A stretch of DNA of 64,000 nucleotides. Source: an uncultured Clostridia bacterium (lineage in GTDB: Bacteria; Bacillota; Limnochordia; Darwinibacteriales; DTU012). Each line of letters opens with the position of its first letter. Positions within the stretch are counted from its first letter, which is position 1. The stretch covers positions 2,796-66,795 of the forward strand of contig FIZJ01000007.1 of assembly GCA_900019385.1 (NCBI GenBank). Direction: 5' to 3'. A program made the translations under genes and the position numbers. This document shows, piece after piece, positions 1 through 64,000 of this stretch. Below the pieces are notes generated by a model, which made no database searches, was not told the origin of the DNA, and saw only the letters and a list, made by a program, of their open reading frames with translations.

Positions 1-2
1 TG

Positions 3-314
3 CGGCTGCTCCTTTGGCACCTCAACCAGATTCGCCTGGACTATTTCACCATCAATCTCCTTGGCGCCGCGGCAGCTGCTGTTTGCGGCTGGTTGTTCGG
101 CTTCGCAGGCACCCTTGTGAATTGGTGGATCATTGCTTTCGCCGCGATTATGCAGATGGTTCCAGGCCTGATTTTCACCAATGCGATCCGAGATTCAGCG
201 GCTGGAGATCTGGTTTCGGGCAGCAGCCGCGGTGTGGAAGCTTTCAGCATTGTCACGGCCTTGGCCTGCGGTGCCGGCGCGGTCCTGATCCTGCTCGGGA
301 GACTGGGGGGCTGA
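3..314 (+). CDS. Threonine/serine exporter (ThrE/YjjP-like) family membrane protein, 3'-terminal part. The gene starts upstream of the window.
   Basis: Frame 3 is open from the window edge with no stop and encodes hydrophobic membrane-protein sequence (…GWLFGFAGTLVNWWIIAFAAIMQMVPGLIFTNAIRDSAAGDL…). It resembles the DUF1212 half of two-part ThrE-type exporters. It is immediately followed by the DUF3815-type partner. Confidence 0.5.
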   Translation, partial: RLLLWHLNQIRLDYFTINLLGAAAAAVCGWLFGFAGTLVNWWIIAFAAIMQMVPGLIFTNAIRDSAAGDLVSGSSRGVEAFSIVTALACGAGAVLILLGRLGG

Positions 315-318
315 GTTT

Positions 319-750
319 ATGATTGCGAAGACAATATTCGCCGTGATTGCCACAGCTTCGTTCGGGATCCTCTTCAACATCCGAGGATTGAACCTGATAC
401 TGGCAGGAATCAACGGCGGGCTGGGCTACCTGATCGTCAGCGTCAGCACTGCCGGAGGTGCTGAAACGTACATCGGCATGTTTCTGGCAAGTATAGCGAT
501 GACCGCCTTGGCCGAAATTCTGGCCCGGTACCGCAAAGCGCCGGCCACTGTTTTTCTGGCAGCCGCTTTGATTCCCATTGTTCCAGGCGGGCGCCTGTTC
601 AACTTCGTACTGCACTTGCTGGAGGGAGATTACCAAACGGCAGCAGCCGACGGAATTACCACACTGCTTGAAGCCGGTGCGATCGCTGTTGGCATAATCG
701 CTGTTTCTTCGTTTACGAAGGTGTTTTTAGCAAGGATCCGGAAAAAATAG
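319..750 (+). CDS. Threonine/serine exporter family protein (YjjB/DUF3815-like small membrane subunit)
   Basis: 143-aa ORF with four predicted TM helices (MIAKTIFAVIATASFGILFNIRGLN…). It starts 5 nt after the previous gene, as in the YjjP-YjjB two-part arrangement. Confidence 0.5.
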   Translation: MIAKTIFAVIATASFGILFNIRGLNLILAGINGGLGYLIVSVSTAGGAETYIGMFLASIAMTALAEILARYRKAPATVFLAAALIPIVPGGRLFNFVLHLLEGDYQTAAADGITTLLEAGAIAVGIIAVSSFTKVFLARIRKK

Positions 751-867
751 GCCCTGGACAACATGGAATGTAAAAATTTTCACATTGCAAGGAATCAGGC
801 TGCGAAACAGGAAATATCTATATGGGAGTAGTAATCCCATGCCTGTAATCGAAAGGGAGGCTGTTAA

Positions 868-1689
868 ATGAACGTTATTGTCCGAGACACCTATGACGAA
901 ATGAGCAAAGCTGCAGCGGAGATTATCGCAGGGGTTGTGAAGGCCAAGCCAAACTGCGTAATCGGTTTGGCTACTGGAAGCACACCGATCGGGACATACA
1001 AAGAGCTGATCCGGATGCACAAAGAAGAAGGATTGGACTTTTCCCAAGTGCGGACCTTCAACTTGGATGAGTATCTCGGCTTGGGAATGGATCTCGGCAA
1101 ACCCTACCACCTTGATCAGAGCTATGCCCGCTTCATGTACGAGGAATTGTTCAAACACATCAACATCCCCAGAGAAAACTGGCTGGTGCCAGACGGATTG
1201 ACCGAGGACCCGGAAGCCTACTGCAAGTGGTATGAGGAGCAGATCGCCGCTGCCGGCGGCATCGACATTCAAGTCCTGGGCATCGGCGGCGATGGGCATT
1301 GGGGGTTCAACGAGCCGGGGTCGTCATTGGCAAGCAGGACTAGAGTGGTTGCTTTGACGCAGAAGACTCTCGACGACAATTACGAGTCATTTTATAAAAA
1401 AGCAGGATTCACGCGGGATCAGATGCCGAAATTTGCCATCACCATGGGCATCGGCACAATCCTGGAAGCCCGCAGCGCCATCATGCTGGCCAACGGCGCA
1501 CACAAAGCCGAGATCGTGGCCAAAGCCATCGAAGGGCCGATAACCGCCCAAATCACCGCCACTGCCATGCATCTGTTCAAGGGCAGCATGACTGTGATTC
1601 TGGATCGTGCGGCTGCGTCAAAACTGCAGCATCTTGATCATTACCTGCATACGGAAAGGGCATGGCAAGAAATGAGGAGCAAAGGCTAG
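868..1689 (+). CDS. nagB: Glucosamine-6-phosphate deaminase
   Basis: 273-aa ORF. Strong NagB hallmarks: GLATGSTP, NLDEY, LGIGGDGHWGFNEPGSS and a C-terminal HLH…VILDRAAAS stretch. AGGGAGG ribosome-binding site upstream. Confidence 0.88.
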   Translation: MNVIVRDTYDEMSKAAAEIIAGVVKAKPNCVIGLATGSTPIGTYKELIRMHKEEGLDFSQVRTFNLDEYLGLGMDLGKPYHLDQSYARFMYEELFKHINIPRENWLVPDGLTEDPEAYCKWYEEQIAAAGGIDIQVLGIGGDGHWGFNEPGSSLASRTRVVALTQKTLDDNYESFYKKAGFTRDQMPKFAITMGIGTILEARSAIMLANGAHKAEIVAKAIEGPITAQITATAMHLFKGSMTVILDRAAASKLQHLDHYLHTERAWQEMRSKG

Positions 1690-1719
1690 ATTCAGGCCTA
1701 AAGCCGCTTAACACGAGTG

Positions 1720-1756
1720 ACGGGGACAGTGGACGATCACTGTCCCGTTTTATTTG
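1720..1756 (+). terminator. Rho-independent terminator after nagB
   Basis: GGGACAGTG-gacgat-CACTGTCCC stem followed by GTTTTATTT. Confidence 0.65.
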
Positions 1757-2191
1757 GGCACTTGCGACAGGAGTCCGGCCTGGAAAGGTAGAACACACTA
1801 TCCAGCGCTCTTCACGGTGGAAGACGCGGCGTTTGGATTTATTGTCATGAAAAACGGTGCCACCATCTTTCTGGAATCCAGCTGGGCTTTGAATGCTTTG
1901 GAAGTTGGCGAAGCCCAGGCCACCTTGTGCGGCACTTTGGGCGGCACCGACATGCGCAGCGGCTTGATGATCAACGGCCAAAGACACGGCAGGCACTTCA
2001 TTGAGACTCCGGCGCTGGAGCAGGGTGGCGAATCCCCGAATCCCGGCGTTCTTGAAGTACAGGCGTTTTATGATGCGATCCTTAAAGGAAGGCCTTTGGT
2101 GGTCAAGCCTGAAGAAGCGCTGGTGGTGACTGAAATTTTTGAGGCAGTTTACGAATCGGGAAAAACCGGCCAGCCGGTGTTCTTTGATTAG
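1754..2191 (+). pseudogene. 5'-truncated remnant of a Gfo/Idh/MocA-family oxidoreductase (C-terminal domain only)
   Basis: The ORF encodes only the C-terminal alpha/beta domain (…FIVMKNGATIFLESSWALN…VVKPEEALVVTEIFEAVYESGKTGQPVFFD). No N-terminal Rossmann domain is found in any frame between the nagB terminator and this ORF. A full-length paralog lies at 51679-52755. Confidence 0.5.
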
Positions 2192-2197
2192 AAAGGA

Positions 2198-5100
2198 GTG
2201 GAGGCGGTGAACCTTAAAGAGTTCAAATCTCCGCCAAAGGAATACAGGGCTTCGCCTTTCTGGGCTTGGAATGACCAACTGGACCCGGACGAGCTGCGCC
2301 GGCAGGTGCGGGAACTGAAGCAGCAGTGTTTTGGCGGCTTTTTCATGCATGCCCGGGTAGGCCTAAAGACTGGTTATCTTTCGGAAGCATGGTTTTCATG
2401 TGTGGCGGCAGCCGTCGAAGAAGCCCAGCGGCAGGGTATGGAAGCCTGGCTGTATGATGAGGACCGCTGGCCGAGCGGCTGCGCGGGAGGGCTCGTCACT
2501 GCCGCCAATGATACGTTCAAAGCACGATGGCTGGTTATGCGCCCGGCCGCTTTGGCGGAGATCGGGACACTGCTCTCGGATCCAGATGTTGTGGCCCTGT
2601 TCCGCCTTGTTTTGGATGACGAGGGCCGCCTGATCGATACCGAACGGATTCAGAGCCCCAGCCAGCTGGATGGGCAATACGCGGCTGATCCTCGGGTATC
2701 TTACTGGCAGTTCCGGATGGAGTTTCAAAACCCCACCACCAACTCCAACGGCCATGGATATATCGATGTCCTGAACCCCGAGGCTGTGGCGGAGTTCATC
2801 CGGGTTACCCATGAACAGTATTACCAGCATGTAGGCGGGCACTTTGGCTCAACCATCCCCGGGGTGTTCGCCGATGAGCCCACCTACCGCAGCAAAGCAG
2901 AGGATTCGATCCCTTGGTCGCCGCTGCTTCCTGGTTATTTCCGCAGCGAACACGGCTGCGATCTCATCGATCATCTTCCGCTGCTGTTCTTTGAAGGCGG
3001 CTGCAGCGCCAAAATCCGCTACAGCTTCTACCGCACATTGACCAAAGCCTTTGTGTCCTGTTTTACCAAGCAGATTTACGATTGGTGCGAAGGACGAGGC
3101 TTGCAGTTCACCGGCCATTACTTAAGCGAGGACACACTGGTCAAACAGACCAATGCCATCGGCGCCGCCATGCCTCATTATCGGTACATGCATGCACCGG
3201 GGATCGATCACTTGGGGAACAACATCGCCGACAGCCTGACGCTCAAGCAGTGCGCGTCCGTCGGGAATCAATTCGGCCGCAAGCGCCTGCTCTGCGAAAT
3301 TTTCGGCGTGAGCGGGCATGCCATGACCTTTGAGGATCAGAAATGGATCGCCAATTTCCATTTCGCCCTGGGAATCACCTTCTTGTCGCAGCACTTGGTG
3401 CTCTATTCCATGACCGGCGACCGGAAAAGGGATTATCCGCCCACGTTCAGCTACCATCAGCCTTATTGGCCTTATTATCATAAAATCAATGACTATCTGG
3501 CCAGGGCCGGTTATTTCTGCTCGCAAGGCGATTACATCTGCGACACTCTGGTCCTGCATCCCATAGGCTCGGTCTGGGCCACGTTCGCGAGGCAGAAGGG
3601 GAAGCCCCTTTCCAGTAAGTACGACGCCGGATTGTTCAGGCTGCAGGATAGTTTGTTCAAAAGCCACATTCCCTTTGATTACGGCGATGAACTGATCATG
3701 GAAGACTGTGCCCGAGTGATCGAGGAGGAAGGGCACACCTTCCTGCAGGTTGGAAACGGCAAGTACAGCACAGTGATCGTGCCCCCGTCCTTGACTTGGA
3801 GCCGCAGCACGTACGGCCTGCTCAAAGCGTTCGCCAGCAAGGGAGGGCGGCTGCTCTTCGTCGGCGAAAGGCCGAGCTTGATCGATGGCGAACCAGGAGC
3901 CGGCGAGTGGGAAGAGCTCTGGCAGGAGCAAAGTGTGGCACTGGTTGCAGAAAACGATCCTCAGTCAACCGCAGTACTTAAGCAGTTCTGCCGGCGCCCT
4001 GTCGTGATCAGCGGAAGCGAGGACGGCCACATCTTGTTTCAAGCCCGCCGAGGCGAGGGCTGCTTATATCTGTTCATAACCAATACCAGCAGGGAGGCCG
4101 CTCACACCCTCACGTTGACAGTGCCGATCAAAGGCCGTGTCTACCGGTGCTGTTTTGAAACTGGAGAGATTGCCGAAGTGCAGCCGCGGGAAAAAAGAGA
4201 TCACCTGGAGTTGGAGCTGGTTTTGGCCCCCGCCGGCGCCCACGGGTATATTGTTGCCGAAGCAGAGTTGGAGATGGGCTGCAGCGGTTGGAAACATAGC
4301 GCCGCTGAACTGCGGATTCCTGCCGCAGGAGTGGAAGTGGTACCCTTGAGCAGCCAGTGGCAGTTTGAGCGTGTTCATAAAAACTCAATAACGCTGGATT
4401 ACTGCCGGTATATGATCGAATCCTCCGCTTGCGGTGAATCGGGCCAAGCTGGCTGGAGCGGCAGAATGCCAATCTGGCAGGCACGGCGCCGGCTGTGGCA
4501 CGCTGCGGGGCTCGACTGCTGCCAAGGCATCCAGCCTTGGGCGGTGCTGCCCCATAAAGAACAATTTCAAACACTGCCGGTACGTCTGCAGTTTGAGTTC
4601 TATGCGGACTATCTCCCTGGTGATCTGGGCGTCGTGATCGAAAACAGCCGCCATTGGCAGCTCAAGGTTAACGGTGTTGAGATCAGCACACAAACAGATA
4701 AGTTCCACTGGGACAAGCAGTTTGGGTTGGTGGACATCGCCAAGGCTGCGCGTCGGGGCAGGAACCTGATTGAACTTGCGGGCGGCTTCACATACGGCGT
4801 CGAGATTGAAGAGATTTATCTTGTGGGAGATTTTGCTCTCCGGCAGTGCGGCTATCAGGAATACCGATTGGTGCAGGAGCCCCGGCTTCTTACCGACGGC
4901 AGCTGGGTCTACCAGGGATATCCGTTCTATGCAGGAAACATGGTCTACGCCCAAGAGTTTGATCTGCGGGAAGCGGGCGGCAGCCGCGTCTGGATCAGGC
5001 TCAACCAGCCCAAGGGCACACTGTTCAGGGTGAAGGTGAACAATGGGGAATGGAAGTGCCTCATCTCCCAGCCGTGGGAAGTGGAGATCACCGGTGACTG

Positions 5101-5296
5101 TGTTCCAGGGAAGAACTTGCTGCAAATTGAGGTGGTGGGCTCGCTGCGGAACACATTCGGGCCGCTTCATCACCGCCTGCGGTCGCCGGCTTGGTGCGGG
5201 CCGAAGCAGTTTGAGGATGAATCGAGCTGGGTTGGAAACTATCAGTTTGAAGACTATGGGTTGATCGGCGGCGCTGAGTTGGTGGCGGCAAGATAA
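2198..5296 (+). CDS. Large cytoplasmic glycoside-hydrolase-like protein, CAZy family not assigned
   Basis: 1032-aa ORF with a GTG start; an alternative GTG lies at 2207. No signal peptide. N-terminal FWAWNDQLD motif and a C-terminal beta-sandwich resembling GH2/F5-8-type sugar-binding domains. Gene context is all CAZymes. Confidence 0.45.
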   Translation: MEAVNLKEFKSPPKEYRASPFWAWNDQLDPDELRRQVRELKQQCFGGFFMHARVGLKTGYLSEAWFSCVAAAVEEAQRQGMEAWLYDEDRWPSGCAGGLVTAANDTFKARWLVMRPAALAEIGTLLSDPDVVALFRLVLDDEGRLIDTERIQSPSQLDGQYAADPRVSYWQFRMEFQNPTTNSNGHGYIDVLNPEAVAEFIRVTHEQYYQHVGGHFGSTIPGVFADEPTYRSKAEDSIPWSPLLPGYFRSEHGCDLIDHLPLLFFEGGCSAKIRYSFYRTLTKAFVSCFTKQIYDWCEGRGLQFTGHYLSEDTLVKQTNAIGAAMPHYRYMHAPGIDHLGNNIADSLTLKQCASVGNQFGRKRLLCEIFGVSGHAMTFEDQKWIANFHFALGITFLSQHLVLYSMTGDRKRDYPPTFSYHQPYWPYYHKINDYLARAGYFCSQGDYICDTLVLHPIGSVWATFARQKGKPLSSKYDAGLFRLQDSLFKSHIPFDYGDELIMEDCARVIEEEGHTFLQVGNGKYSTVIVPPSLTWSRSTYGLLKAFASKGGRLLFVGERPSLIDGEPGAGEWEELWQEQSVALVAENDPQSTAVLKQFCRRPVVISGSEDGHILFQARRGEGCLYLFITNTSREAAHTLTLTVPIKGRVYRCCFETGEIAEVQPREKRDHLELELVLAPAGAHGYIVAEAELEMGCSGWKHSAAELRIPAAGVEVVPLSSQWQFERVHKNSITLDYCRYMIESSACGESGQAGWSGRMPIWQARRRLWHAAGLDCCQGIQPWAVLPHKEQFQTLPVRLQFEFYADYLPGDLGVVIENSRHWQLKVNGVEISTQTDKFHWDKQFGLVDIAKAARRGRNLIELAGGFTYGVEIEEIYLVGDFALRQCGYQEYRLVQEPRLLTDGSWVYQGYPFYAGNMVYAQEFDLREAGGSRVWIRLNQPKGTLFRVKVNNGEWKCLISQPWEVEITGDCVPGKNLLQIEVVGSLRNTFGPLHHRLRSPAWCGPKQFEDESSWVGNYQFEDYGLIGGAELVAAR

Positions 5297-5309
5297 CGAA
5301 AGGGTGCTG

Positions 5310-6230
5310 CTAGTAATTTCTGACAATAAGTTCCGAAATCAAGCCTCTTCCACGTCCATTGCAGTTTATGCTTCGCTTTGCGCGGACACGGTCAATAGTG
5401 AAACCTTGATAAAGACTGTCAAGAAAACTATCGTCAGCGTTTACCGCCTTTGGATCAGAATTGCTGAGCAGAAGCAGCGCTCCTATCTCGTCCAATTCTC
5501 GGAAATAGTGGGCTAGGCGAATCTGATCATCGTCTGTGAAATCATCCTTATTGTAGGTAGTGAAGCTGGCGGTTTTTGTCAGCGGACGGTAAGGCGGATC
5601 GAAATACCCTAAAGTTCCGGGGCCGATATAGGGCCTGGAACAGGTAAAATCGCCGCAGACCAGCTTGACGCCTGCCAATGCTCTGCTCACTGCTCTTATG
5701 TTGTCGGCATCACAGATTTTCGGCTTTTTATACCTGCCGTGGGGGACGTTGAACTCACCCTTGTGATTTTGACGAAACAAGCCGTTATAACAAGTCTTGT
5801 TTAGGAAAATCATATAGCTGGCCCGCACAATCCAGTCTTCGTTAAAAGACTGATAGTCAAATTGGTTCATCTGCTGGTTATATTGTTCCCGTATACCATA
5901 ATAAAACACTCGGCGCGCCTGGGAGCCCAATGCCAGATAGTCTCTTTCAAGCTTGCTCAAACACGCAATCAAAGCATCCGGTTCTTGCTGGACAACCTTA
6001 TAACCAAGTATCAATTCTCTGTTGATGTCAACCAAACAGGCATTTTCAATGACAAACATGCTCTTCAAATGAAAGAAAAAAGCTCCACCACCGATAAAGG
6101 GCTCCACATAGGTTTTGATTACGCCTGATTCTTTGATTTCACGCGGTAGACGGGCAGTCAACTCACGCAGCAGTTGGGTTTTACCTCCTGCCCACTTAAG
6201 AAAGGGTTTTGCCTGCACCGGTTTGTTCAC
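5310..6230 (-). CDS. dam: Dam-type (D12 class, alpha group) DNA N6-adenine methyltransferase, orphan
   Basis: 306-aa ORF with FLKWAGGK (AdoMet-binding motif I) and DPPY (motif IV) in alpha-group order. The gene is about 40% GC against about 60% flanking. Strong GGAGGAAGGGGGG ribosome-binding site. No restriction endonuclease nearby. Confidence 0.85.
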   Translation of the reverse strand: MNKPVQAKPFLKWAGGKTQLLRELTARLPREIKESGVIKTYVEPFIGGGAFFFHLKSMFVIENACLVDINRELILGYKVVQQEPDALIACLSKLERDYLALGSQARRVFYYGIREQYNQQMNQFDYQSFNEDWIVRASYMIFLNKTCYNGLFRQNHKGEFNVPHGRYKKPKICDADNIRAVSRALAGVKLVCGDFTCSRPYIGPGTLGYFDPPYRPLTKTASFTTYNKDDFTDDDQIRLAHYFRELDEIGALLLLSNSDPKAVNADDSFLDSLYQGFTIDRVRAKRSINCNGRGRGLISELIVRNY

Positions 6231-6371
6231 ATTGACCGCCCCCCTTCCTCCACAGTCATAAACAATGCCTCACTAATACCGGGGTGACACCAGTCTTGAA
6301 ATACAATTCAATGATATAATAGTCAATACCTGCCGTTGATAAGGAAATGGGGGACGACACTAATCAACGCC

Positions 6372-6416
6372 CGACATAAATAAAACCGCCCTGCGGCCTT
6401 GCGTCGAGGGCGGTTC
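6372..6416 (-). terminator. Rho-independent terminator of the AraC-corrinoid operon (minus strand)
   Basis: AACCGCCCT…AGGGCGGTT stem followed on the minus strand by TTTTATTTAT. Confidence 0.6.
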
Positions 6417-6426
6417 ATCAATTGTT

Positions 6427-7068
6427 TCACGCCATACTGGCACAGGCTTGAACAGCCACTTCCGCGGCGGACGCGGCATCAGGCGCGTAAAGGTCAGCGC
6501 CGATGCTGGCGCGGAATTGGTCGGTGACCGGCGCGCCGCCGATCATGATCTTGACCTTGTCTCTGATTCCCGCTGTTTTGGCGGCCTCCACGATCAGCTT
6601 CATTTCGTTCATGGTGGTTGTCAACAGCGCCGAACAGGCAATAATCTGCGCCTGCTCCTGAACAGCTGTCTCGATAAACTTCTCAACCGGCACATCAATA
6701 CCGAGGTCGATCACTTCGAGGCCTTTGCCTTCCATCATCATCCGCACCAGATTCTTGCCGATGTCATGGAGATCGCCCTTCACGGTGCCCAAGACCACTT
6801 TGCCTTTTGCCTTGACATCGTCCGAGACCAGCAGAGGCTTCAAAAGGGCGGTCCCGGCGTTCATGGCTCTAGCGGCAATCAGGACTTCCGGGACAAAAAT
6901 CTCGTTGTTTTTAAACTTGACACCGACAACGTCCATGCCGGCCATCAGGCCTTTTTCCAGAATCTCCTGGGCTGAAAACCCTTCGTCGATTGCCTGCTGC
7001 ACCAGTTCTTTGACAGCGCTGGCGTTTCCCTGCTGCAGTTTTAGGGAAATCTCATTCAGGATGCTCAT
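6427..7068 (-). CDS. Corrinoid (cobalamin-binding) protein, MtaC/MtbC-like: helical cap plus B12-binding Rossmann domain
   Basis: 213-aa ORF with the DxHxxG cobalamin-ligand motif (GDLHDIGKN) and the downstream glycine-rich MIGGAPV motif. GGAGGG ribosome-binding site. Co-oriented with, and 24 bp downstream of, the AraC gene. Confidence 0.8.
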   Translation of the reverse strand: MSILNEISLKLQQGNASAVKELVQQAIDEGFSAQEILEKGLMAGMDVVGVKFKNNEIFVPEVLIAARAMNAGTALLKPLLVSDDVKAKGKVVLGTVKGDLHDIGKNLVRMMMEGKGLEVIDLGIDVPVEKFIETAVQEQAQIIACSALLTTTMNEMKLIVEAAKTAGIRDKVKIMIGGAPVTDQFRASIGADLYAPDAASAAEVAVQACASMA

Positions 7069-7092
7069 CGTATACCCTCCAATACCAGTGTT

Positions 7093-8322
7093 TTATTTAA
7101 TCTGACCGCGTGTTTCCCTGAACTTGCCTGGAGTGGTTCCGGTCATTTTTTTGAACACCCGTGTGAAATAACTTTGGTCCTCAAACCCTACCAGGCTTGA
7201 TACGTCCGCCAGAGGGATAGCTTCGTTCACCAGCAGGTTTTTGCTCTTCTCGATCCGCACAGTGTTGAGATATGTGGTGAAATTGTAACCTGTTTCTTCC
7301 TTGAACAGCCTGCTGAAATAAGCCGGGCTTAAATGGACGTAGCTGGCTGCATCCTCGAGGGTTAGCCTTTCCATGTAGTTGTTGTTGGTGAATTCAATCG
7401 CCTTATATATTATATCCTTGTTTTTGACATTCTTAAAGTTAAACACACAGTCGGTGAAGCGGGTCAGGATTCTGGAGAGCCAGACGCTCAGCTCCTCAAT
7501 GTTGTGCAGGCGAGACACTTGGTTGAGGTATTGGTTGTTCAGACCGAAGATCTCTTCCTGTTCCGCCCCGCCTTCCATTGCCGCCCGGGAAAGAAGGACC
7601 ACAAGTTCCAACGACCGGTATTTTATATCCTCGAAGTCGTTTTGGCCGGTAAAAAACACGTAGCCCAGGATCTCGTTGAGCACTCGCAGGGATCCGGCTT
7701 TGTCGCCCACGGCCACATGTGAGATCAGCTCATTTTCCTTGTCGATTGGGTAATTCTTGTGTCTCGCCCCACCAAGGTAGGTTTGGGGATCGGAAGCGGG
7801 TATGGGGCTGTCCATAGGATCCGGCAAATGCCGTTTGTCATCTGCGGCTGCGTATCCGGCGAGCAGGTACAACAGTTCAGACAAGCTCGTAACCACATCA
7901 GGCTTGATTACCGGTATCTGATCCATGTGCGCTCTAAGCCGCCGCCGCGCTTTTTGATCCGGGATCTGCTGCTCGATGATTTCATCCAGCAGAAAGGCTT
8001 CCGGTTCTATCATCATCACCGGGCCGCCGACAAAAGCGCCCTTGAACTCCTCGCCGCGGTTGATGGGCGCCACCCAGTGAGTAAGCCCCATCGGGCAGAA
8101 GTAGATGTACCTGCCCCCAAACCGCTCCGCCTGATAACTGCCGTACAAATGGACGTTCGCACAATCGCACAAGTGGGCGAAACCATCCTGGACAGCTTCG
8201 CAGAACGGGCTGCAGCTTTTGAGGGCATGGTAGACAACGGACCCGGCGCCGTCGATAATGAAGCTGGAAACTCCCGTCGCCTTGCTGTAATGATCGATCC
8301 ACTGCCTGATCTCTTGAATCAT
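7093..8322 (-). CDS. AraC-family transcriptional regulator with an N-terminal PocR-type ligand-sensing domain
   Basis: 409-aa ORF. The C-terminal AraC helix-turn-helix pair is recognisable (…LEDAASYVHLSPAYFSRLFKEETG…IPLADVSSLVGFEDQSYFTRVFKKMTGTTP). The N-terminal ~200 aa resemble the PocR sensory domain. Confidence 0.75.
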   Translation of the reverse strand: MIQEIRQWIDHYSKATGVSSFIIDGAGSVVYHALKSCSPFCEAVQDGFAHLCDCANVHLYGSYQAERFGGRYIYFCPMGLTHWVAPINRGEEFKGAFVGGPVMMIEPEAFLLDEIIEQQIPDQKARRRLRAHMDQIPVIKPDVVTSLSELLYLLAGYAAADDKRHLPDPMDSPIPASDPQTYLGGARHKNYPIDKENELISHVAVGDKAGSLRVLNEILGYVFFTGQNDFEDIKYRSLELVVLLSRAAMEGGAEQEEIFGLNNQYLNQVSRLHNIEELSVWLSRILTRFTDCVFNFKNVKNKDIIYKAIEFTNNNYMERLTLEDAASYVHLSPAYFSRLFKEETGYNFTTYLNTVRIEKSKNLLVNEAIPLADVSSLVGFEDQSYFTRVFKKMTGTTPGKFRETRGQIK

Positions 8323-8462
8323 GTGCCCGCCCTTCCTTACCTTTCGGTTATATTCTAAACGATCCTGGAACCGGGATCAATGCGGCCGTGGAAAAAGTGC
8401 AGGGGAAAGGCGCCTTCGAGTAGAATAGACAAACAGGAACAAACCATGAGAGGGGAGACGCT

Positions 8463-9767
8463 ATGGGTTTCAAGCTTCGAGTTGGATTACTGGCAGTATT
8501 ATTGATATTGACATGTTCGCAGTTGGCAGGTGCGCAGTACAGCATTCCTCTCACTTCGCAGCGGGCATTCGAGGTTGCGGACAATATCATCGCCTGGCAG
8601 ACCGAGGCTGGTGGGTGGACCAAGAATACTGACTTCTCAAAGGTCATATACCAGCCGGGCATGTCCAGAGGAGAGCGGGCCATAAACGGCCAGGAAGCCG
8701 GGTGCTTCGACAACAATGCCAGCATCAACGAAATGAAGTTTCTAGCCATGATGTACGCACGGCACGGAATCGAGAAGTATCGGGACGCCGTCATCAAAGG
8801 CATCGACTGGATGCTGGACGCCCAGTACCCAAGCGGTGGCTGGCCGCAGTATTATCCGCTCATCGGCGGTTACCATGACAACGTGACCTTCAATGACGGC
8901 GCCATGATGAATGTGCTCAATTATATACAGGAGATCCTGAGGTACCGCGGGCTGTACGAGTTCTTGGGCGAAGAGCGCTTTGCCCGCCTGGAAGCCGCTT
9001 TGGAAAAAGGCATCGACTATATTCTCAAATCCCAGATCCGAGTCAACGGTTACCTCACAGCCTGGTGCCAGCAGCATGATCCAGTTACGTACGAACCGAA
9101 AATGGGGCGGAGCTATGAGCATCCGTCCATCGTCTCGGCGGAATCGGTCCCGATTGTGGAATTTTTGATGGCTCTGCCCGATCCGTCGGAAGAAGTGCGC
9201 CGGGCGATTGTGGGCGCGGTGGAGTGGTTTGAAATTTCCCAGCTGCCGAACGGCCAGTGGGCACGCTTTTACGATATTCAGTCCAATGTCCCGATCTTTT
9301 CGGGGCGGGACGGGATTATCCGCTATGACGTGAAAGACATCGAACTGGAGCGGCAGCAGGGTTACAGCTGGTTCAACGGCAGCGGCGGCAATCTATTGTC
9401 CAAGGCCCGGCGTGATGGGTACATTGACACGCTGCGGCAAAGCCTGCCCGATTACAAACCCCTCACCATCGATGTCTTCGCTGATCCGGCCGTTCCCAGG
9501 GTCATAAGCCCCAAGATCTGGCCCACTCAGACTGTAAGCGGCGTTCTCGCCGTCGAGGTCGAGATCTCCATGCGCAATCCGGAAAACCTGCGGGAAGTGG
9601 CCATCAAGATCAACAATCAAGAAATCTACCGCGGCAGCGATCTCCACATCCAGGTGCCGGTCGACACCACCGCGTTCCGCAATGGAACTTGCACCATCGC
9701 TGTAGAGACCACGACCACACTCGGGACATCCCTGTCCCACTACGTCAATTTCATTGTGGCAAATTAA
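8463..9767 (+). CDS. Secreted pectate lyase, PL10 family (PelA/Pel-15E type), with an extra C-terminal beta domain
   Basis: 434-aa ORF with a signal peptide (MGFKLRVGLLAVLLILTCSQLAGAQ). Motifs AWQTEAGGWTKN and YPSGGWPQYY are typical of (alpha/alpha)3-barrel PL10 lyases. Confidence 0.7.
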   Translation: MGFKLRVGLLAVLLILTCSQLAGAQYSIPLTSQRAFEVADNIIAWQTEAGGWTKNTDFSKVIYQPGMSRGERAINGQEAGCFDNNASINEMKFLAMMYARHGIEKYRDAVIKGIDWMLDAQYPSGGWPQYYPLIGGYHDNVTFNDGAMMNVLNYIQEILRYRGLYEFLGEERFARLEAALEKGIDYILKSQIRVNGYLTAWCQQHDPVTYEPKMGRSYEHPSIVSAESVPIVEFLMALPDPSEEVRRAIVGAVEWFEISQLPNGQWARFYDIQSNVPIFSGRDGIIRYDVKDIELERQQGYSWFNGSGGNLLSKARRDGYIDTLRQSLPDYKPLTIDVFADPAVPRVISPKIWPTQTVSGVLAVEVEISMRNPENLREVAIKINNQEIYRGSDLHIQVPVDTTAFRNGTCTIAVETTTTLGTSLSHYVNFIVAN

Positions 9768-9780
9768 AACCAGACAACAA

Positions 9781-9825
9781 GGCCAACTTCAAGCCCTGTG
9801 GACTTGCAAGTTGGCCTTTCTTTTT
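9781..9825. terminator. Bidirectional rho-independent terminator between the convergent PL10 and URO-D genes
   Basis: GGCCAACTT-gap-AAGTTGGCC hairpin followed by TTTCTTTTT. It overlaps the stop codon of the minus-strand gene. Confidence 0.6.
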
Positions 9826-10909
9826 ACACCGGCTCTTTCACGGCTTCAAACAGCGCCTCGATATTCGCCGGATCCACATCGGGAAGAATCGCTTCATGGC
9901 TCGGCGAGATAATCAGGCCAGTGGGGAAGATGCGTTTCAACTCCTGCACCTTGTCTTTGACCTGCTTAGGGGTGCCGTTGATCAAGAGCCACTGGGCGTC
10001 CACACCGCCGCAGAAAGAGACTTTGTCGCCGAAATCCCGCTTCAATCTCTCCGGTTCCATGTCTTTGGCCAAGGCCTGAATAGGATGGATGACATCGACG
10101 CCTGCGGCAATCAGATCGGGAATGACGGGATAGATTGATCCACAGGAATGATAAATAACCTTCAACCCGTAACTCTTGGCCTGTTCAATGAATTTCCTGG
10201 TACCCGGCATGACAAATTCCCGTATCGCATCCGGAGAGACCATCAATCCCCGCTGGCTGCCGAAGTCATTGCCGATCAGAATGGCGTCCAGCTTGCCTTT
10301 GGTGGCGCTGTAGAAGATCTCGTTGGCTTCAAGGTAGAACTGGGTGATGCGGTCGATTACAGCCCGGAACATTTCCGGCTCGGTCAGCATCTTCACCAGA
10401 GCGGTTTCCATGCCGAAGGCCGAACAGGCGTCTTGAAAGTGCGCCGACCACAAAACGCCCATGATTGGGTGGCCTGGCGGCGCGGCCTCCACCGCTCGGC
10501 GGCATCGGTCCGGATCAATATGTTTCGCCGGATCGGGCCAGTCGAAGTCATCAACGCGGCTGGGATCGGAATAGTCTTCAAAGAAGCCGGGCGCAGTCAG
10601 AGTCCTTTGATCGGGTGTGTTAGCCTTTTTGGCAAACTGAAGGGCGGTGTAAATCGCCTTGCTGTCGGGGGCGTCATAGGGGATCTCCACCGGATAGATG
10701 TCGTCCCCGATCTTTAGTTTCAGCTCGTCGATATCGCCGACGTCGAAATAGGCAAAGAGCCGTTCGCAGGCTTCCGGCACAGGCAGGCCAAGCCAAGACG
10801 CGGGCCTGTCCACCGGCCTTCTTTCCACTGTGGCGAAAAAACGTTCCTTAGGATCCATGGCATTCTTCCTTTCTCGCAGCAAATACCGGTCACTGAATTG
10901 ATTCACCAT
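9824..10909 (-). CDS. Uroporphyrinogen decarboxylase (URO-D)/MtaA-like family methyltransferase
   Basis: 361-aa ORF. N-terminal KERFFATVERRPVDRP and the HSCG motif (IYHSCGSIYPVIPDLIAAGVDVIHP) are characteristic of URO-D/MtaA/CmuA-family proteins. Confidence 0.72.
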   Translation of the reverse strand: MVNQFSDRYLLRERKNAMDPKERFFATVERRPVDRPASWLGLPVPEACERLFAYFDVGDIDELKLKIGDDIYPVEIPYDAPDSKAIYTALQFAKKANTPDQRTLTAPGFFEDYSDPSRVDDFDWPDPAKHIDPDRCRRAVEAAPPGHPIMGVLWSAHFQDACSAFGMETALVKMLTEPEMFRAVIDRITQFYLEANEIFYSATKGKLDAILIGNDFGSQRGLMVSPDAIREFVMPGTRKFIEQAKSYGLKVIYHSCGSIYPVIPDLIAAGVDVIHPIQALAKDMEPERLKRDFGDKVSFCGGVDAQWLLINGTPKQVKDKVQELKRIFPTGLIISPSHEAILPDVDPANIEALFEAVKEPV

Positions 10910-10955
10910 TTTTTAATAATCATTCGCTAAAATTAATCGATCCCCTTCAGCCGGG

Positions 10956-10984
10956 TTGAACTCCTCCGGTGGGCGTGCTATGCT
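10956..10984 (+). promoter_or_regulatory. Candidate sigma-A promoter for the FGE-BNR gene
   Basis: TTGAAC, 17-nt spacer, TATGCT; located about 30 nt upstream of the ribosome-binding site. Confidence 0.3.
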
Positions 10985-11015
10985 TTGAGTAAACCACTGG
11001 AAAGCGGGTGGATGA

Positions 11016-13226
11016 ATGATGATCGAGATGGTAAAAGTGGAAGCTGGTTCCTTTAAAATGGGCGGAGGCGATCTGAAAGACAGGCCCGACGCGCTCCCGG
11101 TGCATACGGTCACCATCACCAGGGATTTCTGGATCGCCAGGGAACCGATCAAATACGAACTCTTCGCCAGGTTTTGCCGCGAAGAGCTGGGAACTGAACC
11201 CGACGCCGAAAACTTATTGGGATATGTGGTCGGGATCAGCTGGCACGACGCAGACCGGTTCTGCGCCTGGCTCAGCGCCAAGACAGGACTGCCTTACCGC
11301 CTGCCTACCGAGGCGGAATGGGAGTACTGCGCCAGAAACAGCCGGCGCTTCGGGATTGACCGGATGTGTGACATGAATATCAGAGAATGGTGTTTTGACT
11401 GGTATGACGCATATAGTCCCGAAGAGCAGGCCGATCCGGCAGGTCCTGATTCAGGCATGTTCAAGGTTGTCCGGGGCGGCTTCCTGGACAACCCGGCCAA
11501 GTTCAACGCCTACTATTTGGATGTCTGGGCCAGGGGGTCGCTGCCGCCGCATTACCGGCATTTCCCGGGAGACCCCAACGATTTCGGCCGGCACAATGTG
11601 GGCTTTAGGGTTGTGCAGGCAGAGCCGGTGCAGACCAACGGGAAAAACGTTGTCATACCCCTGTCCCTCCATGTCCGGCAGCACCGTCCCCGGACTGAGA
11701 TCACTACCGAAAAGCCCTACTTTAGAAAGCGCCGTTTGTTTCCAATCCCGCCGGATACGGCCAGTCCCGAGGCTGTCAGGGCTTTTGGGCTAAATCCGCT
11801 TCTGCGCCACCACAACCATTCACCTGGGTTCGATGTGGCGCCGAATGGCGATTTGATTGTCTCAATCTATTCGTCCTACCACGAGTATGATCCGGAAGTG
11901 GGGCTGATGGGCGCAAGGCTGCGATATGGCGCCGATGAGTGGGAAATGCCGGATATCTGGCTGAACGCTGTGGGGGTCAACGACCACGCCCCTTTGCTTT
12001 TTACCGACCGCGACGGCACAATCTATCATTTCTGGGGATGGCCCCAATTAGACAATGCCTTTCCGTTTCAGTTCGTCTACTCCAAAGACAGCGGTGCCAC
12101 CTGGAGCCCGGTCCAGTTCCCGAAGTTCGCGGATCGGGCGGAGAAAGTGGCCAGCCAGCCTATCAATACGGTGGTCCATGCCGAAGACGGCTGGTACTAT
12201 GTGCCCTGCGATGTCCAGGGCGAGTCTGCCTCGATTTTGTGGCGCTCCATAGATTTGATCAACTGGGAGGTGCCGCGGGGCAAGACTGCGGGAAGGCACA
12301 GCGCTGTGGTGGAGCTCAAGGACGGCCGGCTGCTGGCGATAGGCGGCAAAAACACCAGCATCTACGGATACATGCCGCAGGCCATCTCCACCGATAAAGG
12401 CGACAGTTGGACAGTGAGCAAGACGCCGTTTCCGGCCATGAGCTCAGGCCAGCGCCCCTGTGTGATCCGGCTGCAGAGCGGAAGACTACTTTACTGCGGT
12501 GATTTTCAGAATAAGCAGGGTAACAGGCCGCCGGGCGCCGCCGAGGATCAATGGGGTTCGTTCGTCGCCTACTCGGAAGATGAAGGCGCGACCTGGAAGA
12601 TCAAAAAGCTGTGGGGCACTCAGCACAAGAAACAGGATCCGGCTCAATTGGGCGGAGCCCATACGCTGGGCTACAGCGTATGCCGGCAGTCGCCGGACGG
12701 GCTGATCCATGTCATCACCTCCAACAACCGGCCCTGCCTGCATCTTTGCTTCAACGAAGCGTGGCTCCTGGCCGACACCGACGGCATATGCCCGAGTGAC
12801 GAGGAACTGATGCGCGAGGACACGGTGGAAATCTCCAATGTCACAACTTATCAGGAGCGCTACGCCGACGGCGGCGTCAAATGTGTCTATTCCGGCGGCA
12901 CTGCTCCCGACGGGCGCTTCCTGCTCCACGGAGAAGAAAAATGGTATTATCCGTCGGGTGAATTGATGACTGAGGCGCGGTACCAGTTCGGCAGGCGCGT
13001 AGGCGCTTACACCCACTACAGCCCGGAAGGCCGCAAGATTTGGGAGTGGGAATACCTGGATGATCATGTTTCCCTCTACAAAACTTACTACACAAATGGC
13101 GGGCTCAGGACGGTAGGGCGTTACCGAAACCGAATCGCCGAAGGGTGGGCGGAACGATATGAGCCCGATGGGAAGCTGGCGGCCCGGGCTCTGTTTGAAA
13201 ACGGGGAGATCGTCAAGGTTGAATAG
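11016..13226 (+). CDS. Multidomain protein: FGE-sulfatase (SUMF1-type) domain + BNR/sialidase-like beta-propeller + MORN-like repeats
   Basis: 736-aa ORF. N-terminal ~200 aa carry formylglycine-generating-enzyme-family motifs (WCFDWY, RVVRGGFL, NVGFRVV). The middle has Asp-box/BNR repeats (SKDSGATW, SEDEGATW). The C-terminus has YwqK/MORN-type repeats. No signal peptide. Confidence 0.6.
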   Translation: MMIEMVKVEAGSFKMGGGDLKDRPDALPVHTVTITRDFWIAREPIKYELFARFCREELGTEPDAENLLGYVVGISWHDADRFCAWLSAKTGLPYRLPTEAEWEYCARNSRRFGIDRMCDMNIREWCFDWYDAYSPEEQADPAGPDSGMFKVVRGGFLDNPAKFNAYYLDVWARGSLPPHYRHFPGDPNDFGRHNVGFRVVQAEPVQTNGKNVVIPLSLHVRQHRPRTEITTEKPYFRKRRLFPIPPDTASPEAVRAFGLNPLLRHHNHSPGFDVAPNGDLIVSIYSSYHEYDPEVGLMGARLRYGADEWEMPDIWLNAVGVNDHAPLLFTDRDGTIYHFWGWPQLDNAFPFQFVYSKDSGATWSPVQFPKFADRAEKVASQPINTVVHAEDGWYYVPCDVQGESASILWRSIDLINWEVPRGKTAGRHSAVVELKDGRLLAIGGKNTSIYGYMPQAISTDKGDSWTVSKTPFPAMSSGQRPCVIRLQSGRLLYCGDFQNKQGNRPPGAAEDQWGSFVAYSEDEGATWKIKKLWGTQHKKQDPAQLGGAHTLGYSVCRQSPDGLIHVITSNNRPCLHLCFNEAWLLADTDGICPSDEELMREDTVEISNVTTYQERYADGGVKCVYSGGTAPDGRFLLHGEEKWYYPSGELMTEARYQFGRRVGAYTHYSPEGRKIWEWEYLDDHVSLYKTYYTNGGLRTVGRYRNRIAEGWAERYEPDGKLAARALFENGEIVKVE

Positions 13227-13265
13227 GATGAGGCCTTCGGTTTCCTATAAAATTTAGTTAACATA

Positions 13266-13294
13266 TTGACGAAAATTTAGCTAAACAGTAAACT
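13266..13294 (+). promoter_or_regulatory. Candidate promoter of the 13351→33971 operon, with embedded palindromic motifs
   Basis: TTGACG, 17 nt, TAAACT. The spacer contains the perfect palindrome TTTAGCTAAA. An upstream direct-repeat copy AAAATTTAGTTAAC lies at 13249-13262. Confidence 0.4.
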
Positions 13295-13350
13295 AAAGAT
13301 AGAGGCGCTCCTGATCAATACAAGATTATAGATTAGTTTGGAGGAATAGC

Positions 13351-14751
13351 ATGAAAAATGGTGTGATATTCGGCAACAGAAGCTTCTTTGCGGATGAGCT
13401 GTGTCTGGACGGGAGGAGGCGGCTGCTTGGAGTGCTGCAAGAGGCGGGTGTCACTCCTGTAATCCTGCCGGAAGACGTGGGAGCCTACGGGAGTGTGCAA
13501 AACCGGGAACAGGCCTTGAAGTGCGCCGCTTTGTTCAAGGAACACGATGATCTTAAGGGAGTGATCATATCCCTGCCCAACTTCGGCGATGAGAAATCCA
13601 TCGTCACCGTCCTTCGGGAAGCGAAAATCGATGTGCCGATTTTGGTCCATGCCTTCAACGACCACCTCGACAGACTCAACTATGAAAACCGCCGCGACAG
13701 TTTCTGCGGCAAAATCTCTGTCTGCAACAATCTGCGCCAATATGGGTTCAAGTTTACCCTGACCACCCTGCATACAGTAGATCCGGAAAGCCCTGTTTTC
13801 AAGCAGGACCTGCAGCGTTTTCTAGCTGTCTGCCGTGTTGTGGGCACGCTTAAGGGCGCTCGGATCGGGCTGGTGGGTGTAAGGCCCGCGGATTTCAACA
13901 CCGTCCGCTTCAGCGAAAAGATCCTGGAACACCACGGCATTTCTGTGGAACCAATCGGCCTGATTGATGTGATCGGCAAGATCGATGAGCTTGGCGACGC
14001 CGAAGCCCAACCGGCTGTGGAAGAAATCAAGGGTTACATGTCCACCGACAGTGTGCCGGAGGATGCCCTGGCGAAGATGGCCAAGCTTTTGGTTGTGCTG
14101 CGGGAGTGGGTCAGGGGCAATGATCTGCACGCAGTGGCCATCCAGTGCTGGGATTCGCTCCAGCGCTATCTGGGGATCAACTCCTGCGCTGTCATGAGCA
14201 TGCTTTCCCAAGCCGGTGTTCCGGCCGCTTGCGAAAGCGACGTCGCCGGCGCCGTCAGCATGCTGGCGCTGCAGGCGGCAAGCGGTATGCCCAGCGCTCT
14301 TGTCGACTGGAACAACAACTATGCCGATGATCCTGACCGTTTCGTCCTGTTCCACTGCGGCAACTTCGCCAAGGAGTTCTACGATTGCGCTTCCTGCCGG
14401 CCGGTGATCGATTACCCGCCGATTCTGGCCTCGACCCTGGGGCAGGAAAACACCTACGGTGCCATCGACGGCAGAATGAAGCCCGGCAAGGCAACCTTCG
14501 CCAGGATCACCACCGATGATCTCACTGGCACGATCCGGGCCTACTGTGCAGAAGGGCAGGTCACCGATGATTCTCTGGCCACTTTTGGTTCTTGGGGCGT
14601 GGTCAAGGTCCCGGGGCTGCAGAAACTGATGCGCTATATCTGTGAAAATGGGTTTGAACACCATGTGGCGATGAGTTTGGCCAGTGTGGCCGATGTCTTG
14701 GCGGAGGCATTGGGCAAGTACCTCGGCTGGGATGTCTATCATCACGCTTAG
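13351..14751 (+). CDS. L-fucose/L-arabinose isomerase-family sugar isomerase (FucI-like, about 470 aa type)
   Basis: 466-aa ORF with a GGAGG ribosome-binding site. It resembles the short FucI-like isomerase family. Its substrate cannot be assigned from sequence. Confidence 0.5.
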   Translation: MKNGVIFGNRSFFADELCLDGRRRLLGVLQEAGVTPVILPEDVGAYGSVQNREQALKCAALFKEHDDLKGVIISLPNFGDEKSIVTVLREAKIDVPILVHAFNDHLDRLNYENRRDSFCGKISVCNNLRQYGFKFTLTTLHTVDPESPVFKQDLQRFLAVCRVVGTLKGARIGLVGVRPADFNTVRFSEKILEHHGISVEPIGLIDVIGKIDELGDAEAQPAVEEIKGYMSTDSVPEDALAKMAKLLVVLREWVRGNDLHAVAIQCWDSLQRYLGINSCAVMSMLSQAGVPAACESDVAGAVSMLALQAASGMPSALVDWNNNYADDPDRFVLFHCGNFAKEFYDCASCRPVIDYPPILASTLGQENTYGAIDGRMKPGKATFARITTDDLTGTIRAYCAEGQVTDDSLATFGSWGVVKVPGLQKLMRYICENGFEHHVAMSLASVADVLAEALGKYLGWDVYHHA

Positions 14752-14765
14752 GCGGAGGGATTGGT

Positions 14766-15428
14766 GTGAAGAAACTGGTGGCGGTTTACACAGGGCAGGG
14801 GCTGGCGGAGCCTTTGGCGCGGTTGATCCAGGCTGAGCTGCCCAATGTCCAACTGGTGAATATTATCGATGACGGGCTGATTCATGATGTGATCAAAGCC
14901 AGTGGTGTGACCAAGCCCATCGCCAGGCGGCTGGTCAAGTACTATCAAATCGCGGCGGAGATCGGCGCCGATCTGATCTTAAACACTTGTTCGTCAGTGG
15001 GCGAAGTGGTTGAACTCGGCAGACAAATTGTGGATGTCCCGATTGTAAGAATTGATGAACCTATGGCCAGAGAGGCGGCGGCCAACTATCAAAGGATCGG
15101 AGTCATCGCCACTCTGCCGACGACACTAAGGCCTACAGCCAGGCTGGTCCAAGCTCAGGCTCACGCCATGGGCAGGGAAGTCACGATTGTGGACGGCCTT
15201 GCGGATGGGGCGTACCAGGCCTTGATCAGCGGCCGAGCAGAGGAGCATGACAAGCGGATCATGGATGTGGGGCGCAGCCTGGCCCAGAAAGTGGATTGCA
15301 TTGTCCTGGCCCAGGCTTCGATGATGAGGATGCAGCAAACCCTGGTAGAAGCGGCACAGCTTCCGGTCCTGTCAAGCCCGCCGTTGTGTGCGGCCTATCT
15401 TAAATCGCTGCTGGAGCGTGGCGGTTGA
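14766..15428 (+). CDS. Asp/Glu/hydantoin racemase-family protein (possible sugar epimerase/isomerase)
   Basis: 220-aa ORF with GTG start and a GGAGGGA ribosome-binding site. It has a two-Cys architecture (NTCSSVG…) like PF01177-type racemases. Confidence 0.45.
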   Translation: MKKLVAVYTGQGLAEPLARLIQAELPNVQLVNIIDDGLIHDVIKASGVTKPIARRLVKYYQIAAEIGADLILNTCSSVGEVVELGRQIVDVPIVRIDEPMAREAAANYQRIGVIATLPTTLRPTARLVQAQAHAMGREVTIVDGLADGAYQALISGRAEEHDKRIMDVGRSLAQKVDCIVLAQASMMRMQQTLVEAAQLPVLSSPPLCAAYLKSLLERGG

Positions 15429-16255
15429 TGCTGAGCCAAACTGTGAAAGAACTGGAGAAAACCGCGCGGCAGATCCGGCGCGACATTATCACCATGATTT
15501 ACCAGGCGGGGGATGGTCATCCCGGCCCGAGCTTGTCGTGCGCGGATCTGGTCACTGCGCTCTACTTCGCTGTCATGAATGTCGAACCGGCGGATCCGCA
15601 CTGGCCTCGGCGGGATCGCCTGATTCTCTCCAAAGGCCATGCATGTCCCGCGGTCTATGCCGCCTTGGCCAGAAAAGGCTACTTCGATGCCGCCGAGCTG
15701 CCCAGGCTGCGCAGTTTAGGCAGCATCCTCCAGGGACACCCTGATATGCTTAAGACGCCCGGGATTGATTTTAGCTCCGGCTCGCTGGGCAACGGGATCA
15801 GCGCCGGGCTGGGTATGGCTTTGGCCGCCAGAATCAGCGGGCTCGATTACCATACTTATGTTATTTGCGGTGACGGCGAGCTGCAGGAAGGTATAGTCTG
15901 GGAAGCGGCCATGGCTGCCAAACGCTATCAGGTTGGTAATTTAACCGTTCTGGTAGACTACAACGGTGTCCAAAGCGGGGGCCGGATCGAAGAGATCAGC
16001 GGTTTGGAGCCGCTTGTCCCCAAATGGGAAGCGTTCGGGTGGCACTGCCAGGAGATCGATGGCCATGACTTCACCGAGATCCTCACTGCCATTGCAGAGG
16101 CCAAAGCAGTGCCTGACAGGCCGTCGGTGATTGCGGCCCGCACCGTCAAAGGCAAAGGTGTCTCATTTATTGAAAACAACAATGCCTGGCACAAACGAGT
16201 GCCCACCAGAGAGGAATGGGAGCAGGCCATGAAAGAGTTGGGAGCTGAAGATTGA
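15428..16255 (+). CDS. Transketolase, N-terminal (TPP-binding) subunit of a split transketolase, copy 1
   Basis: GDGHPGPSLSCADL and SKGHACPAVYA motifs. The ATG overlaps the upstream stop (TGATG). Confidence 0.85.
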   Translation: MLSQTVKELEKTARQIRRDIITMIYQAGDGHPGPSLSCADLVTALYFAVMNVEPADPHWPRRDRLILSKGHACPAVYAALARKGYFDAAELPRLRSLGSILQGHPDMLKTPGIDFSSGSLGNGISAGLGMALAARISGLDYHTYVICGDGELQEGIVWEAAMAAKRYQVGNLTVLVDYNGVQSGGRIEEISGLEPLVPKWEAFGWHCQEIDGHDFTEILTAIAEAKAVPDRPSVIAARTVKGKGVSFIENNNAWHKRVPTREEWEQAMKELGAED

Positions 16256-17211
16256 TGCAGTACTCAAGCACCAGAGAGGCTTTTATCAACAGCCTGACTG
16301 AGCTCGCAGGCCGGAACCGGAAGATCGTCCTGGTCTGCGCCGATTCGGCGAAAGTGATCCGGGCCGATGGTTTTGCCGACCGGTTTCCCGAACGGTTCAT
16401 CGATGTAGGCATCGCAGAGCAGAATGCTGTGGCCTGCGCCTCCGGAATGGCGTCTTGCGGCCTTGTTCCTTTTGTCGCCACATATGCCGGGTTCATCACG
16501 ATGCGGGCCTGCGAACAAGTGCGGACTTTTGCGGCATATCCCAACCTCAACGTGAAGATGGTGGGGGCAAACGGCGGAATCGGCGCTGGAGAGCGTGAAG
16601 GTGTCACCCACCAGTTTTTCGAGGACTTGGGGATTCTCCGGACCATCCCCGGCGTCACCATCGTTGTTCCAGCCGATGCTTCCCAGGTGGGAAAAGCGGT
16701 GGAGGTGATCGCCGATATCCCGGGCCCAGCCTACATCCGAATCGGCAGCGGCCGCGATCCAGTCGTGTTTGACGAGGATCTCCCGTTTGAACTGGGTAAA
16801 ATCCGTATTCTTAAGGCGTACGGCGAGGATGTAGCCGTTTTTGTCAACGGGCACGCCATCCCCCGGGCCCTGGCGGCGGCAGAAGGCCTTAAGGCGCTTG
16901 GGATCAAGGCCATGGTGGTGGAAGTCCACACCCTCAAGCCTTTGGATTCGGAAGCCATCGCCGATGTGCTCAAGCTAACGGGAGCGGCAGTCACAGTCGA
17001 GGATCACAACATCATCGGCGGGCTGGGAAGCGCCGTTGCAGAGGTGATCGCCGAGCGCGCTCCGGTTCCCTTGTCCCGGATCGGGATAGAGGATCGGTTC
17101 CCCGAGTCCGGTGATGCGGAACAGCTCATGGACGCGTACGGATTAAGTGTTGATGATATTATGGATGCGTGCAGGCGCGCAGTGGGCAGAAAAGAAAGGA
17201 GATCATCATGA
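16255..17211 (+). CDS. Transketolase, C-terminal (pyrimidine-binding) subunit, copy 1
   Basis: Recognisable Pyr-binding and C-terminal transketolase domain sequence (…FIDVGIAEQNAV…). The start overlaps the upstream stop. Confidence 0.85.
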   Translation: MQYSSTREAFINSLTELAGRNRKIVLVCADSAKVIRADGFADRFPERFIDVGIAEQNAVACASGMASCGLVPFVATYAGFITMRACEQVRTFAAYPNLNVKMVGANGGIGAGEREGVTHQFFEDLGILRTIPGVTIVVPADASQVGKAVEVIADIPGPAYIRIGSGRDPVVFDEDLPFELGKIRILKAYGEDVAVFVNGHAIPRALAAAEGLKALGIKAMVVEVHTLKPLDSEAIADVLKLTGAAVTVEDHNIIGGLGSAVAEVIAERAPVPLSRIGIEDRFPESGDAEQLMDAYGLSVDDIMDACRRAVGRKERRSS

Positions 17212-18260
17212 GTCACGGCTACTTCCACAGGGTGGCCCGGCAAAGCCCCACCCGGCTTTGGATCAACAACCCCACTCAGGAGGAGGCCCGCAAAGCGATC
17301 GCCGCAGGAGCCATCAGCTGCACCACCAATCCTACATACACTGCCAAGATGCTCCAGGAAGAATCGGAAAAAGACGCTGTAATGGGCGTTATTGATCAAG
17401 TCACATCCACAGCCGGGGACGATGCCAAGGCGGCTTCGGAGATCCAGCGGCAGGTAATCAAGCCTTTGGTGGAAATTTTCTCTCCCCTTTACGCCAAAGA
17501 CCCGCATCAGGGTTTTGTCTCGATTCAAGGCGATCCTTACGCCGAGGATGACTATGCCAACATCGTCGAAGCAGCCTTGGCGGACCGGGCCTTGGGCGAA
17601 AATGTGATCGCCAAGATTCCGGTGACAGCGGCAGGGCTCAAGGCGATTGAACACTTGATTTGGGAAAATGTGCCGATTATCGCCACAGAGGTGATGGCCA
17701 TAAGCCAGGCCACAGCTGTGTGTGAACTGTACGAGCGCACCTGTGCAAGGACGGGCAGAAGGCCGCCGCTTTTTGTCACTCATATCACCGGGATTTTTGA
17801 CGAATACCTGCACAATCTGGCTTGTCAAGAAGAAATACCCATTGCCAAGGATATTCTATGGCAGGCTGGAACCATTGTGGCCCGCAAACAGTACAAACTG
17901 CTGAAAGAACGGGGATATCAAGTGACCATGCTCGGCGGTGGAGCCCGAGGCTTGCACCATTTCACCGAAATGGTCGGCGGCGACATCCATGTGACCATCA
18001 ACTGGCGGGGAGCCGCGGAGGAACTGGTGCGCCGGGATCCGCCGGTGGTCTACCGGATGGACACACCAATCCCTGACTACGCAGTCAACGAACTGCTGCG
18101 CATTCCCGTCTTCAGGATGGCTTTTGAGGAAGGCGGGCTGGCGGTGGAAGAGTTTGCCGATTACGGGCCTGTGCGCTATTTCCGCGATAGTTTCGAAGCT
18201 GGTTGGAGTGCTCTTTTGGAGGCGATTGCGGCACGGCGAAAAGAACAAGAAGGATCATGA
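17208..18260 (+). CDS. Transaldolase-family protein
   Basis: 350-aa ORF with an AAAGGAGA ribosome-binding site. SCTTNPT motif, as in the transaldolase/F6P-aldolase SxxT[ST]NP signature. Confidence 0.6.
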   Translation: MSHGYFHRVARQSPTRLWINNPTQEEARKAIAAGAISCTTNPTYTAKMLQEESEKDAVMGVIDQVTSTAGDDAKAASEIQRQVIKPLVEIFSPLYAKDPHQGFVSIQGDPYAEDDYANIVEAALADRALGENVIAKIPVTAAGLKAIEHLIWENVPIIATEVMAISQATAVCELYERTCARTGRRPPLFVTHITGIFDEYLHNLACQEEIPIAKDILWQAGTIVARKQYKLLKERGYQVTMLGGGARGLHHFTEMVGGDIHVTINWRGAAEELVRRDPPVVYRMDTPIPDYAVNELLRIPVFRMAFEEGGLAVEEFADYGPVRYFRDSFEAGWSALLEAIAARRKEQEGS

Positions 18261-18270
18261 AGGAGTGGGT

Positions 18271-18618
18271 ATGGCGATGGCCGAGAAAGAGTTTCACAAG
18301 CGTTTGCATGAAGAAAAGACAGTGGAGATGCTGCCGGGCGTTTTCCGCACCACTTTGGCGTACAATGGGGCGCTGATGCTGTGCCACTTTCACATGAAGA
18401 AGGGGGCCAAGATCCCTCTCCACAGCCATGAAGCGGCTCAAATCGGCTATGTGATCAAAGGGAAAGTGCGCTTTTTCACCAAGGATGGGCAGGATATCGT
18501 TGTCGAGCCCGGTTCCAGCTACGTCTTTGATTCCCGCCAAGAGCACGGCTCGGATGTGCTGGAGGATACAGAGCTGATCGAATGCTTCACCCCGATGCGG
18601 CCTGAGTACATTGTGTGA
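18271..18618 (+). CDS. Cupin-domain protein (possible sugar isomerase/epimerase)
   Basis: 115-aa ORF with a GGAGTGGG ribosome-binding site. His-rich two-motif cupin pattern (HSHEAAQIGYVIKG…EHG). Confidence 0.55.
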   Translation: MAMAEKEFHKRLHEEKTVEMLPGVFRTTLAYNGALMLCHFHMKKGAKIPLHSHEAAQIGYVIKGKVRFFTKDGQDIVVEPGSSYVFDSRQEHGSDVLEDTELIECFTPMRPEYIV

Positions 18619-18628
18619 GGTGCGTTTG

Positions 18629-19648
18629 ATGGAGATCAGCGTCACTGATGCGGCACAGAAGTATCTCACACCGTACAAGCTCGGGCGTCCGGTGTTGACA
18701 GGATCGGGACAAGCCGGAACTTTCGACGCTCTGGCTGTGGACTGTCCTTTTACCTTTTACCACAACGGTAGGTTTCACATGATGTATGTCGGGTTCGACG
18801 GGACTGGCTATCAGACGGGGCTGGCGGTGAGCGATGATCTGATCAGCTGGCGGCGCAAAGGGCCGATCCTGAAGCGGGATGATCATGTGGGCTGGGATCG
18901 GGTCGGCGCCGCAGGGACCTGGATTCTCAAGAGCACCAACTCCATATGGGATCTGCCCACGCTTAAAAAAGTGGATGGCAAATACTGGATGGTGTACCAT
19001 TCCTATCCCGAAGAGGGCTATGAGGCTGGCCCAGCCCAGATCGGCCTTGCCTGGAGCGAGGATCCGGAACTGATGGAGTGGCACCGTCTGCCTGAGCCGG
19101 TATTCTCCTGGAAGGATGGAGCGGACTGGGAGTGCGGCGGGCTGTACAAAGCCTGCCTGATTCAAGCGAACGGCCGCTATTATTTGTTTTACAACGCCAA
19201 AAACGCCAAGCCGAAAGGCTGGATTGAACAGATTGGAGTGGCGGAGTCCGGTGATCTGCTCAAGTGGCGGCGCTATGAGGGCAATCCCATCGTTAAAGTG
19301 TCGGAAGGCAGGTGGGACAGCCAGTTTTGCGCCGACCCGTATGTAGCCAGGGACGAAGATCGCTGGCTGATGTTCTACTACGGCTTCAACCGGCGGCATG
19401 CCCAGGACGGGATCGCCTTCTCAGACGATCTCTACAGCTGGGTCAAACACCCGGAGCCGATTTTGACCAACGGCCGAGAAGGGGAGATAGACCATTCTTA
19501 TGCCCACAAGCCGTCGGTTCTTTGCCATGACGGCGTTCTGTACCATTTTTACTGCGCCTGCCGCAAATACAGAGAAGGCGATCCGGTAAAAAGTCTCTGG
19601 GAGGAATTCCGGACCATCACCTTCGCTTCGTCTCGACCCATCGCCTAA
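18629..19648 (+). CDS. Five-bladed beta-propeller glycosidase/phosphorylase-like protein (GH130/DUF377- or GH43-like)
   Basis: 339-aa ORF. Repeated W/Y-rich blade motifs (…HMMYVGFDG…, …YWMVYHSY…, …YYLFYNAKN…, …WLMFYYGF…, …VLYHFYCAC…). No signal peptide. Confidence 0.4.
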   Translation: MEISVTDAAQKYLTPYKLGRPVLTGSGQAGTFDALAVDCPFTFYHNGRFHMMYVGFDGTGYQTGLAVSDDLISWRRKGPILKRDDHVGWDRVGAAGTWILKSTNSIWDLPTLKKVDGKYWMVYHSYPEEGYEAGPAQIGLAWSEDPELMEWHRLPEPVFSWKDGADWECGGLYKACLIQANGRYYLFYNAKNAKPKGWIEQIGVAESGDLLKWRRYEGNPIVKVSEGRWDSQFCADPYVARDEDRWLMFYYGFNRRHAQDGIAFSDDLYSWVKHPEPILTNGREGEIDHSYAHKPSVLCHDGVLYHFYCACRKYREGDPVKSLWEEFRTITFASSRPIA

Positions 19649-19670
19649 TATTTGTTTGTGAACGGAGGAA

Positions 19671-20507
19671 GTGATACCCTTGGCTGATCTGGGGCTTTTG
19701 ACCAAGAAAGCACTGCAGACCCGCATTGCCATTCTGAAGATGATTTACCAGGCGAAAGGCGGCCACATTGGAGGGGCCTTTTCCTGCACTGATATTTTGG
19801 TGACACTTTATTATGCCGTGATGCGCATCGATCCCCACAACCCCCGCTGGGAAGGCCGGGATCGGTTCGTTTTGAGCAAAGGCCACAGTGTGGAAGGACT
19901 GTACGCGATTTTGGCTGATTTGGGGTTTTTCCCCAAAGAGGAATTGGACTCTTACCGCGGTTTTCATTCGCGCTTGATCGGCCATCCCACAAACAGAGTA
20001 CCGGGGATCGAAGTGAACACCGGCGCCCTCGGGCACGGTTTGTCAGTGGGTGTGGGCATGGCGCTGGCTGGAAAAATGGACGGCAAAGACTACAAAGTCT
20101 ATGTCCTGATGGGCGATGGGGAACTGGCGGAAGGCTCGGTTTGGGAAGCGGCCATGGCCGGCAGCCATTACAAGCTGGACAATTTGATCGGGATTGTGGA
20201 CCGCAACCGGCTGCAGATCGGCGGCAGCACCGAGGATGTGATGGCCCTTGAGGACCTGAGAGCGAAGTGGCAGGCCTTCGGTTGGGAGGTTCTGGAGTGC
20301 GGCGGCCATGATTTCCAGAACCTGGTGGAGACATTCGGCAAAATCCCGGCTGTGTCTGGAAAGCCGCATGTGGTTATCGCCAATACCGTCAAGGGCAAAG
20401 GCGTCTCGTTCATGGAGCACCAGGCTGGATGGCACCACCGGGTCCCCAATGAGGAGGAGTACGCCCAGGCGCTGCAGGAGCTGGAGCATATGATGGGAGC
20501 GGTTTAA
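19671..20507 (+). CDS. Transketolase N-terminal subunit, copy 2
   Basis: KGGHIGGAFSCTDIL and SKGHSVEGLYA motifs. Paralog of 15428-16255. Confidence 0.85.
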   Translation: MIPLADLGLLTKKALQTRIAILKMIYQAKGGHIGGAFSCTDILVTLYYAVMRIDPHNPRWEGRDRFVLSKGHSVEGLYAILADLGFFPKEELDSYRGFHSRLIGHPTNRVPGIEVNTGALGHGLSVGVGMALAGKMDGKDYKVYVLMGDGELAEGSVWEAAMAGSHYKLDNLIGIVDRNRLQIGGSTEDVMALEDLRAKWQAFGWEVLECGGHDFQNLVETFGKIPAVSGKPHVVIANTVKGKGVSFMEHQAGWHHRVPNEEEYAQALQELEHMMGAV

Positions 20508-20509
20508 GT

Positions 20510-21454
20510 ATGAAGAAGACCAATAAAATGCCATGCCGGAAAGCGTTCACAGAAACTCTCTTGGAACTGGCCCGAAAAGACAGGGACATTGTCGCCCTGA
20601 CCAGCGATGCCAGGGGTTCCGTGACTTTGGAGCAGTTTGCCAAGGAACTGCCGGAGCAGTTTGTGGAAGTGGGCATTGCCGAGCAGAACTTGGTGGGAAT
20701 TGGGGCTGGTTTGGCCGCCTGCGGCAAGAAACCGTTTGTCTGCGGCCCCGCCTGTTTCCTTTCTGCCCGCAGCCTTGAGCAGGTCAAGGTGGATGTGGCC
20801 TACAGTGATTTGAATGTGAAGATAATTGCCGTAAGCGGTGGTGTCAGCTACGGGGCTTTGGGTTCGACCCATCACGCCGTCCATGACCTGGCGGTGATGC
20901 GGGCGATTCCCAACCTGACTGTCGTGCTGCCGTGCGACGTGCATCAGACCAGGAAGCTCACGGAAGCCCTGGTTGATTACAAAGGCCCGGTTTATGTGCG
21001 CATGGGCCGGGGAGCGGTCGCCGACGTGTACTCGGAAGCTCACGTTCCTTTCGCAATCGGGCGGGCCAATGTCCTTCTCGACGGCAAGGACCTGGCAATC
21101 ATCGCCGCGGGCGAGACGGTGCGCCACGCGCTGGATGCGGGCTTGGCCTTGAAAAAACAGGGTGTAAGCGCCCGGGTGATCGACATGCACACGATCAAAC
21201 CGCTGGATCAGGAAACAGTGCTGCAGGCTGCCTGTGACACTGGAAACCTGATCACTGTTGAAGAGCACAGCGTTTACGGCGGCCTTGGATCGGCCGTGGC
21301 CGAGTTGGTGGCCCAGAATTATCCGGTGCGGATGCGGATTCTGGGCATACCGGACGAGCCTGCCGTCACCGGAGAATCATCCCAGGTGTTCAAGTATTAT
21401 CAGCTGACAGGCGACGAGATCGTCCAGGCGGCCTTGGCCATGCTGGATGTGTGA
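20510..21454 (+). CDS. Transketolase C-terminal subunit, copy 2
   Basis: …FVEVGIAEQNLVG…; paralog of 16255-17211. Confidence 0.85.
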   Translation: MKKTNKMPCRKAFTETLLELARKDRDIVALTSDARGSVTLEQFAKELPEQFVEVGIAEQNLVGIGAGLAACGKKPFVCGPACFLSARSLEQVKVDVAYSDLNVKIIAVSGGVSYGALGSTHHAVHDLAVMRAIPNLTVVLPCDVHQTRKLTEALVDYKGPVYVRMGRGAVADVYSEAHVPFAIGRANVLLDGKDLAIIAAGETVRHALDAGLALKKQGVSARVIDMHTIKPLDQETVLQAACDTGNLITVEEHSVYGGLGSAVAELVAQNYPVRMRILGIPDEPAVTGESSQVFKYYQLTGDEIVQAALAMLDV

Positions 21455-21468
21455 AAGGAGACAGAAGT

Positions 21469-23367
21469 ATGAGTTTTGAATGGCGCCGCGGGCAAAATCA
21501 GCTTTATGCCGGTGAAGAGCTCATTGGGGAACTGTGCGTTGACCTTCCGGATAAGGCAGTCATTGAAGACAGTGCCGTGGACCAGATCAAACCTGGTGTG
21601 TTCAGGATAGATCTGTCGGTTCTTGTCAAGGAACCGGTGGAGCAGTTCCGGTTGGTTTTGGAGTTCAAAGCCCATTACCAGGCCGATTGGGCTATGATTC
21701 CCGCAGTCAGCTACAACGGGAATCATTGGGGCAGGGGGAACGAACCGAAAGGTTTCACGAAGGACGGTATCCCCTGGGCTTTTTCCTACAGCCGGGCATC
21801 GGTGCCGGGAGCCACTTACTCTGAAGGTTCCCGCTGGGCTGTGGGCCTGTTCGGGGATTTGCGCGCTTCGGACGCCCCGTTTTCCTGTTCACTGCTTCCC
21901 GAGCAGGAACAGGTGGTTCACCGCCTGATCTGGCCGGAAGAAGAAAGCCCTGACACCTATTATATGAAGAACCGGTACCAGGAAGGGTTTCAGCGGCAGA
22001 TCAGCCTGGACGCGGGTGCAAGATTCAAAGCTGGCGCCTATCTGGTCGCGGCGGAGGTGCGCACACCGAAGCTGTCCTATGGTCATCTGCTGGATTTCGC
22101 CTGGGAGGTGAACTATCACCGCCAAAAGCCCTGGTATTCCCCGGAAGAGCTGTGGCGCTTAGGCCTGCACTATGCCAAGCACAGCCTGTATGTGGAAGAA
22201 GGGATTTACCGCGGTTTTTCCAAAGGGCTGCGCTGGAACGGGGCAGAATGGCGCCTCAGGCCCACCGCCAGGTACCTGGCCGGCTGGACAGGGCAGAACA
22301 TATCGTTGGCCAATTCCATGATCCACAGCTATATCATGAGCGGCAGCGAGGAAGACCTACAGATCGGCCTCAACACTTTGCGGACATGGGCTGTCCATGC
22401 CCGCTTGGACAATGGACTGATTTACTGCTTGTTTGATCCGATCCTGGACGGAGGCGCGGAGAATGCTGTCCAGGATGCCTGCAACCTTTCGGATGCGGCA
22501 GTGAACTTTTTCGAAGCCTGGGAACTCTTAGGAAAGATCGGGTTTGAAGACGAGAGGGAACTGTGCAAAGAAACAGCCTTGGGCATCTGCGGCTTTGCCC
22601 TGTCACACCAGTTTCCCGACGGCAAGTTCGGCAAGTCTTGGAACAATGCCGGCGAATGTGTCGATCCCAACGGCACCATTGGCTGTTACCTGGTCCTGCC
22701 CTTGTTGAAGGCGTACCAAGTAACTGGGGAGCGGAAGTATTTGGACGGCGCCGTGCGCGGCTGGGAGTACTATGCCGAGAGCTTCTCAAAGGACGGCTAC
22801 ACCTCGGCTGCGGCGCTTGACACATACTGTATCGACAAGGAATCGGCGATTCCTCTGTTAAAGAGCAGCATCGCGCTTTATGGACTTACCCGGGAACAAA
22901 GGTATCTTGAGATGGCTGAACTGGCTTCATATTATCTGGCGAGCTGGCAGTGGCATTACACCGCGCCGTTCCCGGAAGGCACACCGCTTTTTGAAATGGG
23001 CTACGACACCTTTGGCGGCACATCTGTCTCCGCGCAGCATCATCACCTGGATCCCTTCGCCCTGGTGTTCGTGGAAGACTGGTTCAAACTTGCGGAATAC
23101 ACCAGCCGGGATATCTGGCGGCAGCGGGCAAAGGCCGTTTGGGCCAACGCCTCCATGGGCGTGTCCGACGGCTCGTTGGTGGTCAACGGAGTGCGAAGGC
23201 CAACCGGCAGCCAGGACGAAGGCTTTTTCCACACATATTGGGGAGCGCCCAACCAAAACACGGGCGATCCTATGGGCAATGTCAGTTATTGGCTGGTGGC
23301 CTGGCCAACCGCCTTCCGGCTGCAGGTGCTGCGTCGCTTGTCCGACTGGCGGCAGCTGACAGATTAG
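21469..23367 (+). CDS. Hypothetical protein of 632 aa, possibly an (alpha/alpha)-toroid glycoside hydrolase/lyase-like enzyme
   Basis: AAAGGAGA ribosome-binding site. No signal peptide. Aromatic-rich and helix-rich composition. No motif I can assign to a known family. Embedded in the sugar operon. Confidence 0.35.
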   Translation: MSFEWRRGQNQLYAGEELIGELCVDLPDKAVIEDSAVDQIKPGVFRIDLSVLVKEPVEQFRLVLEFKAHYQADWAMIPAVSYNGNHWGRGNEPKGFTKDGIPWAFSYSRASVPGATYSEGSRWAVGLFGDLRASDAPFSCSLLPEQEQVVHRLIWPEEESPDTYYMKNRYQEGFQRQISLDAGARFKAGAYLVAAEVRTPKLSYGHLLDFAWEVNYHRQKPWYSPEELWRLGLHYAKHSLYVEEGIYRGFSKGLRWNGAEWRLRPTARYLAGWTGQNISLANSMIHSYIMSGSEEDLQIGLNTLRTWAVHARLDNGLIYCLFDPILDGGAENAVQDACNLSDAAVNFFEAWELLGKIGFEDERELCKETALGICGFALSHQFPDGKFGKSWNNAGECVDPNGTIGCYLVLPLLKAYQVTGERKYLDGAVRGWEYYAESFSKDGYTSAAALDTYCIDKESAIPLLKSSIALYGLTREQRYLEMAELASYYLASWQWHYTAPFPEGTPLFEMGYDTFGGTSVSAQHHHLDPFALVFVEDWFKLAEYTSRDIWRQRAKAVWANASMGVSDGSLVVNGVRRPTGSQDEGFFHTYWGAPNQNTGDPMGNVSYWLVAWPTAFRLQVLRRLSDWRQLTD

Positions 23368-23381
23368 GGGAGGGACGCTGG

Positions 23382-24497
23382 ATGCAGTATGCCATGAAGT
23401 ATGTCGAGGACTGGGAGGCTGTCAAAGCCCGCTTTGCGGCCTGGTGGCAGGGAAAGAATCCCGGCCGGCCGCTGATGAGAATTGTCGCCAGGCGGGAACA
23501 GCCCCTTGAAGAGCTGGAGCCCGCTTGGAAAGCGAAGACATTTGTGGACAAACATCTGGAAGTGGAGCGGAAAGTGGTCAACATGCGGAACTACTGCCGC
23601 ACCCGCCGGTTTTTCGCCGAAGCGTTCCCTTCCTTGGATTTGAATATAGGCGCCGGATCGTTCGCCGTTTATCTGGGGCTGGAACCCATTTTTGATCAGA
23701 ACACGGTCTGGTTCCCGGAATGCATCGACGACTGGGACAGCTGGGGAGAATTCCGGTTTGATCCGGACAATCACTGGTGGCAGCGGCATTATCAGGCGAT
23801 CCGGCAGGCGGTGGAGCTCGCTCAAGGGGATTTTCTAGTCAACATCCCTGATATCATCGAAAACCTGGATATTCTCGCCGCCATGCGGGGGGCTCAAAAC
23901 CTCTGCTTAGATTTGATCGACCAGCCGGATGTGATCAAGGCCCGGCTGGAGCAGCTTGACGCTCTGTATTTCCAGTACTATGACCGCTTTTATGATTTGG
24001 TCAAGACTGAGGACGGCGGCAGCAGCTACACGACTTTCAGTATTTGGGGCCCGGGACGGACGGCCAAGATTCAGTGTGATTTTTCCGCCATGATCTCCCC
24101 GGCCCATTTCCGGGAATTTGTCCTGCCGTCCCTCAGGAAACAGTGCCTCAGCCTTGACTGCTCCCTTTACCACCTGGACGGGCCCGACGCAGTCAAGCAC
24201 GTGCCGGCTTTGATGGAAATCGAGGAACTGAACGCTCTGCAGTGGACACCCGGGGCAGGGCAGCCTGACGGAGGCAGCCCTCAATGGTTCCCGATTTATG
24301 ACCAGGTGATCGCCGCCGGCAAGTCATTGTGGATTATGTTCTCCGGGAAGCAGGGCAAATTCGATGATTGGACCGAGGCGGCGGACCGGATAGTGGAGCG
24401 CTACGGCCCGGAGAAACTATACTTCATCTTTCCGGAGATGTCGGAAAAAGAAGCGGAAGCCTTGATGGCGAAAGCAGAACGGGATTGGGCGAGGTAG
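23382..24497 (+). CDS. Divergent URO-D/MtaA-like family protein
   Basis: GGGAGGGA ribosome-binding site. Local similarity to the 9824-10909 protein (CDFSAMISPAHFREFVLPSLRK vs NDFGSQRGLMVSPDAIREFVMPGTRK). The HxxG region is replaced by LYHLDGPDAV. Confidence 0.4.
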   Translation: MQYAMKYVEDWEAVKARFAAWWQGKNPGRPLMRIVARREQPLEELEPAWKAKTFVDKHLEVERKVVNMRNYCRTRRFFAEAFPSLDLNIGAGSFAVYLGLEPIFDQNTVWFPECIDDWDSWGEFRFDPDNHWWQRHYQAIRQAVELAQGDFLVNIPDIIENLDILAAMRGAQNLCLDLIDQPDVIKARLEQLDALYFQYYDRFYDLVKTEDGGSSYTTFSIWGPGRTAKIQCDFSAMISPAHFREFVLPSLRKQCLSLDCSLYHLDGPDAVKHVPALMEIEELNALQWTPGAGQPDGGSPQWFPIYDQVIAAGKSLWIMFSGKQGKFDDWTEAADRIVERYGPEKLYFIFPEMSEKEAEALMAKAERDWAR

Positions 24498-24502
24498 AGG
24501 GT

Positions 24503-25822
24503 ATGAGCCTGAGTCTGATCGGTTTGATCGCTGACGACCTGACCGGTGCTATGGATGCGGGGATGCAGCTTCTCTCCAGGAGACTGGCGATCCACACCGC
24601 CTTGACGGTGGATGATGTGGAAGCTGTGATGGCTGGGGCGGATGTGGTTGTGGCCAACACTCAAAGCCGCAACATCGATCCCCACGCGGCATACAGGCAG
24701 GTTAGAACGGCACTGGACAAACTGGCAGCAGGCGGGTGCCGGGCTTGGTACAAGAAGATCGACTCGACCTTGAGAGGGAATATTGGTGCCGAGCTTAAGG
24801 CTGTCTTGGACAGCGGCGTCTTCGATTTGGTGATCACGGCGCCGGCTCTGCCTTACAATAAAAGGACGACCATCAATGGAATCCACTATGTGGACGGAGT
24901 GGAACTTGCCGAGATCGAACTGGCCAAGGATCCTTTCGCGCCCATTGCCTATTCGGAGATCGGGAGCATCATCAAGACTCAGTTTGAGGGGGAAGTCGGG
25001 CATTTGCCCCTGGACACTGTGCGCCGGGGGAGCGGGGCGCTTGCCGCGAAGGCGAAGGAGTATCTTGCTGCCGGAATCAAAGTGCTGACCGCCGACGCTG
25101 AAACAGAGCGGGATCTCAGGCAGATCGCCTCCGCCGCCGGTGTTTTGCCGTGCAGAGTTCTGTTGTGCGGTTCTGCGGGATTGTTTAGGTATCTTGATGA
25201 GGCTTACAGCCTCGCAAATCCGAGAGGAGAGGGCGAAAAGCCTAAAGTGGACAGGGAGCCTTATGCCCCGCCGGAAGGCGCGCCCGTGCTGGTCCTGTCG
25301 GGAAGCCCCGCCCAGATGTCCAAGCGGCAGATCCAGTATCTAGAGGACAGGCGGCCGGATACGGTTGTTGTCGCTGCTGACATCGCCGCCGTGCCCGAAG
25401 GGGAAGCGGCCGCCAAAACGATGGAGGTGATCAGTACGGTTATCGGCCACCTGCGGGCGGGTAAAAATGTGGCCCTGGACGCTGCCGGAACAAGCAAGGA
25501 AGCGATTCTCAGTCAGACGCGGGGCATGCGGGAGCAGCTTGACCGCTTTAGCTCGACAGTGCAGACACTGCTGCGGGACGCAGCCGCCGCTGCAGCAGCC
25601 CAAGTGCCTCTTGCTGCCTTGGTCCTTTTCGGCGGAGACACAGCAGTTGCGGTGCTGAAGCAGTTGGGGGGCCAGGGCATAGCCATCGTCAAAGAAATGG
25701 AGCCCTACATACCCTTAGGCAGATTGATCGGGGGAGCTTATGCCGGGCTGCTGGTTGTGACCAAAGCGGGCGGGTTCGGCAGTGAAGATTCTCTGCTTCG
25801 GATACTGGAAACGAGGGGATGA
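24503..25822 (+). CDS. Four-carbon acid sugar kinase family (DUF1537/DUF2090; OtnK/OiaK-like)
   Basis: N-terminal IADDLTGAMD motif typical of DUF1537 kinases. About 440 aa. Immediately upstream of a PdxA-family gene. Confidence 0.75.
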   Translation: MSLSLIGLIADDLTGAMDAGMQLLSRRLAIHTALTVDDVEAVMAGADVVVANTQSRNIDPHAAYRQVRTALDKLAAGGCRAWYKKIDSTLRGNIGAELKAVLDSGVFDLVITAPALPYNKRTTINGIHYVDGVELAEIELAKDPFAPIAYSEIGSIIKTQFEGEVGHLPLDTVRRGSGALAAKAKEYLAAGIKVLTADAETERDLRQIASAAGVLPCRVLLCGSAGLFRYLDEAYSLANPRGEGEKPKVDREPYAPPEGAPVLVLSGSPAQMSKRQIQYLEDRRPDTVVVAADIAAVPEGEAAAKTMEVISTVIGHLRAGKNVALDAAGTSKEAILSQTRGMREQLDRFSSTVQTLLRDAAAAAAAQVPLAALVLFGGDTAVAVLKQLGGQGIAIVKEMEPYIPLGRLIGGAYAGLLVVTKAGGFGSEDSLLRILETRG

Positions 25823-25829
25823 CAGCGCG

Positions 25830-26891
25830 ATGAACGAGCAATCCGTGATGGCAAAACTGATGGAGCAGGCAGCAGCCAAAGGCAGGCCGATTGTAGCTGT
25901 CTCCACCGGGGATCCTTCCGGAATCGGGCCGGAGATCTCAGTATCGGCCTTGCGGCATGAGGAGGTTTACCGAATCTGCCGCCCGTTTCTTATCGGCGAT
26001 TCAGCGGCTTTTTCCTCTTTGGATCTAAAGGGGTGGAGGCTCAATCCGGTCGAGCAGATCGGCGATATGCAGTTCCGCTTTGGAACTATCGATCTTTTAA
26101 ATATGAACCTGCTTCCAAGCGCGCCGCCGTTGGGTGTGGTCAACGCGGAATCAGGCAATGCATCGTTTCACTATGTGAAAAAAGCCATCGATCTGGCCAT
26201 GGCCAACGAGGTGGACGCCACGGTCACTGGACCGATCAGCAAAGAAGCGATCAACTTGGCTGGGCACCATTTCTCGGGGCATACAGAGATCTACGCCCAT
26301 TACACCAACAGCGAAGACTATGCCATGGTCTTGGCCCATGAGCATTTTCGGGTGATCCATGTTTCCACCCATGTGTCGCTGCGCCGGGCCTGCGATTTGG
26401 TGAAGAAAGGCCGGGTGCTGAAGGTGATTCAAATCGCAGACCAGGCCTGCCGCCGGCTGGGTATTGCCAAGCCCAGGATCGCGGTTGCAGGTCTGAATCC
26501 CCATGCAGGGGAAAATGGGCTGTTCGGGACTGAGGAGATCACAGAGATCATGCCGGCGATTGCCGAAGCCAGGGAACTGGGCATTGATGTGGATGGGCCG
26601 ATCCCTCCAGACACGGTTTTCCCGAAGCTGAACGGCAGACTGTACGACATCTGCGTCTGCATGTATCATGACCAGGGGCATATTCCCACCAAACTGCTGG
26701 GTTTCACTTGGGACCCTGCCCAAGGCAAGTGGCTTTCGGTGAGCGGTGTCAACATCACCATGGGCCTGCCGATCATCCGGGTCTCGGTCGACCACGGCAC
26801 AGCCTATGACATCGCCGGCAAGGGTGTGGCTTCTGACAGTTCGATGGTTAATGCCATTGCCTATGCTGTTCAGTTGGCCTTAAATCGATGA
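25830..26891 (+). CDS. PdxA-family NAD-dependent dehydrogenase (PdxA2-type; 4-phospho-acid-sugar dehydrogenase or oxidoisomerase)
   Basis: VSTGDPSGIGPEI, HAGENG and HDQGHIP motifs. Classic pairing with a DUF1537 kinase. Confidence 0.8.
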   Translation: MNEQSVMAKLMEQAAAKGRPIVAVSTGDPSGIGPEISVSALRHEEVYRICRPFLIGDSAAFSSLDLKGWRLNPVEQIGDMQFRFGTIDLLNMNLLPSAPPLGVVNAESGNASFHYVKKAIDLAMANEVDATVTGPISKEAINLAGHHFSGHTEIYAHYTNSEDYAMVLAHEHFRVIHVSTHVSLRRACDLVKKGRVLKVIQIADQACRRLGIAKPRIAVAGLNPHAGENGLFGTEEITEIMPAIAEARELGIDVDGPIPPDTVFPKLNGRLYDICVCMYHDQGHIPTKLLGFTWDPAQGKWLSVSGVNITMGLPIIRVSVDHGTAYDIAGKGVASDSSMVNAIAYAVQLALNR

Positions 26892-26908
26892 AGTTGGGAG
26901 ATGGTGGC

Positions 26909-27799
26909 ATGAAATTGTGCCGGGGTATCACAGCGGCGGTTGTGACTCCGTTCACCAAGAGTGAAGCAGTAAACTACAAGGAACTTCGCAGGCATGTACA
27001 GAGGATTATTGAGGCAGGGGTGCACGGGATCTTCTGCCTGGGGACGAACGGCGAGTTCTACGCCTTAAGCGAAAGAGAGAAATACCGCGTGGTGGAGACA
27101 GTGGTGGACGAAGTTAGCGGAAAGGTCCCGGTCTATGCCGGCTCGGGGGAGATCGCCACCCGGACCGTAATCAGGTTGACCAAGCGGTTCAAAAAGCTGG
27201 GTGCTGACGCTGTTTCCATTGTAACACCCTATTTTATCCACCCCACCCAGCACGAGCTGTACCATCACTACGGAAGAATCGCCGTGGAAACAGAGTTCCC
27301 TATCATTCTCTATAACATTCCCATGCGGACCAATGTCAAGTTGGAGCCGGAAACAGTGGCCAGATTGGCCGCTGGGTTTGAGAACATTATCGGAATCAAG
27401 GACTCGAGCGGCGATCTCAAGCTCACCCAGGCGTATATCGAGCAGACACCGGAACGCTTCGCTGTTATGGGAGGCAACGACGGTTTGATCCTCGATACAC
27501 TGCTTTTGGGCGGGACGGGAGCGATCGCCGCCACCGCCAACGTGATTCCGGAAATCCTGGTCAACATTTACCAGGCTTTTATGGAAGGGGATCTGGACAA
27601 AGCCAGGATGTGGCAGGACAGGGTGGCGCCGCTTAGGAAAGACTTCGCCCTGGGAACGTCCCCAGGGGTGATCAAAGTCCAGGCGAACCAGCGCGGATAT
27701 CCCGTAGGCCCCAGCCGGATGCCGATATTGTACGATGATCCGGAAGTGGTGGCCTTGATTGGAGAGAATTTGCGCCAGAATTACGGATTGGCAGACTGA
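26909..27799 (+). CDS. DapA/N-acetylneuraminate-lyase (DHDPS) family class I aldolase
   Basis: AAVVTPF, GTNGE and YNIP motifs. About 297 aa. Translationally coupled to PdxA2. Confidence 0.75.
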   Translation: MKLCRGITAAVVTPFTKSEAVNYKELRRHVQRIIEAGVHGIFCLGTNGEFYALSEREKYRVVETVVDEVSGKVPVYAGSGEIATRTVIRLTKRFKKLGADAVSIVTPYFIHPTQHELYHHYGRIAVETEFPIILYNIPMRTNVKLEPETVARLAAGFENIIGIKDSSGDLKLTQAYIEQTPERFAVMGGNDGLILDTLLLGGTGAIAATANVIPEILVNIYQAFMEGDLDKARMWQDRVAPLRKDFALGTSPGVIKVQANQRGYPVGPSRMPILYDDPEVVALIGENLRQNYGLAD

Positions 27800-27818
27800 T
27801 GGAAGGGTGGAAACGACA

Positions 27819-29801
27819 ATGAAGTTCAGATTAATGGGCTGGACCGTGCTTGTGGGCATGCTGCTGTTGGCGGCGCAGGGTTTTTGCGCGGCCGCGCTGG
27901 AACAAACGGGGCTTGAGCACTTGGCCGACAGTCCGCTGGGATTCGCCATAGTCGACAGCCTGGGCCAGAATGGTGTCACAGGCGGCGGCCGCGGCAAAGC
28001 TGTTGTGGTAACGGATTTCGCTGAGCTTCGCAAGTATGCCGCGAGCCCAGAGCCGCTGACAATCTTCATCAAAGGAACGATCTCCGGGCAGAGTGATCTG
28101 CAGGTCGCATCGAACAAGACACTCATCGGGATGGGGGCGGACGCCACAATAAAGGGCGCGGGTATCAAGGCGGACAACGCTTACAATATCATTATCCGCA
28201 ATTTGACGATCACAGAGGTGAGCCGTTCTTCCGACGCTATTGCGCTCCGCGGCTGCCACCACGTCTGGATCGACCACTGTGAACTGACCGGCGCCTCCGA
28301 CGGGCTTCTGGATTTCACCATTGGTTCAGACTACCTGACCGTTTCCTGGACAATCTTCCGCAACCATGACAAAGTCTCGCTCTTGAACTCTGGCACAAAC
28401 CACCCGGAGGACTACGGCAAGAACAAGGGCACATTCTACGGCAACTGGTTCGACAACACCGTCCAGCGCAACCCGAGAATCGGGTACGGCCTGGGACATA
28501 TTTTCAACAACTACTACAGCAACATCACAAGTTATGCTATCGGCACTCATACCCGAGCCAGGGTTTTGGCGGAGAACAACTATTTTCTCAATGTGAACAA
28601 CCCCTTCAGCCAGATGTACAGCGGAAATGACTGGGATGCCAACTACGGCGATATCGAGAGCAGAGGCAACATCTTCGACAAATCGCGGGGGAACACAACC
28701 GGAACCGGCCGGTCTTTTGATCCCGGCTTTTATTACGAATACGCTTTTGCCTTGTCTGAGGCGGCGGCGGTGCCGGGACTAATTATGGAAAAAGCCGGCC
28801 CTGGTGAGGAATACGGCCACCTGATTATTCCGGTGCCGGGCAACGGCGCTGTGGATGTCGCTGAAGGAGACTTGGAGCTGGCCTGGTTCGACACCAGGGA
28901 GGTTGAGGCCTGGCAGGTGTATCTAGGCACAGACGCGGGCTTGGATTATCTGGGCACTGTGACCGAACCGAGCTTCCAACTCAGCAATCTTCAGCCTGAT
29001 ACAGTCTACTTTTGGCGGGTGGACGCAGTGACTGCCCAAGGGACGATTACAGGATCGGTATGGCGGTTTAAGACTGTCCCGGCTCGGGCATCAAAGCCGC
29101 TGCCACAGGACGGCAGTATTGCTGCGCCTTTCGACCAGCTGAACGCCACGACAGTGAAGCCGGTGGAATTGAGCTGGGTACCGGGGTTGAACGCTGTGGC
29201 CCACGATGTTTATTTGGGCACAGGGGAGCAGCTGGGATCCGGGGATTACCTGGGCCGGGCGGTCAAGAATGTCTATGCGCCTGGGCGCCTTCAGCTTGGG
29301 ACGACTTATTTCTGGCGTGTGGACAGTGTCCTGCCAGACGGTTCAATCGTAGAAGGCGAGGTTTGGTGCTTTGCCCTGCCGATCGCTTATGCCAAGGCCG
29401 GCAGGCTTGAGGCGGAAGACATGGTGGTGGGCGGGCGCTATTTCCGCGAATTCCACTCCCGGGGCGGAGCCCTTGATGTGTCCAATCAATGGGTGATGAA
29501 GATCGAAGCGGGCGCAGGCAGCCTCAGTGCCGTCTGGAGTGATCCGGACACGGTCTGCGACATCAGCATCGCCTATCTGGACCAAAGCACCGGTGTGGGC
29601 ACGATTGCCTTGTACGTCAATGACACCTTGATAGATCGGTTTCTCGCCAACCAAAACACCGATCGGATCATGGTGCGGACCATCCCCAGCGTGCGCCTGC
29701 GCACCGGCGATGAAGTTCGGATTGAGGCGAACAGCCAGTCCAAGATGCTCACCCGCATCGATTACCTGGAATTCAAGCCCGCCGCCAAGCAGGGCGATTA
29801 G
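27819..29801 (+). CDS. Secreted pectate lyase PL1 with three FN3-like repeats and a C-terminal CBM (CBM35/6-like)
   Basis: Signal peptide present. vWIDH motif (HHVWIDHCELT) and RxPRxR-type motif (QRNPRIGYG). Repeated …YFWRVD…VWRFKT units. The C-terminal beta-sandwich starts with LEAED. Confidence 0.8.
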   Translation: MKFRLMGWTVLVGMLLLAAQGFCAAALEQTGLEHLADSPLGFAIVDSLGQNGVTGGGRGKAVVVTDFAELRKYAASPEPLTIFIKGTISGQSDLQVASNKTLIGMGADATIKGAGIKADNAYNIIIRNLTITEVSRSSDAIALRGCHHVWIDHCELTGASDGLLDFTIGSDYLTVSWTIFRNHDKVSLLNSGTNHPEDYGKNKGTFYGNWFDNTVQRNPRIGYGLGHIFNNYYSNITSYAIGTHTRARVLAENNYFLNVNNPFSQMYSGNDWDANYGDIESRGNIFDKSRGNTTGTGRSFDPGFYYEYAFALSEAAAVPGLIMEKAGPGEEYGHLIIPVPGNGAVDVAEGDLELAWFDTREVEAWQVYLGTDAGLDYLGTVTEPSFQLSNLQPDTVYFWRVDAVTAQGTITGSVWRFKTVPARASKPLPQDGSIAAPFDQLNATTVKPVELSWVPGLNAVAHDVYLGTGEQLGSGDYLGRAVKNVYAPGRLQLGTTYFWRVDSVLPDGSIVEGEVWCFALPIAYAKAGRLEAEDMVVGGRYFREFHSRGGALDVSNQWVMKIEAGAGSLSAVWSDPDTVCDISIAYLDQSTGVGTIALYVNDTLIDRFLANQNTDRIMVRTIPSVRLRTGDEVRIEANSQSKMLTRIDYLEFKPAAKQGD

Positions 29802-29826
29802 CCTGACAAGCTGAAGGAGGGGTAGC

Positions 29827-32103
29827 GTGAGATTGAGCAACAAATTCGTCCATGATCTGCTCGATTTTGATCTGCCCGAGACGGCGGAGGATGTTTTTTG
29901 GCTGGCGGGTAAGGCTTCGCGGGTTTGGGAACAGGATGGGGCGGTGATCATCGAGATTCCCTTTCAGGCCCAAACCCGGCCGAAACTGATGGCTGACAAG
30001 ACTGTGGCGCAGAAGCACTATCAGATGGTGGTGCGGGCTTACGGCAGCCAAATCGTGCGCTGCTCCATCGCTTTCGGCGGCAGACTGCCCCGTGATGAGG
30101 AGAATCCCATGATCGAATGGGATCCAACCTTGGCCCAGAACACGTTGAAGGCGCAAAAAACAGCAGAAGGCTGGGATATAACCGACAGCGGCGGCATTGT
30201 GCGGATGCGGATCATCACCGCGCCCAAACCTGTCAAGCACTGGAGTTCGCTGCTGCCGCCGCCGCAGGATTTCTTTGAGGCCAGCGTCTTACCGGACGGC
30301 GCTGCCGAAGTACCGTTCATGGCCTATGACACCTTTTCTCCGGGCCATATCGACTCTGCCTGCCTGGGGTATGTTGAGCGCGGTGGGCAGGCGCACCGGA
30401 GTGTGTTTTCCCTTCATGCCAAACCGGGCGAAAAATTCGCCGGCACAGGTGAAAGGTTCTTGGGCATGAACTTGGCGGGCACCACCTTGAACCTGGAGAA
30501 CGAAGACGCTGCCGGAGCCAACAGCCCCAGAGCATACAAAAACATCCCTTTCTATGTGTCCAGCCGCGGTTACGGGCTGCTGATCATGACTTCAAGCCAT
30601 GTGCGCCTGTCGCTGGCGGACATTTCCACCAGGGCTGCCCAAGGGTTGGTGGAAGGAGATTGTCTTGACTTGTTTTTCATCGGCGGCCGCTGTCTTGTGG
30701 AAATTGTCCGCAATTACCAGCGGATCACCGGTTTTCCCCGCCAAGTGCCGCTTTGGTCCTATGGGGTGTGGATGAGCCGGATGACGTATTTTTCCGCCGA
30801 TGAGACCTTGGAAGTTGTCCAAAGGCTGCGGGAGGGCCGCTTCCCTTGTGATGTGATCCACCTGGACACAGGCTGGTTCCGGAAAGACTGGCAGTGCGAC
30901 TGGCAGTTCAACGAGGAAAGATTTCCCGATCCCAAGGGTTACATGGATCAAATGCGGAGACTCGGGATCAGGATCTCACTTTGGCAAACACCAAATGTGG
31001 CCAAAAAGACAGATCTCTATGCCGAGGCCTGCGAAAAAGGCTATCTGCCCCGCAAGCGCGCGGCTTCGGGGGATGCGTCCAGCTTTGGCGATGTGGAGTA
31101 CGGCGGCCGGATCGACTACACCAACCCTGAAGCGGTGCGCTGGTACCAAGGGCTGTTGAAGCGGCTCTTTGATCTCGGGGCCGAGGTGATCAAAACGGAT
31201 TTTGGCGAGAAGATCGATGACAACGCCGTCTTTTACAACAACATGAGTTATGGGCAGCTTCATAACCTGTACGCCCTTTTGTACCAAAAAGCGGCTTTCG
31301 AGATTACCGAACAGGTTAAAGGCAAAGGCCGGGCAGTGATCTGGGCCCGGGCCGGATGGACTGGGTGCCAGCGGTACCCGGTGCACTGGAGCGGCGACTG
31401 CGCCGCCACCTGGGATGGATTGGCCGGGACCGTCAGGGCAGGCCTGCATGCCGGGTTGTCCGGGTTTGCTTTCTGGAGCCATGATGTGGGTGGTTTTCAC
31501 GGGCTTCCGGACTTTATGAACAGCTGGCCCGAGGATGAGCTTTATGTGCGCTGGACGCAGGTGGGCGCGTTTTCTTCCCATATGCGCTACCACGGCACTT
31601 CACCCCGGGAACCGTACGAGTATCCCATGGTGGCGGGCATTGTCCGGGAATGGCTTAAACTGCGCTATGCCTTGATCCCATATTTGTATGAACAGGGTTG
31701 TGAAGCGGTGGAAAGCGGTTATCCCATTTTCCGGGCGCTGATTTTCCACCATCAGCGTGATCCGTTCTGCTGGCACATCGATGATCAGTTCTACTGCGGC
31801 AGGAGCCTGTTGATTGCCCCAGTGCTGGACAAGGGGGGAATCCGGGATGTCTATCTTCCCGAGGGGCAGTGGACCGATTTCTGGACCGGCGATACCATTG
31901 AAGGGCCGGTACTGCTCAAGGGAGTCCGTTCTGAACTGGCGCGGATTCCAGTCTACGCGGTGACGGGCTCCGAGATTCCGGTTTATCCGGAGTTTGTGCA
32001 GCATACGGGAGAAATGGACTTGGGCAAAGTGGAGAAGCTTAAATTTGATCGATCCTACAAAGGTTTTAAAGCGTCTGTTTTGGGCAGGTTTATCAATCTA
32101 TAA
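29827..32103 (+). CDS. GH31 alpha-xylosidase (YicI-like)
   Basis: KTDFGE catalytic-nucleophile motif, HLDTGW and WSHDVGGF. 758 aa. No signal peptide. Confidence 0.85.
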   Translation: MRLSNKFVHDLLDFDLPETAEDVFWLAGKASRVWEQDGAVIIEIPFQAQTRPKLMADKTVAQKHYQMVVRAYGSQIVRCSIAFGGRLPRDEENPMIEWDPTLAQNTLKAQKTAEGWDITDSGGIVRMRIITAPKPVKHWSSLLPPPQDFFEASVLPDGAAEVPFMAYDTFSPGHIDSACLGYVERGGQAHRSVFSLHAKPGEKFAGTGERFLGMNLAGTTLNLENEDAAGANSPRAYKNIPFYVSSRGYGLLIMTSSHVRLSLADISTRAAQGLVEGDCLDLFFIGGRCLVEIVRNYQRITGFPRQVPLWSYGVWMSRMTYFSADETLEVVQRLREGRFPCDVIHLDTGWFRKDWQCDWQFNEERFPDPKGYMDQMRRLGIRISLWQTPNVAKKTDLYAEACEKGYLPRKRAASGDASSFGDVEYGGRIDYTNPEAVRWYQGLLKRLFDLGAEVIKTDFGEKIDDNAVFYNNMSYGQLHNLYALLYQKAAFEITEQVKGKGRAVIWARAGWTGCQRYPVHWSGDCAATWDGLAGTVRAGLHAGLSGFAFWSHDVGGFHGLPDFMNSWPEDELYVRWTQVGAFSSHMRYHGTSPREPYEYPMVAGIVREWLKLRYALIPYLYEQGCEAVESGYPIFRALIFHHQRDPFCWHIDDQFYCGRSLLIAPVLDKGGIRDVYLPEGQWTDFWTGDTIEGPVLLKGVRSELARIPVYAVTGSEIPVYPEFVQHTGEMDLGKVEKLKFDRSYKGFKASVLGRFINL

Positions 32104-32133
32104 TAAACAGCGGTAGAGGAAAGGAGCCGGGCC

Positions 32134-33216
32134 ATGAACACAATCCGCGAAGTAAACGTCTATTCCGCCACATCCCTGCTTTCACGGCCGATCGCCGACG
32201 CCACCCATGAGATTTCCGAAATCAAGTTCTATATTATGGAGGTCATCACCAACCGCGGAGTTGTCGGGCAGGGATACCTGCTGGCCTTCAACTACTCGCC
32301 TGGGGGTATTGAAGGAGCCCTGCGGGATATCAAAGAATTCGCGGAAGGCGGCCGGTACGATGTGAGCCAGACAGTAAGGCTCAAACAGGATTATGAGCGG
32401 GAAGCGGAATACTTTGGGAATTCCGGGCTGCAGCGCTGGGCAGCGGCGGTGCTCAATGTCGCCATGTGGGACGCTTGGGGCAAGACACTGGGCCAGCCAG
32501 TCTGGAAGCTGTTAGGCTCCGGCCCGGATAAAGTGCCGGTTTACGGCAGCGGCGGCTGGCTGTCGTACAGCGACGAAGAGCTGCTGGCGGAAGTGAAGGA
32601 CTATAAGAAGCGGGGGTTTACAGCCGTCAAGATCAAAGTTGGTTCCAAAGACATCGAACGGGACGTCGAGCGGCTGAAAAAATGCCGGGAAGCCTTGGGA
32701 GAAAGTGTCAAAATCATGATCGACGCCAACCAAGGCCTTGATGTGCCGACCGCGTTGAGACTGGCGGAAGCGGCCAAAACCATCGGTATACACTGGTTTG
32801 AGGAACCGATTGTCAACACCGACTATGCCGGGTATGAGCTGCTGCGGCACAAATGCGGCATTGCCATGGCCATGGGCGAACGGGAATACAGCACCGAGGC
32901 ATTGAAACACTTAATCAGCCGCAACGCGCTGGATTTGTGGCAGCCGGATCTGATCCGGCTGGGCGGGGTTGAGGAATGGCGCAGCTCGGCTGCGGTGGCC
33001 CAGGCGTACAATATCCCGGTACTGCCCCATTACTATACCGATTATGATGTGCCTTTGCTGTGCACCATCCCCAACGGCCGCGGAGCTGAATACTTCGCCT
33101 GGGTTGAGGATTTGATCGACAGCAAAATGGTGATCGAGAACGGCTTCGCCTATCCCCGCCAGGGCGCCGGGTGGGGCTTCCAGTTCCTGCCCCAGTATTT
33201 GCGAGAAGTGAAGTAG
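32134..33216 (+). CDS. Enolase-superfamily protein (mandelate racemase/acid-sugar dehydratase subgroup, for example L-fuconate or galactonate dehydratase-like)
   Basis: 360-aa ORF. KIKVG, a run of Asp/Glu metal ligands and …MIDANQG… are typical of MR-subgroup dehydratases. Confidence 0.72.
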   Translation: MNTIREVNVYSATSLLSRPIADATHEISEIKFYIMEVITNRGVVGQGYLLAFNYSPGGIEGALRDIKEFAEGGRYDVSQTVRLKQDYEREAEYFGNSGLQRWAAAVLNVAMWDAWGKTLGQPVWKLLGSGPDKVPVYGSGGWLSYSDEELLAEVKDYKKRGFTAVKIKVGSKDIERDVERLKKCREALGESVKIMIDANQGLDVPTALRLAEAAKTIGIHWFEEPIVNTDYAGYELLRHKCGIAMAMGEREYSTEALKHLISRNALDLWQPDLIRLGGVEEWRSSAAVAQAYNIPVLPHYYTDYDVPLLCTIPNGRGAEYFAWVEDLIDSKMVIENGFAYPRQGAGWGFQFLPQYLREVK

Positions 33217-33224
33217 GAGGCTGC

Positions 33225-33971
33225 ATGATGGTGGAGTTATTGGCTGGGCGGACAGGAATTGTCACCGGAGCATCGAGCGGTATTGGTTTTACCATCGCCA
33301 ATATGCTGGCGGAGGCAGGGGCTGTGGTCTACGGTGTCAGCCGCAGCGGCAGGCCCAAAGGGGACAGAGTGTATCATCGGCGGGTGTTCGGCGTCCAGGG
33401 TGATGTCACCGACTATGCCGCCATGGCAGAGATCGTGCGGGATATCGGTGCAAGTCGGGGCATTGATTTTCTGGTGAACAACGCCGGCATCACCGTCCGG
33501 CAGAGAGCGGAGCTGTTCAGTGACGCTGATTTCGACCGCATCCACCGAGTGAATGTCTACGCCGTTTTCAAGCTTTCCTGCCTGTGCTATCCATATCTGA
33601 AGGCGTCCAAGTTCGTGGGAAGAGTTGTCAACATTGCCTCCATGGCCGCTCACCAGGGATTTAGCGAGGTCGTCCCCTACTGTTCCAGCAAAGCCGCTGT
33701 GCTCGGACTCACCAGAGGCCTGGCTGTGGAGTGGCGCGGCGACAACGTATTGGTCAACTCTGTTTCCCCGGGCTGGTTTCCGTCGGAGCTGACCAAAGGT
33801 GTGATGGATCCGGAACGGAAAGAAAAAATCATCAATAAAATACCGCTCCGCCGTTTTGGCGATCCCGAGGCTGTGGGGGCCATGGTCCGCTTTCTGCTTT
33901 CAGATGACGCGCTGTACATTACCGGCCAGGACTTCGCGGTGGACGGCGGCGCTCTGGCCTTCGGCTTTTAG
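33225..33971 (+). CDS. Short-chain dehydrogenase/reductase (SDR) family oxidoreductase
   Basis: TGASSGIG cofactor motif, NNAG and YxxxK (YCSSK). Confidence 0.8.
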   Translation: MMVELLAGRTGIVTGASSGIGFTIANMLAEAGAVVYGVSRSGRPKGDRVYHRRVFGVQGDVTDYAAMAEIVRDIGASRGIDFLVNNAGITVRQRAELFSDADFDRIHRVNVYAVFKLSCLCYPYLKASKFVGRVVNIASMAAHQGFSEVVPYCSSKAAVLGLTRGLAVEWRGDNVLVNSVSPGWFPSELTKGVMDPERKEKIINKIPLRRFGDPEAVGAMVRFLLSDDALYITGQDFAVDGGALAFGF

Positions 33972-34017
33972 AAGTGTAAAATCCGGCGTCAGGATATTAA
34001 CAAATGGGAAAATACGC

Positions 34018-34046
34018 TTGATCTTTTTTAGGCATGCCGATATAAT
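34018..34046 (+). promoter_or_regulatory. Strong sigma-A promoter of the GH29 gene
   Basis: TTGATC, 17 nt, TATAAT. The perfect palindrome GTTTTGCAAAAC lies downstream at 34067-34078. A copy of the TTTACTAAA motif lies at 34088-34102. Confidence 0.5.
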
Positions 34047-34115
34047 TTACTTTAGAAGCAAAGCTTGTTTTGCAAAACGCCAGGTTAAAATTTACTAAAA
34101 TCTCAACAAGTTTAG

Positions 34116-35480
34116 GTGAGGGGATCTGGAGGGTGGAGATTGAGCGAAGGCAAAATCCGGGAAATGACGGGTGATGAGCTGAAGTCGATGCTGAAGAGCA
34201 ACATCCAGTTGAAGAGCCTGGGAGGTGTGAAACATCCCGGTTTGAGGCTGGAGGAGGAAGACCTTGCCTGGTGGCGGGCGGCCAAGTTCGGGATGTTCAT
34301 TCATTGGGGGCTCTATTCAATCCTGGGCCGGGGAGAATGGGTCATGCACAATGAGAAAATCCCAGCCGAGGAATACCGGAAACTAGCGGACGAGTTCAAC
34401 CCCAAAGCCTTTGATGCCGACCGCTGGGCTCAGATTGCCAAGGACGCAGGCATGCGCTATATGGTCATGGTAGCCCGGCATCACGACGGTTTCGCCCTTT
34501 GGGACAGCCCCGGCAGCTATCAAGAGTTTACCAGTGTGAAGACAGCCGCCAAACGCGACTTTGTCAAGGAATACGTCGAGGCGTGCCGCCGGGCAGGCCT
34601 GCGGGTCGGTTTGTACTACTCCCTCATGGACTGGCGTTTCCCAGGATACTTCAAGCCCAAGGAACTTCTGGACAGCGCCTTGTTAATGAAAAAACAGTGT
34701 TATGACCAAGTCCGGGAGCTGATGAGCCAGTACGGCAAGATCGACATTCTTTGGTACGACGGAGCTTGGCTTGCCCATCAGGGACACGATCCTGACGCCG
34801 CCTGGCTGTGGGAGCCGGTGCAGCTGAATCAGATGGCGCGGGAATACAACCCGAAACTGCTGATCAACCCCCGTTCCGGGTGGGAAGGGGATTTTTACTG
34901 CGACGAAGGGTCCCATCCCATAAAAGGCAGCATCATTCCCGTACCTTGGGAAAAATGCCTCTGCATCGGAAGCGGTCGGTCCTGGGGCTGGATCCCCGAG
35001 GATCCGGTGATGGAATTCGACGACGCCATCCGCATGTTTGTCAATGTGTGGGCGCGGGACGGCAATGTCCTGCTGAATGTTGGGCCTGACAAAGACGGTG
35101 TGATTCCTGAGGAAGCGGTCGCCAGGCTCCAGGAGATCGGAGCTTGGATGCGGGCGAACGGAGAAAGCATTTACGGCACCCGCGGCGGCCCGTTCCAGCC
35201 TGTGGACGATGTGTACGGCAGTACATACAAAGACAGCACGATTTATATACATATTCTCGATTGGGAACGTTTCAGCGGTTTGCGTCTGCCTCCGCTTGAG
35301 GGCAGGGTGGTGGGGTGCCGGACGATCGGCGGTGAAGCGCTTGAGTTTGAGCAAAACGACGGCGGCATCGCTGTTTCTGTCCCGGAAGCCTTGGCGGAGC
35401 CCCCAGATACCATCGTGGCCCTGGAACTTGACAGGCCAGTACCGAAGCTGCCTCAGGACAGAATTTCATTCACAGGATGA
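34116..35480 (+). CDS. GH29 alpha-L-fucosidase
   Basis: FGMFIHWGLYS hallmark motif. Start is either GTG at 34116 or TTG at 34140; the latter is better spaced from the GGAGGGTGGAG ribosome-binding site. Confidence 0.85.
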   Translation: MRGSGGWRLSEGKIREMTGDELKSMLKSNIQLKSLGGVKHPGLRLEEEDLAWWRAAKFGMFIHWGLYSILGRGEWVMHNEKIPAEEYRKLADEFNPKAFDADRWAQIAKDAGMRYMVMVARHHDGFALWDSPGSYQEFTSVKTAAKRDFVKEYVEACRRAGLRVGLYYSLMDWRFPGYFKPKELLDSALLMKKQCYDQVRELMSQYGKIDILWYDGAWLAHQGHDPDAAWLWEPVQLNQMAREYNPKLLINPRSGWEGDFYCDEGSHPIKGSIIPVPWEKCLCIGSGRSWGWIPEDPVMEFDDAIRMFVNVWARDGNVLLNVGPDKDGVIPEEAVARLQEIGAWMRANGESIYGTRGGPFQPVDDVYGSTYKDSTIYIHILDWERFSGLRLPPLEGRVVGCRTIGGEALEFEQNDGGIAVSVPEALAEPPDTIVALELDRPVPKLPQDRISFTG

Positions 35481-35514
35481 CAGATTCTCCCACCCGGCAG
35501 GACACGGTGTTTGG

Positions 35515-35543
35515 TTGACAGCTGTTGATAAATAGAGTAAAAT
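35515..35543 (+). promoter_or_regulatory. Sigma-A promoter upstream of substrate-binding protein gene 1
   Basis: TTGACA, 17 nt, TAAAAT. The extended core TAGAGTAAAATGTAAACA is shared with the promoter at 37103-37131. Confidence 0.45.
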
Positions 35544-35704
35544 GTAAACACCTCGCAAGAATTGATAAGAAAATATTAGGTAAACGTTAAGTACGATACA
35601 TATTTTGCCAGGCAGGGGGGTGGAAGGGCGGCATAGACCAAACCCCGAGCAGCACGTAGTTTTGGTGGCGCGTGTCAGTAAAATCATGGAGAGGTGAGCG
35701 AGCA

Positions 35705-37045
35705 ATGAAAAGGCTGATACCGATTCTGTTGTTTGTTTTGATATTCGCCGCGGCAGCCCACGCCGAGGAAGTCAAACAAGTTATGGATTTGGGCGGCCGA
35801 GTGATCCGCATTCAGACACAGTGGGGTGGAGACACTCCGCTCGGGCCGAGAGGGGCCTACAACTGGTATAACCCTGACGAAATGCTGAAAGCCCACATCG
35901 AGAAAGTGGAGAAGATGTTCAACTGCAAGATCGAGTTCGTGCTCGAAGGCAACCGGGCAGACGCTCTTGAGACACTGCGCCTCAGCGTTCTTGCCGGGGA
36001 TAGGCCGTTTGACTTTTTCCAGCATTCGATTACTCCCGCATTGATCGCGGAAGGGCTGATCCAACCGCTTAACGATTACATCGGGCCCGATTTCTACGAT
36101 GCATATCCTTCCTTGTTCCGCCGCCCTGACCCGAGAATCGGGGCCGCGGTAGGTGACACCATCTACACCTTTGAGTCGTCCAACACTTCACCGGGGACCA
36201 AGTACATCCTTTGGAACAAGAGCATGGTGGAAAGGGCGGGCGTTGAGAGCCTCTACGATATTTACGAACGGGGCGAGTGGACCTGGGAAACTTTTGAGGA
36301 TGTGCTCCACAAGCTGACCAGGGACACTGACGGCGACGGCATCACCAATGTGTGGGGCATCCGCAGCATCAATCTCAAGGATGAGATCATAGTCATGCTG
36401 GTGTCCAACAGCGCCCGGGTGACAAAGACCACTGAGGACGGCAAGATCGTCTTTGACCTGCTTAATCCCCATGTCATCGATACGCTCGAATTCATGCAGC
36501 GCCTGTATCGAGACGGCGTTTGGGCCCGGCGCGGCCAGGCCGAGCTCGATGGCGCGGCGATGACCATCGCCACCGGTACCGATGTCACCAGCAAAGGCTA
36601 TCAAGATCACATGGCGTTGATCGGCGATGAATTCGGCCTGATGCTTCCGCCGCAGGGTCCAAACGGCAAGAATGAGTTCAATATGTATGCGGCAGCTTCC
36701 GGCGCAATACCGGTCTACGTGGAAGATCCGGAAGTGATCATCGAAGTTGTCAGCGCGCTGTGGATGGTCAAGGAACCCTACATCGAAGACATGGCGGCCT
36801 GGGAACAGGCATACTGGGATCGCTACATCTGGGGCCTGCAGGATGAAGAGTCTTACAATTTCCTTGTAAACCCCGACGTCGTGCCGGTGTTCCTGCCGTC
36901 GCCGATTGAGCGGGAAATCCTGTTCCCCAGCAGCACTCCGCCAGTATTTAACAGAATCATCGTCAACGGCGAAAGCGCAACCTCCGTTTTGGCTGCGGAA
37001 CAGCCGGTATTCCAGGCCCAGCTTGATGAAATCCTGAAGCAGTAG
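35705..37045 (+). CDS. Extracellular solute-binding protein of a carbohydrate ABC transporter (CUT1/Lpl-type), copy 1
   Basis: Signal peptide (MKRLIPILLFVLIFAAAAHA). About 446 aa. Paralog of 44299-45639 with roughly 75% aa identity. Confidence 0.72.
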   Translation: MKRLIPILLFVLIFAAAAHAEEVKQVMDLGGRVIRIQTQWGGDTPLGPRGAYNWYNPDEMLKAHIEKVEKMFNCKIEFVLEGNRADALETLRLSVLAGDRPFDFFQHSITPALIAEGLIQPLNDYIGPDFYDAYPSLFRRPDPRIGAAVGDTIYTFESSNTSPGTKYILWNKSMVERAGVESLYDIYERGEWTWETFEDVLHKLTRDTDGDGITNVWGIRSINLKDEIIVMLVSNSARVTKTTEDGKIVFDLLNPHVIDTLEFMQRLYRDGVWARRGQAELDGAAMTIATGTDVTSKGYQDHMALIGDEFGLMLPPQGPNGKNEFNMYAAASGAIPVYVEDPEVIIEVVSALWMVKEPYIEDMAAWEQAYWDRYIWGLQDEESYNFLVNPDVVPVFLPSPIEREILFPSSTPPVFNRIIVNGESATSVLAAEQPVFQAQLDEILKQ

Positions 37046-37065
37046 CGCCTGGCGCCGACGAGTTA

Positions 37066-37105
37066 GACGGGAGAGTCCGCTTTGCCAAAAGCGGACTCCC
37101 TTTTG
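37066..37105 (+). terminator. Rho-independent terminator after substrate-binding protein gene 1
   Basis: Perfect inverted repeat GGGAGAGTCCGCTTTTG/CAAAAGCGGACTCCC followed by TTTTG. The T-tract overlaps the −35 of the next promoter. Confidence 0.65.
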
Positions 37106-37131
37106 ACATTATATATATAATATAGTAAAAT
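37103..37131 (+). promoter_or_regulatory. Sigma-A promoter of the NHL-Yip1 gene, and likely of the downstream ABC genes
   Basis: TTGACA, 17 nt (TTATATATATAATATAG), TAAAAT. TTAAGTAAATTG motif in the 5'UTR at 37164-37175. Confidence 0.5.
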
Positions 37132-37231
37132 GTAAGCAATTTAAGAATGAAACAAACGAACTGTTAAGTAAATTGTTTAGTTGTCTGTTTGGTCAGTGGC
37201 TGTCGACAGGTTTCGCCGAGGAGGACTCTTT

Positions 37232-39397
37232 ATGCAGCGCAGAGGGTGGCTAATTGCAATAGTACTGCCAGCCGTGATCATCATGAGCGCCGTTGTTTGT
37301 TCCAGCGGTGCCAATGCGGCATTGTACCCAAGCTATGTGTACAACTACTGGGGCATGGCGGTACCGATACCAGATCCTTATGTTCCCGTCCGGACGGTCA
37401 GCGGCATGGATCTGGGGGTTGGCGAGTTCAGGAACGCCCAGTATATTTTTACCGCACCCGACAACACTCTGTACATTGTCGATACCGGAAACCACCGGAT
37501 CATCAGAACCACCAGTGATTTTACTCTGATCGAAGTCATCCAGCAATTTGAGCGGGACGGCAAGATCGAGAAGTTCAACAATCCCCAGAGCGTCTTTGTG
37601 ACCAGCGACGGGCGTTTGTTTGTCGCGGACACGCAGAATGAGCGCATTGTCGCCTTCAACCCCGACGGCAGCTTTGCCTACACGATCGACGCGCCGCAGG
37701 TCGACATCCGCGAAATGCTGTCTGAGCACTTCCGGTTCCGGCCCAAGCGGATCGCCATCGATCCGGTGAACCGCCTCTATGTCACTGTGGAAGGGGTTAT
37801 CGACGGGATCATGCACATGTCCCTTGAAGGGGAGTTCCGGGGTTTCATGGGAGCCCCAAGGGTGACAAGGTCTCCTTGGGAATACTTCTGGTACCAAATC
37901 GCCTCCGAGGAACAAAGAGCCAGGATGCGGCTTCTGCTGCCCACGGAATTCAGTGCCATGGCCCTGGATGACATGGGGTTTATATATGCCACCGTCGCCT
38001 CTTCGGAAGTGGAAACCAATCTTTTTATCCGTAAACTCAGCCCAGCCGGCAGCGATGTGCTGAGGCGCAATGGTTTTTTCCCGCCCATGGGCGATCTTAG
38101 TGAAGGGACTAATAGTAGTATTGTCGGATACTCGAAGCTGATTGACATCATCGGCCGCGACTACGGCATGTACAGCGCCTTGGATCAGCTCAGGGGCAGA
38201 GTGTTCACTTATGACTACAACGGAAACCTCCTTTATGTCTTCGGCGGTATCGGCAACGGGATAGGGCTGTTTACCAGCCCCAGCTCTTTGGCGGAGCTTG
38301 ACGGCAGGCTGTTGGTCCTGGACAGCCGAGGCGCCAACTGTATCACTGTGTTTGAACCGACCGCCTATGCCCACACAATTCACAACGCAGTGCGCTATCA
38401 ATATGACGGCCTGTTTGCCGAGGCGACAGAGTACTGGTGGCAGGTTATAGCCATGAATCCAAACTACGAGCCGGCCTATTCTGGTGTGGCCGAAGCCTAC
38501 ATGCAGCAGAAGAACTACAAACAAGCGATGCATTACTACAGGCTCGGCAACAACCGTCCTGGGTATTCCCGAGCATATGCCGCTCTCAGGTTTGAGTTTG
38601 TGAACAAGAATTTCGGAACCATGATGACCACTTTCTTGGCGCTCATATTCTTGATCTACATCGCCAAAGCACAGTCCTGGGGCTCCAAGCTCAGGCGCAG
38701 GTACGTTCAATCAAAAATGGCGCGCTGGTTCGCCAGGCCCGAAGTGCAGCAGAATCCCGTCTATGCGTGGCTGAAGCGGACATGGTACGCTCTGTGCTAT
38801 GCCAGGCATGTGATGTTCCACCCCTTTGACGGGTTCTGGGATTTGAAGCATGAAAACAGGGGCACTGTCACCGCCGCCACCATCCTGCTGGTTTTGACTG
38901 TGTTGTCTTATGTCTTTACGACTCAGTACACGGGGTTTCTCTTCAATATCAGAAGGGTTGAAAGCATCAACATCATGGTAGAAGCCATCAGTATCGGCGT
39001 TCCCTTTTTCCTGTGGTGCGTGGTGAACTGGGCGCTGACTACGCTGATGGACGGGAAGGGCACAATGAAGGACATTTATATCGCGGCGGCCTACAGCCTT
39101 ACCCCCTTCCTGCTGGCGGCAGTGCCTCTGACGATTGTCAGCAACTACATCACCATTGACGAGGGCAAATTGTTCAACCTGGCGTACTCCATCCCTGTGA
39201 TTTGGACCTTTGCACTGCTGTTTTTGGGCACCGGGCTGACCCATGATTACAGCTTCGGCAAAATCATGTTCACCACCGCCGCAACCGTGGTGGGAATCGG
39301 CTTCGCCTGTTTTGTCGGCCTCCTATTTTTCGATGTGCTCGACAGGATGCTTAGGTTTGTCCAGGAAGTGTACCGCGAAATCACGCTGCGGCTGTGA
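37232..39397 (+). CDS. Membrane protein: secreted NHL-repeat beta-propeller + TPR-like region + C-terminal Yip1-type multi-pass membrane domain
   Basis: GAGGAGGA ribosome-binding site. Signal peptide. NHL repeats (…LYIVDTGNHRIIRT…, …LFVADTQNERIVAF…). At least five to six hydrophobic helices in the last ~250 aa. Confidence 0.55.
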   Translation: MQRRGWLIAIVLPAVIIMSAVVCSSGANAALYPSYVYNYWGMAVPIPDPYVPVRTVSGMDLGVGEFRNAQYIFTAPDNTLYIVDTGNHRIIRTTSDFTLIEVIQQFERDGKIEKFNNPQSVFVTSDGRLFVADTQNERIVAFNPDGSFAYTIDAPQVDIREMLSEHFRFRPKRIAIDPVNRLYVTVEGVIDGIMHMSLEGEFRGFMGAPRVTRSPWEYFWYQIASEEQRARMRLLLPTEFSAMALDDMGFIYATVASSEVETNLFIRKLSPAGSDVLRRNGFFPPMGDLSEGTNSSIVGYSKLIDIIGRDYGMYSALDQLRGRVFTYDYNGNLLYVFGGIGNGIGLFTSPSSLAELDGRLLVLDSRGANCITVFEPTAYAHTIHNAVRYQYDGLFAEATEYWWQVIAMNPNYEPAYSGVAEAYMQQKNYKQAMHYYRLGNNRPGYSRAYAALRFEFVNKNFGTMMTTFLALIFLIYIAKAQSWGSKLRRRYVQSKMARWFARPEVQQNPVYAWLKRTWYALCYARHVMFHPFDGFWDLKHENRGTVTAATILLVLTVLSYVFTTQYTGFLFNIRRVESINIMVEAISIGVPFFLWCVVNWALTTLMDGKGTMKDIYIAAAYSLTPFLLAAVPLTIVSNYITIDEGKLFNLAYSIPVIWTFALLFLGTGLTHDYSFGKIMFTTAATVVGIGFACFVGLLFFDVLDRMLRFVQEVYREITLRL

Positions 39398-39444
39398 TAC
39401 TTAGCGTCCGCGTTTCAGAAATTCTATTGCAGGGAGCGATCACC

Positions 39445-42297
39445 GTGTTAGGCCAACCAACCTATAGGAGGATACTGCTGAGTCTTACCTCGATACTGCT
39501 GCTTGCGGCCAGTCTCTCTGTCTGTGCCCAAGAGGGGGATTTCCAGCTTGTGGCCAGCAATGAATACCTTAACCTGTATATTGATCCGGTCACCACAGAA
39601 GTGGCTGTCGAGGACAAAGCCACACACACATTCTGGTACAGCAACCCGCAGGATCGCTTCAGCCAGAGAGGGCTGAACTTGGAGAGGTTGAGCAGCCAGT
39701 TCACAATTACACATCACTTTATCCGTTCAGGCGCGCCTGAGCTGGCGGAGAAGGAGAATTACCGCTTCAGCACTGTCTATGAGCAGTATGATATCCAGGA
39801 GATTGAGAACGGTGTCCGGATTGACTATACTTTGGTGGAACAGTGGCAGCCCCGGCATTACGTCCCTCGGATGATCAGCCAGGAGCGGATGGAGGCCCTT
39901 ATCTTTTCAGAGGATCCCGAGGTCCGGGCCGAACAGGAATCGGTATTATTAAATTATTATCATTTGATCATGCTCGCTCCCCTGGGTGACCGGAAGCCGT
40001 TGGAGATCGCCGGGTTCAACCATGAACGGGTGTTCGGCGAGTACGATCTGGTTGTGCTTAACAAGGATTATCAGGAACGGGAGCGCCAACTGGAGGCAAT
40101 GAAGGCGCAGGCGGCTCAGATGGCGGAAGACGCGCCGGAACGGGCTGACTTGGAGAGCCAGATCACCAAGCTTGAGAGCCAGCTGAACAAAGAAAAAACT
40201 GACATCATCAAACGCCTGGTCGAAAACCTGGTCGAGAGCCGGCAGGATATCGAAAAATCCGATTTTGTCACCTTCCAGGATGTGGCTCAGCTGGTAGGCA
40301 ACCCGACCTATCTTCTGCAGAAGGTGCCGCAGTTTACTCTGAACACCATCTATAATGTCTTGGCCGAGACCGACTATACACCGATCGAGTGCGGTGAAGA
40401 CCATGTGATGAACAACCTCGACCCGCTTCTGCCCAACGTGCAGATTTTCCATATCCCTCTGGAATACGTCCTGGACGGGCCGGAACTTCTGGTCCGGATT
40501 CCGGTCAAAGACGTGAAGTATCCGGTGGATGTGGAGGATGTTGTCGGGGAAAAGCATACATTCCCGCTTCTGACCATCAGAGTGCTTGAGTATTTTGGCG
40601 CCGCCGGAAAAGACAGTGAGGGATATATGCTGGTACCGGACGGCTCCGGCGCCCTGATCAATCTCAACAACGGACGCCTGGCGGGAGCGGCGTTCAACGA
40701 GCCGGTCTATGGGCCCGACGGTGCCCAGGACCAGCCCGCCGAGAAGCGGAGATACCCGGAGCAGACAGTCATGCCGGTATTCGGCATCAAGGACAATGAC
40801 AAGGCGCTGTTCGCCGTGATCGAGGAAGGTGCGTCCTTTGCCCGCGTCAGAGCGGACATTGCCGGCAGGATCAACGACTATAACCGGATTTTCGCCGAGT
40901 TTCAGCTGCTGGCCAACGGCAGAGTCGCTTTGAGTGAGAAGGCCAGCCACATAAGTTTCTCGGGATCGGCCGCTATCTATCAGCAGCGGATGTATGAAGG
41001 GGATATCGTGATCCGGTATTTCTTCTTGACCGGGGATGACGCGGACTACATCGGCATGGCCGATTCCTACCGCCGCTACTTGATGGATAAATACCAGCTG
41101 AAACCGCTTGAACCGGCAGAAGATGTTCCGTTCTTCCTGGAGTTGGTGGGAGGCATTGACACCATCGAACCGATTTTGGGAATCGCCCGGAAGGTGATCC
41201 GCCCCTTGACCACGTTCAACCAGGCGCAGGAGATTTTGCAGACTTTGTCGCAGCAGGGAATCAGCAATATTAAACTAAAGTATCTTGGTTGGCTCAGCGG
41301 CGGCATCCGCCATGATTACCCGGTTAGCGTCCAGGCTGAAAAAGCTTTGGGAGGAGCCAAGGCTTTCCAGGCGCTGGCGGAGTTCGCCAAGGCCAATGGA
41401 CATGAACTGTATCCAAGTGTAGGTTTTCAAAGTGTGTACCTGGGAAGCAAGCAGAACGGGTTCAATTCGAAACAGGATGCGGCCCGCGGGCTTAACAATC
41501 TTGCCGCGAGGCGTTATGAGTATTGGCTGGATACTTTCGACAGGGCCTATCCAGTCAGTTGGGTGCTTTCCCCCAGGATTCTGGGGGAGACGGTGGATCA
41601 GTTCCTGGCCAATTACCGTCAGTATGGAGTGCCTGGCCTGGCCTTGTTGGATCTGGCCCACGAGCTGAATTCCGACTTCAACAACGACGTAAGAAAGCTG
41701 GTTGACCGGGAACAGGCCTTGAACACTATCACGGAACAGCTGAAAAAGATGAAGAGCGTTGGTTACAAGCTGATGGTGGATTACGGCAACAGCTACGCCG
41801 TTCCCTATGCCGACGCCATAGTCAACATGCCGACGCATGGAAGCTCATACTATATTGTCGATGAAGAAATTCCCTTTTATCAAATTGTGCTGCACGGGCT
41901 GGTGCCGTATGCCGGAGAACCGATCAACCTGGCCGCCCATGGGCAAGACTCGTTCCTGAAAATGATCGAGACAGGAGGGTATCCTTATTTCATCGGCAGT
42001 TATCAGGAGTCTTCAATGGTGAAGGACACTGATTTCGCCTATCTATATTCACTGCATTACAACGACTGGCTCGAGCTTGCCGCAGAGATGTACCAAAAGG
42101 CGAATGCCGCCCTGAAGGGCATCCAGAACCTTAAGATCGTTGATCACCGCAAACTTGCGGACAATGTATACCAGACTATGTATGAAAACGGCCGGACGAT
42201 CATCGTCAATTACAATGACGATGCGGTCATGGTAGGAGATTGGCTGGTCGGCGGCAAAGACTTTGTTGTACTGGAGGGCATTGCTGATGCGAATTAG
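39445..42297 (+). CDS. Large secreted protein of unknown function (about 950 aa; coiled-coil segment; DUF5696-like from memory)
   Basis: Probable GTG start with an AGGGAG ribosome-binding site. Signal peptide/lipobox-like sequence (RRILLSLTSILLLAASLSVCAQ). Glu/Lys/Gln-rich coiled coil at about aa 200-270. No recognisable catalytic motifs. Confidence 0.4.
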   Translation: MLGQPTYRRILLSLTSILLLAASLSVCAQEGDFQLVASNEYLNLYIDPVTTEVAVEDKATHTFWYSNPQDRFSQRGLNLERLSSQFTITHHFIRSGAPELAEKENYRFSTVYEQYDIQEIENGVRIDYTLVEQWQPRHYVPRMISQERMEALIFSEDPEVRAEQESVLLNYYHLIMLAPLGDRKPLEIAGFNHERVFGEYDLVVLNKDYQERERQLEAMKAQAAQMAEDAPERADLESQITKLESQLNKEKTDIIKRLVENLVESRQDIEKSDFVTFQDVAQLVGNPTYLLQKVPQFTLNTIYNVLAETDYTPIECGEDHVMNNLDPLLPNVQIFHIPLEYVLDGPELLVRIPVKDVKYPVDVEDVVGEKHTFPLLTIRVLEYFGAAGKDSEGYMLVPDGSGALINLNNGRLAGAAFNEPVYGPDGAQDQPAEKRRYPEQTVMPVFGIKDNDKALFAVIEEGASFARVRADIAGRINDYNRIFAEFQLLANGRVALSEKASHISFSGSAAIYQQRMYEGDIVIRYFFLTGDDADYIGMADSYRRYLMDKYQLKPLEPAEDVPFFLELVGGIDTIEPILGIARKVIRPLTTFNQAQEILQTLSQQGISNIKLKYLGWLSGGIRHDYPVSVQAEKALGGAKAFQALAEFAKANGHELYPSVGFQSVYLGSKQNGFNSKQDAARGLNNLAARRYEYWLDTFDRAYPVSWVLSPRILGETVDQFLANYRQYGVPGLALLDLAHELNSDFNNDVRKLVDREQALNTITEQLKKMKSVGYKLMVDYGNSYAVPYADAIVNMPTHGSSYYIVDEEIPFYQIVLHGLVPYAGEPINLAAHGQDSFLKMIETGGYPYFIGSYQESSMVKDTDFAYLYSLHYNDWLELAAEMYQKANAALKGIQNLKIVDHRKLADNVYQTMYENGRTIIVNYNDDAVMVGDWLVGGKDFVVLEGIADAN

Positions 42298-43195
42298 GTT
42301 TTGGCCGCGCTTTACTCTGAGGCGGAAACGGGCGGTATGGGGGTACCTGTTTGTCAGCCCGTTCATCCTTGGTTTTATTGCCTTCTTCCTGGGGCCGATA
42401 GTCCAATCGATCATTTTTGCCTTTAACGAGCTTACCATCAAGGCGGCAGGTTTTGAGCTCACCTATGTGGGCTGGGAGAACTTCCGCTACGCGCTCCGGG
42501 TTGACCCGGATTTTGTCCGGGTGTTCACCGAGACAACGATCCAGATCCTGGTGGACCTGCCGGCCATCATCCTGTTCAGCTTCTTCGCGGCAAACCTTTT
42601 GAACCAGAAATTCCGCGGCCGGTGGATGGCAAGGGTGGTCTTCTTCCTGCCGGTGATCTTGACCGCGGGCATCGTTTACAGGTTCGAATCGGGGGACATT
42701 CTCACCGATGTCCTGGGTTATGTGCCGGACGAGACGGAAGTATTCTCTGTTTCCCGATCGATGATTGGATTGCTGTCGGTGTTGAGGATGCCGGCTTGGT
42801 TTGTGCAGTACATTCTGACGGCGGTGGAAAGAGTCCCGGACATCATCAAAGCTTCCGCCATACCGATTGTGGTGTTTTTGTCCGCCCTGCAGGGAATCCC
42901 TTCGTCGCTCTACGAGTGCGCCGCCATTGAGGGGGCGACCGGCTGGGAGACATTCTGGAAAATCACATTTCCTCTGGTGTCGCCGCTGTTTTTGACCAAC
43001 ATCATTTATATCATCGTGGATTCATTCACACGCCCCGGCAACACGTTGGTGGAGTTGATCAACGATTCGGCCTGGGGCCGGGGTATTTACGGGGTCAGTG
43101 TGGCGATGACCTGGATGTATTTTGGCGTGATTGCTGTCATCCTCGTACTGGTGTTCTTGCTCTTGGCCAGACGTGTCGTTTATATGGAGGAGTGA
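42287..43195 (+). CDS. Carbohydrate ABC transporter permease (LplB/MalF-like)
   Basis: GGAGGG ribosome-binding site. Six TM helices. About 300 aa. Confidence 0.8.
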   Translation: MRIRFWPRFTLRRKRAVWGYLFVSPFILGFIAFFLGPIVQSIIFAFNELTIKAAGFELTYVGWENFRYALRVDPDFVRVFTETTIQILVDLPAIILFSFFAANLLNQKFRGRWMARVVFFLPVILTAGIVYRFESGDILTDVLGYVPDETEVFSVSRSMIGLLSVLRMPAWFVQYILTAVERVPDIIKASAIPIVVFLSALQGIPSSLYECAAIEGATGWETFWKITFPLVSPLFLTNIIYIIVDSFTRPGNTLVELINDSAWGRGIYGVSVAMTWMYFGVIAVILVLVFLLLARRVVYMEE

Positions 43196-43201
43196 TTAAA
43201 C

Positions 43202-44176
43202 ATGGCCGCTGAACTGAGCCGCGATCTCGAAACAATGCCTAAGGTCCGCCGCAAGAGCAGGTTTTTCACTTCACACTTTTGGGCGGAAACACTGTGGGCC
43301 TTCGTTCGGGCTGTATTGGTCCTGGGAATCTGTTACATTATCGTCTATCCGCTCCTGATAAAGCTGTCATCGTCAATGATGACAGAAAAGGACATGTACG
43401 ACATGCTGGTGAAATGGATCCCCAGGAAACTGAACTATGAAAGCATTGTCCAGAACTACAGGCTGCTGTACGGTTTTATGGACTATCCGAAGGCTTTGTT
43501 CAACTCGCTGGTCTTGGCCACAACTGTCGCCCTGCTGCAGGTGGTTTCCAGCAGTTTGATCGGCTACGGCCTTGCCCGGTTTGACTTTTTCGGCAAGAAT
43601 CTGCTCTTTGCGCTGGTGATCCTCACCCTGTTGATCCCGCCGCAGATGATCATGGTGCCTTTGTTTCTGAATTTCCGGTTTTTCGACTTCTTTGGGATCA
43701 TGCCCAAATCCGTGAACTTGTTGGGGACTTACTGGCCTTTCATCCTGACTTCCATTACCGGCATGGGACTGCGCAACGGGTTCTTTATCTACATCATGCG
43801 CCAGGTGTTCAGGGGCCTGCCGAAAAGCCTGGAAGAGGCGGCTTTGGTGGACGGAGCCGGGCAGTTCAGGACTTTTTTGACTATAATGGTGCCTGGGGCG
43901 GCTTCGGCCATGCTGGTTGTATTCTTGTTTGCCTTCGTTTGGCAGTACAACGACTACCAGTTTACCCGCATGTACCTGTCCAACACCGCGCCGCTGCTGC
44001 CGTTTTCCCTGGAGCGGTTGACGCGGACCTTTGATGTGGAGCAGTATTCCAAAGAGTATATCTCGATTCTCAACAATACCGGTATGATCATGTTCATCAC
44101 ACCGCTGCTGTTGCTTTATGGGTTTCTGCAGAGATACTTCATTGAAAGTATCGAGCGGACTGGTATTGTCGGCTGA
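43202..44176 (+). CDS. Carbohydrate ABC transporter permease (LplC/MalG-like)
   Basis: Six TM helices. About 320 aa. Follows the first permease by 6 nt. Confidence 0.8.
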   Translation: MAAELSRDLETMPKVRRKSRFFTSHFWAETLWAFVRAVLVLGICYIIVYPLLIKLSSSMMTEKDMYDMLVKWIPRKLNYESIVQNYRLLYGFMDYPKALFNSLVLATTVALLQVVSSSLIGYGLARFDFFGKNLLFALVILTLLIPPQMIMVPLFLNFRFFDFFGIMPKSVNLLGTYWPFILTSITGMGLRNGFFIYIMRQVFRGLPKSLEEAALVDGAGQFRTFLTIMVPGAASAMLVVFLFAFVWQYNDYQFTRMYLSNTAPLLPFSLERLTRTFDVEQYSKEYISILNNTGMIMFITPLLLLYGFLQRYFIESIERTGIVG

Positions 44177-44298
44177 CCGAAGGCTGTGACAGGGGAGGTG
44201 ATTGGCGAGCACCACTTCTGCAGTATTGGGTGAGCTTTTAAAGGGCTTGAAAAGTACTGCTGTGCAATAATCAATACTAACAAAGAGGTGACTGATCT

Positions 44299-45639
44299 AT
44301 GAAAAAACTGATTCCGGTTTTGCTGCTGCTAGTGATCGTTTTCGCTGCAAGCGCCAAGGCTGCCGAAACACCCAAGATTGATTTGGGCGGCCGGACGATC
44401 CGCATTCAATGCCAATGGTACAACATCACACCCTTAGGGCCGCGGGGCGCTTACAACTGGTATGAACCCGATGAAATACTGAAAGCGCATATCGAGTCGG
44501 TAGAAAAGATGTTCAACTGCAAGATCGAGTTTGTCCAACAAGGCAATGCCGCAGATGCCCTGGAAACACTGCGGTTGGCTGTTTTGGCCGGAGATCAGCC
44601 GTTTGATTTCTTCGCCATTCAAATCAGCCCGGCCGTGATTGCCGACGGATTGATTCATCCGCTGAACGACTACATAGGCCCGGACTTCTACGATGCTTAT
44701 CCCAAGCTGTTTAGGCGGCCGGATCCCCGTATCGGCGCAAGTGTGGGCGATACAATCTACACCTTTGAATACAACAACCACTCGTCGGAAGCCAGGTATT
44801 TGGTGTGGAACAAGAGCCTGTTTGAAAGGGAAGGTGTGGAAAGCCTCTACGACATCTTTGAGCGGGGCGAATGGACCTGGGCCAAGTTCGAAGAGGTGCT
44901 CCATGCTCTGACCAAGGACAAAGACGGCGACGGTATCACTGATCAGTGGGGCATTAGAAGTGTCAACCTCCGGGATGAGATCATCGTCATGCTGGTGTCC
45001 AACAGCGCAAGGGTGTCGAAGACCACCGAAGATGGGAAGATTGTCTTTGACCTGCTCAACCCCCATGTGATTGAAACTGTGGAATTCATGCAGCGCCTGT
45101 ACAGCGACGGTGTCTGGGCGCGGCGCGGCCAGGCCGAGCTTGGCGATGCGGCCATGACGATCCAGATCGGCACCGAAATCTCCGGCAGGTCGTACCAAGA
45201 GCACTTCCAGACCATCGGCGACGAGTGGGGGCTGATGCTGCCGGCGCAGGGCCCGAACGGCAAGAACGAGTTCAACATGTTTGTCGATGCCAGAGGCGCT
45301 ATTCCGATTTATGTGGAAGATCCTGCCGCAATCATTGAAGTGGTCAGTGCCCTGTGGCAGATCAAGGAACCTTATATCGAGGATATGGAAGCCTGGGAGC
45401 AGACTTATTGGGAACGGTACGCATCGGGCTTGTTTGACTACGAGTCCTTTGAGCTGCTCAGTAATCCGCCGGTGACACCCGTGTTCCTGCCTACCCAGCT
45501 TGAACGCTCAATTCTGTTTGAGAGCAGCAATCCGCAGGCGTTCGTCAGAATCATTGTCAACGGTGAAAGCGCGACCAGCGTCCTCGCCGCTGAGCAGCCG
45601 GTATGGCAGGCGCAGCTGGATGAGATTCTCAAGCAGTAG
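44299..45639 (+). CDS. Extracellular solute-binding protein of the carbohydrate ABC transporter, copy 2
   Basis: Signal peptide (MKKLIPVLLLLVIVFAASAKA). Collinear with copy 1 along its full length. Confidence 0.72.
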   Translation: MKKLIPVLLLLVIVFAASAKAAETPKIDLGGRTIRIQCQWYNITPLGPRGAYNWYEPDEILKAHIESVEKMFNCKIEFVQQGNAADALETLRLAVLAGDQPFDFFAIQISPAVIADGLIHPLNDYIGPDFYDAYPKLFRRPDPRIGASVGDTIYTFEYNNHSSEARYLVWNKSLFEREGVESLYDIFERGEWTWAKFEEVLHALTKDKDGDGITDQWGIRSVNLRDEIIVMLVSNSARVSKTTEDGKIVFDLLNPHVIETVEFMQRLYSDGVWARRGQAELGDAAMTIQIGTEISGRSYQEHFQTIGDEWGLMLPAQGPNGKNEFNMFVDARGAIPIYVEDPAAIIEVVSALWQIKEPYIEDMEAWEQTYWERYASGLFDYESFELLSNPPVTPVFLPTQLERSILFESSNPQAFVRIIVNGESATSVLAAEQPVWQAQLDEILKQ

Positions 45640-45693
45640 CAGTCCTGCGGTTTGAGCAGCAGAACTGCGTTTGCTGAAATCTGAAGCACGGTG

Positions 45694-45725
45694 TTAAAGT
45701 CCGCTTCCGGCAGGAGCGGACTTTA
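45694..45725 (+). terminator. Terminator-like hairpin after substrate-binding protein gene 2
   Basis: TTAAAGTCCGCT…AGCGGACTTTAA stem. The AGTCCGC/GCGGACT core is shared with the terminator at 37066-37105. The trailing T-tract is weak. Confidence 0.4.
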
Positions 45726-45749
45726 ATGCTCAAAGAAGAGGGGATGAAG

Positions 45750-47774
45750 ATGAAGTACGGCGTTTCGTATTATCCGGAACACAAGGATCAGGCTGAAATC
45801 GGCCATGATATCGCCCTGATGAAAGAGTTGGGCGTCAATCTGGCGCGGATGGGCGAGTTCGCCTGGTGCAAGTTTGAACCCCGGGAAGGGGAGTATGACT
45901 TTGCCTGGCTTGACCCAGTGATCGAACAGCTGGGGGAGAACGGGATCCAGACCATTGTCTGCACTCCGACTGCCTGCCCTCCGGCTTGGCTTGTGGAAAA
46001 GCACCCGGAGATCCTTTATGTGGACAACCGGGGAGTGGCCAGGCCCTTTGGCGGCAGGCGGCATTATTGTTACAACAACCCGGTCTATCGAGAGTACTCC
46101 CGCAGGATTGCCGAGGCGGTGGCCGCCCACTATGGGGACAACCCCTACGTTTACGCCTTCCAGATTGACAATGAACTGGCTCAGGAGGGGACAGGCCGGT
46201 GCCGCTGCCCGGTGTGCCGGGAGAAATTCCAGAGATGGCTTGAGGCCAAGTATGGGACGATAACCGAGCTAAACAGGAGAATGGGCACAATCTTCTGGGG
46301 CCAGGTTTATGATCATTTCGGCCAGATCCATCCCCCGGTGAACACTATTGAACCTAACACCGCACAGGCCATCCCCGCTTACTTTGAGAACCCGTCGCTG
46401 CGCCTGGATTTCGAGCGTTTCTGCAGCGAGTCCAATATTGAGTATCAAAACATCCAAAGAGATGCGATCAAAGCATACACCGACAAGCCGACAACCACCA
46501 ACGCCACAGGTTTGGCCACCAACAGCATCGATTATTACAGAGCCTTTCAGAATCTGGATGTGTACGCTTTCGACTATTACCCCAACCTGCGAGAGGGCAT
46601 GATCAGTTCCTTCCCGTATGCCCATGCGCGAGGGGTTTGCAATAAGGACTTCTGGCTGCTGGAGTTCGTTTCCGGCGGCGGCCACGGACTCTGGGGTTCA
46701 GGCAGGCTGCAGCCGTACCCCGGCGCCCTGCGCCAGGCGGCCGTCCATGCCTTCGCCGCCGGAGCGGATTTGGTGGCGCATTTTCAGTTTAGGACCTTCC
46801 CGTTTGGGGCGGAACAGCTGAACTATGCCATCGTGGATATCGACGGGATCCCCAGGCGCCGGTTCTACGAAATGCAGGCCGCCGCCAAGGATCTGAGGCA
46901 GCTTGGCTTGACACTGAAGAATTCCTACTTTGAGAACGAAGTTGCCGTCTTGTTCGATTATGATTCACTGTGGGCGCTGAAGATCAAGCCCATCGCCAAG
47001 GATTTCGACTACGCGCATTTCTGCGGCGAGTTCTACCACCAGCTGACCAGGCTGGGTGTGGGAGTCGATGTGATCTCGTTCGATCACGATCTGGACAAAT
47101 ACAAGGTTGTGATCGTCCCAGCCCCCATGATTATGAGCGAAGCGTTCAAGCGGCGTTTGAAACAATACGTCTACAACGGAGGCGTTTTATTATCCACGTT
47201 TCTTGCGGGGGTGAAAAACCTGGACAATCTGGGGATCACCGAGTCCCTGCCTTGTGGGCTTACTGATCTGTTCGGGATCAGAGTCGGGGAAGTGGAACCG
47301 GTGGTGGAGAGCACAGCCGCCGCTGTCACCCTGGACACCGGCACCGGCTGTGCCCGGGGTATGAACAGGTACTGGGCGGAAACCCTCGAACCAAACGGGG
47401 CGGAGCTGATCGGCACATACACCGGCAACTTCCGGGAAGGTATCGGTGTTATCAGCAAAAACAGCTACGGCAAGGGCACAGCATATTACCTGGGCACAGG
47501 CCTGGAGCCGGATCTTCTGAAAACCCTCTTGAAGAGGGTTGTGGAGGAAGGCGGGGTTGCCGGGCTGCCGTTCGCGGTCCCAGAGGGTGTGGAAGTGCTT
47601 GTGCGGAAGTACAACCACCAAAATTTGTACTGCATCTTCAATTTCTGCAAAGAACCAGCGGCAGTGGAGCTTGAGCGAGCCTACCACGATGTCCTGCGGG
47701 GCGCTGCTGTCGATGGGCTGGCGGAACTGCCGCCGAAAGGGTATCTGTTCTTATTGGAGGAGGGATGGGATTGA
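45750..47774 (+). CDS. GH42 beta-galactosidase (YesZ/BgaB-like)
   Basis: YGVSYYPEH start. Cys cluster GRCRCPVCREK (GH42 Zn site). IDNE acid/base region. AGAGGGGA ribosome-binding site. Confidence 0.85.
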   Translation: MKYGVSYYPEHKDQAEIGHDIALMKELGVNLARMGEFAWCKFEPREGEYDFAWLDPVIEQLGENGIQTIVCTPTACPPAWLVEKHPEILYVDNRGVARPFGGRRHYCYNNPVYREYSRRIAEAVAAHYGDNPYVYAFQIDNELAQEGTGRCRCPVCREKFQRWLEAKYGTITELNRRMGTIFWGQVYDHFGQIHPPVNTIEPNTAQAIPAYFENPSLRLDFERFCSESNIEYQNIQRDAIKAYTDKPTTTNATGLATNSIDYYRAFQNLDVYAFDYYPNLREGMISSFPYAHARGVCNKDFWLLEFVSGGGHGLWGSGRLQPYPGALRQAAVHAFAAGADLVAHFQFRTFPFGAEQLNYAIVDIDGIPRRRFYEMQAAAKDLRQLGLTLKNSYFENEVAVLFDYDSLWALKIKPIAKDFDYAHFCGEFYHQLTRLGVGVDVISFDHDLDKYKVVIVPAPMIMSEAFKRRLKQYVYNGGVLLSTFLAGVKNLDNLGITESLPCGLTDLFGIRVGEVEPVVESTAAAVTLDTGTGCARGMNRYWAETLEPNGAELIGTYTGNFREGIGVISKNSYGKGTAYYLGTGLEPDLLKTLLKRVVEEGGVAGLPFAVPEGVEVLVRKYNHQNLYCIFNFCKEPAAVELERAYHDVLRGAAVDGLAELPPKGYLFLLEEGWD

Positions 47775-50488
47775 TGAAGCAAGCACTGATCCTGACTGGT
47801 GGGGAAGTTGGCAGAAGGATTGAGTTCGGCATCAGCCTGCTTGAGCAGGGACTGGCACAGGCGGGTTATGATGTGAGGCGGGAAACTCTCATCGATCAGT
47901 TCCACAGCTACCGCGGTTTCGACGGCGACAAGATTTACGTTGGCTGCAGAGGCCGGGATCCGTTCATCGCATGGCTCGAAGAACAGGAAGTGCTGCTTTA
48001 CCACGGCCCGGAGCCGGGCAAGGAAGGCTTCTACTTGGAATCCTGCCCAGGGCGGCTCACCGTGGTGGTTGGGGGAGATGATACCGGCACTGTTTACGGC
48101 TGCCGGGAACTGGCAGGCCGCATCGCCCGTGAAGGGTCGCTCCCCACGAACCTGGCCTTCTATGACGCGCCCGCGTTCAAACTGCGGGGACCCTGCCTGG
48201 GGCTGCAGAAAACTAAGATCGAGCCGCCGCGGCTGACGTATGAATACCCGATCACCCCGGATCGGTTCCCCTGGTTCTACGACAAAGAGCTGTGGCGTGT
48301 GTTCCTGGACCGTATGGTGGATTACCGCTGCAACGTGCTCTATTTGTGGAGCGGCCATCCTTTTTCTTCACTGGTCAAGCTCGAAGAGTACCCCGAAGCG
48401 CTGGAAGTCTCGGAAGAGGAGTACGAGCTCAACCGCGCCATGTTCCGCTGGCTGACGGAGGAATGCGACCGCCGGGGGATTTGGGTTGTGCTCAAATTCT
48501 ACAATATCCACATTCCGTACCCCTTTGCCGTAAAGCACGGCCTGGAACAGCGCCAGGCAAGGATTCACCCTTTGGTGGCCGATTACACCGCCAAATCGAT
48601 TGTTGAATTCATCAAATCTTTTCCCAACATTGGACTCATGGTTTGCCTGGGTGAAGCCCTCCGCGGTTACGACAACAAGACCGAATGGTTCGTCAAGACG
48701 ATCATCCCGGCGGTCAAGGAGGGCATGCGGCAAGCTGGGATTGGGGAAGAGCCGCCGATCATCCTCCGGGCTCACGACTGCGATCCTTTCGCTGCGATCG
48801 CAGGGGCCGAAGAGCTTTATTCCAACCTGTACACCATGTGGAAGTACAACGGCGAAAGCCTGACCACCTATTACCCCAGAGGCAGCTGGCAGAGGCAGCA
48901 CAAAGCATTGAGCGGGATGAAGTCGACGCACATCATCAATGTGCATGTTCTGGCCAATCTGGAGCCTTTCCGCTACAACGCCGTGAATTTTATTCAAAAA
49001 AGCATGCAGGCCGCCAAGTACCGACTGGGCGGCAACGGACTGCATTTGTACCCCCTCTTCTATTGGGACTGGCCTTACGCTCCGGACAAGGCTGAACCGA
49101 GAATGCTGCAGCTGGACCGGGACTGGATGTGGTACGAAGCCTGGTTCCGCTATGCCTGGAACCCGGAACGGGATGAAAAGGATGAGTCCCTGTATTGGAC
49201 GAAACGAGTGGGAGAGCATTACCAGATCGACAGCCAAGCCGCCGGACTCCTGGTGGAGGCGATGAACAGCGCCGGGCAGATCGCCCCGAAGATCCTGGGC
49301 AGGATCGGCATCACCGAAGGCAACCGCCAGACGTTCAGCCTGGGTATGACCTTAAGTCAGATCACCAATGTCAACCGCTATGGCCCCAACCGGGAGCTGT
49401 GGCATTCGGTGGCCAGAGCCGGAGAACAGCCCGATGACTACATCACGAAAGAACTGGCAGGCCGGCCCCATGTCGGTGAGACACCTTATGATATGATAGA
49501 AGAAGTGAAGGCCGACGCCGAGGCGGCTTTAAGCAAGTGCGAACAGGCTTTTGGCCTTATTAACGAACCCTGCTTGGAGCTCCGCCGCATCAAGAGCGAT
49601 ATTGAGGCGCTGTACCATCTGACCCGGTTTTATTGTTTCAAACTGGAAGCAGGTATGGAAGTCTTGAAGTACAAGTATACAATGGATGAACAGTTTAGGG
49701 GCGATTTTTCCCTCCTGGACAAAGCCGAAGGGCTGCTGGCCCAGAGCCTTGAGGCCTACAAAAAGCTTACGGCAATCACCGAGCGGACTTATCTTTATGC
49801 CAACAGCCTCCAGACCAGGCACCGCAAAATTCCGTTCCCCGACGGTGAGTTGTATGACCATTGGCGCCAGTGCCTGCCGGAATATGAACGGGAGTATGAG
49901 AACTTCCGCCGCAATATCGCCAGGCTCAAAGCAGGCGATCTGCCCCAGTTCGAGGCTGGTGCCCAATCATCCCTACCGGAAGCCCCGTTCAAGCTGTTGG
50001 GCAGCGACTGCGAGCTGTACAAGGTGGTGAAAGGGGAGAAACTCTTCACAGACGGGGATCAGATTATCTATGATGTGATTAAGCCCTTGGAAGGCCTCAC
50101 AGGCATCCGCATGGCCCATGCCCATGCCCGGAGCGCAGGGTGCAGCATCAAGATCGAACTGCCTGAGGACAGCCAGATTCTGATTGGGTATATCAAAGAA
50201 AGAGATCCAAAATGGCTGCAGGCGCCTGAATTGGAGACCAATGCCCACGCCGACGACCGGGGTGGTGTGAAAGTACGGTTCAAGAACGCAATCAACGCCA
50301 GCAGCTGCCCACCCATTGACATTCACGCTCTCCAGTATGAAAAGGGAGTCCACGAACTATACTTCGGCACAGGCAGCTATCTGGTCGTGGGAGTGATCCC
50401 CAAAGCCGCGAACCTCGACGCTTATGCCGGAAAGCACAAATACGACGGGCCGGAAACCCTCGATTGGCTGTACTACAGTCTAGACTAA
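47774..50488 (+). CDS. Large glycoside-hydrolase-like protein, family unassigned (architecture reminiscent of GH67/GH89/GH115: N-terminal alpha/beta domain + TIM barrel + helical C-terminus)
   Basis: About 904-aa ORF with a GGAGGAGGG ribosome-binding site. No signal peptide. Trp-rich. Located in the CAZyme operon. Confidence 0.35.
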   Translation: MKQALILTGGEVGRRIEFGISLLEQGLAQAGYDVRRETLIDQFHSYRGFDGDKIYVGCRGRDPFIAWLEEQEVLLYHGPEPGKEGFYLESCPGRLTVVVGGDDTGTVYGCRELAGRIAREGSLPTNLAFYDAPAFKLRGPCLGLQKTKIEPPRLTYEYPITPDRFPWFYDKELWRVFLDRMVDYRCNVLYLWSGHPFSSLVKLEEYPEALEVSEEEYELNRAMFRWLTEECDRRGIWVVLKFYNIHIPYPFAVKHGLEQRQARIHPLVADYTAKSIVEFIKSFPNIGLMVCLGEALRGYDNKTEWFVKTIIPAVKEGMRQAGIGEEPPIILRAHDCDPFAAIAGAEELYSNLYTMWKYNGESLTTYYPRGSWQRQHKALSGMKSTHIINVHVLANLEPFRYNAVNFIQKSMQAAKYRLGGNGLHLYPLFYWDWPYAPDKAEPRMLQLDRDWMWYEAWFRYAWNPERDEKDESLYWTKRVGEHYQIDSQAAGLLVEAMNSAGQIAPKILGRIGITEGNRQTFSLGMTLSQITNVNRYGPNRELWHSVARAGEQPDDYITKELAGRPHVGETPYDMIEEVKADAEAALSKCEQAFGLINEPCLELRRIKSDIEALYHLTRFYCFKLEAGMEVLKYKYTMDEQFRGDFSLLDKAEGLLAQSLEAYKKLTAITERTYLYANSLQTRHRKIPFPDGELYDHWRQCLPEYEREYENFRRNIARLKAGDLPQFEAGAQSSLPEAPFKLLGSDCELYKVVKGEKLFTDGDQIIYDVIKPLEGLTGIRMAHAHARSAGCSIKIELPEDSQILIGYIKERDPKWLQAPELETNAHADDRGGVKVRFKNAINASSCPPIDIHALQYEKGVHELYFGTGSYLVVGVIPKAANLDAYAGKHKYDGPETLDWLYYSLD

Positions 50489-50507
50489 CCATAGGAGGCA
50501 GTATGGG

Positions 50508-51653
50508 ATGACTTCAAAAGAAAGAGTGTTGAAAACCATCGCCCATCAGGAACCGGATCGTGTCCCGGTCGGGGAATGGGGCATCGATCACGACCATGTG
50601 AGCAAGATTATCGGCCGTCACACCTATTACCGCAACCGGAAAGATGAAACCATCGCGCTGTGGGAAGGGAGGCGGGACGAAGTTGTTCAAAGCTACAAGG
50701 AAGACTACGAAGAACTGGTGGAAAAGCTGGAGTACGATATCATCACCGTTGACTTGGTCCCTCCCAAGGGTTATGTCCATCCCGATCCGCCTCGAAAGGT
50801 AGGCGACGGAGTTTGGGAAGACTCCCGAGGCAGAATCTACAAGTATGCTGCCAGCAACGACTCGATTGTCTGTGTCGACAACCGGAGCCAGGGGAAAGAG
50901 GCAATCACCGAGGAAGACATCAAGCGGCGCTTCGAGAGGCTGGAGCAGCTTGACGACTCCATCTTTGAGCTGGTGGACTACTTTGGCGGCAAGTATGGGA
51001 AGGAAAAGGCGGTCTTGTTCCGCGGCATCGACATCTACGACACTCTGATGGGAATCTTCGGCGGCAGCCAGGAGCATCAGCTGATCCTGCCGCTGCTTGC
51101 CCCCGATGAGATCAAAAAGATGTACGATTATGCCATCGCCTACAACAAAAAGTTGATCGAACACTGCGCCAGGCACAATGTGCTCATCTGCATGCAGGGC
51201 AAAGACTTCGGCATGAACAACGCCACGATTATGTCCCCTACCGTGATCCGCGACATTTTCGTGCCCCTGATCAAACAGGTAAACGCCTTGACCGAAGCCC
51301 ACGGCATGATTCCGTTCTTCCACTGCTGCGGCAACATCTGGGCCATTCTCGACGATTTTGTGGCGGCAGGGTACAAAGGTTACCAGTCAATCCAGGAGAC
51401 AGCCGGTATGGACACCAGGCTGGTGAAGGAGAAATACGGCGATGTCCTCACCCTCTGGACCGGAATCCAGTGCGAGACTCTGGTTGAGGGCACCATGGAA
51501 CAGGCCGAGGAGGAAGTGCGCCAAAACCTGGAGTTCCTCATGCCCGGCGGCGGGTTCATTTTCGGCTCCACCAACTCGGTGCAGTATGGAGCCAAGACAG
51601 ACAACTACCTCAAAGCGCTGGAAGTGGTGCGGAAATACGGTGCATACCGCTGA
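50508..51653 (+). CDS. URO-D/MtaA-like family methyltransferase
   Basis: N-terminal KERVLKTIAHQEPDRVPV and the HCCG motif (FFHCCGNIWAILDDFVAAGYKGYQ) are typical of uroporphyrinogen-decarboxylase-family methylcobamide transferases. Confidence 0.75.
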   Translation: MTSKERVLKTIAHQEPDRVPVGEWGIDHDHVSKIIGRHTYYRNRKDETIALWEGRRDEVVQSYKEDYEELVEKLEYDIITVDLVPPKGYVHPDPPRKVGDGVWEDSRGRIYKYAASNDSIVCVDNRSQGKEAITEEDIKRRFERLEQLDDSIFELVDYFGGKYGKEKAVLFRGIDIYDTLMGIFGGSQEHQLILPLLAPDEIKKMYDYAIAYNKKLIEHCARHNVLICMQGKDFGMNNATIMSPTVIRDIFVPLIKQVNALTEAHGMIPFFHCCGNIWAILDDFVAAGYKGYQSIQETAGMDTRLVKEKYGDVLTLWTGIQCETLVEGTMEQAEEEVRQNLEFLMPGGGFIFGSTNSVQYGAKTDNYLKALEVVRKYGAYR

Positions 51654-51678
51654 TGCCGACGAATAGGGGGAATCGTCA

Positions 51679-52755
51679 ATGAAAGACAGGTTGACTCTGG
51701 GTGTCCTGGGTTTGGGAGAAGGCAGGAGCATTATTTCCGCCTGCCTTGCAAGCGACTTGTGGGAGTTGGGCAGCATCTGCGACATCGACGAAGAGGTGTG
51801 CCGCGCCAGGGCGGCTGAGTTTGGCTTGGACAAGTACACTACCTCATACCAAGATCTGCTTGATGACCCGGATATAGATGTGATCGGCATCTACACACCG
51901 GACCAACTGCATGGGCGGCATATCAGAATGGCGCTGGAAGCAGGCAAGCATGTGATCTGCACCAAACCGCTCCTTGTTGATCTGGGCGAAGCCAAAGAAC
52001 TCCTGGATGTGCAGCGGTGTACGGGGAAGGCGGTGTTTGTCGGCCAGAGTTCCCGCTATTTTGAGCCGATGATCAGGCAGCGCCGCGATTTCGAAGCTGG
52101 CCGCCACGGCGAACTTCTCACTTTGGAAACCCATTATGTGACCGATGCCCGCTGGTTTCTGCAGAAAAGCTGGAGCCGGACATCAGGCTTTTCCTGGCTG
52201 TACAATTTCATGAACCACGCTGTGGATCTGGCAGTGTGGTACCTGCCGGATGTCGAAGAAGTGTATGCCGCGGGGATTGTCAGTGAAAACAGCAAAGAGT
52301 GGAACTTGACTGTTCCCGACACGATCAAGGCTGTCCTCAAAAGCAGGCGGGGCATTTGCGCCGGTGTTTCCGGCATCTATGCCGCCCCCACCCTGGGAAG
52401 TGAGGTGGAGCAGTCGATCAGCTGCACATTGAGGGGCACCAAAGGGATCAGCCGGGCGGGATACCCCAAACTGAGGTATTATACGAATTTTGCGCCGGTC
52501 AAGAAGACGGCGGACCTCCACACATATGATCAACTGCACAGGTATTACTTCCGTTTTGAGGCGGAAACACACCATGCGGGAGAATACCAGAACTACATCG
52601 AAGATTTTGCCAGGTGCCTGGCGCAGGGCACAGCCCCCAAACCGGATCTGGAGGAGGGCATCCGCACCATCGCTGTTCTGGAGGCGATTGATGAATCAAT
52701 TAAGACCGGCAAGGTTGTCAAAGTGGATGATGTTTTGGCCAGGTATCTGATCTGA
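51679..52755 (+). CDS. Gfo/Idh/MocA-family NAD(P)-dependent oxidoreductase
   Basis: N-terminal Rossmann domain (LGVLGLGEGRS…) plus the C-terminal alpha/beta domain. 358 aa. Confidence 0.8.
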   Translation: MKDRLTLGVLGLGEGRSIISACLASDLWELGSICDIDEEVCRARAAEFGLDKYTTSYQDLLDDPDIDVIGIYTPDQLHGRHIRMALEAGKHVICTKPLLVDLGEAKELLDVQRCTGKAVFVGQSSRYFEPMIRQRRDFEAGRHGELLTLETHYVTDARWFLQKSWSRTSGFSWLYNFMNHAVDLAVWYLPDVEEVYAAGIVSENSKEWNLTVPDTIKAVLKSRRGICAGVSGIYAAPTLGSEVEQSISCTLRGTKGISRAGYPKLRYYTNFAPVKKTADLHTYDQLHRYYFRFEAETHHAGEYQNYIEDFARCLAQGTAPKPDLEEGIRTIAVLEAIDESIKTGKVVKVDDVLARYLI

Positions 52756-52779
52756 CCAGGATGGAAAAGGAGGGTCGCC

Positions 52780-54576
52780 ATGGAGGATCCAATCCGCTAC
52801 ATCGGCTTGGAGAAGGCGGATATCCGCTTTTATGACGGAGCGCTCCGGCACGCGGTGGGAGCCAAGCACTACCAGGTGGTGCGGGCGAACCGGGAACACC
52901 CGGAGTCACAAGAAGATTACGGTTGGACGTACAACCACGCTCCGATGCTTTGTTACTGGAATGAACATTTCTGGATCGAATACCTCAGCAATCCGGTGAG
53001 CGAGCACCTGCCGCCTTCCCACACCCTGTTGACCTGGTCCCGGGATGGGGAGACCTGGTCCAAGCCAGTTGTGATCTTTCCCCAATACGCGCTTCCGGAA
53101 GGGGTCTACACCGGCCCCAAAAAAGAACTGATCAAGCCCGGCGACACCGCTGTCATGCATCAGCGCATGGGTTTTTACGTTTCCCAAGAGGGCAGGCTGT
53201 TGGTGTTGGGTTTTTACGGGGTGTCGCCTGATGTTCACACCAGCCCCAACAACGGGTACGGCATCGCCCGGGTGGTGCGGGAGGTGTACCGGGATTTCAC
53301 CTTCTCGCCGGTTTATGTGATCCGCTACAACGAATCCGGTGGGTTTAGGCCCGAGCACGTGCCGTTTCCGTTTTACACAGCAAGCAGCGATCCGGGCTTT
53401 GTCAAGGCATGCGGCGAACTGCTGGCCAACAGATTGATCGTGCGCCAATGGTGGGAAGAGCAGCGCTTTGACACTGAACTCTTCCCCCAGCCGAGCCGGC
53501 AGGCGTTTTGCTTTTACACTCTGCCCGACGGCAGGGTGGCAGGGCTGTACAAAAACGCCCTGGTGAACTTCAGTTCCGATGGAGGAAAAACCTGGAGCGA
53601 TTTTGTCCGCTGCCGCACCATCGAGACTTCCACTGGCAAGATGTGGGGAGAAAAAACCAGCGACGGCAGGTACGCTCTGGTCTACAACCCTTCCACCGAC
53701 AGCATGCACCGCTGGCCCCTGGCAGTGGCGGCCAGCGACGACGGCATCAACTACGACAACCTCTTGGCGTTAACCTTTCATGTGCCGCCGACACGGTATG
53801 CCGGATGGGCCAAAAATCTGGGGCCTCAGTATGTGCGGGGTATCTGTGAAGGTTACCCGAAACCTGATGACGGGCATTTGTGGCTCACCTACAGCATGAA
53901 CAAAGAAGATATCTGGGTGTGCAAAGTGCCTGTGCCCATCACTGGAGAGGAAATAGAGCCGGTGGATGAGGATTTCACCGATGCAAGGCTTATTAAATGG
54001 AACATCTACTCGCCCAAATGGTGCCGGGTCTATGTCTGCCCTGCAGAAAAACGGCTGGTGCTCACTGACAGTGATCCATATGATCAAGCCATTGCCGAGC
54101 GGGTGTTCGTCAAATCGGCGGGTGTCACGGTGACAGCGCGGATCATTCCCGACAGTGTCGGCCTTGCCGGGCTGTATGTCGATCTCGCCGATGCCCGGGG
54201 TTCAGTCCCGGTGAGGTTGGTGTTCAAGCACGATCAGCGCCTGTACGTCAAAGGCAACGGTGTCTACCATGATCTGGGCAGGTTTGAGCTGGGTAAAGCC
54301 TATGATGTGACCATCAAGGCCGATTGCGCCGCCAACCAGTTCACTGTGGCCGCCGCATGCGGCGGAGAGATGCTTGTGAATAAAGCGTTCATGTTCAACG
54401 CTTCCGTTCATGCGCTGGAAAGGCTGGTGTTCCACACCAAGCGGCGGGTGAACTACTATGATCTAGAGGCGAACGGCAAGGACGGTTCCATGCCGGATCT
54501 GCCCGGCGCCGGCACACGCCGGCAGGAGACCAGATTCTCGATCGCGGTGGTCAAAACCGCGGATCACCGACTCTAG
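52780..54576 (+). CDS. BNR/Asp-box (sialidase-fold) glycoside-hydrolase-like protein, cytoplasmic
   Basis: Asp-box motifs (SRDGETWS, SSDGGKTWS). Six-bladed-propeller-like composition. No signal peptide. Confidence 0.5.
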   Translation: MEDPIRYIGLEKADIRFYDGALRHAVGAKHYQVVRANREHPESQEDYGWTYNHAPMLCYWNEHFWIEYLSNPVSEHLPPSHTLLTWSRDGETWSKPVVIFPQYALPEGVYTGPKKELIKPGDTAVMHQRMGFYVSQEGRLLVLGFYGVSPDVHTSPNNGYGIARVVREVYRDFTFSPVYVIRYNESGGFRPEHVPFPFYTASSDPGFVKACGELLANRLIVRQWWEEQRFDTELFPQPSRQAFCFYTLPDGRVAGLYKNALVNFSSDGGKTWSDFVRCRTIETSTGKMWGEKTSDGRYALVYNPSTDSMHRWPLAVAASDDGINYDNLLALTFHVPPTRYAGWAKNLGPQYVRGICEGYPKPDDGHLWLTYSMNKEDIWVCKVPVPITGEEIEPVDEDFTDARLIKWNIYSPKWCRVYVCPAEKRLVLTDSDPYDQAIAERVFVKSAGVTVTARIIPDSVGLAGLYVDLADARGSVPVRLVFKHDQRLYVKGNGVYHDLGRFELGKAYDVTIKADCAANQFTVAAACGGEMLVNKAFMFNASVHALERLVFHTKRRVNYYDLEANGKDGSMPDLPGAGTRRQETRFSIAVVKTADHRL

Positions 54577-54604
54577 GAAAAAGCGGGGGAGGTTTCAAGC
54601 AGTC

Positions 54605-56704
54605 ATGATTAATGATCATCTGTCTTATCAAGGGCGCAGCCTGCGCATACTGCCCGGGAAGCTGCTTTTAGGCCCTACGGGCAGAAGGCTGTTCGTGGAT
54701 TACCTGGAGAAAGAGCCGGGGTTTTCCGGGCGCATTGATTTCATCCACACAATCAATCTCACCGGCTTGTTCCGGATCAGGTGCACCGCGGTGAACAGCT
54801 ACGAAGAAGCGGAAACCACCTGGTACCCGAGCATGCTTGTGATGAAGCTGGACAATCCGAAGGTATCCCTGACCGAGACCAAGTTCGTCACCTGGGACGA
54901 CTGTGCCGTATCCTGCCAGCGCTGGGTCAACAAGACCAGCCAACCCATGGAACTCAAGCTCGAGGTGGAGGCGGCGCTGTGTGAAACTGGAGTGGACGCA
55001 GGCACTGGCTGCCTCACTCTGGTGTCTCCTAAAACAGAACACGGTTTTGCAGTCGGCGCCGCCATTAGGAGCGATATCGGCCTGGAAAAAGGGCCTCTCC
55101 GTGTTGAGCCCGGTGAAAGCGTAGAGTTTGTTGTGGCCGCTGCCGTCGGCAACCTGGAGGTCGAGGATCTGGGCAGCATCGCGCGGCGAGCGGTGGATTT
55201 CTTCGCCGACGGCGTGGATTATATCGCCCGGCACAATGAGGAATACGAGAGTTTCTTCCGGGATGTTCCCTACTTTGAGTCCAATGATATGGTGCTGAAC
55301 AAAACCTGGCACTACCGCTGGTTTGTCCTCAGGCACAACCTGGCGCAGCCGGACTATGGTTTCCTGCAGGGGATGGTGATGTACGAAGGGCGCTCCCATA
55401 AAAAATCGAAGCGGCCTTTATCCAGCAGCGGCTGGGGATTTGCCAAACTGATCAACCTGTCCACCCCCCTTCACTTGACGGATATGCGCTGGCACGGCAG
55501 CCGGCAGATCGCTTACGACATGATCCGGAACATGGTCAGCAATGTGGAGGAAAACGGCCTCTTCTGCTGCGCCTATGTGGACAGGCGGCTCCACTCCTTT
55601 GCCAACTACGGGGTGTGGGCGATCTATCAGTTCTATCTGGTTGACGGCAGCAAGGAGTTTGTCAAAGAGCTGCTGCCCCGGTTGAAGGATGTGGTGGCGA
55701 ACGAAACCAGAGTGTATTCCCGGGATGATTACCTCCAGATAGAGGTGAAGCACAACCGGACAGGCAAGGAGTATCAGCCGAGCTACTGGTATTTCCACGG
55801 CTTTCCCGACAACCCGAAGGATCCTGCCGGATACACGCCGCTGAAAAGAGTCGACCGCTCCGTATACCACTTTAAGAACGTCTTGGGCCTGGCACGGCTG
55901 TGCCGGGCGGTGGGGGATCCGGACTATGCCATGTATGAGCAGGAAGCGGAGGAGATCAAACAGGATATCCTCAACAAGATGTGGGATCCGGAAACCGAGT
56001 TTTTCTATGACCTCCACCATGAGACCGACGCCAAAGCCATGGTCAAGAATATTGTCGGAGTCTACCCCCACTGGGCGGCGATCACTGGGAAAGAGCACCT
56101 GGGCGGCTTGAGAAAGCTGTTCGATCCAGCCTATTTCCATACAGCCTGCCCCTTCCCGTCGGTGGCTCGGGACTGCAGGGCTTACCGTCCGGAAGGGGGC
56201 TGGATGGGCCGGTTGATCAAAGGCCGGAACGGCTGTGTCTGGTGCGGGCCGTCCTGGCCGTATACAACCGGAGTGGCCATCGACGCTATCGGCATAGAGA
56301 GCAAGCGCAACGGCCACTGCTTTGACAAAGAATTTGCCTATTACCTCCGGGAGTATTCGCTGCAGCATTTCCGGGATCGGGACCTGGCCAAACCTTACCT
56401 GGTGGAGCATTACCACGGTGAAACGGGAGAACCGATCAGCGACGAGCCGGATTACAACCATTCATTTTATATCGACTTGATCATGTCGCATGTCGCCGGG
56501 ATCACCTTTGCCGAAAACGGCATCAGTTTTGATCCGATCGATGTGGGCCTGGAGTATTTCATCCTGGATCGAGTCCGAATCGGCAGTGACACCTACCGCA
56601 TCACCTTCAAGGCCCAGGGCTGCCTGGACCCCAGGGCGGCGGAGCTTGAGGAAGGGTACAATGTCTATAGGAATGGAGTCAGGATCCATGGAAGGGGAAA
56701 TTAG
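54605..56704 (+). CDS. Putative (alpha/alpha)6-barrel glycoside hydrolase (GH63/GH78/GH116-like), family unassigned
   Basis: 699-aa ORF with an N-terminal beta-sandwich and a helix-rich C-terminal half (…CGPSWPYTTGVAIDAI…). Context only; no diagnostic motif recognised. Confidence 0.35.
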   Translation: MINDHLSYQGRSLRILPGKLLLGPTGRRLFVDYLEKEPGFSGRIDFIHTINLTGLFRIRCTAVNSYEEAETTWYPSMLVMKLDNPKVSLTETKFVTWDDCAVSCQRWVNKTSQPMELKLEVEAALCETGVDAGTGCLTLVSPKTEHGFAVGAAIRSDIGLEKGPLRVEPGESVEFVVAAAVGNLEVEDLGSIARRAVDFFADGVDYIARHNEEYESFFRDVPYFESNDMVLNKTWHYRWFVLRHNLAQPDYGFLQGMVMYEGRSHKKSKRPLSSSGWGFAKLINLSTPLHLTDMRWHGSRQIAYDMIRNMVSNVEENGLFCCAYVDRRLHSFANYGVWAIYQFYLVDGSKEFVKELLPRLKDVVANETRVYSRDDYLQIEVKHNRTGKEYQPSYWYFHGFPDNPKDPAGYTPLKRVDRSVYHFKNVLGLARLCRAVGDPDYAMYEQEAEEIKQDILNKMWDPETEFFYDLHHETDAKAMVKNIVGVYPHWAAITGKEHLGGLRKLFDPAYFHTACPFPSVARDCRAYRPEGGWMGRLIKGRNGCVWCGPSWPYTTGVAIDAIGIESKRNGHCFDKEFAYYLREYSLQHFRDRDLAKPYLVEHYHGETGEPISDEPDYNHSFYIDLIMSHVAGITFAENGISFDPIDVGLEYFILDRVRIGSDTYRITFKAQGCLDPRAAELEEGYNVYRNGVRIHGRGN

Positions 56705-59700
56705 CGTGACCGGTCGCGATTTGTTTGCGGAAATCGGCCTGACAGAGCACCCGGCCCAAAACGAGCAGTTGGTGGAAATTACGCCCATACCGCTTGAAAA
56801 GCATTATCTTCCGGCGGCAGCCCTGAAGGCCGATCCAGTCCGAGAACTGCCCTATGGGGAAAAGCTGCGGCTGTTTAAGGCGGAGCTTGCGGCATTAAGA
56901 GCGAAATACACTCCGTTTTTGCAGAATCATGTGCCCGATCCCCCCTTGCAAAGGCACAGGCTGCCCCTTGAGCGATTTCAGTTCCGGTATCATACTGAAG
57001 ACGACACCAACTTCGCCTTTGTCCTGGAAGGGCGCGGCAGTTGGGAACAGGTAGTGATTCCCGATTACCGCGGCCCGGCTGGGGTGGACGGGAGATGGAC
57101 CGGCTATTACCGCACCGAATTCACTTTCACTAGAACAGAAGGCAGAAGGGTTTACATTGTCTTTAAAGGTGTGGACTATATCGCCAATGTCTACCTGAAC
57201 AACAAATGGATCGGTTCGCATGAGGGTTTCTTCGCCCCCTTCGAATTTGACGTCACCGATACAATCCGGGAGCACAATGTGCTGGTGGTGGAAGTCAAGA
57301 ACGATTATCCCACGTTGGGTGTCCAGGAGATGCCGATTCTGGACGGAGACAAAATCTATGCCGCCACCGGCCCCGGCTGGGATGATCCTGAGGTGGGCTG
57401 GCACCACTGCCCGCCGGGGGCGGGAATCTACAACCAGGTTTACCTGGAGGAGCGCTCAGGGTTGTTTGTCCATGATGTCTTCATCCGCCCCGACATTGAC
57501 AGCGGCACCATCGAGGCCTGGATCGATATTTTCAGCAGCAGCGGCCGGCTGGAGCAGGATTTCGTCATTGATTTGGAAGTATATCCCCGCAATTTCCCCG
57601 AGCCGGTGAAACTCGCCGAGACTATCGCCGTGCCGTATGCCGGCCCGGGCGTGAACTATTACCGCTACCGTTTTCCCTTCAATGACTTCCGGCTTTGGGA
57701 ACCGGAGAGCCCATGGCTGTACACTGCCCGAATCAAGGTCAGCAAAGACGGGCGGCTTTTGGATGTGCGGGACCGGAATTTCGGCATGCGCAAGTTCCAC
57801 ATGGATGAGACCGGTTCGCCAAAAGGGACGCTTTACTTGAACAACCGCCCGGTTATCCTCAGAGGCGCCAACGAAATGGGCCATCTGCAGCAGTGTGTGA
57901 TCCGCGGCGATTTCGATCAGCTGATCGATGACATCCTCATCGCCAAACTGGCGCATCTGAACTATTTCCGCATCACCCAGCGCCCGGTTCAGGAAGAGAT
58001 TTACGATTACTGCGACATGCTGGGCATGATGCACCAGTGTGACCTGCCGTTGTTCGGCACACTCCGGCGCAGTCAGTTTTACGAGGCCATCAGGCAGGTT
58101 GGGGAAATGGAGCGGCTGATCCGCAGCCACCCTTCATCGATCATGGTCACTTTTATCAACGAACCCGTCGCCATCCGCACGCACCCCAACCCCAAGCACA
58201 AGTACAACCGCCGCTACCGGGAAAAGGCTCACCGGCACTTGTTCCGGCAGGAGCTGGAATACTTCTTCCAGGCCGCCCGCAAAGCGGTTGCTTTGGAAAA
58301 CCCGGATAGGGTTGTGAAAAACGTGGAAGGGGACTATGATCCACCGACCTTGGAAGGCCTGCCTGATTTCCACTGCTACTGCATGTGGTACACCAACCAC
58401 GCCGTACCCTTGGGCAAGCTCCACAAAGGGTACCTGCCGGCGGTGAAACGGGGTTGGAAGGTGGCCTGCGGTGAATATGGGACTGAAGGGCTGGACAACT
58501 ATGAAGTGATGGCCAAGCACTATCCCCGGGAGTGGCTGCCGGAAAGCGAGAATCATCCGTGGCACCCGGATCGGATCGTCAAAGCCCAGACATACCTGAT
58601 GCACGGCGACTGGTTTCCGGAGCAGAACCGCATCAAGGATTGGATTGCCGCGAGCCAAAAGCATCAAGCCTTGGCTGCCAAGCTAATGACCGACGCCTTC
58701 CGCAGACGGAGCGATCTGCTGATTGCCACCGCCATTCATCTTTTGATCGATGCTTGGCCGGCAGGTTGGATGAAAGCTTTGGTGGGAGTGGACCGGGTGC
58801 CGAAGCCTGCCTACTTCGCTTACAGGGAAAGCCTGGCGCCGGTAAGGGTCAATCTCAGGACCGATCGGCTGCGGGTGTACAGCGGCGAGACAATTGAGGC
58901 TGAAGTATGGGTCTTGAATGACACACCGGAGGCGGGGCGCGGGAGGATAACCGTCACTGTGCGGGATACCCGCACTGATTACCAGTCGTTTGCCCAAGAG
59001 TGTGATATTGCGCCTGTGACAGCGGCCTACAGCGGCTCGGTCCGGTTCGAGGTTCCTGATCTGCCTGACCGGAGCTGCCTTTACCTGGACGCGGCCCTCT
59101 TTGACGGCACCGGCAAGATAATCAACCAGGAGCGCATGACCTTGACGGTTTTTAACCGGCATGCCAATGGAAAAGGCACCGGTGGAAGGAAAACCGCGTA
59201 TCTGGGGGAGGGTGCCCGACGGCTGCTCCTGAGCCTTAATCAGGACGCGGCGTTTTTTGGTGAAGGTGACGACGCCGATGTGATCGTAGTGTCTGCAGGC
59301 GAGGAACTGGGGGTGAATCAAGAGCGGCTGTCCGAAGCGATCGGCCGCGGCGCCCATGTGCTTGTGGTCCGGGAGAACGACCAGCCGCTGAAGTTTGAGC
59401 TTTTGGGGCAGGTTTTCACATCAAAGGCGATGACTCCGGTGTATTTTGCCGCCGCCGACACAGAGGCGGAAGTGATGCGGCCGTTCGCAGCCGATGACTT
59501 TTCCTATTGGTACAGCGCCGAGAAGGACATGATCGACTTCACCGCCGACAGCCACATCATCGGCGAAGGGCTGGCGCCGTTGGTCTTCACTTACCACAAG
59601 AAACAGGAGCCTGGCTTGGGCGGCAAACCCAGGCTGCCTATCGTAGGGACGCTGCGGACGGGAGCCGGAAGGCTTACCGTATGCAGCCTGCCTCTTGCAG

Positions 59701-59765
59701 GCAGATTAGGGTTCAATCCACCGCTGGATCGGCTGCTGTTGGCTTTGATACATCAGCTTGATTGA
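56661..59765 (+). CDS. GH2-family glycoside hydrolase (beta-galactosidase/beta-mannosidase/glucuronidase-like)
   Basis: GH2 sugar-binding jelly roll (FKGVDYIANVYLNNKWIGSHEGFFAPFEFDVTD…NVLVVEV). NEP acid/base region (FINEPV). Start is ambiguous: ATGs at 56661, 56673 and 56688 all overlap the upstream gene. Confidence 0.62.
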   Translation: MSIGMESGSMEGEISVTGRDLFAEIGLTEHPAQNEQLVEITPIPLEKHYLPAAALKADPVRELPYGEKLRLFKAELAALRAKYTPFLQNHVPDPPLQRHRLPLERFQFRYHTEDDTNFAFVLEGRGSWEQVVIPDYRGPAGVDGRWTGYYRTEFTFTRTEGRRVYIVFKGVDYIANVYLNNKWIGSHEGFFAPFEFDVTDTIREHNVLVVEVKNDYPTLGVQEMPILDGDKIYAATGPGWDDPEVGWHHCPPGAGIYNQVYLEERSGLFVHDVFIRPDIDSGTIEAWIDIFSSSGRLEQDFVIDLEVYPRNFPEPVKLAETIAVPYAGPGVNYYRYRFPFNDFRLWEPESPWLYTARIKVSKDGRLLDVRDRNFGMRKFHMDETGSPKGTLYLNNRPVILRGANEMGHLQQCVIRGDFDQLIDDILIAKLAHLNYFRITQRPVQEEIYDYCDMLGMMHQCDLPLFGTLRRSQFYEAIRQVGEMERLIRSHPSSIMVTFINEPVAIRTHPNPKHKYNRRYREKAHRHLFRQELEYFFQAARKAVALENPDRVVKNVEGDYDPPTLEGLPDFHCYCMWYTNHAVPLGKLHKGYLPAVKRGWKVACGEYGTEGLDNYEVMAKHYPREWLPESENHPWHPDRIVKAQTYLMHGDWFPEQNRIKDWIAASQKHQALAAKLMTDAFRRRSDLLIATAIHLLIDAWPAGWMKALVGVDRVPKPAYFAYRESLAPVRVNLRTDRLRVYSGETIEAEVWVLNDTPEAGRGRITVTVRDTRTDYQSFAQECDIAPVTAAYSGSVRFEVPDLPDRSCLYLDAALFDGTGKIINQERMTLTVFNRHANGKGTGGRKTAYLGEGARRLLLSLNQDAAFFGEGDDADVIVVSAGEELGVNQERLSEAIGRGAHVLVVRENDQPLKFELLGQVFTSKAMTPVYFAAADTEAEVMRPFAADDFSYWYSAEKDMIDFTADSHIIGEGLAPLVFTYHKKQEPGLGGKPRLPIVGTLRTGAGRLTVCSLPLAGRLGFNPPLDRLLLALIHQLD

Positions 59766-59816
59766 TTTAGCTCTGCTGTTTCAGGCCTGTTCGGGCCGTG
59801 GATTTTACTAAACATG

Positions 59817-59845
59817 TTGACGAAATTTTAGTAAATTGGTAAACT
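59817..59845 (+). promoter_or_regulatory. Candidate promoter of the LacI-family regulator gene, with flanking inverted AT-rich motifs
   Basis: TTGACG, 17 nt, TAAACT. TTTTACTAAAC at 59803-59813 and its near-inverse ATTTTAGTAAATT at 59824-59836 bracket the −35. Same architecture as 13266-13294. Confidence 0.4.
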
Positions 59846-59881
59846 ATATACAAAACCAGTGGTTGAACTGAGGTTGATCTA

Positions 59882-60895
59882 ATGAAGAGAAAAGTGAGCG
59901 TGCAAGAAATAGCAAAATTGGCCAATGTATCGCCGGCCACCGTCTCCAACGCCCTGAACAACAAACCGGGTGTCAGCGAAAGCACCAGGAACCGGATCAA
60001 GAGCATCGCCCAAGAACTGGGGTACAAGAAAACCCGGGAGCGGAGCAAGCATTCGGCAATCCGGATCATCATCTACAAGCGGAGTGGGCTGGTAGTGGCC
60101 GATACACCTTTTTTCGCCTATTTGATCGAAGGGCTGCATCAGCAGTGCCGGGCCGCAAAGCTGGAAATGCTGATGACCCACATCACCAAAGACGAGGGAG
60201 ACTATCTCAATCAGATCGCCGAAATCGAGCAGGACGGGGTTATGGGCTACGTGATTCTGGCCACGGAAATGCTGGATGAAGATTTTGCCCTGTTCACCGA
60301 TTTGAAACAGCCGGTGGTTTTCCTGGATTCATGTTTTCCGTATGAAAATCAGGATTTTGTTTTAATCAACAACATTCAAGGCGCATATGTGGCTGTAAAG
60401 CATTTGATCGACGAAGGGCACAAGAAAATCGGTTATCTCCAGAGTTCAGTGTTTATCAACAATTTTGGCGAACGGGAGCAGGGCTTTACCCAGGCGCTGC
60501 GGAACCACAACCTGGAAGTGGACCGGAACCTGTGGTTCCAGCTGGAACCTACCCTGGACGGTTCTTACCGGGATATGAAGGAGATACTGGCCAAAGGCGG
60601 CTACCAGCTGCCCACAGCGTTCTTCGCCGACAATGACATCATCGCTTTCGGGGCCATGAGTGCCCTCAAGGAGTTCGGCATCCGCATCCCTCAGGATGTG
60701 TCCATTGTCGGTTTCGACGACATGCCGTATTGTGAGATCTCGGATCCGAAGCTGACGACCATTCACGTCAACAAGCAGCAGTTGGGTGCCGCCGCGGTGA
60801 AGCGGCTGGTGGAAAAGATCAACAACTGCAGGACCACTCAGAAGATAGCCGTCAATGTTGATTTGGTGAAACGGCACAGTGTGATGAAGCTTTAA
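59882..60895 (+). CDS. LacI-family transcriptional regulator
   Basis: N-terminal helix-turn-helix (VSVQEIAKLANVSPATVSNALNN) plus a periplasmic-binding-fold sugar-binding domain. 337 aa. Confidence 0.85.
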   Translation: MKRKVSVQEIAKLANVSPATVSNALNNKPGVSESTRNRIKSIAQELGYKKTRERSKHSAIRIIIYKRSGLVVADTPFFAYLIEGLHQQCRAAKLEMLMTHITKDEGDYLNQIAEIEQDGVMGYVILATEMLDEDFALFTDLKQPVVFLDSCFPYENQDFVLINNIQGAYVAVKHLIDEGHKKIGYLQSSVFINNFGEREQGFTQALRNHNLEVDRNLWFQLEPTLDGSYRDMKEILAKGGYQLPTAFFADNDIIAFGAMSALKEFGIRIPQDVSIVGFDDMPYCEISDPKLTTIHVNKQQLGAAAVKRLVEKINNCRTTQKIAVNVDLVKRHSVMKL

Positions 60896-60914
60896 CGCAG
60901 AAGACAGGAGTGAT

Positions 60915-62396
60915 GTGCCGGTGGAGCAGTATATACTTACCATTGATCAGAGCACATCCGGAACAAAAGGCCTGTTGGTGAACGGGCAGGGGCAAATCGC
61001 CGCCAAGCATTGGCAGCCCCACCGCCAAATCTACCCCCAGCCGGGGTGGGTGGAGCATGATCCGGAAGAGATATATGCCAGCGTGCTGGCAGTGGCGGAG
61101 CAGCTGATTCGCGACAATTGTGTCGATCCCGCTTCCATCCTGGGCGTGAGCATAACCAACCAGCGGGAGACAGTAGTGCTATGGGACAAATCCACCGGTA
61201 AACCGGTGTACAACGCCGTTGTCTGGCAGTGCACGCGGGGCGGACAGATCTGCGCAGCCCTCAAGGATTCAGGCTGTGAAGGCGAAGTGCGGCGGCGCAC
61301 CGGTTTAGTGATCGACCCGTATTTTTCCGCAAGTAAGATCCAGTGGATCCTGGAGCACTCGGAAGGTGCGGCTGACAGGCTTGATCAGCTGCTGTTCGGC
61401 ACCATCGACTCCTGGCTGATCTGGAAACTGACCAATGGAGCAGTGCATGCCACGGATTATTCCAATGCCTCCCGCACCATGCTGTACAATATCCGGGAAC
61501 TGAAATGGGATCCATATCTGTTTGACTTGTTCAAGATCCCCGTAAACCTGGCGCCGGAAGTCCGTTCTTCCAACGCCAAGTTCGGGTCCACGGATCTCGC
61601 CGGAATTCTGCCGCGGCCGATTCCCATATGCGGGGTAATAGGCGATTCGCAGGCTGCCCTTTTCGGGCAGGGGTGCGTTGAAAGCGGTATGGCGAAAGTC
61701 ACATACGGCACCGGTTCGTCGATTGTCCTGAATATCGGGAAGCAGTGCCAACTGCCGCCGGACGGTATTGTCACATCGCTTGCCTGGGGAATCGACGGTG
61801 TGGTGGACTACATATTCGAGGGCAATGTCCACTGTTCCGGAAAAACGATCGAATGGATAGTCAATACGCTGGGGCTGATTGACGACGCCGAAAGTTCTGA
61901 CACTCTAGCCCGCTCGGTGGAGGACAACGGCGGAGTCTACCTGGTCCCGGCTTTTGTCGGATTAGGGGCGCCTTATTGGAACAGCGACGTCCAGGCAGCG
62001 GTTTTCGGCCTAACCTTCAACACTACCAAAGCCCACATTGTTCGGGCCGGGCTGGAGAGCATCGCCTACCAGATTTATGATGTCCTGGCCTGCATGCAGC
62101 AGGACAGTTCTCTCCAGTATGTCAAGGCCGATGGCGGCGCCAGCCGGAACAGTTTTCTGATGCAGTTCCAGGCGGATATTCTGCAGCTGCCGGTGGCGAC
62201 ACTGCCTTATAGAGAGCTGTCGGCGCTGGGTGCAAGTTACATGGGCGGCTTGGGCCTCGGCGTCTGGACGCTTGCGGAGTTAAGCAGCCTTCAGGCCGAT
62301 CCCCGAATCTACCACCCCCGGATGTCCCTGGAAGAGAGGGACCGGATGCTTGGTGGATGGAAAGAGGCGGTTGGCAGATTAATCGCCAGGAAGTAA
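60915..62396 (+). CDS. FGGY-family carbohydrate kinase (glycerol kinase-like; possibly a ketose kinase such as fuculokinase)
   Basis: N-terminal YILTIDQSTSGTKG and a C-terminal DGGAS…N region typical of FGGY kinases. 493 aa. GTG start. Confidence 0.78.
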   Translation: MPVEQYILTIDQSTSGTKGLLVNGQGQIAAKHWQPHRQIYPQPGWVEHDPEEIYASVLAVAEQLIRDNCVDPASILGVSITNQRETVVLWDKSTGKPVYNAVVWQCTRGGQICAALKDSGCEGEVRRRTGLVIDPYFSASKIQWILEHSEGAADRLDQLLFGTIDSWLIWKLTNGAVHATDYSNASRTMLYNIRELKWDPYLFDLFKIPVNLAPEVRSSNAKFGSTDLAGILPRPIPICGVIGDSQAALFGQGCVESGMAKVTYGTGSSIVLNIGKQCQLPPDGIVTSLAWGIDGVVDYIFEGNVHCSGKTIEWIVNTLGLIDDAESSDTLARSVEDNGGVYLVPAFVGLGAPYWNSDVQAAVFGLTFNTTKAHIVRAGLESIAYQIYDVLACMQQDSSLQYVKADGGASRNSFLMQFQADILQLPVATLPYRELSALGASYMGGLGLGVWTLAELSSLQADPRIYHPRMSLEERDRMLGGWKEAVGRLIARK

Positions 62397-62408
62397 AGGA
62401 GGATCAAG

Positions 62409-64000
62409 TTGGAACACGCATTGACCTTGTGGTATGAGAAGCCGGCGGAGAAGTGGGTGGAAGCGCTGCCCATCGGCAACGGCCGTCTGGGAGCCATGAT
62501 TTTCGGCGAACCTAAGACGGAACATCTGCAGGTGAATGAAGAAACCATCTGGACTGGAAAGCCCCACGATTATGCCCGCAAAGGGGCTTATTTGTATCTG
62601 GACACTATACGAAAACTGATTGCGGAAGGCAGGCAGAAAGAAGCGGAGGAACTGGCCATGGATAAGTTCATGAGCGATCCTCTCCGCCAGAAGGAGTATC
62701 AGCCGTTTTGCGACTTGTATCTGGACTTTGGGGCTGTTGATCCGGCAGAAGTCGAATCATACCGCCGGGCCCTGGACCTGGATCAAGCACTGGCCACAGT
62801 CGACTTCTCCTATCAAGGTGTCCAATACCATCGGGAATACCTGGCAAGCCACCCCCACCAGGCTATCGCTGTGCATTTAAGCGCCGACAAACCGGGCATG
62901 ATCAGTTTTTCAGCGGCCTTGGGCAGTGCCCACGAAGAAGTGGAAGCAACCGCCGATGGGGAAGGGCTGGTGCTGAAGGGAAGGGTACAGCCTGACGGGA
63001 TTCGTTTTCAAGCTCAGGTGGTTGTCAAGGCCGTGGGCGGGACAGTGACGGCTGTATCTGACTCCGGGCAGCCTCGGATTGAGGTCAGAGCTGCCGATTC
63101 AGCCGCTGTCCTGTTGGTCGGGGCCAGCAGTTTTGTCAGCTACCGGGATATCAGCGCCGATCCGGCAGGCCGCTGTGCAGCGTATCTGGAAGGCCTGCAT
63201 GGTGTTGATTACAACCAAATAAAAGCGGCGCACATCGAAGATTACCAGAAGTTGTTCAGGAAAGTGTCGTTCGAACTCGGCGCCACATCCCTTGATCAGC
63301 CAACCGACCGACGCATCGCCAATTTCGACCCGGTTAGGGATCCACATCTTGTCACGCTGTACTTTCAGTTCGGCCGCTATCTGATGATTTCCGGATCCCG
63401 CCCGGGAGGGCTGCCCCTGAATCTGCAGGGAATCTGGAATGATCAGCTAAACCCCCCGTGGGGCAGCAAATATACCTGCAACATCAATCTGGAGATGAAC
63501 TACTGGCCGGCGGAAGCGGCGAATCTTGCTCCCTGTCACCAGCCCTTGTTCGACCTTTTAAAGGTGCTGCACCAGACAGGCGCGTCCGTGGCCAAAGAGC
63601 ATTACAACTGCCGCGGCTGGGTGCTGCACCACAACACAGATATTTGGGGCGGGGCGGCGCCGATCAACCACTCCGACCACGGCATCTGGCCGACGGGAGG
63701 AGCCTGGCTCTGCAGCCATATCTGGCAGCATTACCTTTACCACCAGGACCGGGTTTTCCTAGCCGAATACTATCCTATCATGAGGGACGCGGCTCTGTTT
63801 TTCGTCGATTTCCTGGTGGAAGACGAAAAGACAGGGTGGCTGATCAGCACGCCTTCCAACTCGCCGGAACAGGGCGGGTTGGTTGCCGGGCCAACCATGG
63901 ATCACCAGATTATCAGGGAACTGATGCGCAATTGCATTGAAGCAAGTGTGATCCTGGACTGCGACGCTGATCTCCGCAGCCGGTGGCAGGAGATTGTGGA
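62409..64000 (+). CDS. GH95 alpha-L-fucosidase (1,2-alpha-L-fucosidase/alpha-L-galactosidase family), 5' part. Continues past the window end.
   Basis: TTG start after an AAAGGAGGA ribosome-binding site. LWYEKPAEKWVEALPIGNGRLGAMIFG and NINLEMNYWPAE motifs are diagnostic for GH95. The frame is open to position 64000. Confidence 0.8.
   Translation, partial: MEHALTLWYEKPAEKWVEALPIGNGRLGAMIFGEPKTEHLQVNEETIWTGKPHDYARKGAYLYLDTIRKLIAEGRQKEAEELAMDKFMSDPLRQKEYQPFCDLYLDFGAVDPAEVESYRRALDLDQALATVDFSYQGVQYHREYLASHPHQAIAVHLSADKPGMISFSAALGSAHEEVEATADGEGLVLKGRVQPDGIRFQAQVVVKAVGGTVTAVSDSGQPRIEVRAADSAAVLLVGASSFVSYRDISADPAGRCAAYLEGLHGVDYNQIKAAHIEDYQKLFRKVSFELGATSLDQPTDRRIANFDPVRDPHLVTLYFQFGRYLMISGSRPGGLPLNLQGIWNDQLNPPWGSKYTCNINLEMNYWPAEAANLAPCHQPLFDLLKVLHQTGASVAKEHYNCRGWVLHHNTDIWGGAAPINHSDHGIWPTGGAWLCSHIWQHYLYHQDRVFLAEYYPIMRDAALFFVDFLVEDEKTGWLISTPSNSPEQGGLVAGPTMDHQIIRELMRNCIEASVILDCDADLRSRWQEIV

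What the first reader, a model, noticed from the sequence alone, without database searches (positions are those of the whole stretch)
11016..13226. Unusual fusion: FGE-sulfatase (SUMF1-type) domain + BNR sialidase-fold propeller + MORN/YwqK repeats
The 736-aa product combines a formylglycine-generating-enzyme-family domain with an Asp-box beta-propeller and C-terminal MORN-like repeats. In FGEs this domain uses a Cu/O2-dependent active site to make Cα-formylglycine. In EgtB and OvoA homologues it catalyses sulfoxide synthesis. It has no signal peptide. The gene has its own promoter region and is divergently arranged relative to a URO-D methyltransferase gene. FGE-domain proteins without an accompanying sulfatase are often not true FGEs. 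Fused to a glycosidase-like propeller, the domain could be a carbohydrate-binding or oxidative accessory module.
Basis: seen in the sequence. Interest (0 to 1): 0.6.

Follow-up and report, generated by a model that had tools for sequence, protein, structure and literature searches.

The report
Pectin side-chain enzyme, inactive FGE domain
This gene encodes a common but uncharacterised three-domain protein: its 'sulfatase-maturing' FGE domain has lost the catalytic cysteines, and its sialidase-like propeller most likely removes a rare acidic sugar (Kdo or Dha) from fragments of the plant pectin rhamnogalacturonan-II inside the cell.

Summary
ORF 11016-13226 (+) encodes 736 aa with an FGE-sulfatase domain, a six-bladed BNR/sialidase-fold propeller and a MORN_2 tail, and it has no signal peptide.

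It is neither unusual nor a chimera. The same architecture fills the top database hits across several phyla, and the propeller family has 278 clusters (50% identity) at E<=1e-30.

The FGE domain is not an FGE. Both catalytic cysteines are replaced (D158, F163), and none of 220 FGE-bearing relatives keeps the pair. No DinB domain and no sulfatase gene are present.

The propeller is closest in fold to GH33 sialidases and KDNases. It keeps an invariant Tyr in a GYS motif and basic residues at sialidase-like positions, but its invariant core is His-rich and non-canonical.

The surroundings are a rhamnogalacturonan-II locus of a Limnochordia-type Bacillota bacterium, with GH138, GH143, GH106-like, PL1 and PL10. 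Across relatives the gene recurs beside a DHDPS-type aldolase, PdxA-like and C4 acid-sugar kinase genes, Fe-ADH and GH143.

Best reading (about 0.5): a cytoplasmic ulosonic-acid (Kdo or Dha) glycosidase with non-catalytic FGE and MORN modules. It is a new variant of a known kind and of moderate interest.

The parts
11016..13226 (+). Whole gene, 736 aa, FGE-like + propeller + MORN-like. The JGI gene call starts one codon later, at 11019 (735 aa).
   Evidence: (P0001 100% identical)
11025..11624 (+). FGE-sulfatase-fold domain (aa 4-203), judged catalytically dead as an FGE. The positions of the two FGE cysteines are D158 and F163.
   Evidence: Pfam PF03781 E=8.7e-23. Alignment to T. curvata FGE, 'GGsFLCHESYCNRYR' vs 'GG-FLDNPAKFNAYY'. 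0 of 220 relatives keep the Cys pair.
11625..11804 (+). Conserved linker (aa 204-263) with the motif PYFRKR. Strand 236-240 of the model is placed as the closing strand of blade 6 (my reading of the DSSP string).
   Evidence: Invariant K238, R239, P245, G258; DSSP of the model
11805..12785 (+). Six-bladed sialidase-fold beta-propeller (aa 264-590) with four Asp-box-like motifs (one canonical, aa 356-363). Proposed active site: R264, H266, H268, D279, E290, R301, D399, H428, K445, Q479, R480, R485, Y553, Q558, H565, N580.
   Evidence: Pfam BNR_2; AF2 pLDDT 92.8 / pTM 0.93; Foldseek top hits all GH33 sialidases/KDNases; conservation over 234 sequences
12813..13223 (+). C-terminal MORN_2/YwqK-like beta-hairpin repeat domain (aa 600-736)
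   Evidence: Pfam PF07661 34.8 bits vs 29.6 cut-off; all-beta hairpins at pLDDT above 95; present in 70 of 150 representatives
9824..10909 (-). Divergent URO-D/MtaA-like gene. A URO-D-family gene is the immediate upstream neighbour of the family in five loci.
13351..14751 (+). FucI-like sugar isomerase directly downstream; the same neighbour is seen in L094, L095 and L097.
24368..27799 (+). DUF1537-type C4 acid-sugar kinase, PdxA-like dehydrogenase and DHDPS-family aldolase (longest-ORF coordinates). This module recurs beside the family.
   Evidence: contexts
47765..50488 (+). GH138-type protein (RG-II chain-A alpha-galacturonidase family), a marker of an RG-II locus
   Evidence: PDB 6hze/6hzf BPa0997, E=9e-203. 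The GH138 assignment of that entry is from my own knowledge; BT0997=GH138 is stated in PMC13501991.
52780..56704 (+). GH143-type propeller (BT1020 N-terminal homologue) followed by an MGH1-like (alpha/alpha)6 glycoside hydrolase. Both lack signal peptides.
   Evidence: Pfam PF24067 E=1e-95; PDB 5mqr E=5.6e-137; orthology of the MGH1-like gene to those beside the family elsewhere

Best explanation
The protein is a cytoplasmic glycosidase of a rhamnogalacturonan-II (RG-II) utilisation system in a Limnochordia-type Bacillota bacterium. Secreted pectate lyases (PL1, PL10) cut the backbone, and ABC transporters import side-chain-bearing oligosaccharides. This enzyme then uses its sialidase-fold propeller to release a 2-keto-3-deoxy acid sugar from backbone galacturonic acid: Kdo from chain C or Dha from chain D. 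The proposed chemistry is sialidase-like. The sugar's carboxylate is held by basic residues (R480, K445, and R264 in the close clade). Y553, in a GYS motif, acts as nucleophile and is activated by H428, which sits where GH33 enzymes have a Glu. E290 or D292 acts as acid/base. The freed sugar is split by the co-encoded DHDPS-family aldolase into pyruvate plus an aldehyde. For Dha that aldehyde would be a C4 uronate semialdehyde, taken to DHAP by Fe-ADH, a DtnK-like kinase and a PdxA2-like dehydrogenase. For Kdo it would be D-arabinose, a plausible substrate of the FucI-like isomerase encoded directly downstream. The FGE-like and MORN-like domains are non-catalytic and pack rigidly on the propeller, probably shaping or extending the substrate site. 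Shown: the domain content, the loss of FGE residues, the fold, the conservation pattern, and the RG-II and aldolase-module context. Inferred: hydrolase activity, the residue roles, the substrate, and every catabolic step.
For: Fold: the AF2 model has pLDDT 92.8 and pTM 0.93. Almost all of the 50 best Foldseek PDB matches are GH33 sialidases, KDNases or a pseudaminidase; the exceptions are a redesigned sialidase scaffold (4j9t), an unknown-function protein (5hx0) and two propeller lectins. TM to the Micromonospora catalytic domain is about 0.70. Profile searches also hit sialidases: C. perfringens NanH at E=5.6e-6 and 1e-4. Active site: over 234 diverse sequences Y553 and H428 are invariant apart from one sequence each, D279 and R301 are invariant in all 234, R480 is 99%, E290 is 98%, and K445 is K/R in 214 of 234. 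The HMM alignment to NanH puts H428 on the catalytic Glu and K445/N446 on the second Arg. RG-II locus: GH143, GH138, GH106-like, PL10, PL1, GH29, GH31, GH42, GH2. Relatives sit with GH140, GH127 and GH78, in a SusC/D PUL with GH140 and pectinesterase, with GH95, and with GH141 and PL11. Ulosonic-acid module: the kinase, PdxA and DHDPS genes lie near the gene in window, L002, L085, L086, L089 and L091, and DHDPS is the commonest neighbour, in 16 of 41 metagenome loci of at least 12 kb. GH143 shares the locus in at least 11 cases and the operon in L092. Kinase and PdxA most resemble the D-threonate pair. GH33 is known to include Kdo hydrolase (PMC9120202); in B. thetaiotaomicron Kdo and Dha are released by BT1013-C and BT1020-N (PMC13501991). 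Localisation: no signal peptide here or on GH143 and MGH1-like, whereas PL1, PL10 and the solute-binding proteins have one.
Against: There is no biochemical evidence for any member. The site is not canonical GH33: the catalytic Glu position is His, the second Arg is Lys, and the first Arg (R264) is kept in only 131 of 234 sequences. hhalign against verified Salmonella NanH aligns only an Asp-box, at probability 7%. The many invariant histidines (H266, H268, H428, H565, H576) would also suit a metal centre and a different chemistry. Kdo versus Dha is unresolved, and co-occurrence with GH143 means the protein is not simply 'the' Dha hydrolase. In PVC-type loci the neighbours are giant PATR proteins and PL11, with no aldolase module. 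The ~30%-identity clade has sulfatase neighbours, and one Bacteroidota-type locus has a housekeeping context. Locus counts include near-duplicate contigs from related samples, so they are not independent.
Confidence: 0.5

Rival explanations
1. It is an RG-II or pectin-active enzyme with a different chemistry at the His-rich propeller centre. Candidates are a metal-dependent lyase (PL22-like beta-elimination at a substituted galacturonate) or an intramolecular trans-glycosidase that releases an anhydro-ulosonic acid, which a neighbouring GFO/IDH/MocA oxidoreductase then reopens (the IT-sialidase/NanOx logic).
For: Five histidines are conserved in at least 92% of 234 sequences, including an HxH motif at blade 1 (H266, H268, H428, H565, H576), and the GH33 Glu and first Arg are not kept. 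A GFO/IDH/MocA gene lies directly after the gene in L092 and L096 and directly before GH143 in the window. Co-occurrence with GH143 suggests a function that is not redundant with Dha hydrolysis. The PL22 Mn site and the IT-sialidase/NanOx pathway are recalled from the literature.
Against: The best structural matches are hydrolytic GH33 enzymes, not lyase propellers. The invariant Tyr in a GYS motif is the GH33 nucleophile signature. PL42 lyase matches are limited to an Asp-box. GFO/IDH/MocA genes are common in sugar loci generally.
Confidence: 0.22
2. It is a non-enzymatic carbohydrate-binding or scaffolding protein: a lectin-like FGE fold, a propeller lectin and MORN repeats that bind imported oligosaccharide or organise other enzymes.
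For: FGE-fold domains are often non-catalytic (PvdO, PorK/GldK and the Treponema variable protein appear among hits). Propeller lectins appear in the Foldseek list (PLL, ranks 43 and 47). The GH33 catalytic set is incomplete.
Against: A dense set of invariant Tyr, His, Arg, Asp and Glu residues persists down to about 30% identity, which is typical of catalysis. The gene sits in operons among enzymes of one pathway. There are no signalling or DNA-binding domains.
Confidence: 0.1
3. It is a sialidase or related enzyme for host-type sialylated or sulfated glycans, as the first reader suggested testing.
For: GH33-like fold. NCBI names FGE-less fragments of the same cluster 'exo-alpha-sialidase'. 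The distant clade has sulfatase neighbours.
Against: No nan genes or sulfatases were found among the window ORFs of 200 aa or more that were scanned. The window and most related loci encode pectin and RG-II enzymes. The close relatives come from bioreactor, fermentation and digester-type metagenomes and from Limnochordia MAGs. The protein is cytoplasmic.
Confidence: 0.05
4. It is a true formylglycine-generating or EgtB/OvoA-type oxidative enzyme that acts through the FGE domain.
For: Pfam FGE-sulfatase hit. PGAP names it 'SUMF1/EgtB/PvdO family nonheme iron enzyme'.
Against: Both Cu-binding catalytic cysteines are replaced here and in all 220 relatives. No DinB domain or His triad precedes the FGE fold, which starts at residue 4. 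NCBIfam scores are far below every equivalog cut-off, for example EgtB 24.8 vs 360 bits. No sulfatase gene lies nearby.
Confidence: 0.02

Closest known systems
GH33 sialidases, KDNases and Kdo hydrolase (e.g. Micromonospora viridifaciens sialidase 1EUS, Salmonella NanH 2SIL, Aspergillus KDNase, B. thetaiotaomicron BT1013 C-terminal Kdo hydrolase)
   Same: Six-bladed propeller with Asp-boxes. These are the top structural matches. A Tyr in a GYS motif sits at the start of blade 6, and basic residues sit at the starts of blades 4 and 5. The substrates are 2-keto-3-deoxy acid sugars, and GH33 already includes a Kdo hydrolase from the RG-II system.
   Different: Sequence similarity is limited to the Asp-boxes. 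His replaces the catalytic Glu, Lys replaces the second Arg, and the first Arg is only clade-specific. The core is unusually His-rich. The protein also has an N-terminal FGE-fold domain and a C-terminal MORN-like domain, and it is cytoplasmic.
GH143 DHA-hydrolase (BT1020 N-terminal domain, PDB 5MQR)
   Same: A BNR-type propeller enzyme for the other RG-II ulosonic acid. It is encoded in the same locus or operon as this family in many genomes, and it alternates as the neighbour of the same MGH1-like GH.
   Different: No Pfam PF24067 hit; BLASTP E=0.22; hhalign probability 24%. GH143 carries a C-terminal sialidase-like CBM rather than FGE and MORN domains.
Non-catalytic FGE-fold proteins (PvdO, PorK/GldK, Treponema variable protein 1)
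   Same: FGE-sulfatase fold without the catalytic Cys pair. The best NCBIfam match is PvdO (44 bits), and PDB hits include PvdO, PorK and TDE variable protein.
   Different: None of those is fused to a propeller. All scores are far below family cut-offs, so this is a separate branch of the fold.
Formylglycine-generating enzyme (SUMF1; T. curvata and S. coelicolor FGE)
   Same: Overall fold and the structural motifs LPTEAEWE, EWxxDW, RGG and GFR.
   Different: The two Cu(I)-binding catalytic cysteines are Asp and Phe. There is no sulfatase partner, and the domain is compact at about 200 aa.

Membership tests
Formylglycine-generating enzyme (SUMF1-type FGE) | FGE-sulfatase fold (PF03781) | tested here: met
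   E=8.7e-23, 81.7 bits vs cut-off 23.3; PDB FGEs at E about 5e-20 with the family profile
Formylglycine-generating enzyme (SUMF1-type FGE) | Two catalytic, Cu(I)-binding cysteines after the RGG motif | tested here: not met
   D158 and F163 align to the two Cys of T. curvata FGE. Among 220 relatives position 158 is D/S/G and position 163 is Y/gap/R/F.
Formylglycine-generating enzyme (SUMF1-type FGE) | Sulfatase substrate (CxPxR-type) encoded nearby or in the genome | tested here: inconclusive
   No Sulfatase-family ORF among the window genes annotated. The rest of the genome is not available.
EgtB / OvoA / SenA sulfoxide synthases | N-terminal DinB-like domain with a 3-His iron site preceding the FGE-like domain | tested here: not met
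   The FGE fold starts at residue 4 and there is no DinB hit at E<=0.1. EgtB, OvoA and SenA scores are 24-33 bits against cut-offs of 360-420.
GH33 sialidase / KDNase / Kdo hydrolase | Six-bladed beta-propeller with Asp-box repeats | tested here: met
   BNR_2 over the full model; one canonical and three degenerate Asp-boxes read in the sequence; Foldseek TM about 0.6-0.7 to GH33 catalytic domains
GH33 sialidase / KDNase / Kdo hydrolase | Arginine triad binding the carboxylate | tested here: inconclusive
   R480 (99%) and K445 (K/R in 214 of 234) lie at equivalent strand positions. R264 (RxHxHSP vs RIP) is kept in only 131 of 234. The geometry could not be checked without coordinates.
GH33 sialidase / KDNase / Kdo hydrolase | Tyr nucleophile paired with a Glu | tested here: inconclusive
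   Y553 is present in 233 of 234 sequences in a GYS motif like NanH GAGYS. The Glu position aligns to invariant H428, not Glu.
GH33 sialidase / KDNase / Kdo hydrolase | Detectable sequence homology over the catalytic domain | tested here: not met
   hhalign against verified Salmonella NanH gives probability 7%, Asp-box only. HMM hits to PDB sialidases cover one or two blades.
GH143 (BT1020-type DHA hydrolase) | Match to the BT_1020 propeller (PF24067 / PDB 5MQR) | tested here: not met
   No PF24067 hit, whereas window 52780-54576 scores 1e-95. BLASTP E=0.22; hhalign probability 24%.
MORN_2 / YwqK repeat proteins | MORN variant repeats (PF07661) | tested here: met
   34.8 bits vs 29.6 cut-off; beta-hairpin repeats over aa 607-735 in the model
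RG-II degradation apparatus (functional system) | Co-localisation with RG-II-specific CAZyme families | tested here: met
   GH143 and GH138 in the window. GH140, GH127 and GH78, GH140 with SusC/D, GH95, and GH143 in 8 of 41 metagenome loci.
RG-II degradation apparatus (functional system) | Demonstrated activity on RG-II or its oligosaccharides | not testable with these tools
   Needs enzymology. No paper describing this family was found.

The most novel reading that the evidence does not exclude
The family founds a new carbohydrate-active enzyme family. In this reading a sialidase-fold propeller with a His-rich, possibly metal-assisted, active site is permanently buttressed by a catalytically dead FGE fold and a MORN-like domain. 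It would carry out the Kdo- or Dha-releasing step, or an anhydro-sugar-forming variant coupled to the adjacent GFO/IDH/MocA oxidoreductase, in rhamnogalacturonan-II breakdown by Gram-positive and other non-Bacteroides degraders. Together with the aldolase, Fe-ADH, DtnK-like kinase and PdxA-like genes it would define a so far undescribed catabolic route for Dha.
Probability: 0.3. Interest if true: 0.7.

Novelty: new variant of a known kind. Interest (0 to 1): 0.55.

Why it matters
RG-II is regarded as the most complex plant glycan, and its breakdown is understood enzyme by enzyme only in Bacteroides thetaiotaomicron. How Firmicutes, Planctomycetota, Verrucomicrobiota and others remove and catabolise its two ulosonic acids is not described. 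This family is large: 278 clusters at 50% identity with E<=1e-30, and the window's own 90% cluster was seen on 329 contigs. Public annotation calls it a 'nonheme iron enzyme', which is misleading, and no paper on it was found. If the assignment holds, it gives a testable candidate for a missing RG-II step outside Bacteroides. It also gives a candidate Dha/Kdo catabolic pathway, and a clear case of the FGE fold reused as a structural module of a glycosidase. A practical consequence is that thousands of gene annotations should read 'sialidase-fold glycosidase, FGE-like domain inactive'.

Tried and rejected
1. Chimera or assembly artefact: rejected. The architecture and the linker motif are conserved in hundreds of independent contigs across phyla.
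2. True FGE or EgtB-type chemistry: rejected.
3. 'This is the organism's GH143': rejected. The window has its own GH143, and the two propellers are not detectably similar.
4. 'The MGH1-like neighbour is GH142': not supported. There is no match to the BT1020 C-terminal half, only a weak match to YgjK/GH63.
5. Registering GH33 catalytic residues by sequence failed. phmmer/hmmsearch and hhalign align only Asp-boxes, so the residue mapping in the report is manual and inferred.
7. The genome-contig scan used generic FGE motifs and mostly returned unrelated FGE-domain proteins. Its few full-length hits form a distant MORN-less clade whose neighbourhoods (sulfatases, TPR proteins) are not informative for pectin.
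8. Literature searches for the fusion, for Dha catabolism, for Kdo hydrolase and for BPa0997 found no description of this family. The Ndeh 2017 paper was not held.
9. The promoter and terminator scan and the Rfam scan found nothing relevant.
10. The first MAFFT run timed out and was repeated with faster settings.
Full report
**1. The observation.** ORF 11016..13226 (+) encodes 736 aa. Pfam gives FGE-sulfatase (E=8.7e-23, from aa 4), BNR_2 (E=7.4e-15, aa 278-566 against the whole model) and MORN_2 (E=1.1e-8), all above their gathering scores. The N-terminus runs straight into the FGE fold, so there is no signal peptide. A URO-D-family gene (9824-10909, - strand) lies divergently, 106 bp upstream. 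The description is therefore correct. A sigma-70 consensus scan finds no promoter in the intergenic region, which is uninformative.

**2. Neither a chimera nor unusual.** The protein-database search returned 5013 hits at E<=1e-5. Almost all of the best 120 clusters (43-100% identity) share FGE + BNR_2 (± MORN_2). Source names include Christensenellales, Hungatella, Rikenellaceae, Planctomycetota and Verrucomicrobiae. The window's own 90% cluster is annotated in Limnochordia/Bacillota MAGs and was seen on 329 contigs. The window matches a 79-kb JGI metagenome contig. An exhaustive search with a propeller-only profile finds 2648, 669 and 278 representative clusters at E<=1e-3, 1e-10 and 1e-30. 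The putative junction at 11.6-11.9 kb encodes the conserved linker PYFRKR...RxHxHSP. Of 71 representatives with an intact propeller N-terminus, 53 carry the FGE domain. Several of the others are truncated gene calls, but some are genuine FGE-less propeller+MORN proteins with signal peptides or other N-terminal domains. The propeller is the core, and FGE is a frequent accessory.

**3. The FGE domain.** The alignment to T. curvata FGE places 'GG-FLDNPAKFNAYY' against 'GGsFLCHESYCNRYR', so the two Cu-binding catalytic cysteines are D158 and F163. Among 220 FGE-bearing relatives, position 158 is D (147), S (23) or G (9), and position 163 is Y, a gap, R or F. None keeps the Cys pair, including the ~30%-identity clade, which reads 'RGGSHS'. 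No DinB domain precedes the fold. All NCBIfam scores are far below cut-off: PvdO 44 vs 500, EgtB 25 vs 360. The conserved residues are the general structural motifs of the fold. The domain is an FGE fold but not an FGE, EgtB or OvoA enzyme.

**4. The propeller.** The AlphaFold2 model built on a 62-sequence alignment is very confident (pLDDT 92.8, pTM 0.93). This implies a single rigid three-domain body. Foldseek against the PDB returns GH33 sialidases, KDNases and a pseudaminidase as the great majority of the top 50, with TM normalised to the target of about 0.6-0.7. The remainder are a redesigned sialidase scaffold, an unknown-function protein and two propeller lectins. GH143 (5MQR) is not among the top 50.

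Sequence methods see only the Asp-boxes. Profile hits to C. perfringens NanH reach E=5.6e-6 over two blades. hhalign to Salmonella NanH gives probability 7%; I verified that sequence against PDB 1DIL. Over 234 diverse propellers the near-invariant non-structural residues are H266, H268, D279, E290, R301, D399, H428, Q479, R480, R485, Y553, Q558, H565, H576 and N580. K445 is K/R in 214 of 234, and R264 is Arg in only 131.

The NanH alignment puts H428 on the catalytic Glu and K445/N446 on the second Arg. By strand position in the model (my inference), R264, E290/D292, R480 and Y553 correspond to NanH R37, D62, R309 and Y342, and the GYS motif around the Tyr is identical. The site is sialidase-like in layout but non-canonical and His-rich. 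I could not check the geometry because coordinates are not exposed.

**5. The locus.** Every annotated gene (ORFs of 200 aa or more) from 11016 to 62396 is on the + strand. The window encodes:
- a GH106-like protein, PL10 and PL1, the last two with signal peptides;
- GH31, GH29, GH42, GH2 and a GH43-like protein;
- a GH138 homologue (PDB BPa0997, E=9e-203; the family assignment is from my own knowledge and from BT0997=GH138 in PMC13501991);
- a bona fide GH143 (PF24067 at 1e-95; 5MQR at 5.6e-137), followed by an MGH1-like (alpha/alpha)6 GH;
- ABC importers;
- a DUF1537 kinase, a PdxA-like gene and a DHDPS-family aldolase;
- two split transketolases and a transaldolase.

This is an RG-II utilisation locus of a Gram-positive-type organism: lyases act outside the cell and glycosidases inside it.

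**6. Conserved context of the family.** In Bacillota-type loci the gene sits with the same partners.
- L002: GH78, GH140, PdxA, kinase, DHDPS, [gene], MGH1-like, GH127.
- L085: DHDPS, Fe-ADH, kinase, PdxA, [gene], with GH143 5 kb away.
- L086, L089 and L091: transporter, [gene], MGH1-like, Fe-ADH, DHDPS, PdxA, kinase, GH28, pectinesterase, GH78 and GH106.
- L092: URO-D, [gene], GFO/IDH/MocA, GH143, MGH1-like, GH2. This is syntenic with window 45.7-62.4 kb.

A Bacteroidota PUL has SusC/D, GH140, pectinesterase and then the gene. Other phyla show GH95, GH141 and PL11. The MGH1-like genes beside the family are full-length orthologues (39-62% identity) of the window's, which sits beside GH143. They are not similar to GH142.

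In 41 metagenome loci of at least 12 kb, retrieved with propeller-specific motifs, local BLASTP finds DHDPS in 16, GH143 in 8, PdxA in 6, and Fe-ADH, MGH1-like and transketolase in 5 each. Some of these loci are near-duplicates, so the counts are not independent. A housekeeping dapA would be expected in well under one locus (my estimate).

Exceptions are one housekeeping context, PVC loci with giant PATR proteins, and the distant MORN-less clade with sulfatase neighbours.

**7. Mechanistic reading.** RG-II carries two 2-keto-3-deoxy acid sugars on its backbone, Kdo (chain C) and Dha (chain D). In B. thetaiotaomicron these are released by the BT1013 C-terminal domain and the BT1020 N-terminal GH143 domain (PMC13501991), and GH33 lists Kdo hydrolase (PMC9120202). 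A sialidase-fold enzyme that recurs next to a NanA/DapA-family aldolase and GH143 in RG-II loci is most simply an ulosonic-acid glycosidase.

- **For Kdo.** The gene is co-operonic with GH143, which suggests complementary roles. Its fold is GH33-like rather than GH143-like. A FucI-like isomerase lies directly downstream in four loci, and D-arabinose is the aldolase product of Kdo.
- **For Dha.** The Fe-ADH, DtnK-like kinase and PdxA2-like genes match the chemistry needed for the C4 fragment of Dha. This follows the DUF1537/PdxA2 acid-sugar pathway logic, recalled from the literature. That module sits beside the gene in about nine loci that have no GH143 within 10 kb.

I cannot resolve this choice.

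**8. Verdict.** It is wrong on rarity and on the likely substrates. The best explanation is an RG-II ulosonic-acid glycosidase with dead FGE and MORN accessory domains (about 0.5). The main rival is a different chemistry at the His-rich centre (about 0.2). I found no publication on the family. Public annotation as 'SUMF1/EgtB/PvdO family nonheme iron enzyme' is misleading. The finding is a new variant of a known kind, with interest 0.55.

Noticed in passing
window 6427-10909 (- strand) and 50508-51653 (+): A corrinoid protein (MtgC/MtbC/MtaC-like), a PocR-AraC regulator and a URO-D/MtaA-like gene lie inside an RG-II locus, and there is a second URO-D paralogue. A URO-D gene is the immediate upstream neighbour of the FGE-propeller gene in window, L094 and L095 (divergent) and in L092 and L096 (same strand). 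This could be a corrinoid-dependent methyl-transfer system for RG-II methyl-ether sugars (2-O-Me-Fuc, 2-O-Me-Xyl) or for pectin-derived methanol. No cobalamin riboswitch was found (no Rfam hit in the window).
   Followed up: partly
window 47765-50488 (+): A 907-aa protein has no Pfam hit but is a strong homologue of PDB 6HZE/6HZF BPa0997 (E=9e-203), the GH138 RG-II chain-A alpha-galacturonidase family. It is syntenic in L092 and L096.
   Followed up: partly
window 52780-56704 (+): GH143 (BT1020 N-terminal homologue) and an MGH1-like (alpha/alpha)6 GH are separate adjacent genes, which mirrors the BT1020 GH143-GH142 fusion in layout. The second gene is not sequence-similar to GH142, so it may be an analogous capping-sugar glycosidase of a different family. 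The same orthologue sits next to the FGE-propeller gene in L002, L086, L091, L098 and L100, and one gene away in L089.
   Followed up: partly
window 21451-23367 (+): A 638-aa protein has no significant Pfam or PDB match (only weak GH127-like and C5-epimerase-like hits). Relatives at 25% identity (692-725 aa) sit inside the FGE-propeller/aldolase operons of L086, L089 and L091. It is a candidate for a further unknown RG-II enzyme.
   Followed up: partly
window 13351-21454 (+): FucI-like isomerase, Asp/Glu-racemase-like protein, two split transketolase pairs, a transaldolase, a small cupin (seen in the JGI calls) and a GH43/GH32/GH130-like protein. The racemase-transketolase-transaldolase-cupin block also occurs in L002, L094 and L095. 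It is possibly a pathway for an RG-II pentose or branched sugar (D-arabinose from Kdo, or apiose).
   Followed up: no
window 24368-27799 (+); L085, L086, L089, L091, L130, L164, L165, L170: A conserved module of a DtnK-like DUF1537 kinase, a PdxA-like dehydrogenase and a DHDPS-family aldolase (± Fe-ADH). The aldolase passes NCBI's dapA cut-off (239 vs 206 bits) and would be annotated as lysine-biosynthesis DapA, although its context points to a sugar-acid aldolase.
   Followed up: partly
window 11016-62396: About 51 kb in which every annotated gene (ORFs of 200 aa or more) is on the + strand. Cumulative GC skew rises steadily across the window.
   Followed up: no
window 37181-45639 (+): An NHL/TPR/Yip1-domain membrane protein and a DUF5696 protein (967 aa) are encoded with two ABC permeases and flanked by two solute-binding proteins. 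A similar NHL/TPR gene lies next to an ABC transporter in L085.
   Followed up: no
L005-L015, L034 (genome contigs): A distant clade (27-41% identity, mostly without the MORN tail) occurs in Planctomycetota, Acidobacteriota, Verrucomicrobiota, Poribacteria and an unclassified Proteobacteria MAG. Its neighbourhoods contain sulfatases (4 of 93 ORFs) rather than pectin enzymes, although its FGE domain also lacks the Cys pair. It may have a different substrate.
   Followed up: partly
window 5310-6230 (-): A D12-class DNA methyltransferase gene is embedded between the GH106-like gene and the corrinoid protein gene.
   Followed up: no

Follow-up and report, generated by a model that had tools for sequence, protein, structure and literature searches.

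LacI-family repressors that lack the Ala and Leu residues of the hinge have been grouped as an 'EbgR-like' subfamily, with operators centred on one C or G (Francke et al., 2008; PMC2329647). Its members, which include E. coli EbgR and the GalR, LacR and RafR proteins of L. plantarum, are marked by an insertion before helix 3 (NDDPTLNV or HDDSLSV) and by an Arg in the recognition helix (TVSR); the operators described comprise O1 (AAATTTAGTAAAATT) and O2 (ATTTTTACTAAAATT) of S. mutans GalR, that of L. delbrueckii LacR (TTGTTTACTAAAAAT) and that of S. thermophilus GalR (TTTTAGTAAAA) (PMC2329647). Among LacI-family transcription factors as a whole, odd palindromes are found in about 4% and autoregulation in 72% of the cases, the distances between sites peak at 22 bp, which has been ascribed to cooperative LacI-family dimers, and for some regulators, such as RafR and ScrR, double sites about 21–22 bp apart are obligatory (Ravcheev et al., 2014; PMC4052901). 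GanR (LacR) of B. subtilis binds AGTAAA/TTTACT hexamers, as established by EMSA and mutagenesis (PMC5472308); the layout used here for comparison, AGTAAA-N4-7-TTTACT, was reconstructed from the primers given in that study.

Here, a stretch of 64,000 nucleotides (hereafter, the window) was analyzed, and a regulon map was drawn for a pectin-side-chain and apiose-type locus of an uncultured anaerobic-digester Bacillota, with five candidate promoters, their candidate operators and a candidate repressor. An earlier note on this DNA had pointed to an AT-rich palindrome, TTTA-N1-2-TAAA, recurring in several promoter regions. All of the strings that it quoted were found in place (34088–34102, 37164–37175, 59803–59813 and 59824–59836; AAAATTTAGTTAAC at 13249–13262; AAAATTTAGCTAAAC at 13272–13286, with TTTAGCTAAA within the spacer of its promoter), as was the promoter skeleton TTGACG-17-TAAACT, common to 13266–13294 and 59817–59845. 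Its description of the motif was apt, since conservation is seen for an odd (N1) as well as for an even (N2 = GC) form; the motif is a palindrome of 13–15 bp with the core TTTA-S-TAAA, and an even variant, TTTWGCWAAA, is also present. Overlooked at the time were the palindrome GTTTTGCAAAAC (34067–34078), a half-site (34044–34056) and a weak site at a fifth promoter (35530–35544). As detailed below, the motif most probably represents the operator of the LacI-family repressor encoded at 59882–60895, which would be autoregulated.

Sites were scored with a palindromised weight matrix of 15 columns, built from 13 sites that all come from promoters of regulator orthologues in other contigs (L001, L011, L013, L014, L016, L020 and L024); the window was left out of the matrix to avoid circularity. 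Promoter P_iso (TTGACG-17-TAAACT; 13266–13294, + strand), located by a consensus scan and conserved in the related contigs L041, L043 and L044, is preceded by a candidate operator, AAATTTAGTTAACAT (13250–13264, centre G13257; 15.1 bits), just upstream of the −35. The P_iso spacer holds an even-palindrome site (13274–13287; core TTTAGCTAAA at 13276–13285, centre 13280.5), which is strictly conserved in L041–L044, lies 23.5 bp from the upstream site and falls outside the fit of the odd matrix. Promoter P_lacI (TTGACG-17-TAAACT; 59817–59845, + strand), also conserved in orthologues, has one candidate operator just upstream of its −35 (GATTTTACTAAACAT; 59801–59815, centre C59808; 18.5 bits) and a second in its spacer (AATTTTAGTAAATTG; 59824–59838, centre G59831; 20.4 bits); the latter is 23 bp from the former and forms a perfect 9-nt inverted repeat with 59804–59812. 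Promoter P_GH29 (TTGATC-17-TATAAT; 34018–34046, + strand; conserved in L033 and L032) is followed by a half-site that overlaps the −10/+1 region (AATTTACTTTAG; 34044–34056, centre C34050), the counterpart of which in L033 is TATAATTTAG, by the perfect even palindrome mentioned above (centre 34072.5), 22.5 bp from either of its neighbours, and by a strong candidate operator in the GH29 leader (AAATTTACTAAAATC; 34088–34102, centre C34095; 19.8 bits, P = 0.0015 within its own AT-rich gap). At P_NHL (TTGACA-17-TAAAAT; 37103–37131, + strand), the candidate operator TAATATAGTAAAATG (37118–37132, centre G37125; 14.9 bits) lies over the −10 and a weaker site, CTGTTAAGTAAATTG (37161–37175, centre G37168; 12.5 bits), follows 43 bp away. 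The earlier note had listed only the second of these (as 37164–37175); it is present, but of moderate strength, and the site over the −10 of the same promoter is the better match. Finally, a weak site, AAATAGAGTAAAATG (12.0 bits), lies over the −10 of P_SBP (TTGACA-17-TAAAAT; 35515–35543, or 35515–35544 with the site, + strand), and its assignment is tentative.

The centre-to-centre distances are thus 23 bp at P_lacI, 23.5 bp at P_iso, twice 22.5 bp at P_GH29 and 43 bp at P_NHL; distances of 21.5–23 bp are also found in L014, L016, L028, L032 and L033, and a spacing of 21.5–23.5 bp recurs across nine promoter contexts. The window spacings agree with those of cooperative double sites, which are about 22 bp, or two helical turns, apart. 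Relative to the predicted promoters, P_iso and P_lacI have their sites at about −48 and −24, where they flank and fill the spacer, P_GH29 at about −3, +20 and +42, and P_NHL at about −13 and +30; such positions all point to a repressor and not to an activator. Palindromes of the even type (TTTWGCWAAA) lie 21.5–23.5 bp from odd sites in the window (13276–13285 and 34067–34078), in L014 (at 1423 and 7694) and in L032 (at 4328), and their presence near odd sites in several unrelated promoters suggests that the repressor tolerates one extra central base. Two other layouts were considered, one in which two 9-mers 23 bp apart are the half-sites of a single long, CytR-like dimer site, and one in which the −35 and −10 hexamers yield an outward, GanR-like AGTAAA-N4-TTTACT arrangement; neither was adopted, because each 9–13-mer is itself palindromic and single sites exist (for example, in L034).

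The promoters are not all independent of each other. P_iso and P_lacI are probably copies of one ancestral promoter: in L013 (4100–5290) a single promoter of this kind follows the same FGE-sulfatase/BNR gene and drives lacI-isomerase, and P_iso (13227–13350) and P_lacI (59766–59881) look as if they had arisen from this arrangement by duplication and splitting. P_SBP and P_NHL are likewise similar (35515–35549 and 37103–37137 share TTGACA-17-TAAAATGTAA), which likely reflects another promoter duplication. The five promoters therefore amount to about three independent promoter families; the recurrence of the motif reported earlier is real as far as the sites are concerned, but two of the promoters on which it was based are probably not independent occurrences. 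In P_iso and P_lacI, even the −35 (TTGACGAAA) and −10 (GTAAACTAA/GGTAAACTA) regions look like degenerate copies of the motif (13263–13277, 13288–13297, 59814–59828 and 59839–59849), so that a unit repeats roughly every 10–13 bp across the promoter. What looks like the terminator of the SBP gene, a perfect 11-bp stem (GAGTCCGCTTT/AAAGCGGACTC) with a run of T after it, lies at 37073–37098, immediately ahead of the NHL promoter.

The four gaps that bear the motif are the most AT-rich intergenic stretches of the window (33–39% GC), and chance within AT-rich DNA therefore had to be excluded explicitly; for the window as a whole, we measured a GC content of about 55–56%, and not the 58% or so that had been claimed for the genome. 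Our test of specificity covers the 64 kb of the genome that the window represents. The five best matches of the matrix, which in descending order of score start at 59824, 34088, 59801, 13250 and 37118, all lie in the four AT-rich promoter gaps. Five matches of at least 14.5 bits were obtained against 0.26 expected, in agreement with the proposal that a chance origin is unlikely, and three of at least 18 bits against 0.01 expected from shuffles of the whole window. For the three gaps that are not orthologous to the training set, there were three matches of at least 14.5 bits against 0.12 expected, and none of 2000 dinucleotide-preserving shuffles of the gaps equalled this result; AT-richness as a full explanation is ruled out by these shuffles of the gaps themselves. 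The string AATTTAS occurs six times in the 64 kb, each time within the four AT-rich gaps. The remaining intergenic gaps of the window, including those around the PocR/AraC gene, reach at most 6.5 bits, save for 10910–11015 (12.7) and 35481–35671 (12.0). CcpA/cre sites or other CG-centred palindromes were also considered as the true operator and rejected, since the motif gaps contain neither a cre-like palindrome nor one centred on CG. A text search of the literature for the 9-mers returned irrelevant papers only.

The motif precedes the orthologues of the regulator gene in eight of nine independent lineages (55–94% protein identity), with the same architecture at 63–94% identity. In the seven lineages in the latter range, the sequence upstream of P_lacI is unalignable and invariance begins exactly at the first site (59801–59815 in the window), with an invariant order of TTTA-Y-TAAA, then TTGAC, then the second site; the arrangement kept by these orthologues can be written as TTTACTAAA-N7/8-TTGACK-spacer(TTTAGTAAA). 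The spacer site is the perfect palindrome AATTTAGTAAATT in L001, L002 and L020, and sites are retained by the orthologues at 63–65% identity (L014, L016 and L024). The Halocella orthologue, at 55% identity, heads a lacI-transketolase-kinase-ABC-isomerase operon, and sites lie in front of it. The single exception is the orthologue in L018 (59% identity), for which no site of at least 14 bits was found within the 173 bp of upstream sequence scanned.

Conservation extends to the other promoters. The P_iso orthologues of three lineages (L041, L043 and L044; isomerases 75–86% identical) share a nearly invariant 55-bp core, AAAATTTAGTTAACAT-TTGACG-AAAWTTTAGCTAAACAG-TAAACT-AAAG, between divergent flanks; the site at 13250–13264 is invariant, and the near-invariance of the core means that conservation includes the even palindrome TTTAGCTAAA, although the odd matrix does not accommodate it. 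The GH29 loci in L032–L034 retain sites at the corresponding promoter: L033 keeps TTGATT-17-TATAAT-TTAG and, downstream of it, two sites separated by 22 bp, L032 retains TTGATC as well as one site, with TTTTGCTAAA 21.5 bp away, and L034 has a site of 21.2 bits directly upstream. In L014, sites are also found before an ABC-transporter operon and near an apiosidase gene. In the related contigs, the regulator orthologues adjoin the same isomerase, FGGY kinase, split transketolase, Pfam 'Apiosidase' (PF13204), PdxA and DUF1537 genes. The same matrix finds a pair of sites spaced by 23 bp in L028, before an EbgR-like/GalR-like gene divergent from galK, and, in a 12-kb stretch of E. coli K-12 (L035), three matches of at least 18 bits against 0.01 expected, all in the ebgR upstream and ebgR-ebgA regions (NC_000913.3: 3221268–3221282, upstream of ebgR, and 3222542–3222568, two overlapping sites before ebgA; 18.0–21.0 bits).

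The LacI-family regulator (59882–60895, + strand; ELGYKKTRERSKHSAIRIII, with the recognition helix VSPATVSNALNN) was delineated by Pfam and by alignment with PurR and with orthologues. It combines a LacI-type helix-turn-helix domain (PF00356) with a sensor domain (PF13377 and PF00532), and its best match in the PDB is PurR (9e-41); as is general for LacI/GalR repressor–operator pairs, palindromes lie near both the regulated promoters and its own. The hinge helix of PurR, SPSAVARSL(KV), aligns to ELGYKK-TRERSKHS-AIRIII in the regulator: the PNxxARxL hinge motif (Ala51/Leu54) is absent from it and from all 16 aligned orthologues, and at the hinge position the orthologues, down to 52% identity, have a variable linker rich in Lys, Ser and Asn. 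The regulator and all orthologues have TVSNALN in place of the usual TVSR, and the group has NNKPGVS without the EbgR-type insertion before helix 3, an insertion that is present in EbgR and in the L028 protein. Against the NCBIfam models, the regulator scores 205 bits for RbsR, 195 for PurR and 118 for EbgR (rank 9), whereas EbgR ranks first for the L028 protein (250 bits); with the DNA-binding domain alone, EbgR ranks seventh for the regulator. In a neighbour-joining distance tree with LacI, PurR, GalR, RbsR, CytR and EbgR of E. coli and the L028 protein, the regulator group forms a clade of its own, about equally distant from L028 (0.73) and PurR (0.74). Judged from sequence, the system would work like an EbgR-type repressor–operator pair, with a protein that has no clear membership in the EbgR-like clade. 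A rule by which every hinge-less regulator would have this motif was rejected, since the proteins of L009, L010 and L029 are hinge-less yet have no upstream site. A bolder reading, which we put forward tentatively and hold to be possible rather than probable, is that the LacI family has a third hinge-less lineage, not described before, of which the regulator is a member. This lineage would be widespread among anaerobic Bacillota (Halanaerobiales, Clostridia and Negativicutes) and associated with apiose-type genes; it would have reached or retained EbgR-type recognition with an Asn for the Arg of the recognition helix and with a variable basic linker, and would thereby read both odd and even palindromes.

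Compared with the EbgR-like systems, the locus has the same core (TTTA-[C/G]-TAAA, one C or G at its centre rather than CG), the same lack of the hinge Ala and Leu and the same placement of sites upstream of the regulator gene. However, the window regulator forms its own clade, does not have the 2-residue insertion before helix 3 and has an Asn for the Arg of TVSR; its effector domain is closer to PurR and RbsR, the associated genes are of the apiose/pectin type rather than galactoside genes, and the window also has the conserved even variants TTTAGCTAAA and TTTTGCAAAA. With GanR, it shares the hexamers, paired sites beside or overlapping the −35, autoregulation (predicted in our case), a plant-polysaccharide operon and tolerance of variable spacing, but the GanR hexamers face outward and are 4–7 nt apart, whereas those of the window overlap by 3 nt within a 9-bp core. 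The spacing of 21.5–23.5 bp in the window and related loci, as well as the sites at the regulator's own gene, as expected for autoregulation, recall the double sites of RafR and ScrR, which, unlike those found here, are canonical even palindromes with a central CG. The protein belongs to the same family as LacI, PurR and CcpA (PF00356 and a sensor like the periplasmic binding proteins), and repression by promoter occlusion, predicted here, would also be shared with these canonical regulators; the differences are the lack of a central CpG and of an intercalating hinge Leu, a shorter core and extreme AT-richness. The lack of a hinge helix for insertion at a central CpG, as occurs in LacI, PurR and CcpA, fits an operator without a central CG and a tolerance of odd and even spacing.

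Since nothing distinguishes the motif from the published GalR/LacR operators (PMC2329647) or from the sites in the E. coli ebg and L028 galK-galR regions, and since the local regulator has no clear place in the EbgR-like clade, the sites could be real operators that are bound by another EbgR/GalR/LacR-type LacI protein encoded elsewhere in the genome, or that are shared by such a protein with the local regulator. We regard this as improbable: the motif tracks the orthologues of the local regulator and their own promoters, in eight of nine lineages and with a fixed architecture at 63–94% identity, it does so also at loci with no other regulator, and the gene partners are of the apiose type, not gal or lac. 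Less probable still is that no dedicated factor is involved, and that the sites are furniture of AT-rich promoters (UP-element-like tracts or extended promoter context), the two most similar promoters being mere duplicates. The confinement of all sites to the four gaps of 33–39% GC, the descent of P_iso and P_lacI from a single ancestral promoter and the likeness of the −35 and −10 hexamers to degenerate motif copies would be in line with such an origin; against it, pooled dinucleotide shuffles of the AT-rich gaps reached the observed scores in none of 2000 trials, the sites are palindromic with a specific central C or G, they are conserved at non-homologous promoters and even downstream of the start (about +42 at P_GH29), and the motif equals operators verified experimentally in other species.

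The earlier note had also named an AraC protein as a possible controller, and the PocR/AraC-family regulator (7093–8322), the only other regulator gene within the window, might in principle act on these promoters through the motif. This is extremely doubtful: together with B12-binding and URO-D-like genes, its gene makes up a divergent module of its own, the neighbouring gaps are free of the motif (scores of at most 6.5 bits), and related, orthologous loci have the motif but no PocR/AraC gene. Proteins of the AraC type usually activate from direct repeats upstream of the −35, not from palindromes over the −10/+1 region. The other part of the earlier proposal, in which the LacI-family protein controls a regulon and its own gene through a shared operator, is supported by the statistics, by the orthologous promoters and by the match to published operators.

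With the LacI-family protein as the repressor, which is the reading that we favour, control of the locus can be pictured as follows. Each site would present TTTA and TAAA arms around a single central C or G, or around a GC centre in two conserved cases, to a repressor dimer, and dimers, probably cooperating, would occupy arrays with sites about two helical turns (21.5–23.5 bp) apart. Bound within and beside the −35/−10 spacer (P_iso and P_lacI), or over the −10/+1 region and the early leader (P_GH29 and P_NHL), they would block polymerase binding or escape. Five units would be held off in this way, namely isomerase to SDR, GH29, SBP (tentatively), NHL to GH2, and lacI-kinase-GH95. The controlled span would run roughly from 13.3 to 62.4 kb (about 49 kb) and comprise glycosidases of the pectin/RG-II type and an apiose-type route of isomerase, kinase and transketolase. 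A sugar inducer would free the repressor from its sites; judging from the conserved gene partners only, our guess is D-apiose or a derivative.

The genes under these promoters, all on the + strand, were assigned with Pfam. Putative operon 1 (13351–33971; same strand, short gaps) codes for a Fucose_iso_C isomerase, a racemase-like protein, two split transketolases, a transaldolase, a cupin, a GH43/32-like enzyme and two proteins without a family match, as well as for a DUF1537-type acid-sugar kinase, PdxA, a DHDPS-like aldolase, a pectate lyase, a GH31, an enolase-superfamily protein and an SDR. An apparent gap of 350 bp within it (18261–18610) was considered as the site of an internal promoter and rejected, as it is occupied by a small cupin ORF (18270–18610; Cupin_2 in the orthologous L041). 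The GH29 alpha-L-fucosidase gene (34140–35480), the true start of which is probably the TTG at 34140, corresponds to a 100%-identical protein of 446 aa (P0121), and is followed by the SBP gene (35672–37045). Putative operon 2 (37181–59765) codes for NHL/Yip1, DUF5696, ABC permeases, an SBP, a GH42, an unassigned protein of 907 aa, a URO-D-like protein, a GFO/IDH oxidoreductase, a BT_1020-like/sialidase-like protein, an MGH1-like GH and a GH2. Downstream of the regulator, an FGGY-family sugar kinase gene (60915–62396), read as co-transcribed with it, is followed immediately by a GH95-like ORF (62410–64000) that runs off the window end, and the three look like one transcription unit. By analogy with the published D-apiose pathways, this gene set looks like one for the utilization of apiose and rhamnogalacturonan-II.

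Our literature search on apiose regulators and on the regulation of such loci found no study of this system. Galactose and lactose repressors already provide examples of this operator type; the locus departs from them modestly, in that its regulator falls into a separate hinge-less clade and that odd and even variants occur together in phased arrays. The link between the lack of a hinge helix and an AT-rich operator centred on a single C or G would thereby extend beyond the galactoside regulators, for which it was first described, and the locus would offer a natural case of odd/even spacing tolerance, of use for studying DNA recognition by LacI proteins that lack the hinge. Annotation pipelines that search for palindromes with settings adapted to even motifs centred on CG would overlook this regulon. 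If the readings of a third hinge-less lineage and of arrays phased at 22.5 bp are true, one repressor would act as the master switch of a pectin/RG-II-type locus of about 49 kb.

Several other features of the window were noted. Three large ORFs (21451–23367, 23139–24497 and 47765–50488; 638, 452 and 907 aa) gave no match in Pfam or NCBIfam; homologues of the three adjoin regulator, PdxA, DUF1537-kinase or GH29 genes in L013, L016, L033 and L034. As the first two have 229 nt in common, the true start of the second is probably later. Within the pectin-degradation locus, genes for a B12-binding protein, the PocR+AraC regulator and two URO-D/MtaA-like proteins (6427–10909 and 50508–51653) look like a corrinoid methyltransferase module, possibly for the demethylation of methylated sugars; the operator motif is absent from the gaps of this module. 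A gene for a Dam-type (D12 class) N6-adenine DNA methyltransferase lies at 5310–6230 on the minus strand.

What the first reader, a model, noticed from the sequence alone, without database searches (positions are those of the whole stretch)
13351..21454. Two tandem split transketolases + transaldolase + FucI-like isomerase + cupin + racemase-like protein: a dedicated rare or branched-sugar catabolic cassette (apiose/RG-II hypothesis)
Seen in sequence: one uninterrupted + strand run encodes a short FucI-like isomerase, a racemase-fold protein, a split transketolase (N and C subunits), a transaldolase-family protein, a small cupin, a GH130/GH43-like propeller and then a second, paralogous split transketolase. 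Two extra transketolase pairs and a transaldolase inside a glycan-utilisation operon are not housekeeping pentose-phosphate genes. Established knowledge: split transketolase-like enzymes (apulose-4-phosphate transketolase) are used in characterised D-apiose catabolic pathways, and apiose is a signature branched sugar of rhamnogalacturonan-II and apiogalacturonan. Pectate lyases PL10 and PL1 flank this cassette. Inference: the cassette may convert a pectin-derived unusual sugar (apiose, or an L-fucose, L-galactose or 6-deoxy-hexose derivative) into pentose-phosphate intermediates, with the two transketolase pairs having different donor specificities.
Basis: partly seen in the sequence, partly recalled or inferred. 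Interest (0 to 1): 0.7.

Follow-up and report, generated by a model that had tools for sequence, protein, structure and literature searches.

The report
Apiose plus probable aceric-acid catabolism operon
Inside a pectin (rhamnogalacturonan-II) utilisation locus of an anaerobic-digester bacterium, the cassette joins the known D-apiose transketolase pathway to a second, undescribed four-enzyme module that probably breaks down L-aceric acid, a rare plant sugar for which I found no published catabolic route.

Summary
The genes are there as described, in one tight + strand operon. The cassette is composite, not one pathway.

(1) The FucI-like isomerase is 47-64% identical to the isomerase of canonical apiose clusters. 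The second transketolase pair falls in the AptA/AptB clade (100% bootstrap) and shares its D469L signature. A GlpK-like kinase carrying the apulose-kinase pocket signature lies 40 kb downstream. Together these make up the known D-apiose pathway.

(2) The racemase-fold protein, the first transketolase pair, the divergent transaldolase-like protein and the KdgF-like cupin form a separate module. It recurs in Spirochaetota and Christensenellales, without isomerase or kinase, with a GntR regulator, often a TRAP carboxylate transporter, and GH127 enzymes whose only NCBIfam match is 'aceric acid hydrolase'. In soil metagenomes the same racemase-fold gene instead sits with an OiaK-like kinase and an OiaX-like RuBisCO-like decarboxylase, directly after a GH127 that passes that model's cut-off.

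The ketose isomer of aceric acid is the methyl homologue of 3-oxo-isoapionate and the carboxylate analogue of apulose-4-phosphate. I therefore propose aceric-acid catabolism. The substrate and the reaction order are inferred, not shown.

The parts
13266..13294 (+). promoter-like site in the 124-nt gap upstream of the operon (weak evidence)
   Evidence: TTGACG-17-TAAACT, 9 of 12 matches. The count of such sites in the region is not above shuffles. Its position in the only sizeable intergenic gap is what makes it plausible.
13351..14751 (+). ApsI-type D-apiose isomerase (short FucI family), 466 aa
   Evidence: Pfam Fucose_iso_C. It is 47-48% identical over 99% of its length to the FucI-family gene lying between aptB and the FGGY kinase in the Klebsiella and Rahnella apiose clusters. 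It is 61-64% identical to isomerases in Halocella, L096 and L097 clusters of the form TK_N-TK_C-FGGY-SBP-DUF2291-ABC-permease-isomerase. It scores only 115 bits on the sulfoquinovose isomerase model, whose cut-off is 700.
14766..15428 (+). racemase-fold protein with one Cys (Cys75) and Ser185 at the second catalytic site. Proposed first enzyme of the acid-sugar module: aldose-ketose isomerase of L-aceric acid (inferred).
   Evidence: Pfam Asp_Glu_race. AF2 model pLDDT 97, with racemase-fold hits at TM 0.67-0.82. C75 is 99% and S185 97% conserved in 136 family representatives. The gene is shared by both module variants.
15425..16255 (+). TK1 N subunit (transketolase clade A, module-specific)
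   Evidence: Pfam Transketolase_N. Clade A has 98% bootstrap support and contains the module transketolases of Spirochaetota, Christensenellales and L013. It is 56-63% identical to those, against 49% to TK2.
16252..17211 (+). TK1 C subunit
   Evidence: Pfam Transket_pyr + Transketolase_C. Clade A signature in E. coli TktA numbering: D469E, R520S, S385V, H461N, G262K, E468R, with the TPP and catalytic residues kept.
17208..18260 (+). divergent TAL/FSA-family class I aldolase-like protein, 350 aa
   Evidence: Pfam TAL_FSA 74 bits. The best PDB hit reaches only E 4e-5. The Schiff-base Lys aligns in 'VIAKIPVT', but the N-terminal catalytic Asp aligns to Asn in the family-invariant 'WINNP' motif. 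The gene is adjacent to clade A transketolase and cupin in at least 10 loci.
18271..18618 (+). KdgF-like small cupin, 115 aa (role unresolved: tautomerase, isomerase or ring opening)
   Evidence: Pfam Cupin_2. Conserved H-x-H-x4-Q...H pattern. PDB hits to KdgF entries 5fq0, 5fpx and 5fpz at E 1e-7 to 1e-8; best hit 9bwf at 9e-15.
18629..19648 (+). GH137-like beta-propeller, no signal peptide (probable cytoplasmic beta-L-arabinofuranosidase of RG-II chain B type)
   Evidence: NF049877 N-terminal region, E 1e-45. N-terminus checked. GH137 is assigned to RG-II chain B in the review PMC13501991. GH137-like genes also lie in the soil racemase/RLP loci.
19680..20507 (+). TK2 N subunit = AptA-type (apulose-4-phosphate transketolase subunit A)
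   Evidence: Clade B has 100% bootstrap support and contains E. coli, Klebsiella and Rahnella AptAB plus the Halocella, L096 and L097 apiose-cluster transketolases. It is 60% identical to the Halocella TK_N and 46-48% to enteric AptA.
20510..21454 (+). TK2 C subunit = AptB-type
   Evidence: 57% identical to the Halocella TK_C. D469L is shared by all 9 clade B members; R520 and S385 are kept.
59882..60895 (+). LacI-family regulator preceding the kinase
   Evidence: Pfam LacI + Peripla_BP. LacI regulators also head or sit within the Halocella, L096 and L097 apiose clusters.
60915..62396 (+). GlpK-like FGGY kinase, probable apulose kinase (AplK-type)
   Evidence: 49-51% identical to the kinases of Firmicute apiose clusters, 47% to E. 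coli GlpK. At the GlpK glycerol-pocket positions Q246 and F270 it has Ser/Ser, as do all five apiose-cluster kinases compared; E. coli GlpK has Gln/Phe. The Firmicute apiose-cluster kinases also score as GlpK in NCBIfam.
11016..13226 (+). FGE-sulfatase + BNR_2 + MORN protein immediately upstream. The same odd architecture precedes the module in Christensenellales.
   Evidence: Pfam. Gene order in L035 and L045.
21469..24497 (+). two co-operonic proteins of unknown family: 632 aa (beta-sandwich + (alpha/alpha)6, probable new glycosidase or lyase) and 371 aa
   Evidence: No Pfam or NCBIfam match. AF2 and Foldseek for the 632-aa protein. Both are conserved with the cassette in L016, L017 and L102. 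A homologue of the 371-aa protein lies next to GH127 and the racemase-fold gene in L104.

Best explanation
The cassette is two catabolic modules for the two branched sugars of RG-II side chain B, placed side by side in one operon of a Gram-positive RG-II utilisation locus. That locus imports oligosaccharides and dismantles them in the cytoplasm.

Module 1 is the known D-apiose transketolase pathway. The ApsI-type isomerase (13351-14751) makes apulose. A GlpK-like AplK-type kinase (60915-62396) phosphorylates it. The AptAB-type TK2 (19680-21454) transfers the C2 ketol to glyceraldehyde-3-P, giving xylulose-5-P and DHAP.

Module 2 (14766-18618) is an undescribed route for a carboxylated sugar, most likely L-aceric acid (3-C-carboxy-5-deoxy-L-xylose). 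All of the following steps are inferred.
- The one-Cys racemase-fold enzyme isomerises aceric acid to its ketose, HOOC-C(OH)(CHOH-CH3)-CO-CH2OH.
- TK1, the sister clade of AptAB, uses this carboxylated branched ketose directly as donor. The carboxylate stands in for the phosphate, as the sulfonate does in sulfo-TK. The products are xylulose-5-P and 3-hydroxy-2-oxobutanoate.
- The KdgF-like cupin and the divergent TAL-like Schiff-base enzyme process the remaining C4 keto acid. In the alternative order, the TAL-like enzyme first splits off acetaldehyde, and TK1 then converts 3-oxo-tetronate to xylulose-5-P and glyoxylate.

Shown: gene content, orthology and neighbourhood relations, and active-site signatures. 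Inferred: substrate identity, the role of each module 2 enzyme, and the reaction order.
For: RG-II locus: GH138-type 953 bits, the BT_1020 propeller, GH137-like, and PL10/PL1 plus ABC solute-binding proteins with signal peptides while the glycosidases lack them.

Module 1: the isomerase matches ApsI-position genes in six apiose-type clusters. The apiose cluster itself is defined in PMC13001218 and fetched from E. coli SE15. TK2 falls in the AptAB clade at 100% bootstrap with the shared D469L. The kinase carries the Ser/Ser pocket signature.

Module 2:
- The five-gene set race-TK_N-TK_C-TAL-cupin, with a GntR regulator, recurs in at least 10 loci of other phyla, with no isomerase, TK2 or kinase.
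- A TRAP DctPQM transporter is adjacent in 5 of them.
- GH127 is adjacent in 4. The one scanned (L045) has NF049879 'aceric acid hydrolase' as its only NCBIfam hit, at 725 bits.
- In 43 longer metagenome loci, the racemase-fold gene lies next to an SBF anion symporter (26 loci), a DUF1537 kinase (25) and a RuBisCO-like protein (23).
- One representative of each was scanned. Their best models are OiaK (402 bits) and OiaX (518 bits). The GH127 of locus L166 scores 1137 bits, above the 950 cut-off of the aceric acid hydrolase model.
- The gene order GH78-like, GH127, RLP, kinase, race, SBF, then GH2, GH137 and/or GH106 recurs in L124, L147, L160, L161 and L166.
- In L180, the RLP-kinase-race-SBF set abuts a complete apiose cluster, mirroring the window.

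Chemistry (my reasoning): aceric acid is the only acid sugar of chain B. Its ketose isomer is the methyl homologue of 3-oxo-isoapionate and the carboxylate analogue of apulose-4-P.
Against: - No enzyme was assayed, and no expression data exist.
- Aceric acid has no proton on the carbon that bears the carboxylate, so the racemase fold's usual chemistry cannot apply. The proposed isomerase role rests on the one-Cys pattern and on analogy with RpiB.
- The roles of the TAL-like protein (its catalytic Asp is replaced by Asn) and the cupin are not determined.
- About 50 of 80 TAL-family loci have no transketolase nearby, so that family is broader than this pathway.
- The GH127 next to the module in Christensenellales is below the model cut-off (725 against 950). 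The window itself has no recognisable GH127; the 632-aa neighbour is not one by hhalign.
- The AplK-type kinase is 40 kb from TK2, and at this evidence level it cannot be fully separated from a true glycerol kinase.
- The transketolase tree lacks housekeeping split transketolases and SqwGH.
- That the Klebsiella and Rahnella FucI-family gene is ApsI is inferred by position. Carter 2018 could not be read.
Confidence: 0.55

Rival explanations
1. The whole cassette is a single apiose pathway that needs no kinase. The isomerase makes apulose. A transketolase cleaves unphosphorylated apulose to xylulose-5-P and dihydroxyacetone. The FSA-like TAL protein condenses dihydroxyacetone with glyceraldehyde-3-P to fructose-6-P. 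The second transketolase pair, the racemase-fold protein and the cupin are accessories.
For: There is no kinase inside 13351-21454. The TAL-like protein keeps the Schiff-base Lys. No apiose ABC transporter genes are in the window.
Against: The race-TK1-TAL-cupin set recurs without any ApsI-type isomerase or TK2, and with carboxylate transporters and GH127. TK2 groups with AptAB enzymes, which sit beside a kinase in every other cluster examined. An AplK-signature kinase is present in the window.
Confidence: 0.07
2. Module 2 is real, but its substrate is another pectin-derived acid rather than aceric acid: Dha, Kdo, an unsaturated or saturated uronate, or a tetronate.
For: The cupin resembles KdgF, which acts on unsaturated uronates. 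Pectate lyases flank the operon. TRAP transporters carry many acid sugars, and the closest solved SBPs bind sialic acid. DUF1537, PdxA and a DHDPS-family gene lie downstream.
Against: The recurrent glycosidase partner is GH127 of the aceric-acid-hydrolase type, together with GH137, GH106, GH78 and GH2, which is the chain B enzyme set. In the second variant the partner enzymes are closest to the 3-oxo-isoapionate kinase and decarboxylase. That fits a branched 2-hydroxy-3-oxo acid, not a 2-keto-3-deoxy acid or a uronate. No KduI, KduD or UxaC genes are linked.
Confidence: 0.2
3. The cassette is a sulfoquinovose (sulfo-TK / sulfo-TAL type) pathway.
For: The isomerase's only NCBIfam hit is the sulfoquinovose isomerase SftI. 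Bifurcated transketolase/transaldolase sulfoglycolysis clusters exist. A GH31 gene is nearby.
Against: The SftI score is 115 bits against a cut-off of 700. The isomerase is far closer to apiose-cluster isomerases. The GH31 is alpha-xylosidase-like (467 bits) and scores only 246 on PRK10426, which I recall to be the YihQ sulfoquinovosidase model. No sulfonate exporter or sulfoacetaldehyde/sulfolactaldehyde reductase was seen. The surrounding glycosidases are RG-II specific.
Confidence: 0.02
4. The transketolases and the transaldolase are the organism's ordinary pentose-phosphate enzymes that happen to sit in a sugar operon.
For: Split transketolases are common in Firmicutes. NCBIfam's best names are plain 'transketolase' and 'transaldolase'.
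Against: All of these scores are below the equivalog cut-offs. Asp469 of the E. coli TktA reference is Glu in TK1 and Leu in TK2, and TK1 has lost R520 and S385. The TAL-like protein matches solved transaldolases only at E 4e-5 and lacks the catalytic Asp. Both pairs belong to clades defined by specialised gene neighbourhoods.
Confidence: 0.02

Closest known systems
D-apiose transketolase pathway (ApsI, AplK, AptA/AptB; Carter et al. 2018, Nat Chem Biol 14:696; MetaCyc PWY-8089; cluster described for E. coli ST131 in PMC13001218)
   Same: An isomerase of the same FucI-like family (47-64% identity to cluster members). A TK2 pair inside the AptAB clade with the same D469L substitution. A GlpK-like kinase with the same pocket signature.
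   Different: The genes are dispersed: isomerase, then 5 kb of other genes, then TK2, with the kinase 40 kb away. There is no apiose SBP/DUF2291 ABC transporter. The genes are embedded among cytoplasmic RG-II glycosidases, so apiose is probably released inside the cell.
D-apionate pathways with the DUF1537 kinase OiaK and RuBisCO-like decarboxylases OiaC/OiaX (Carter et al. 2018)
   Same: In soil metagenome loci, the racemase-fold gene of module 2 is paired with a kinase and a RuBisCO-like protein whose best models are OiaK and OiaX. The proposed intermediate is the methyl homologue of 3-oxo-isoapionate.
   Different: Both score well below the equivalog cut-offs (402 and 518 bits against 700). 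No ApnO oxidoisomerase is needed or seen next to them; a racemase-fold protein takes that position. The window itself uses the transketolase/TAL-like/cupin variant instead.
Sulfoglycolytic transketolase and transaldolase pathways (SqwGH, SftT; bifurcated in Faecalicatena, PMC11659671)
   Same: Works alike: an unphosphorylated ketose carrying an anionic group would serve as donor for a split transketolase and/or a transaldolase-family enzyme, with no kinase, in anaerobes.
   Different: The anion would be a carboxylate on a branched carbon, not a terminal sulfonate. TK1 is the sister clade of AptAB. The isomerase here is racemase-fold, not FucI-like or YihS-like.
KdgF (small cupin of uronate metabolism; PDB 5fq0, 5fpx, 5fpz)
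   Same: Size (115 aa), Cupin_2 fold, the His/His/Gln/His pattern, and occurrence in a pectin locus.
   Different: Only E 1e-7 to 1e-8 similarity. It is always linked to the clade A transketolase and the TAL-like protein, not to KduI or KduD.
BT1003-type GH127 aceric acid hydrolase and the B. thetaiotaomicron RG-II PULs (Ndeh et al. 2017; PMC13501991)
   Same: The glycosidase families that accompany the module (GH127, GH137, GH106, GH78, GH2, GH138, GH143) are those that dismantle RG-II.
   Different: Those studies stop at the release of the monosaccharides. No downstream catabolism of aceric acid is described in the papers I could search.

Membership tests
D-apiose transketolase pathway (ApsI/AplK/AptAB) | FucI-family D-apiose isomerase homologous to the one in characterised-type clusters | tested here: met
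   47-48% identity over 99% of its length to the Klebsiella and Rahnella cluster isomerases, and 61-64% to the Halocella, L096 and L097 cluster isomerases. That this gene is ApsI is inferred from its position, plus the statement in PMC13001218 that Pectobacterium-type clusters carry apsI.
D-apiose transketolase pathway (ApsI/AplK/AptAB) | Split transketolase orthologous to AptA/AptB | tested here: met
   TK2 falls in a 100% bootstrap clade with E. coli SE15 aptA/aptB and five other apiose-cluster pairs. D469L is shared by all nine members. Caveat: the tree contains no housekeeping split transketolases.
D-apiose transketolase pathway (ApsI/AplK/AptAB) | FGGY apulose kinase | tested here: inconclusive
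   There is none in the cassette. The FGGY gene at 60915-62396 shares the Ser/Ser pocket signature of all five apiose-cluster kinases compared, against Gln/Phe in E. coli GlpK. It also scores as GlpK (619 bits on the subfamily model), and only one true GlpK was compared.
D-apiose transketolase pathway (ApsI/AplK/AptAB) | Apiose-binding SBP with DUF2291 ABC transporter in the cluster | tested here: not met
   tblastn of the Klebsiella SBP, DUF2291, ATPase and permease against the window gave no hit at E 1e-5.
D-apiose transketolase pathway (ApsI/AplK/AptAB) | Enzymatic conversion of apiose to apulose-4-P and then to Xu5P and DHAP | not testable with these tools
   Needs enzyme assays.
Canonical pentose-phosphate transketolase | Substrate-channel residues R358, S385, H461, D469 and R520 (E. 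coli TktA numbering) | tested here: not met
   TK1 has V385, N461, E469 and S520. TK2 has S461 and L469. The TPP and catalytic residues are retained in both.
Transaldolase / fructose-6-phosphate aldolase (PF00923) | Pfam model above the gathering score and a Schiff-base lysine | tested here: met
   73.7 bits against a cut-off of 27. The Lys in 'VIAKIPVT' aligns to the TAL/FSA lysine and is invariant in 20 homologues (K136).
Transaldolase / fructose-6-phosphate aldolase (PF00923) | N-terminal catalytic Asp (TalB D17 / FSA D6) | tested here: not met
   It aligns to Asn in the invariant 'WINNP' motif. The alignment in that segment is weak (10.5 bits), so this is tentative.
Asp/Glu/hydantoin racemase superfamily (PF01177) | Two-domain racemase fold | tested here: met
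   Pfam 67 bits. AF2 pLDDT 97, with Foldseek TM 0.67-0.82 to glutamate, aspartate, hydantoin and allantoin racemases.
Asp/Glu/hydantoin racemase superfamily (PF01177) | Pair of catalytic cysteines, one per domain | tested here: not met
   The first Cys is present (C75, 99% conserved). The second site is Ser185 in 'AQxSM' (97% conserved) across 136 representatives.
Sulfoglycolysis (sulfo-TK / sulfo-TAL) | SftI/SqvD-type sulfoquinovose isomerase and a sulfoquinovosidase | tested here: not met
   SftI model 115 bits against 700. The GH31 scores 246 against 553 on PRK10426 (which I recall to be the YihQ model) and 467 on the alpha-xylosidase model.
Aceric acid catabolic module (proposed here; no published definition) | Genomic linkage to a GH127 aceric acid hydrolase | tested here: inconclusive
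   Met in related loci: L166 scores 1137 bits against a cut-off of 950, L045 scores 725, and GH127 is adjacent in 4 of about 10 module loci and in 10 of the 43 clustered metagenome loci. Not met in the window itself, which has no recognisable GH127.

The most novel reading that the evidence does not exclude
The racemase-fold protein, clade A split transketolase, Asp-less TAL-like protein and KdgF-like cupin make up a previously undescribed, kinase-free pathway for L-aceric acid. A one-cysteine racemase-fold enzyme would act as an aldose-ketose isomerase. A transketolase would take a C3-carboxylated branched ketose as donor. A parallel variant in soil bacteria would send the same intermediate through an OiaK-like kinase and a RuBisCO-like decarboxylase. 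If so, the catabolism of RG-II's rarest sugar has two routes that mirror the two known apiose routes.
Probability: 0.4. Interest if true: 0.8.

Novelty: new variant of a known kind. Interest (0 to 1): 0.7.

Why it matters
RG-II is the most complex plant polysaccharide. Its enzymatic dismantling has been worked out, but what bacteria then do with its rare sugars is largely unknown. I found no described catabolism for aceric acid in the searchable literature.

This locus and its relatives give a concrete gene set of four small soluble enzymes plus a transporter. They also give a chemically coherent hypothesis that can be tested directly in vitro.

If right, it would add:
- a new transketolase donor class (carboxylated branched ketoses);
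- a new activity for the Asp/Glu racemase fold;
- a new RuBisCO-like protein function in the soil variant;
- markers for predicting which gut, digester and soil bacteria use RG-II completely.

Even the conservative part is useful. It shows that the apiose transketolase pathway occurs, in dispersed form and without its usual transporter, inside Gram-positive RG-II loci.

Tried and rejected
1. Kinase-free apiose route (TK on free apulose, FSA-like fixation of dihydroxyacetone). I held this until an AplK-signature kinase turned up in the window and the race-TK1-TAL-cupin set proved to be an independent module.

2. GH137-like protein as the chain D (Araf-Dha) enzyme. Corrected: the review PMC13501991 assigns GH137 to chain B and GH142 to chain D.

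3. The 632-aa protein as a divergent GH127. hhalign gave probability about 1%. Its fold is beta-sandwich + (alpha/alpha)6, with only loose matches: the best is a polysaccharide lyase, TM 0.38-0.43.

4. Racemase-fold protein as an arylmalonate-decarboxylase-like enzyme. Structural neighbours are generic racemases, with AMDase only at ranks 34 and 46. This is not excluded, but an isomerase role explains why both module variants share the gene.

5. Sulfoquinovose pathway: rejected on scores and context.

6. Riboswitch upstream of the operon: no Rfam match at gathering score anywhere in the window.

7. Specificity of the TRAP solute-binding protein from solved structures. Only distant relatives were found (138 bits or less, sialic-acid binders on top), which is not informative.

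8. Carter 2018 and Zhang 2016 could not be read. Statements about ApsI, OiaK, OiaX, DUF1537 and PdxA2 rest on NCBIfam model names, on citing papers and on my own knowledge.

9. The identity of PDB 5mqo as BT1003 could not be verified. I replaced that argument with the NCBIfam aceric acid hydrolase model.

10. First bootstrap run timed out and was redone with a faster distance method.

Full report
OBSERVATION

The same gene calls appear on identical public contigs from anaerobic-digester metagenomes and two MAGs.
- The FucI-like protein is a short form (466 aa, C-terminal domain only).
- The two split transketolase pairs are paralogues: 49% identity for the N subunits and 40% for the C subunits.
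- The 'propeller' is GH137-like: the N-terminal part of the BT0996-type model NF049877, E 1e-45.
- Genes from 13351 to 33971 are separated by -46 to 31 nt and are preceded by a 124-nt gap.
- That gap holds the only plausible promoter-like site. No + strand terminator-like site occurs before 23885.
- No Rfam family is matched anywhere in the window.

CONTEXT

The window is an RG-II utilisation locus of an organism that uses ABC transporters.
- Secreted proteins, by their N-termini: PL10, PL1 and two solute-binding proteins.
- Glycosidases without signal peptides: a GH138-type alpha-galacturonidase (NF049878, 953 bits), a BT_1020/GH143-type propeller with a sialidase-like CBM, and GH106-like, GH137-like, GH29, GH31 (alpha-xylosidase-like), GH42 and GH2 genes.
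- This pattern suggests that oligosaccharides are imported and taken apart in the cytoplasm.

MODULE 1: APIOSE

The isomerase's only NCBIfam hit is the sulfoquinovose isomerase SftI, at 115 bits against a cut-off of 700. Its real relatives lie elsewhere. A homologue with 63% identity in Halocella sp. SP3-1 sits in the cluster LacI-TK_N-TK_C-FGGY-SBP-DUF2291-ABC-permease-isomerase-RbsD/FucU. Two further homologues (61-64%) sit in the same arrangement.

This is the architecture of the apiose cluster described for E. coli ST131 and Pectobacterium (PMC13001218), which I fetched from E. coli SE15. The Klebsiella and Rahnella versions carry a FucI-family gene between aptB and the kinase. That is where Pectobacterium-type clusters have apsI and the E. 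coli version has none. The window protein is 47-48% identical to it over 99% of its length. A 55% homologue in an Anaerolineae MAG lies near a GH140 'Apiosidase' gene.

I built a neighbour-joining tree of concatenated N+C subunits (565 columns, 200 bootstraps, E. coli TktA as outgroup). It gives three clades.
- TK2 falls with the E. coli, Klebsiella and Rahnella AptAB pairs and the three Firmicute apiose-cluster pairs (100%). It is sister to the Firmicute ones (100%; 60% and 57% identity to Halocella).
- All nine members of this clade have Leu at the position of E. coli TktA Asp469.

The cassette has no kinase. The FGGY gene at 60915-62396, behind a LacI regulator, is the candidate.
- It is 49-51% identical to the Firmicute apiose-cluster kinases and 47% to E. 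coli GlpK.
- At the glycerol-pocket residues Q246 and F270 of GlpK (assignment from my knowledge of the GlpK structure), it has Ser/Ser. So do all five apiose-cluster kinases compared ('GDSQ', 'GTG[ST]S' against 'GDQQ', 'GTGCF').
- The Firmicute apiose-cluster kinases are themselves called GlpK by NCBIfam, so the GlpK label on the window gene does not argue against this.
- No apiose SBP/DUF2291 transporter is present.

MODULE 2: A CARBOXYLATED SUGAR

The TAL-like protein is remote from solved transaldolases (best E 4e-5). It keeps the Schiff-base Lys, but aligns an invariant Asn ('WINNP') to the catalytic Asp. Its family is large.

A scan of one genome per species returned 80 loci. Only two close Bacillota digester MAGs have the whole cassette. 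However, race-TK_N-TK_C-TAL-cupin plus a GntR/FCD regulator recurs in Spirochaetota (including Sphaerochaeta), Christensenellales and others. In those loci there is no isomerase, no TK2 and no kinase.
- Their transketolases form clade A with TK1 (98% bootstrap).
- They share D469E, R520S, S385V/I/A, H461N, G262K and E468R.
- A TRAP DctPQM transporter is adjacent in five loci, which points to a carboxylate substrate.
- A GH127 is adjacent in four. For the one scanned (L045), the only NCBIfam match is 'aceric acid hydrolase', at 725 bits.
- In Christensenellales, the unusual FGE-sulfatase+BNR_2+MORN protein that precedes the window cassette, and an MGH1-like glycosidase, are also present.

THE RACEMASE-FOLD PROTEIN

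This protein defines a distinct family: 2431 representatives at E<1e-3. Cys75 is 99% conserved, and Ser185 occupies the second catalytic site at 97%. The model is confident (pLDDT 97) and matches racemases generically.

A metagenome scan with this family returned 80 loci. I clustered the ORFs of the 43 loci of at least 6 kb.
- The gene is flanked by an SBF-family anion symporter (26 loci), a DUF1537 kinase (25) and a RuBisCO-like protein (23).
- GH2 (12), GH127 (10), GH137-like, GH106 and GH78-type genes lie close by.
- I scanned one representative of each cluster. [quoted passage not shown] Both are below the equivalog cut-offs.
- The GH127 of L166 passes the aceric acid hydrolase cut-off (1137 bits against 950).
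- The order GH78-like, GH127, RLP, kinase, race, SBF, then GH2, GH137 and/or GH106 repeats in five loci.
- In L180, the RLP-kinase-race-SBF set abuts a complete apiose cluster. The apiose/racemase-fold juxtaposition seen in the window therefore recurs with the other variant.

MECHANISM (INFERRED)

GH127, GH137, GH106, GH78 and GH2 are the enzyme families that dismantle RG-II chain B (PMC13501991). The only acid sugar in chain B is L-aceric acid. Its aldose-to-ketose isomer, HOOC-C(OH)(CHOH-CH3)-CO-CH2OH, has two useful analogies.
- It is the methyl homologue of 3-oxo-isoapionate, the OiaK and RLP substrate (from my knowledge of Carter 2018; the enzyme names are confirmed).
- It is the carboxylate analogue of apulose-4-phosphate, the AptAB substrate.

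This explains three observations at once. Both variants share one enzyme, the isomerase; a single catalytic base suffices for a 1,2-proton shift, as in RpiB. The soil variant continues with OiaK-like and OiaX-like enzymes. The anaerobe variant continues with a sister clade of AptAB and needs no kinase, much as the sulfonate replaces the phosphate in sulfo-TK.

I favour TK1 acting on the branched ketoacid, giving Xu5P and 3-hydroxy-2-oxobutanoate. TK1 keeps an acidic residue at position 469, and it gains K262 and R468. The alternative order is that the TAL-like enzyme releases acetaldehyde first, and TK1 then converts 3-oxo-tetronate to Xu5P and glyoxylate. I cannot exclude it. The exact roles of the TAL-like protein and the KdgF-like cupin remain open.

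LIMITS

- Nothing was assayed.
- The window has no recognisable GH127. The 632-aa neighbour is a different, unclassified beta-sandwich + (alpha/alpha)6 protein.
- About 50 of 80 TAL-family loci lack a transketolase.
- The transketolase tree lacks housekeeping split enzymes and SqwGH.
- Two key papers could not be read.
- I found no description of aceric acid catabolism in the searchable library. That library is incomplete.

VERDICT

The apiose/RG-II interpretation is right for the isomerase and TK2, and for the idea of two donor specificities. The rest of the cassette is a second module, most likely for aceric acid.

In novelty terms, the apiose genes are a new member of a known pathway. The second module is a new variant of the known kind, transketolase-based and RLP-based catabolism of branched sugars. 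Its predictions are directly testable.

Noticed in passing
window 6427-7068 (-), 7093-8322 (-), 9824-10909 (-), 50508-51653 (+); also L010: A B12-binding protein, a PocR-AraC regulator and two URO-D/MtaA-like proteins lie in the RG-II locus. In L010, an ApsI-family isomerase sits among URO-D, B12-binding and RACo genes. This suggests corrinoid-dependent demethylation of the 2-O-methyl sugars of RG-II, or handling of methanol from pectin methyl esters.
   Followed up: no
window 24503-27799: A DUF1537 kinase (best model D-threonate kinase, 252 bits), a PdxA-family dehydrogenase (D-threonate-4-P dehydrogenase model 331 bits; PdxA model 336 bits, above its cut-off) and a DHDPS-family aldolase follow in the same operon. 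A hand-drawn scheme fits Dha catabolism: aldol cleavage to pyruvate plus D-threuronate, reduction to D-threonate (the D-lyxo configuration gives D-threo), phosphorylation, then oxidative decarboxylation to DHAP. A GH143-type Dha-releasing enzyme is at 52780-54576.
   Followed up: partly
window 21469-23367: A 632-aa protein with no Pfam or NCBIfam match. It has 543 homologues, all 'hypothetical' (Paenibacillus, Cohnella, Chloroflexi). The AF2 model (pLDDT 80) shows an N-terminal beta-sandwich plus an (alpha/alpha)6 barrel. The best Foldseek hit is polysaccharide lyase BACCELL_00875, at low TM. In Paenibacillus the homologue lies next to GH2 and GH29. It is probably an unclassified glycosidase or lyase family.
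   Followed up: partly
window 23382-24497; L104 6494-7570: A 371-aa protein with no family match, apart from a faint resemblance to cobalamin-independent methionine synthase. It is 86% conserved in the sister MAGs. A 36% homologue lies beside GH127 and the racemase-fold gene in a metagenome locus.
   Followed up: no
window 11016-13226; L035 264-2480; L045 287-2503: An unusual fusion of an FGE-sulfatase-like domain, a BNR_2 sialidase-like propeller and MORN repeats, with no signal peptide. It lies directly upstream of the cassette, and again upstream of GH127 and the module in Christensenellales. It may be a Kdo- or Dha-type glycosidase.
   Followed up: no
L032, L033, L043, L046, L061, L068, L071, L078, L081, L090: In Chloroflexota and one Acidobacteriaceae MAG, the TAL-like family is paired with split transketolases roughly equidistant from TK1 and TK2. 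Seven of the eight pairs placed in the tree form a third clade (100% bootstrap) with Ala at position 469. This would be a further, unexamined TK/TAL-type pathway.
   Followed up: no
L015 (= L023) 3196-7816: In an Acidobacteriota MAG, the TAL-like gene faces a full-length FucI, RpiB, an AP_endonuc_2 isomerase and the dihydroxyacetone kinase subunits Dak1/Dak2. This hints that some members of the TAL-like family work with dihydroxyacetone.
   Followed up: no
window 32134-35480: An enolase-superfamily dehydratase (closest model L-talarate/galactarate dehydratase, 182 bits), an SDR and a GH29 fucosidase close the operon. They could be a non-phosphorylative L-fucose or L-galactose route.
   Followed up: no
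window 5310-6230 (-): A Dam-type N6-adenine DNA methyltransferase sits alone between the GH106-like gene and the B12-binding gene.
   Followed up: no
L124, L147, L160, L161, L166, L180 (metagenome contigs): Soil and peat-type contigs carry a conserved locus: GFO/IDH, SSF transporter, GH78-like, GH127, RuBisCO-like protein, DUF1537 kinase, racemase-fold protein and SBF symporter, followed in most of them by GH2, GH137 and/or GH106. In effect this is an RG-II chain B locus with a RuBisCO-like protein at its centre.
   Followed up: partly
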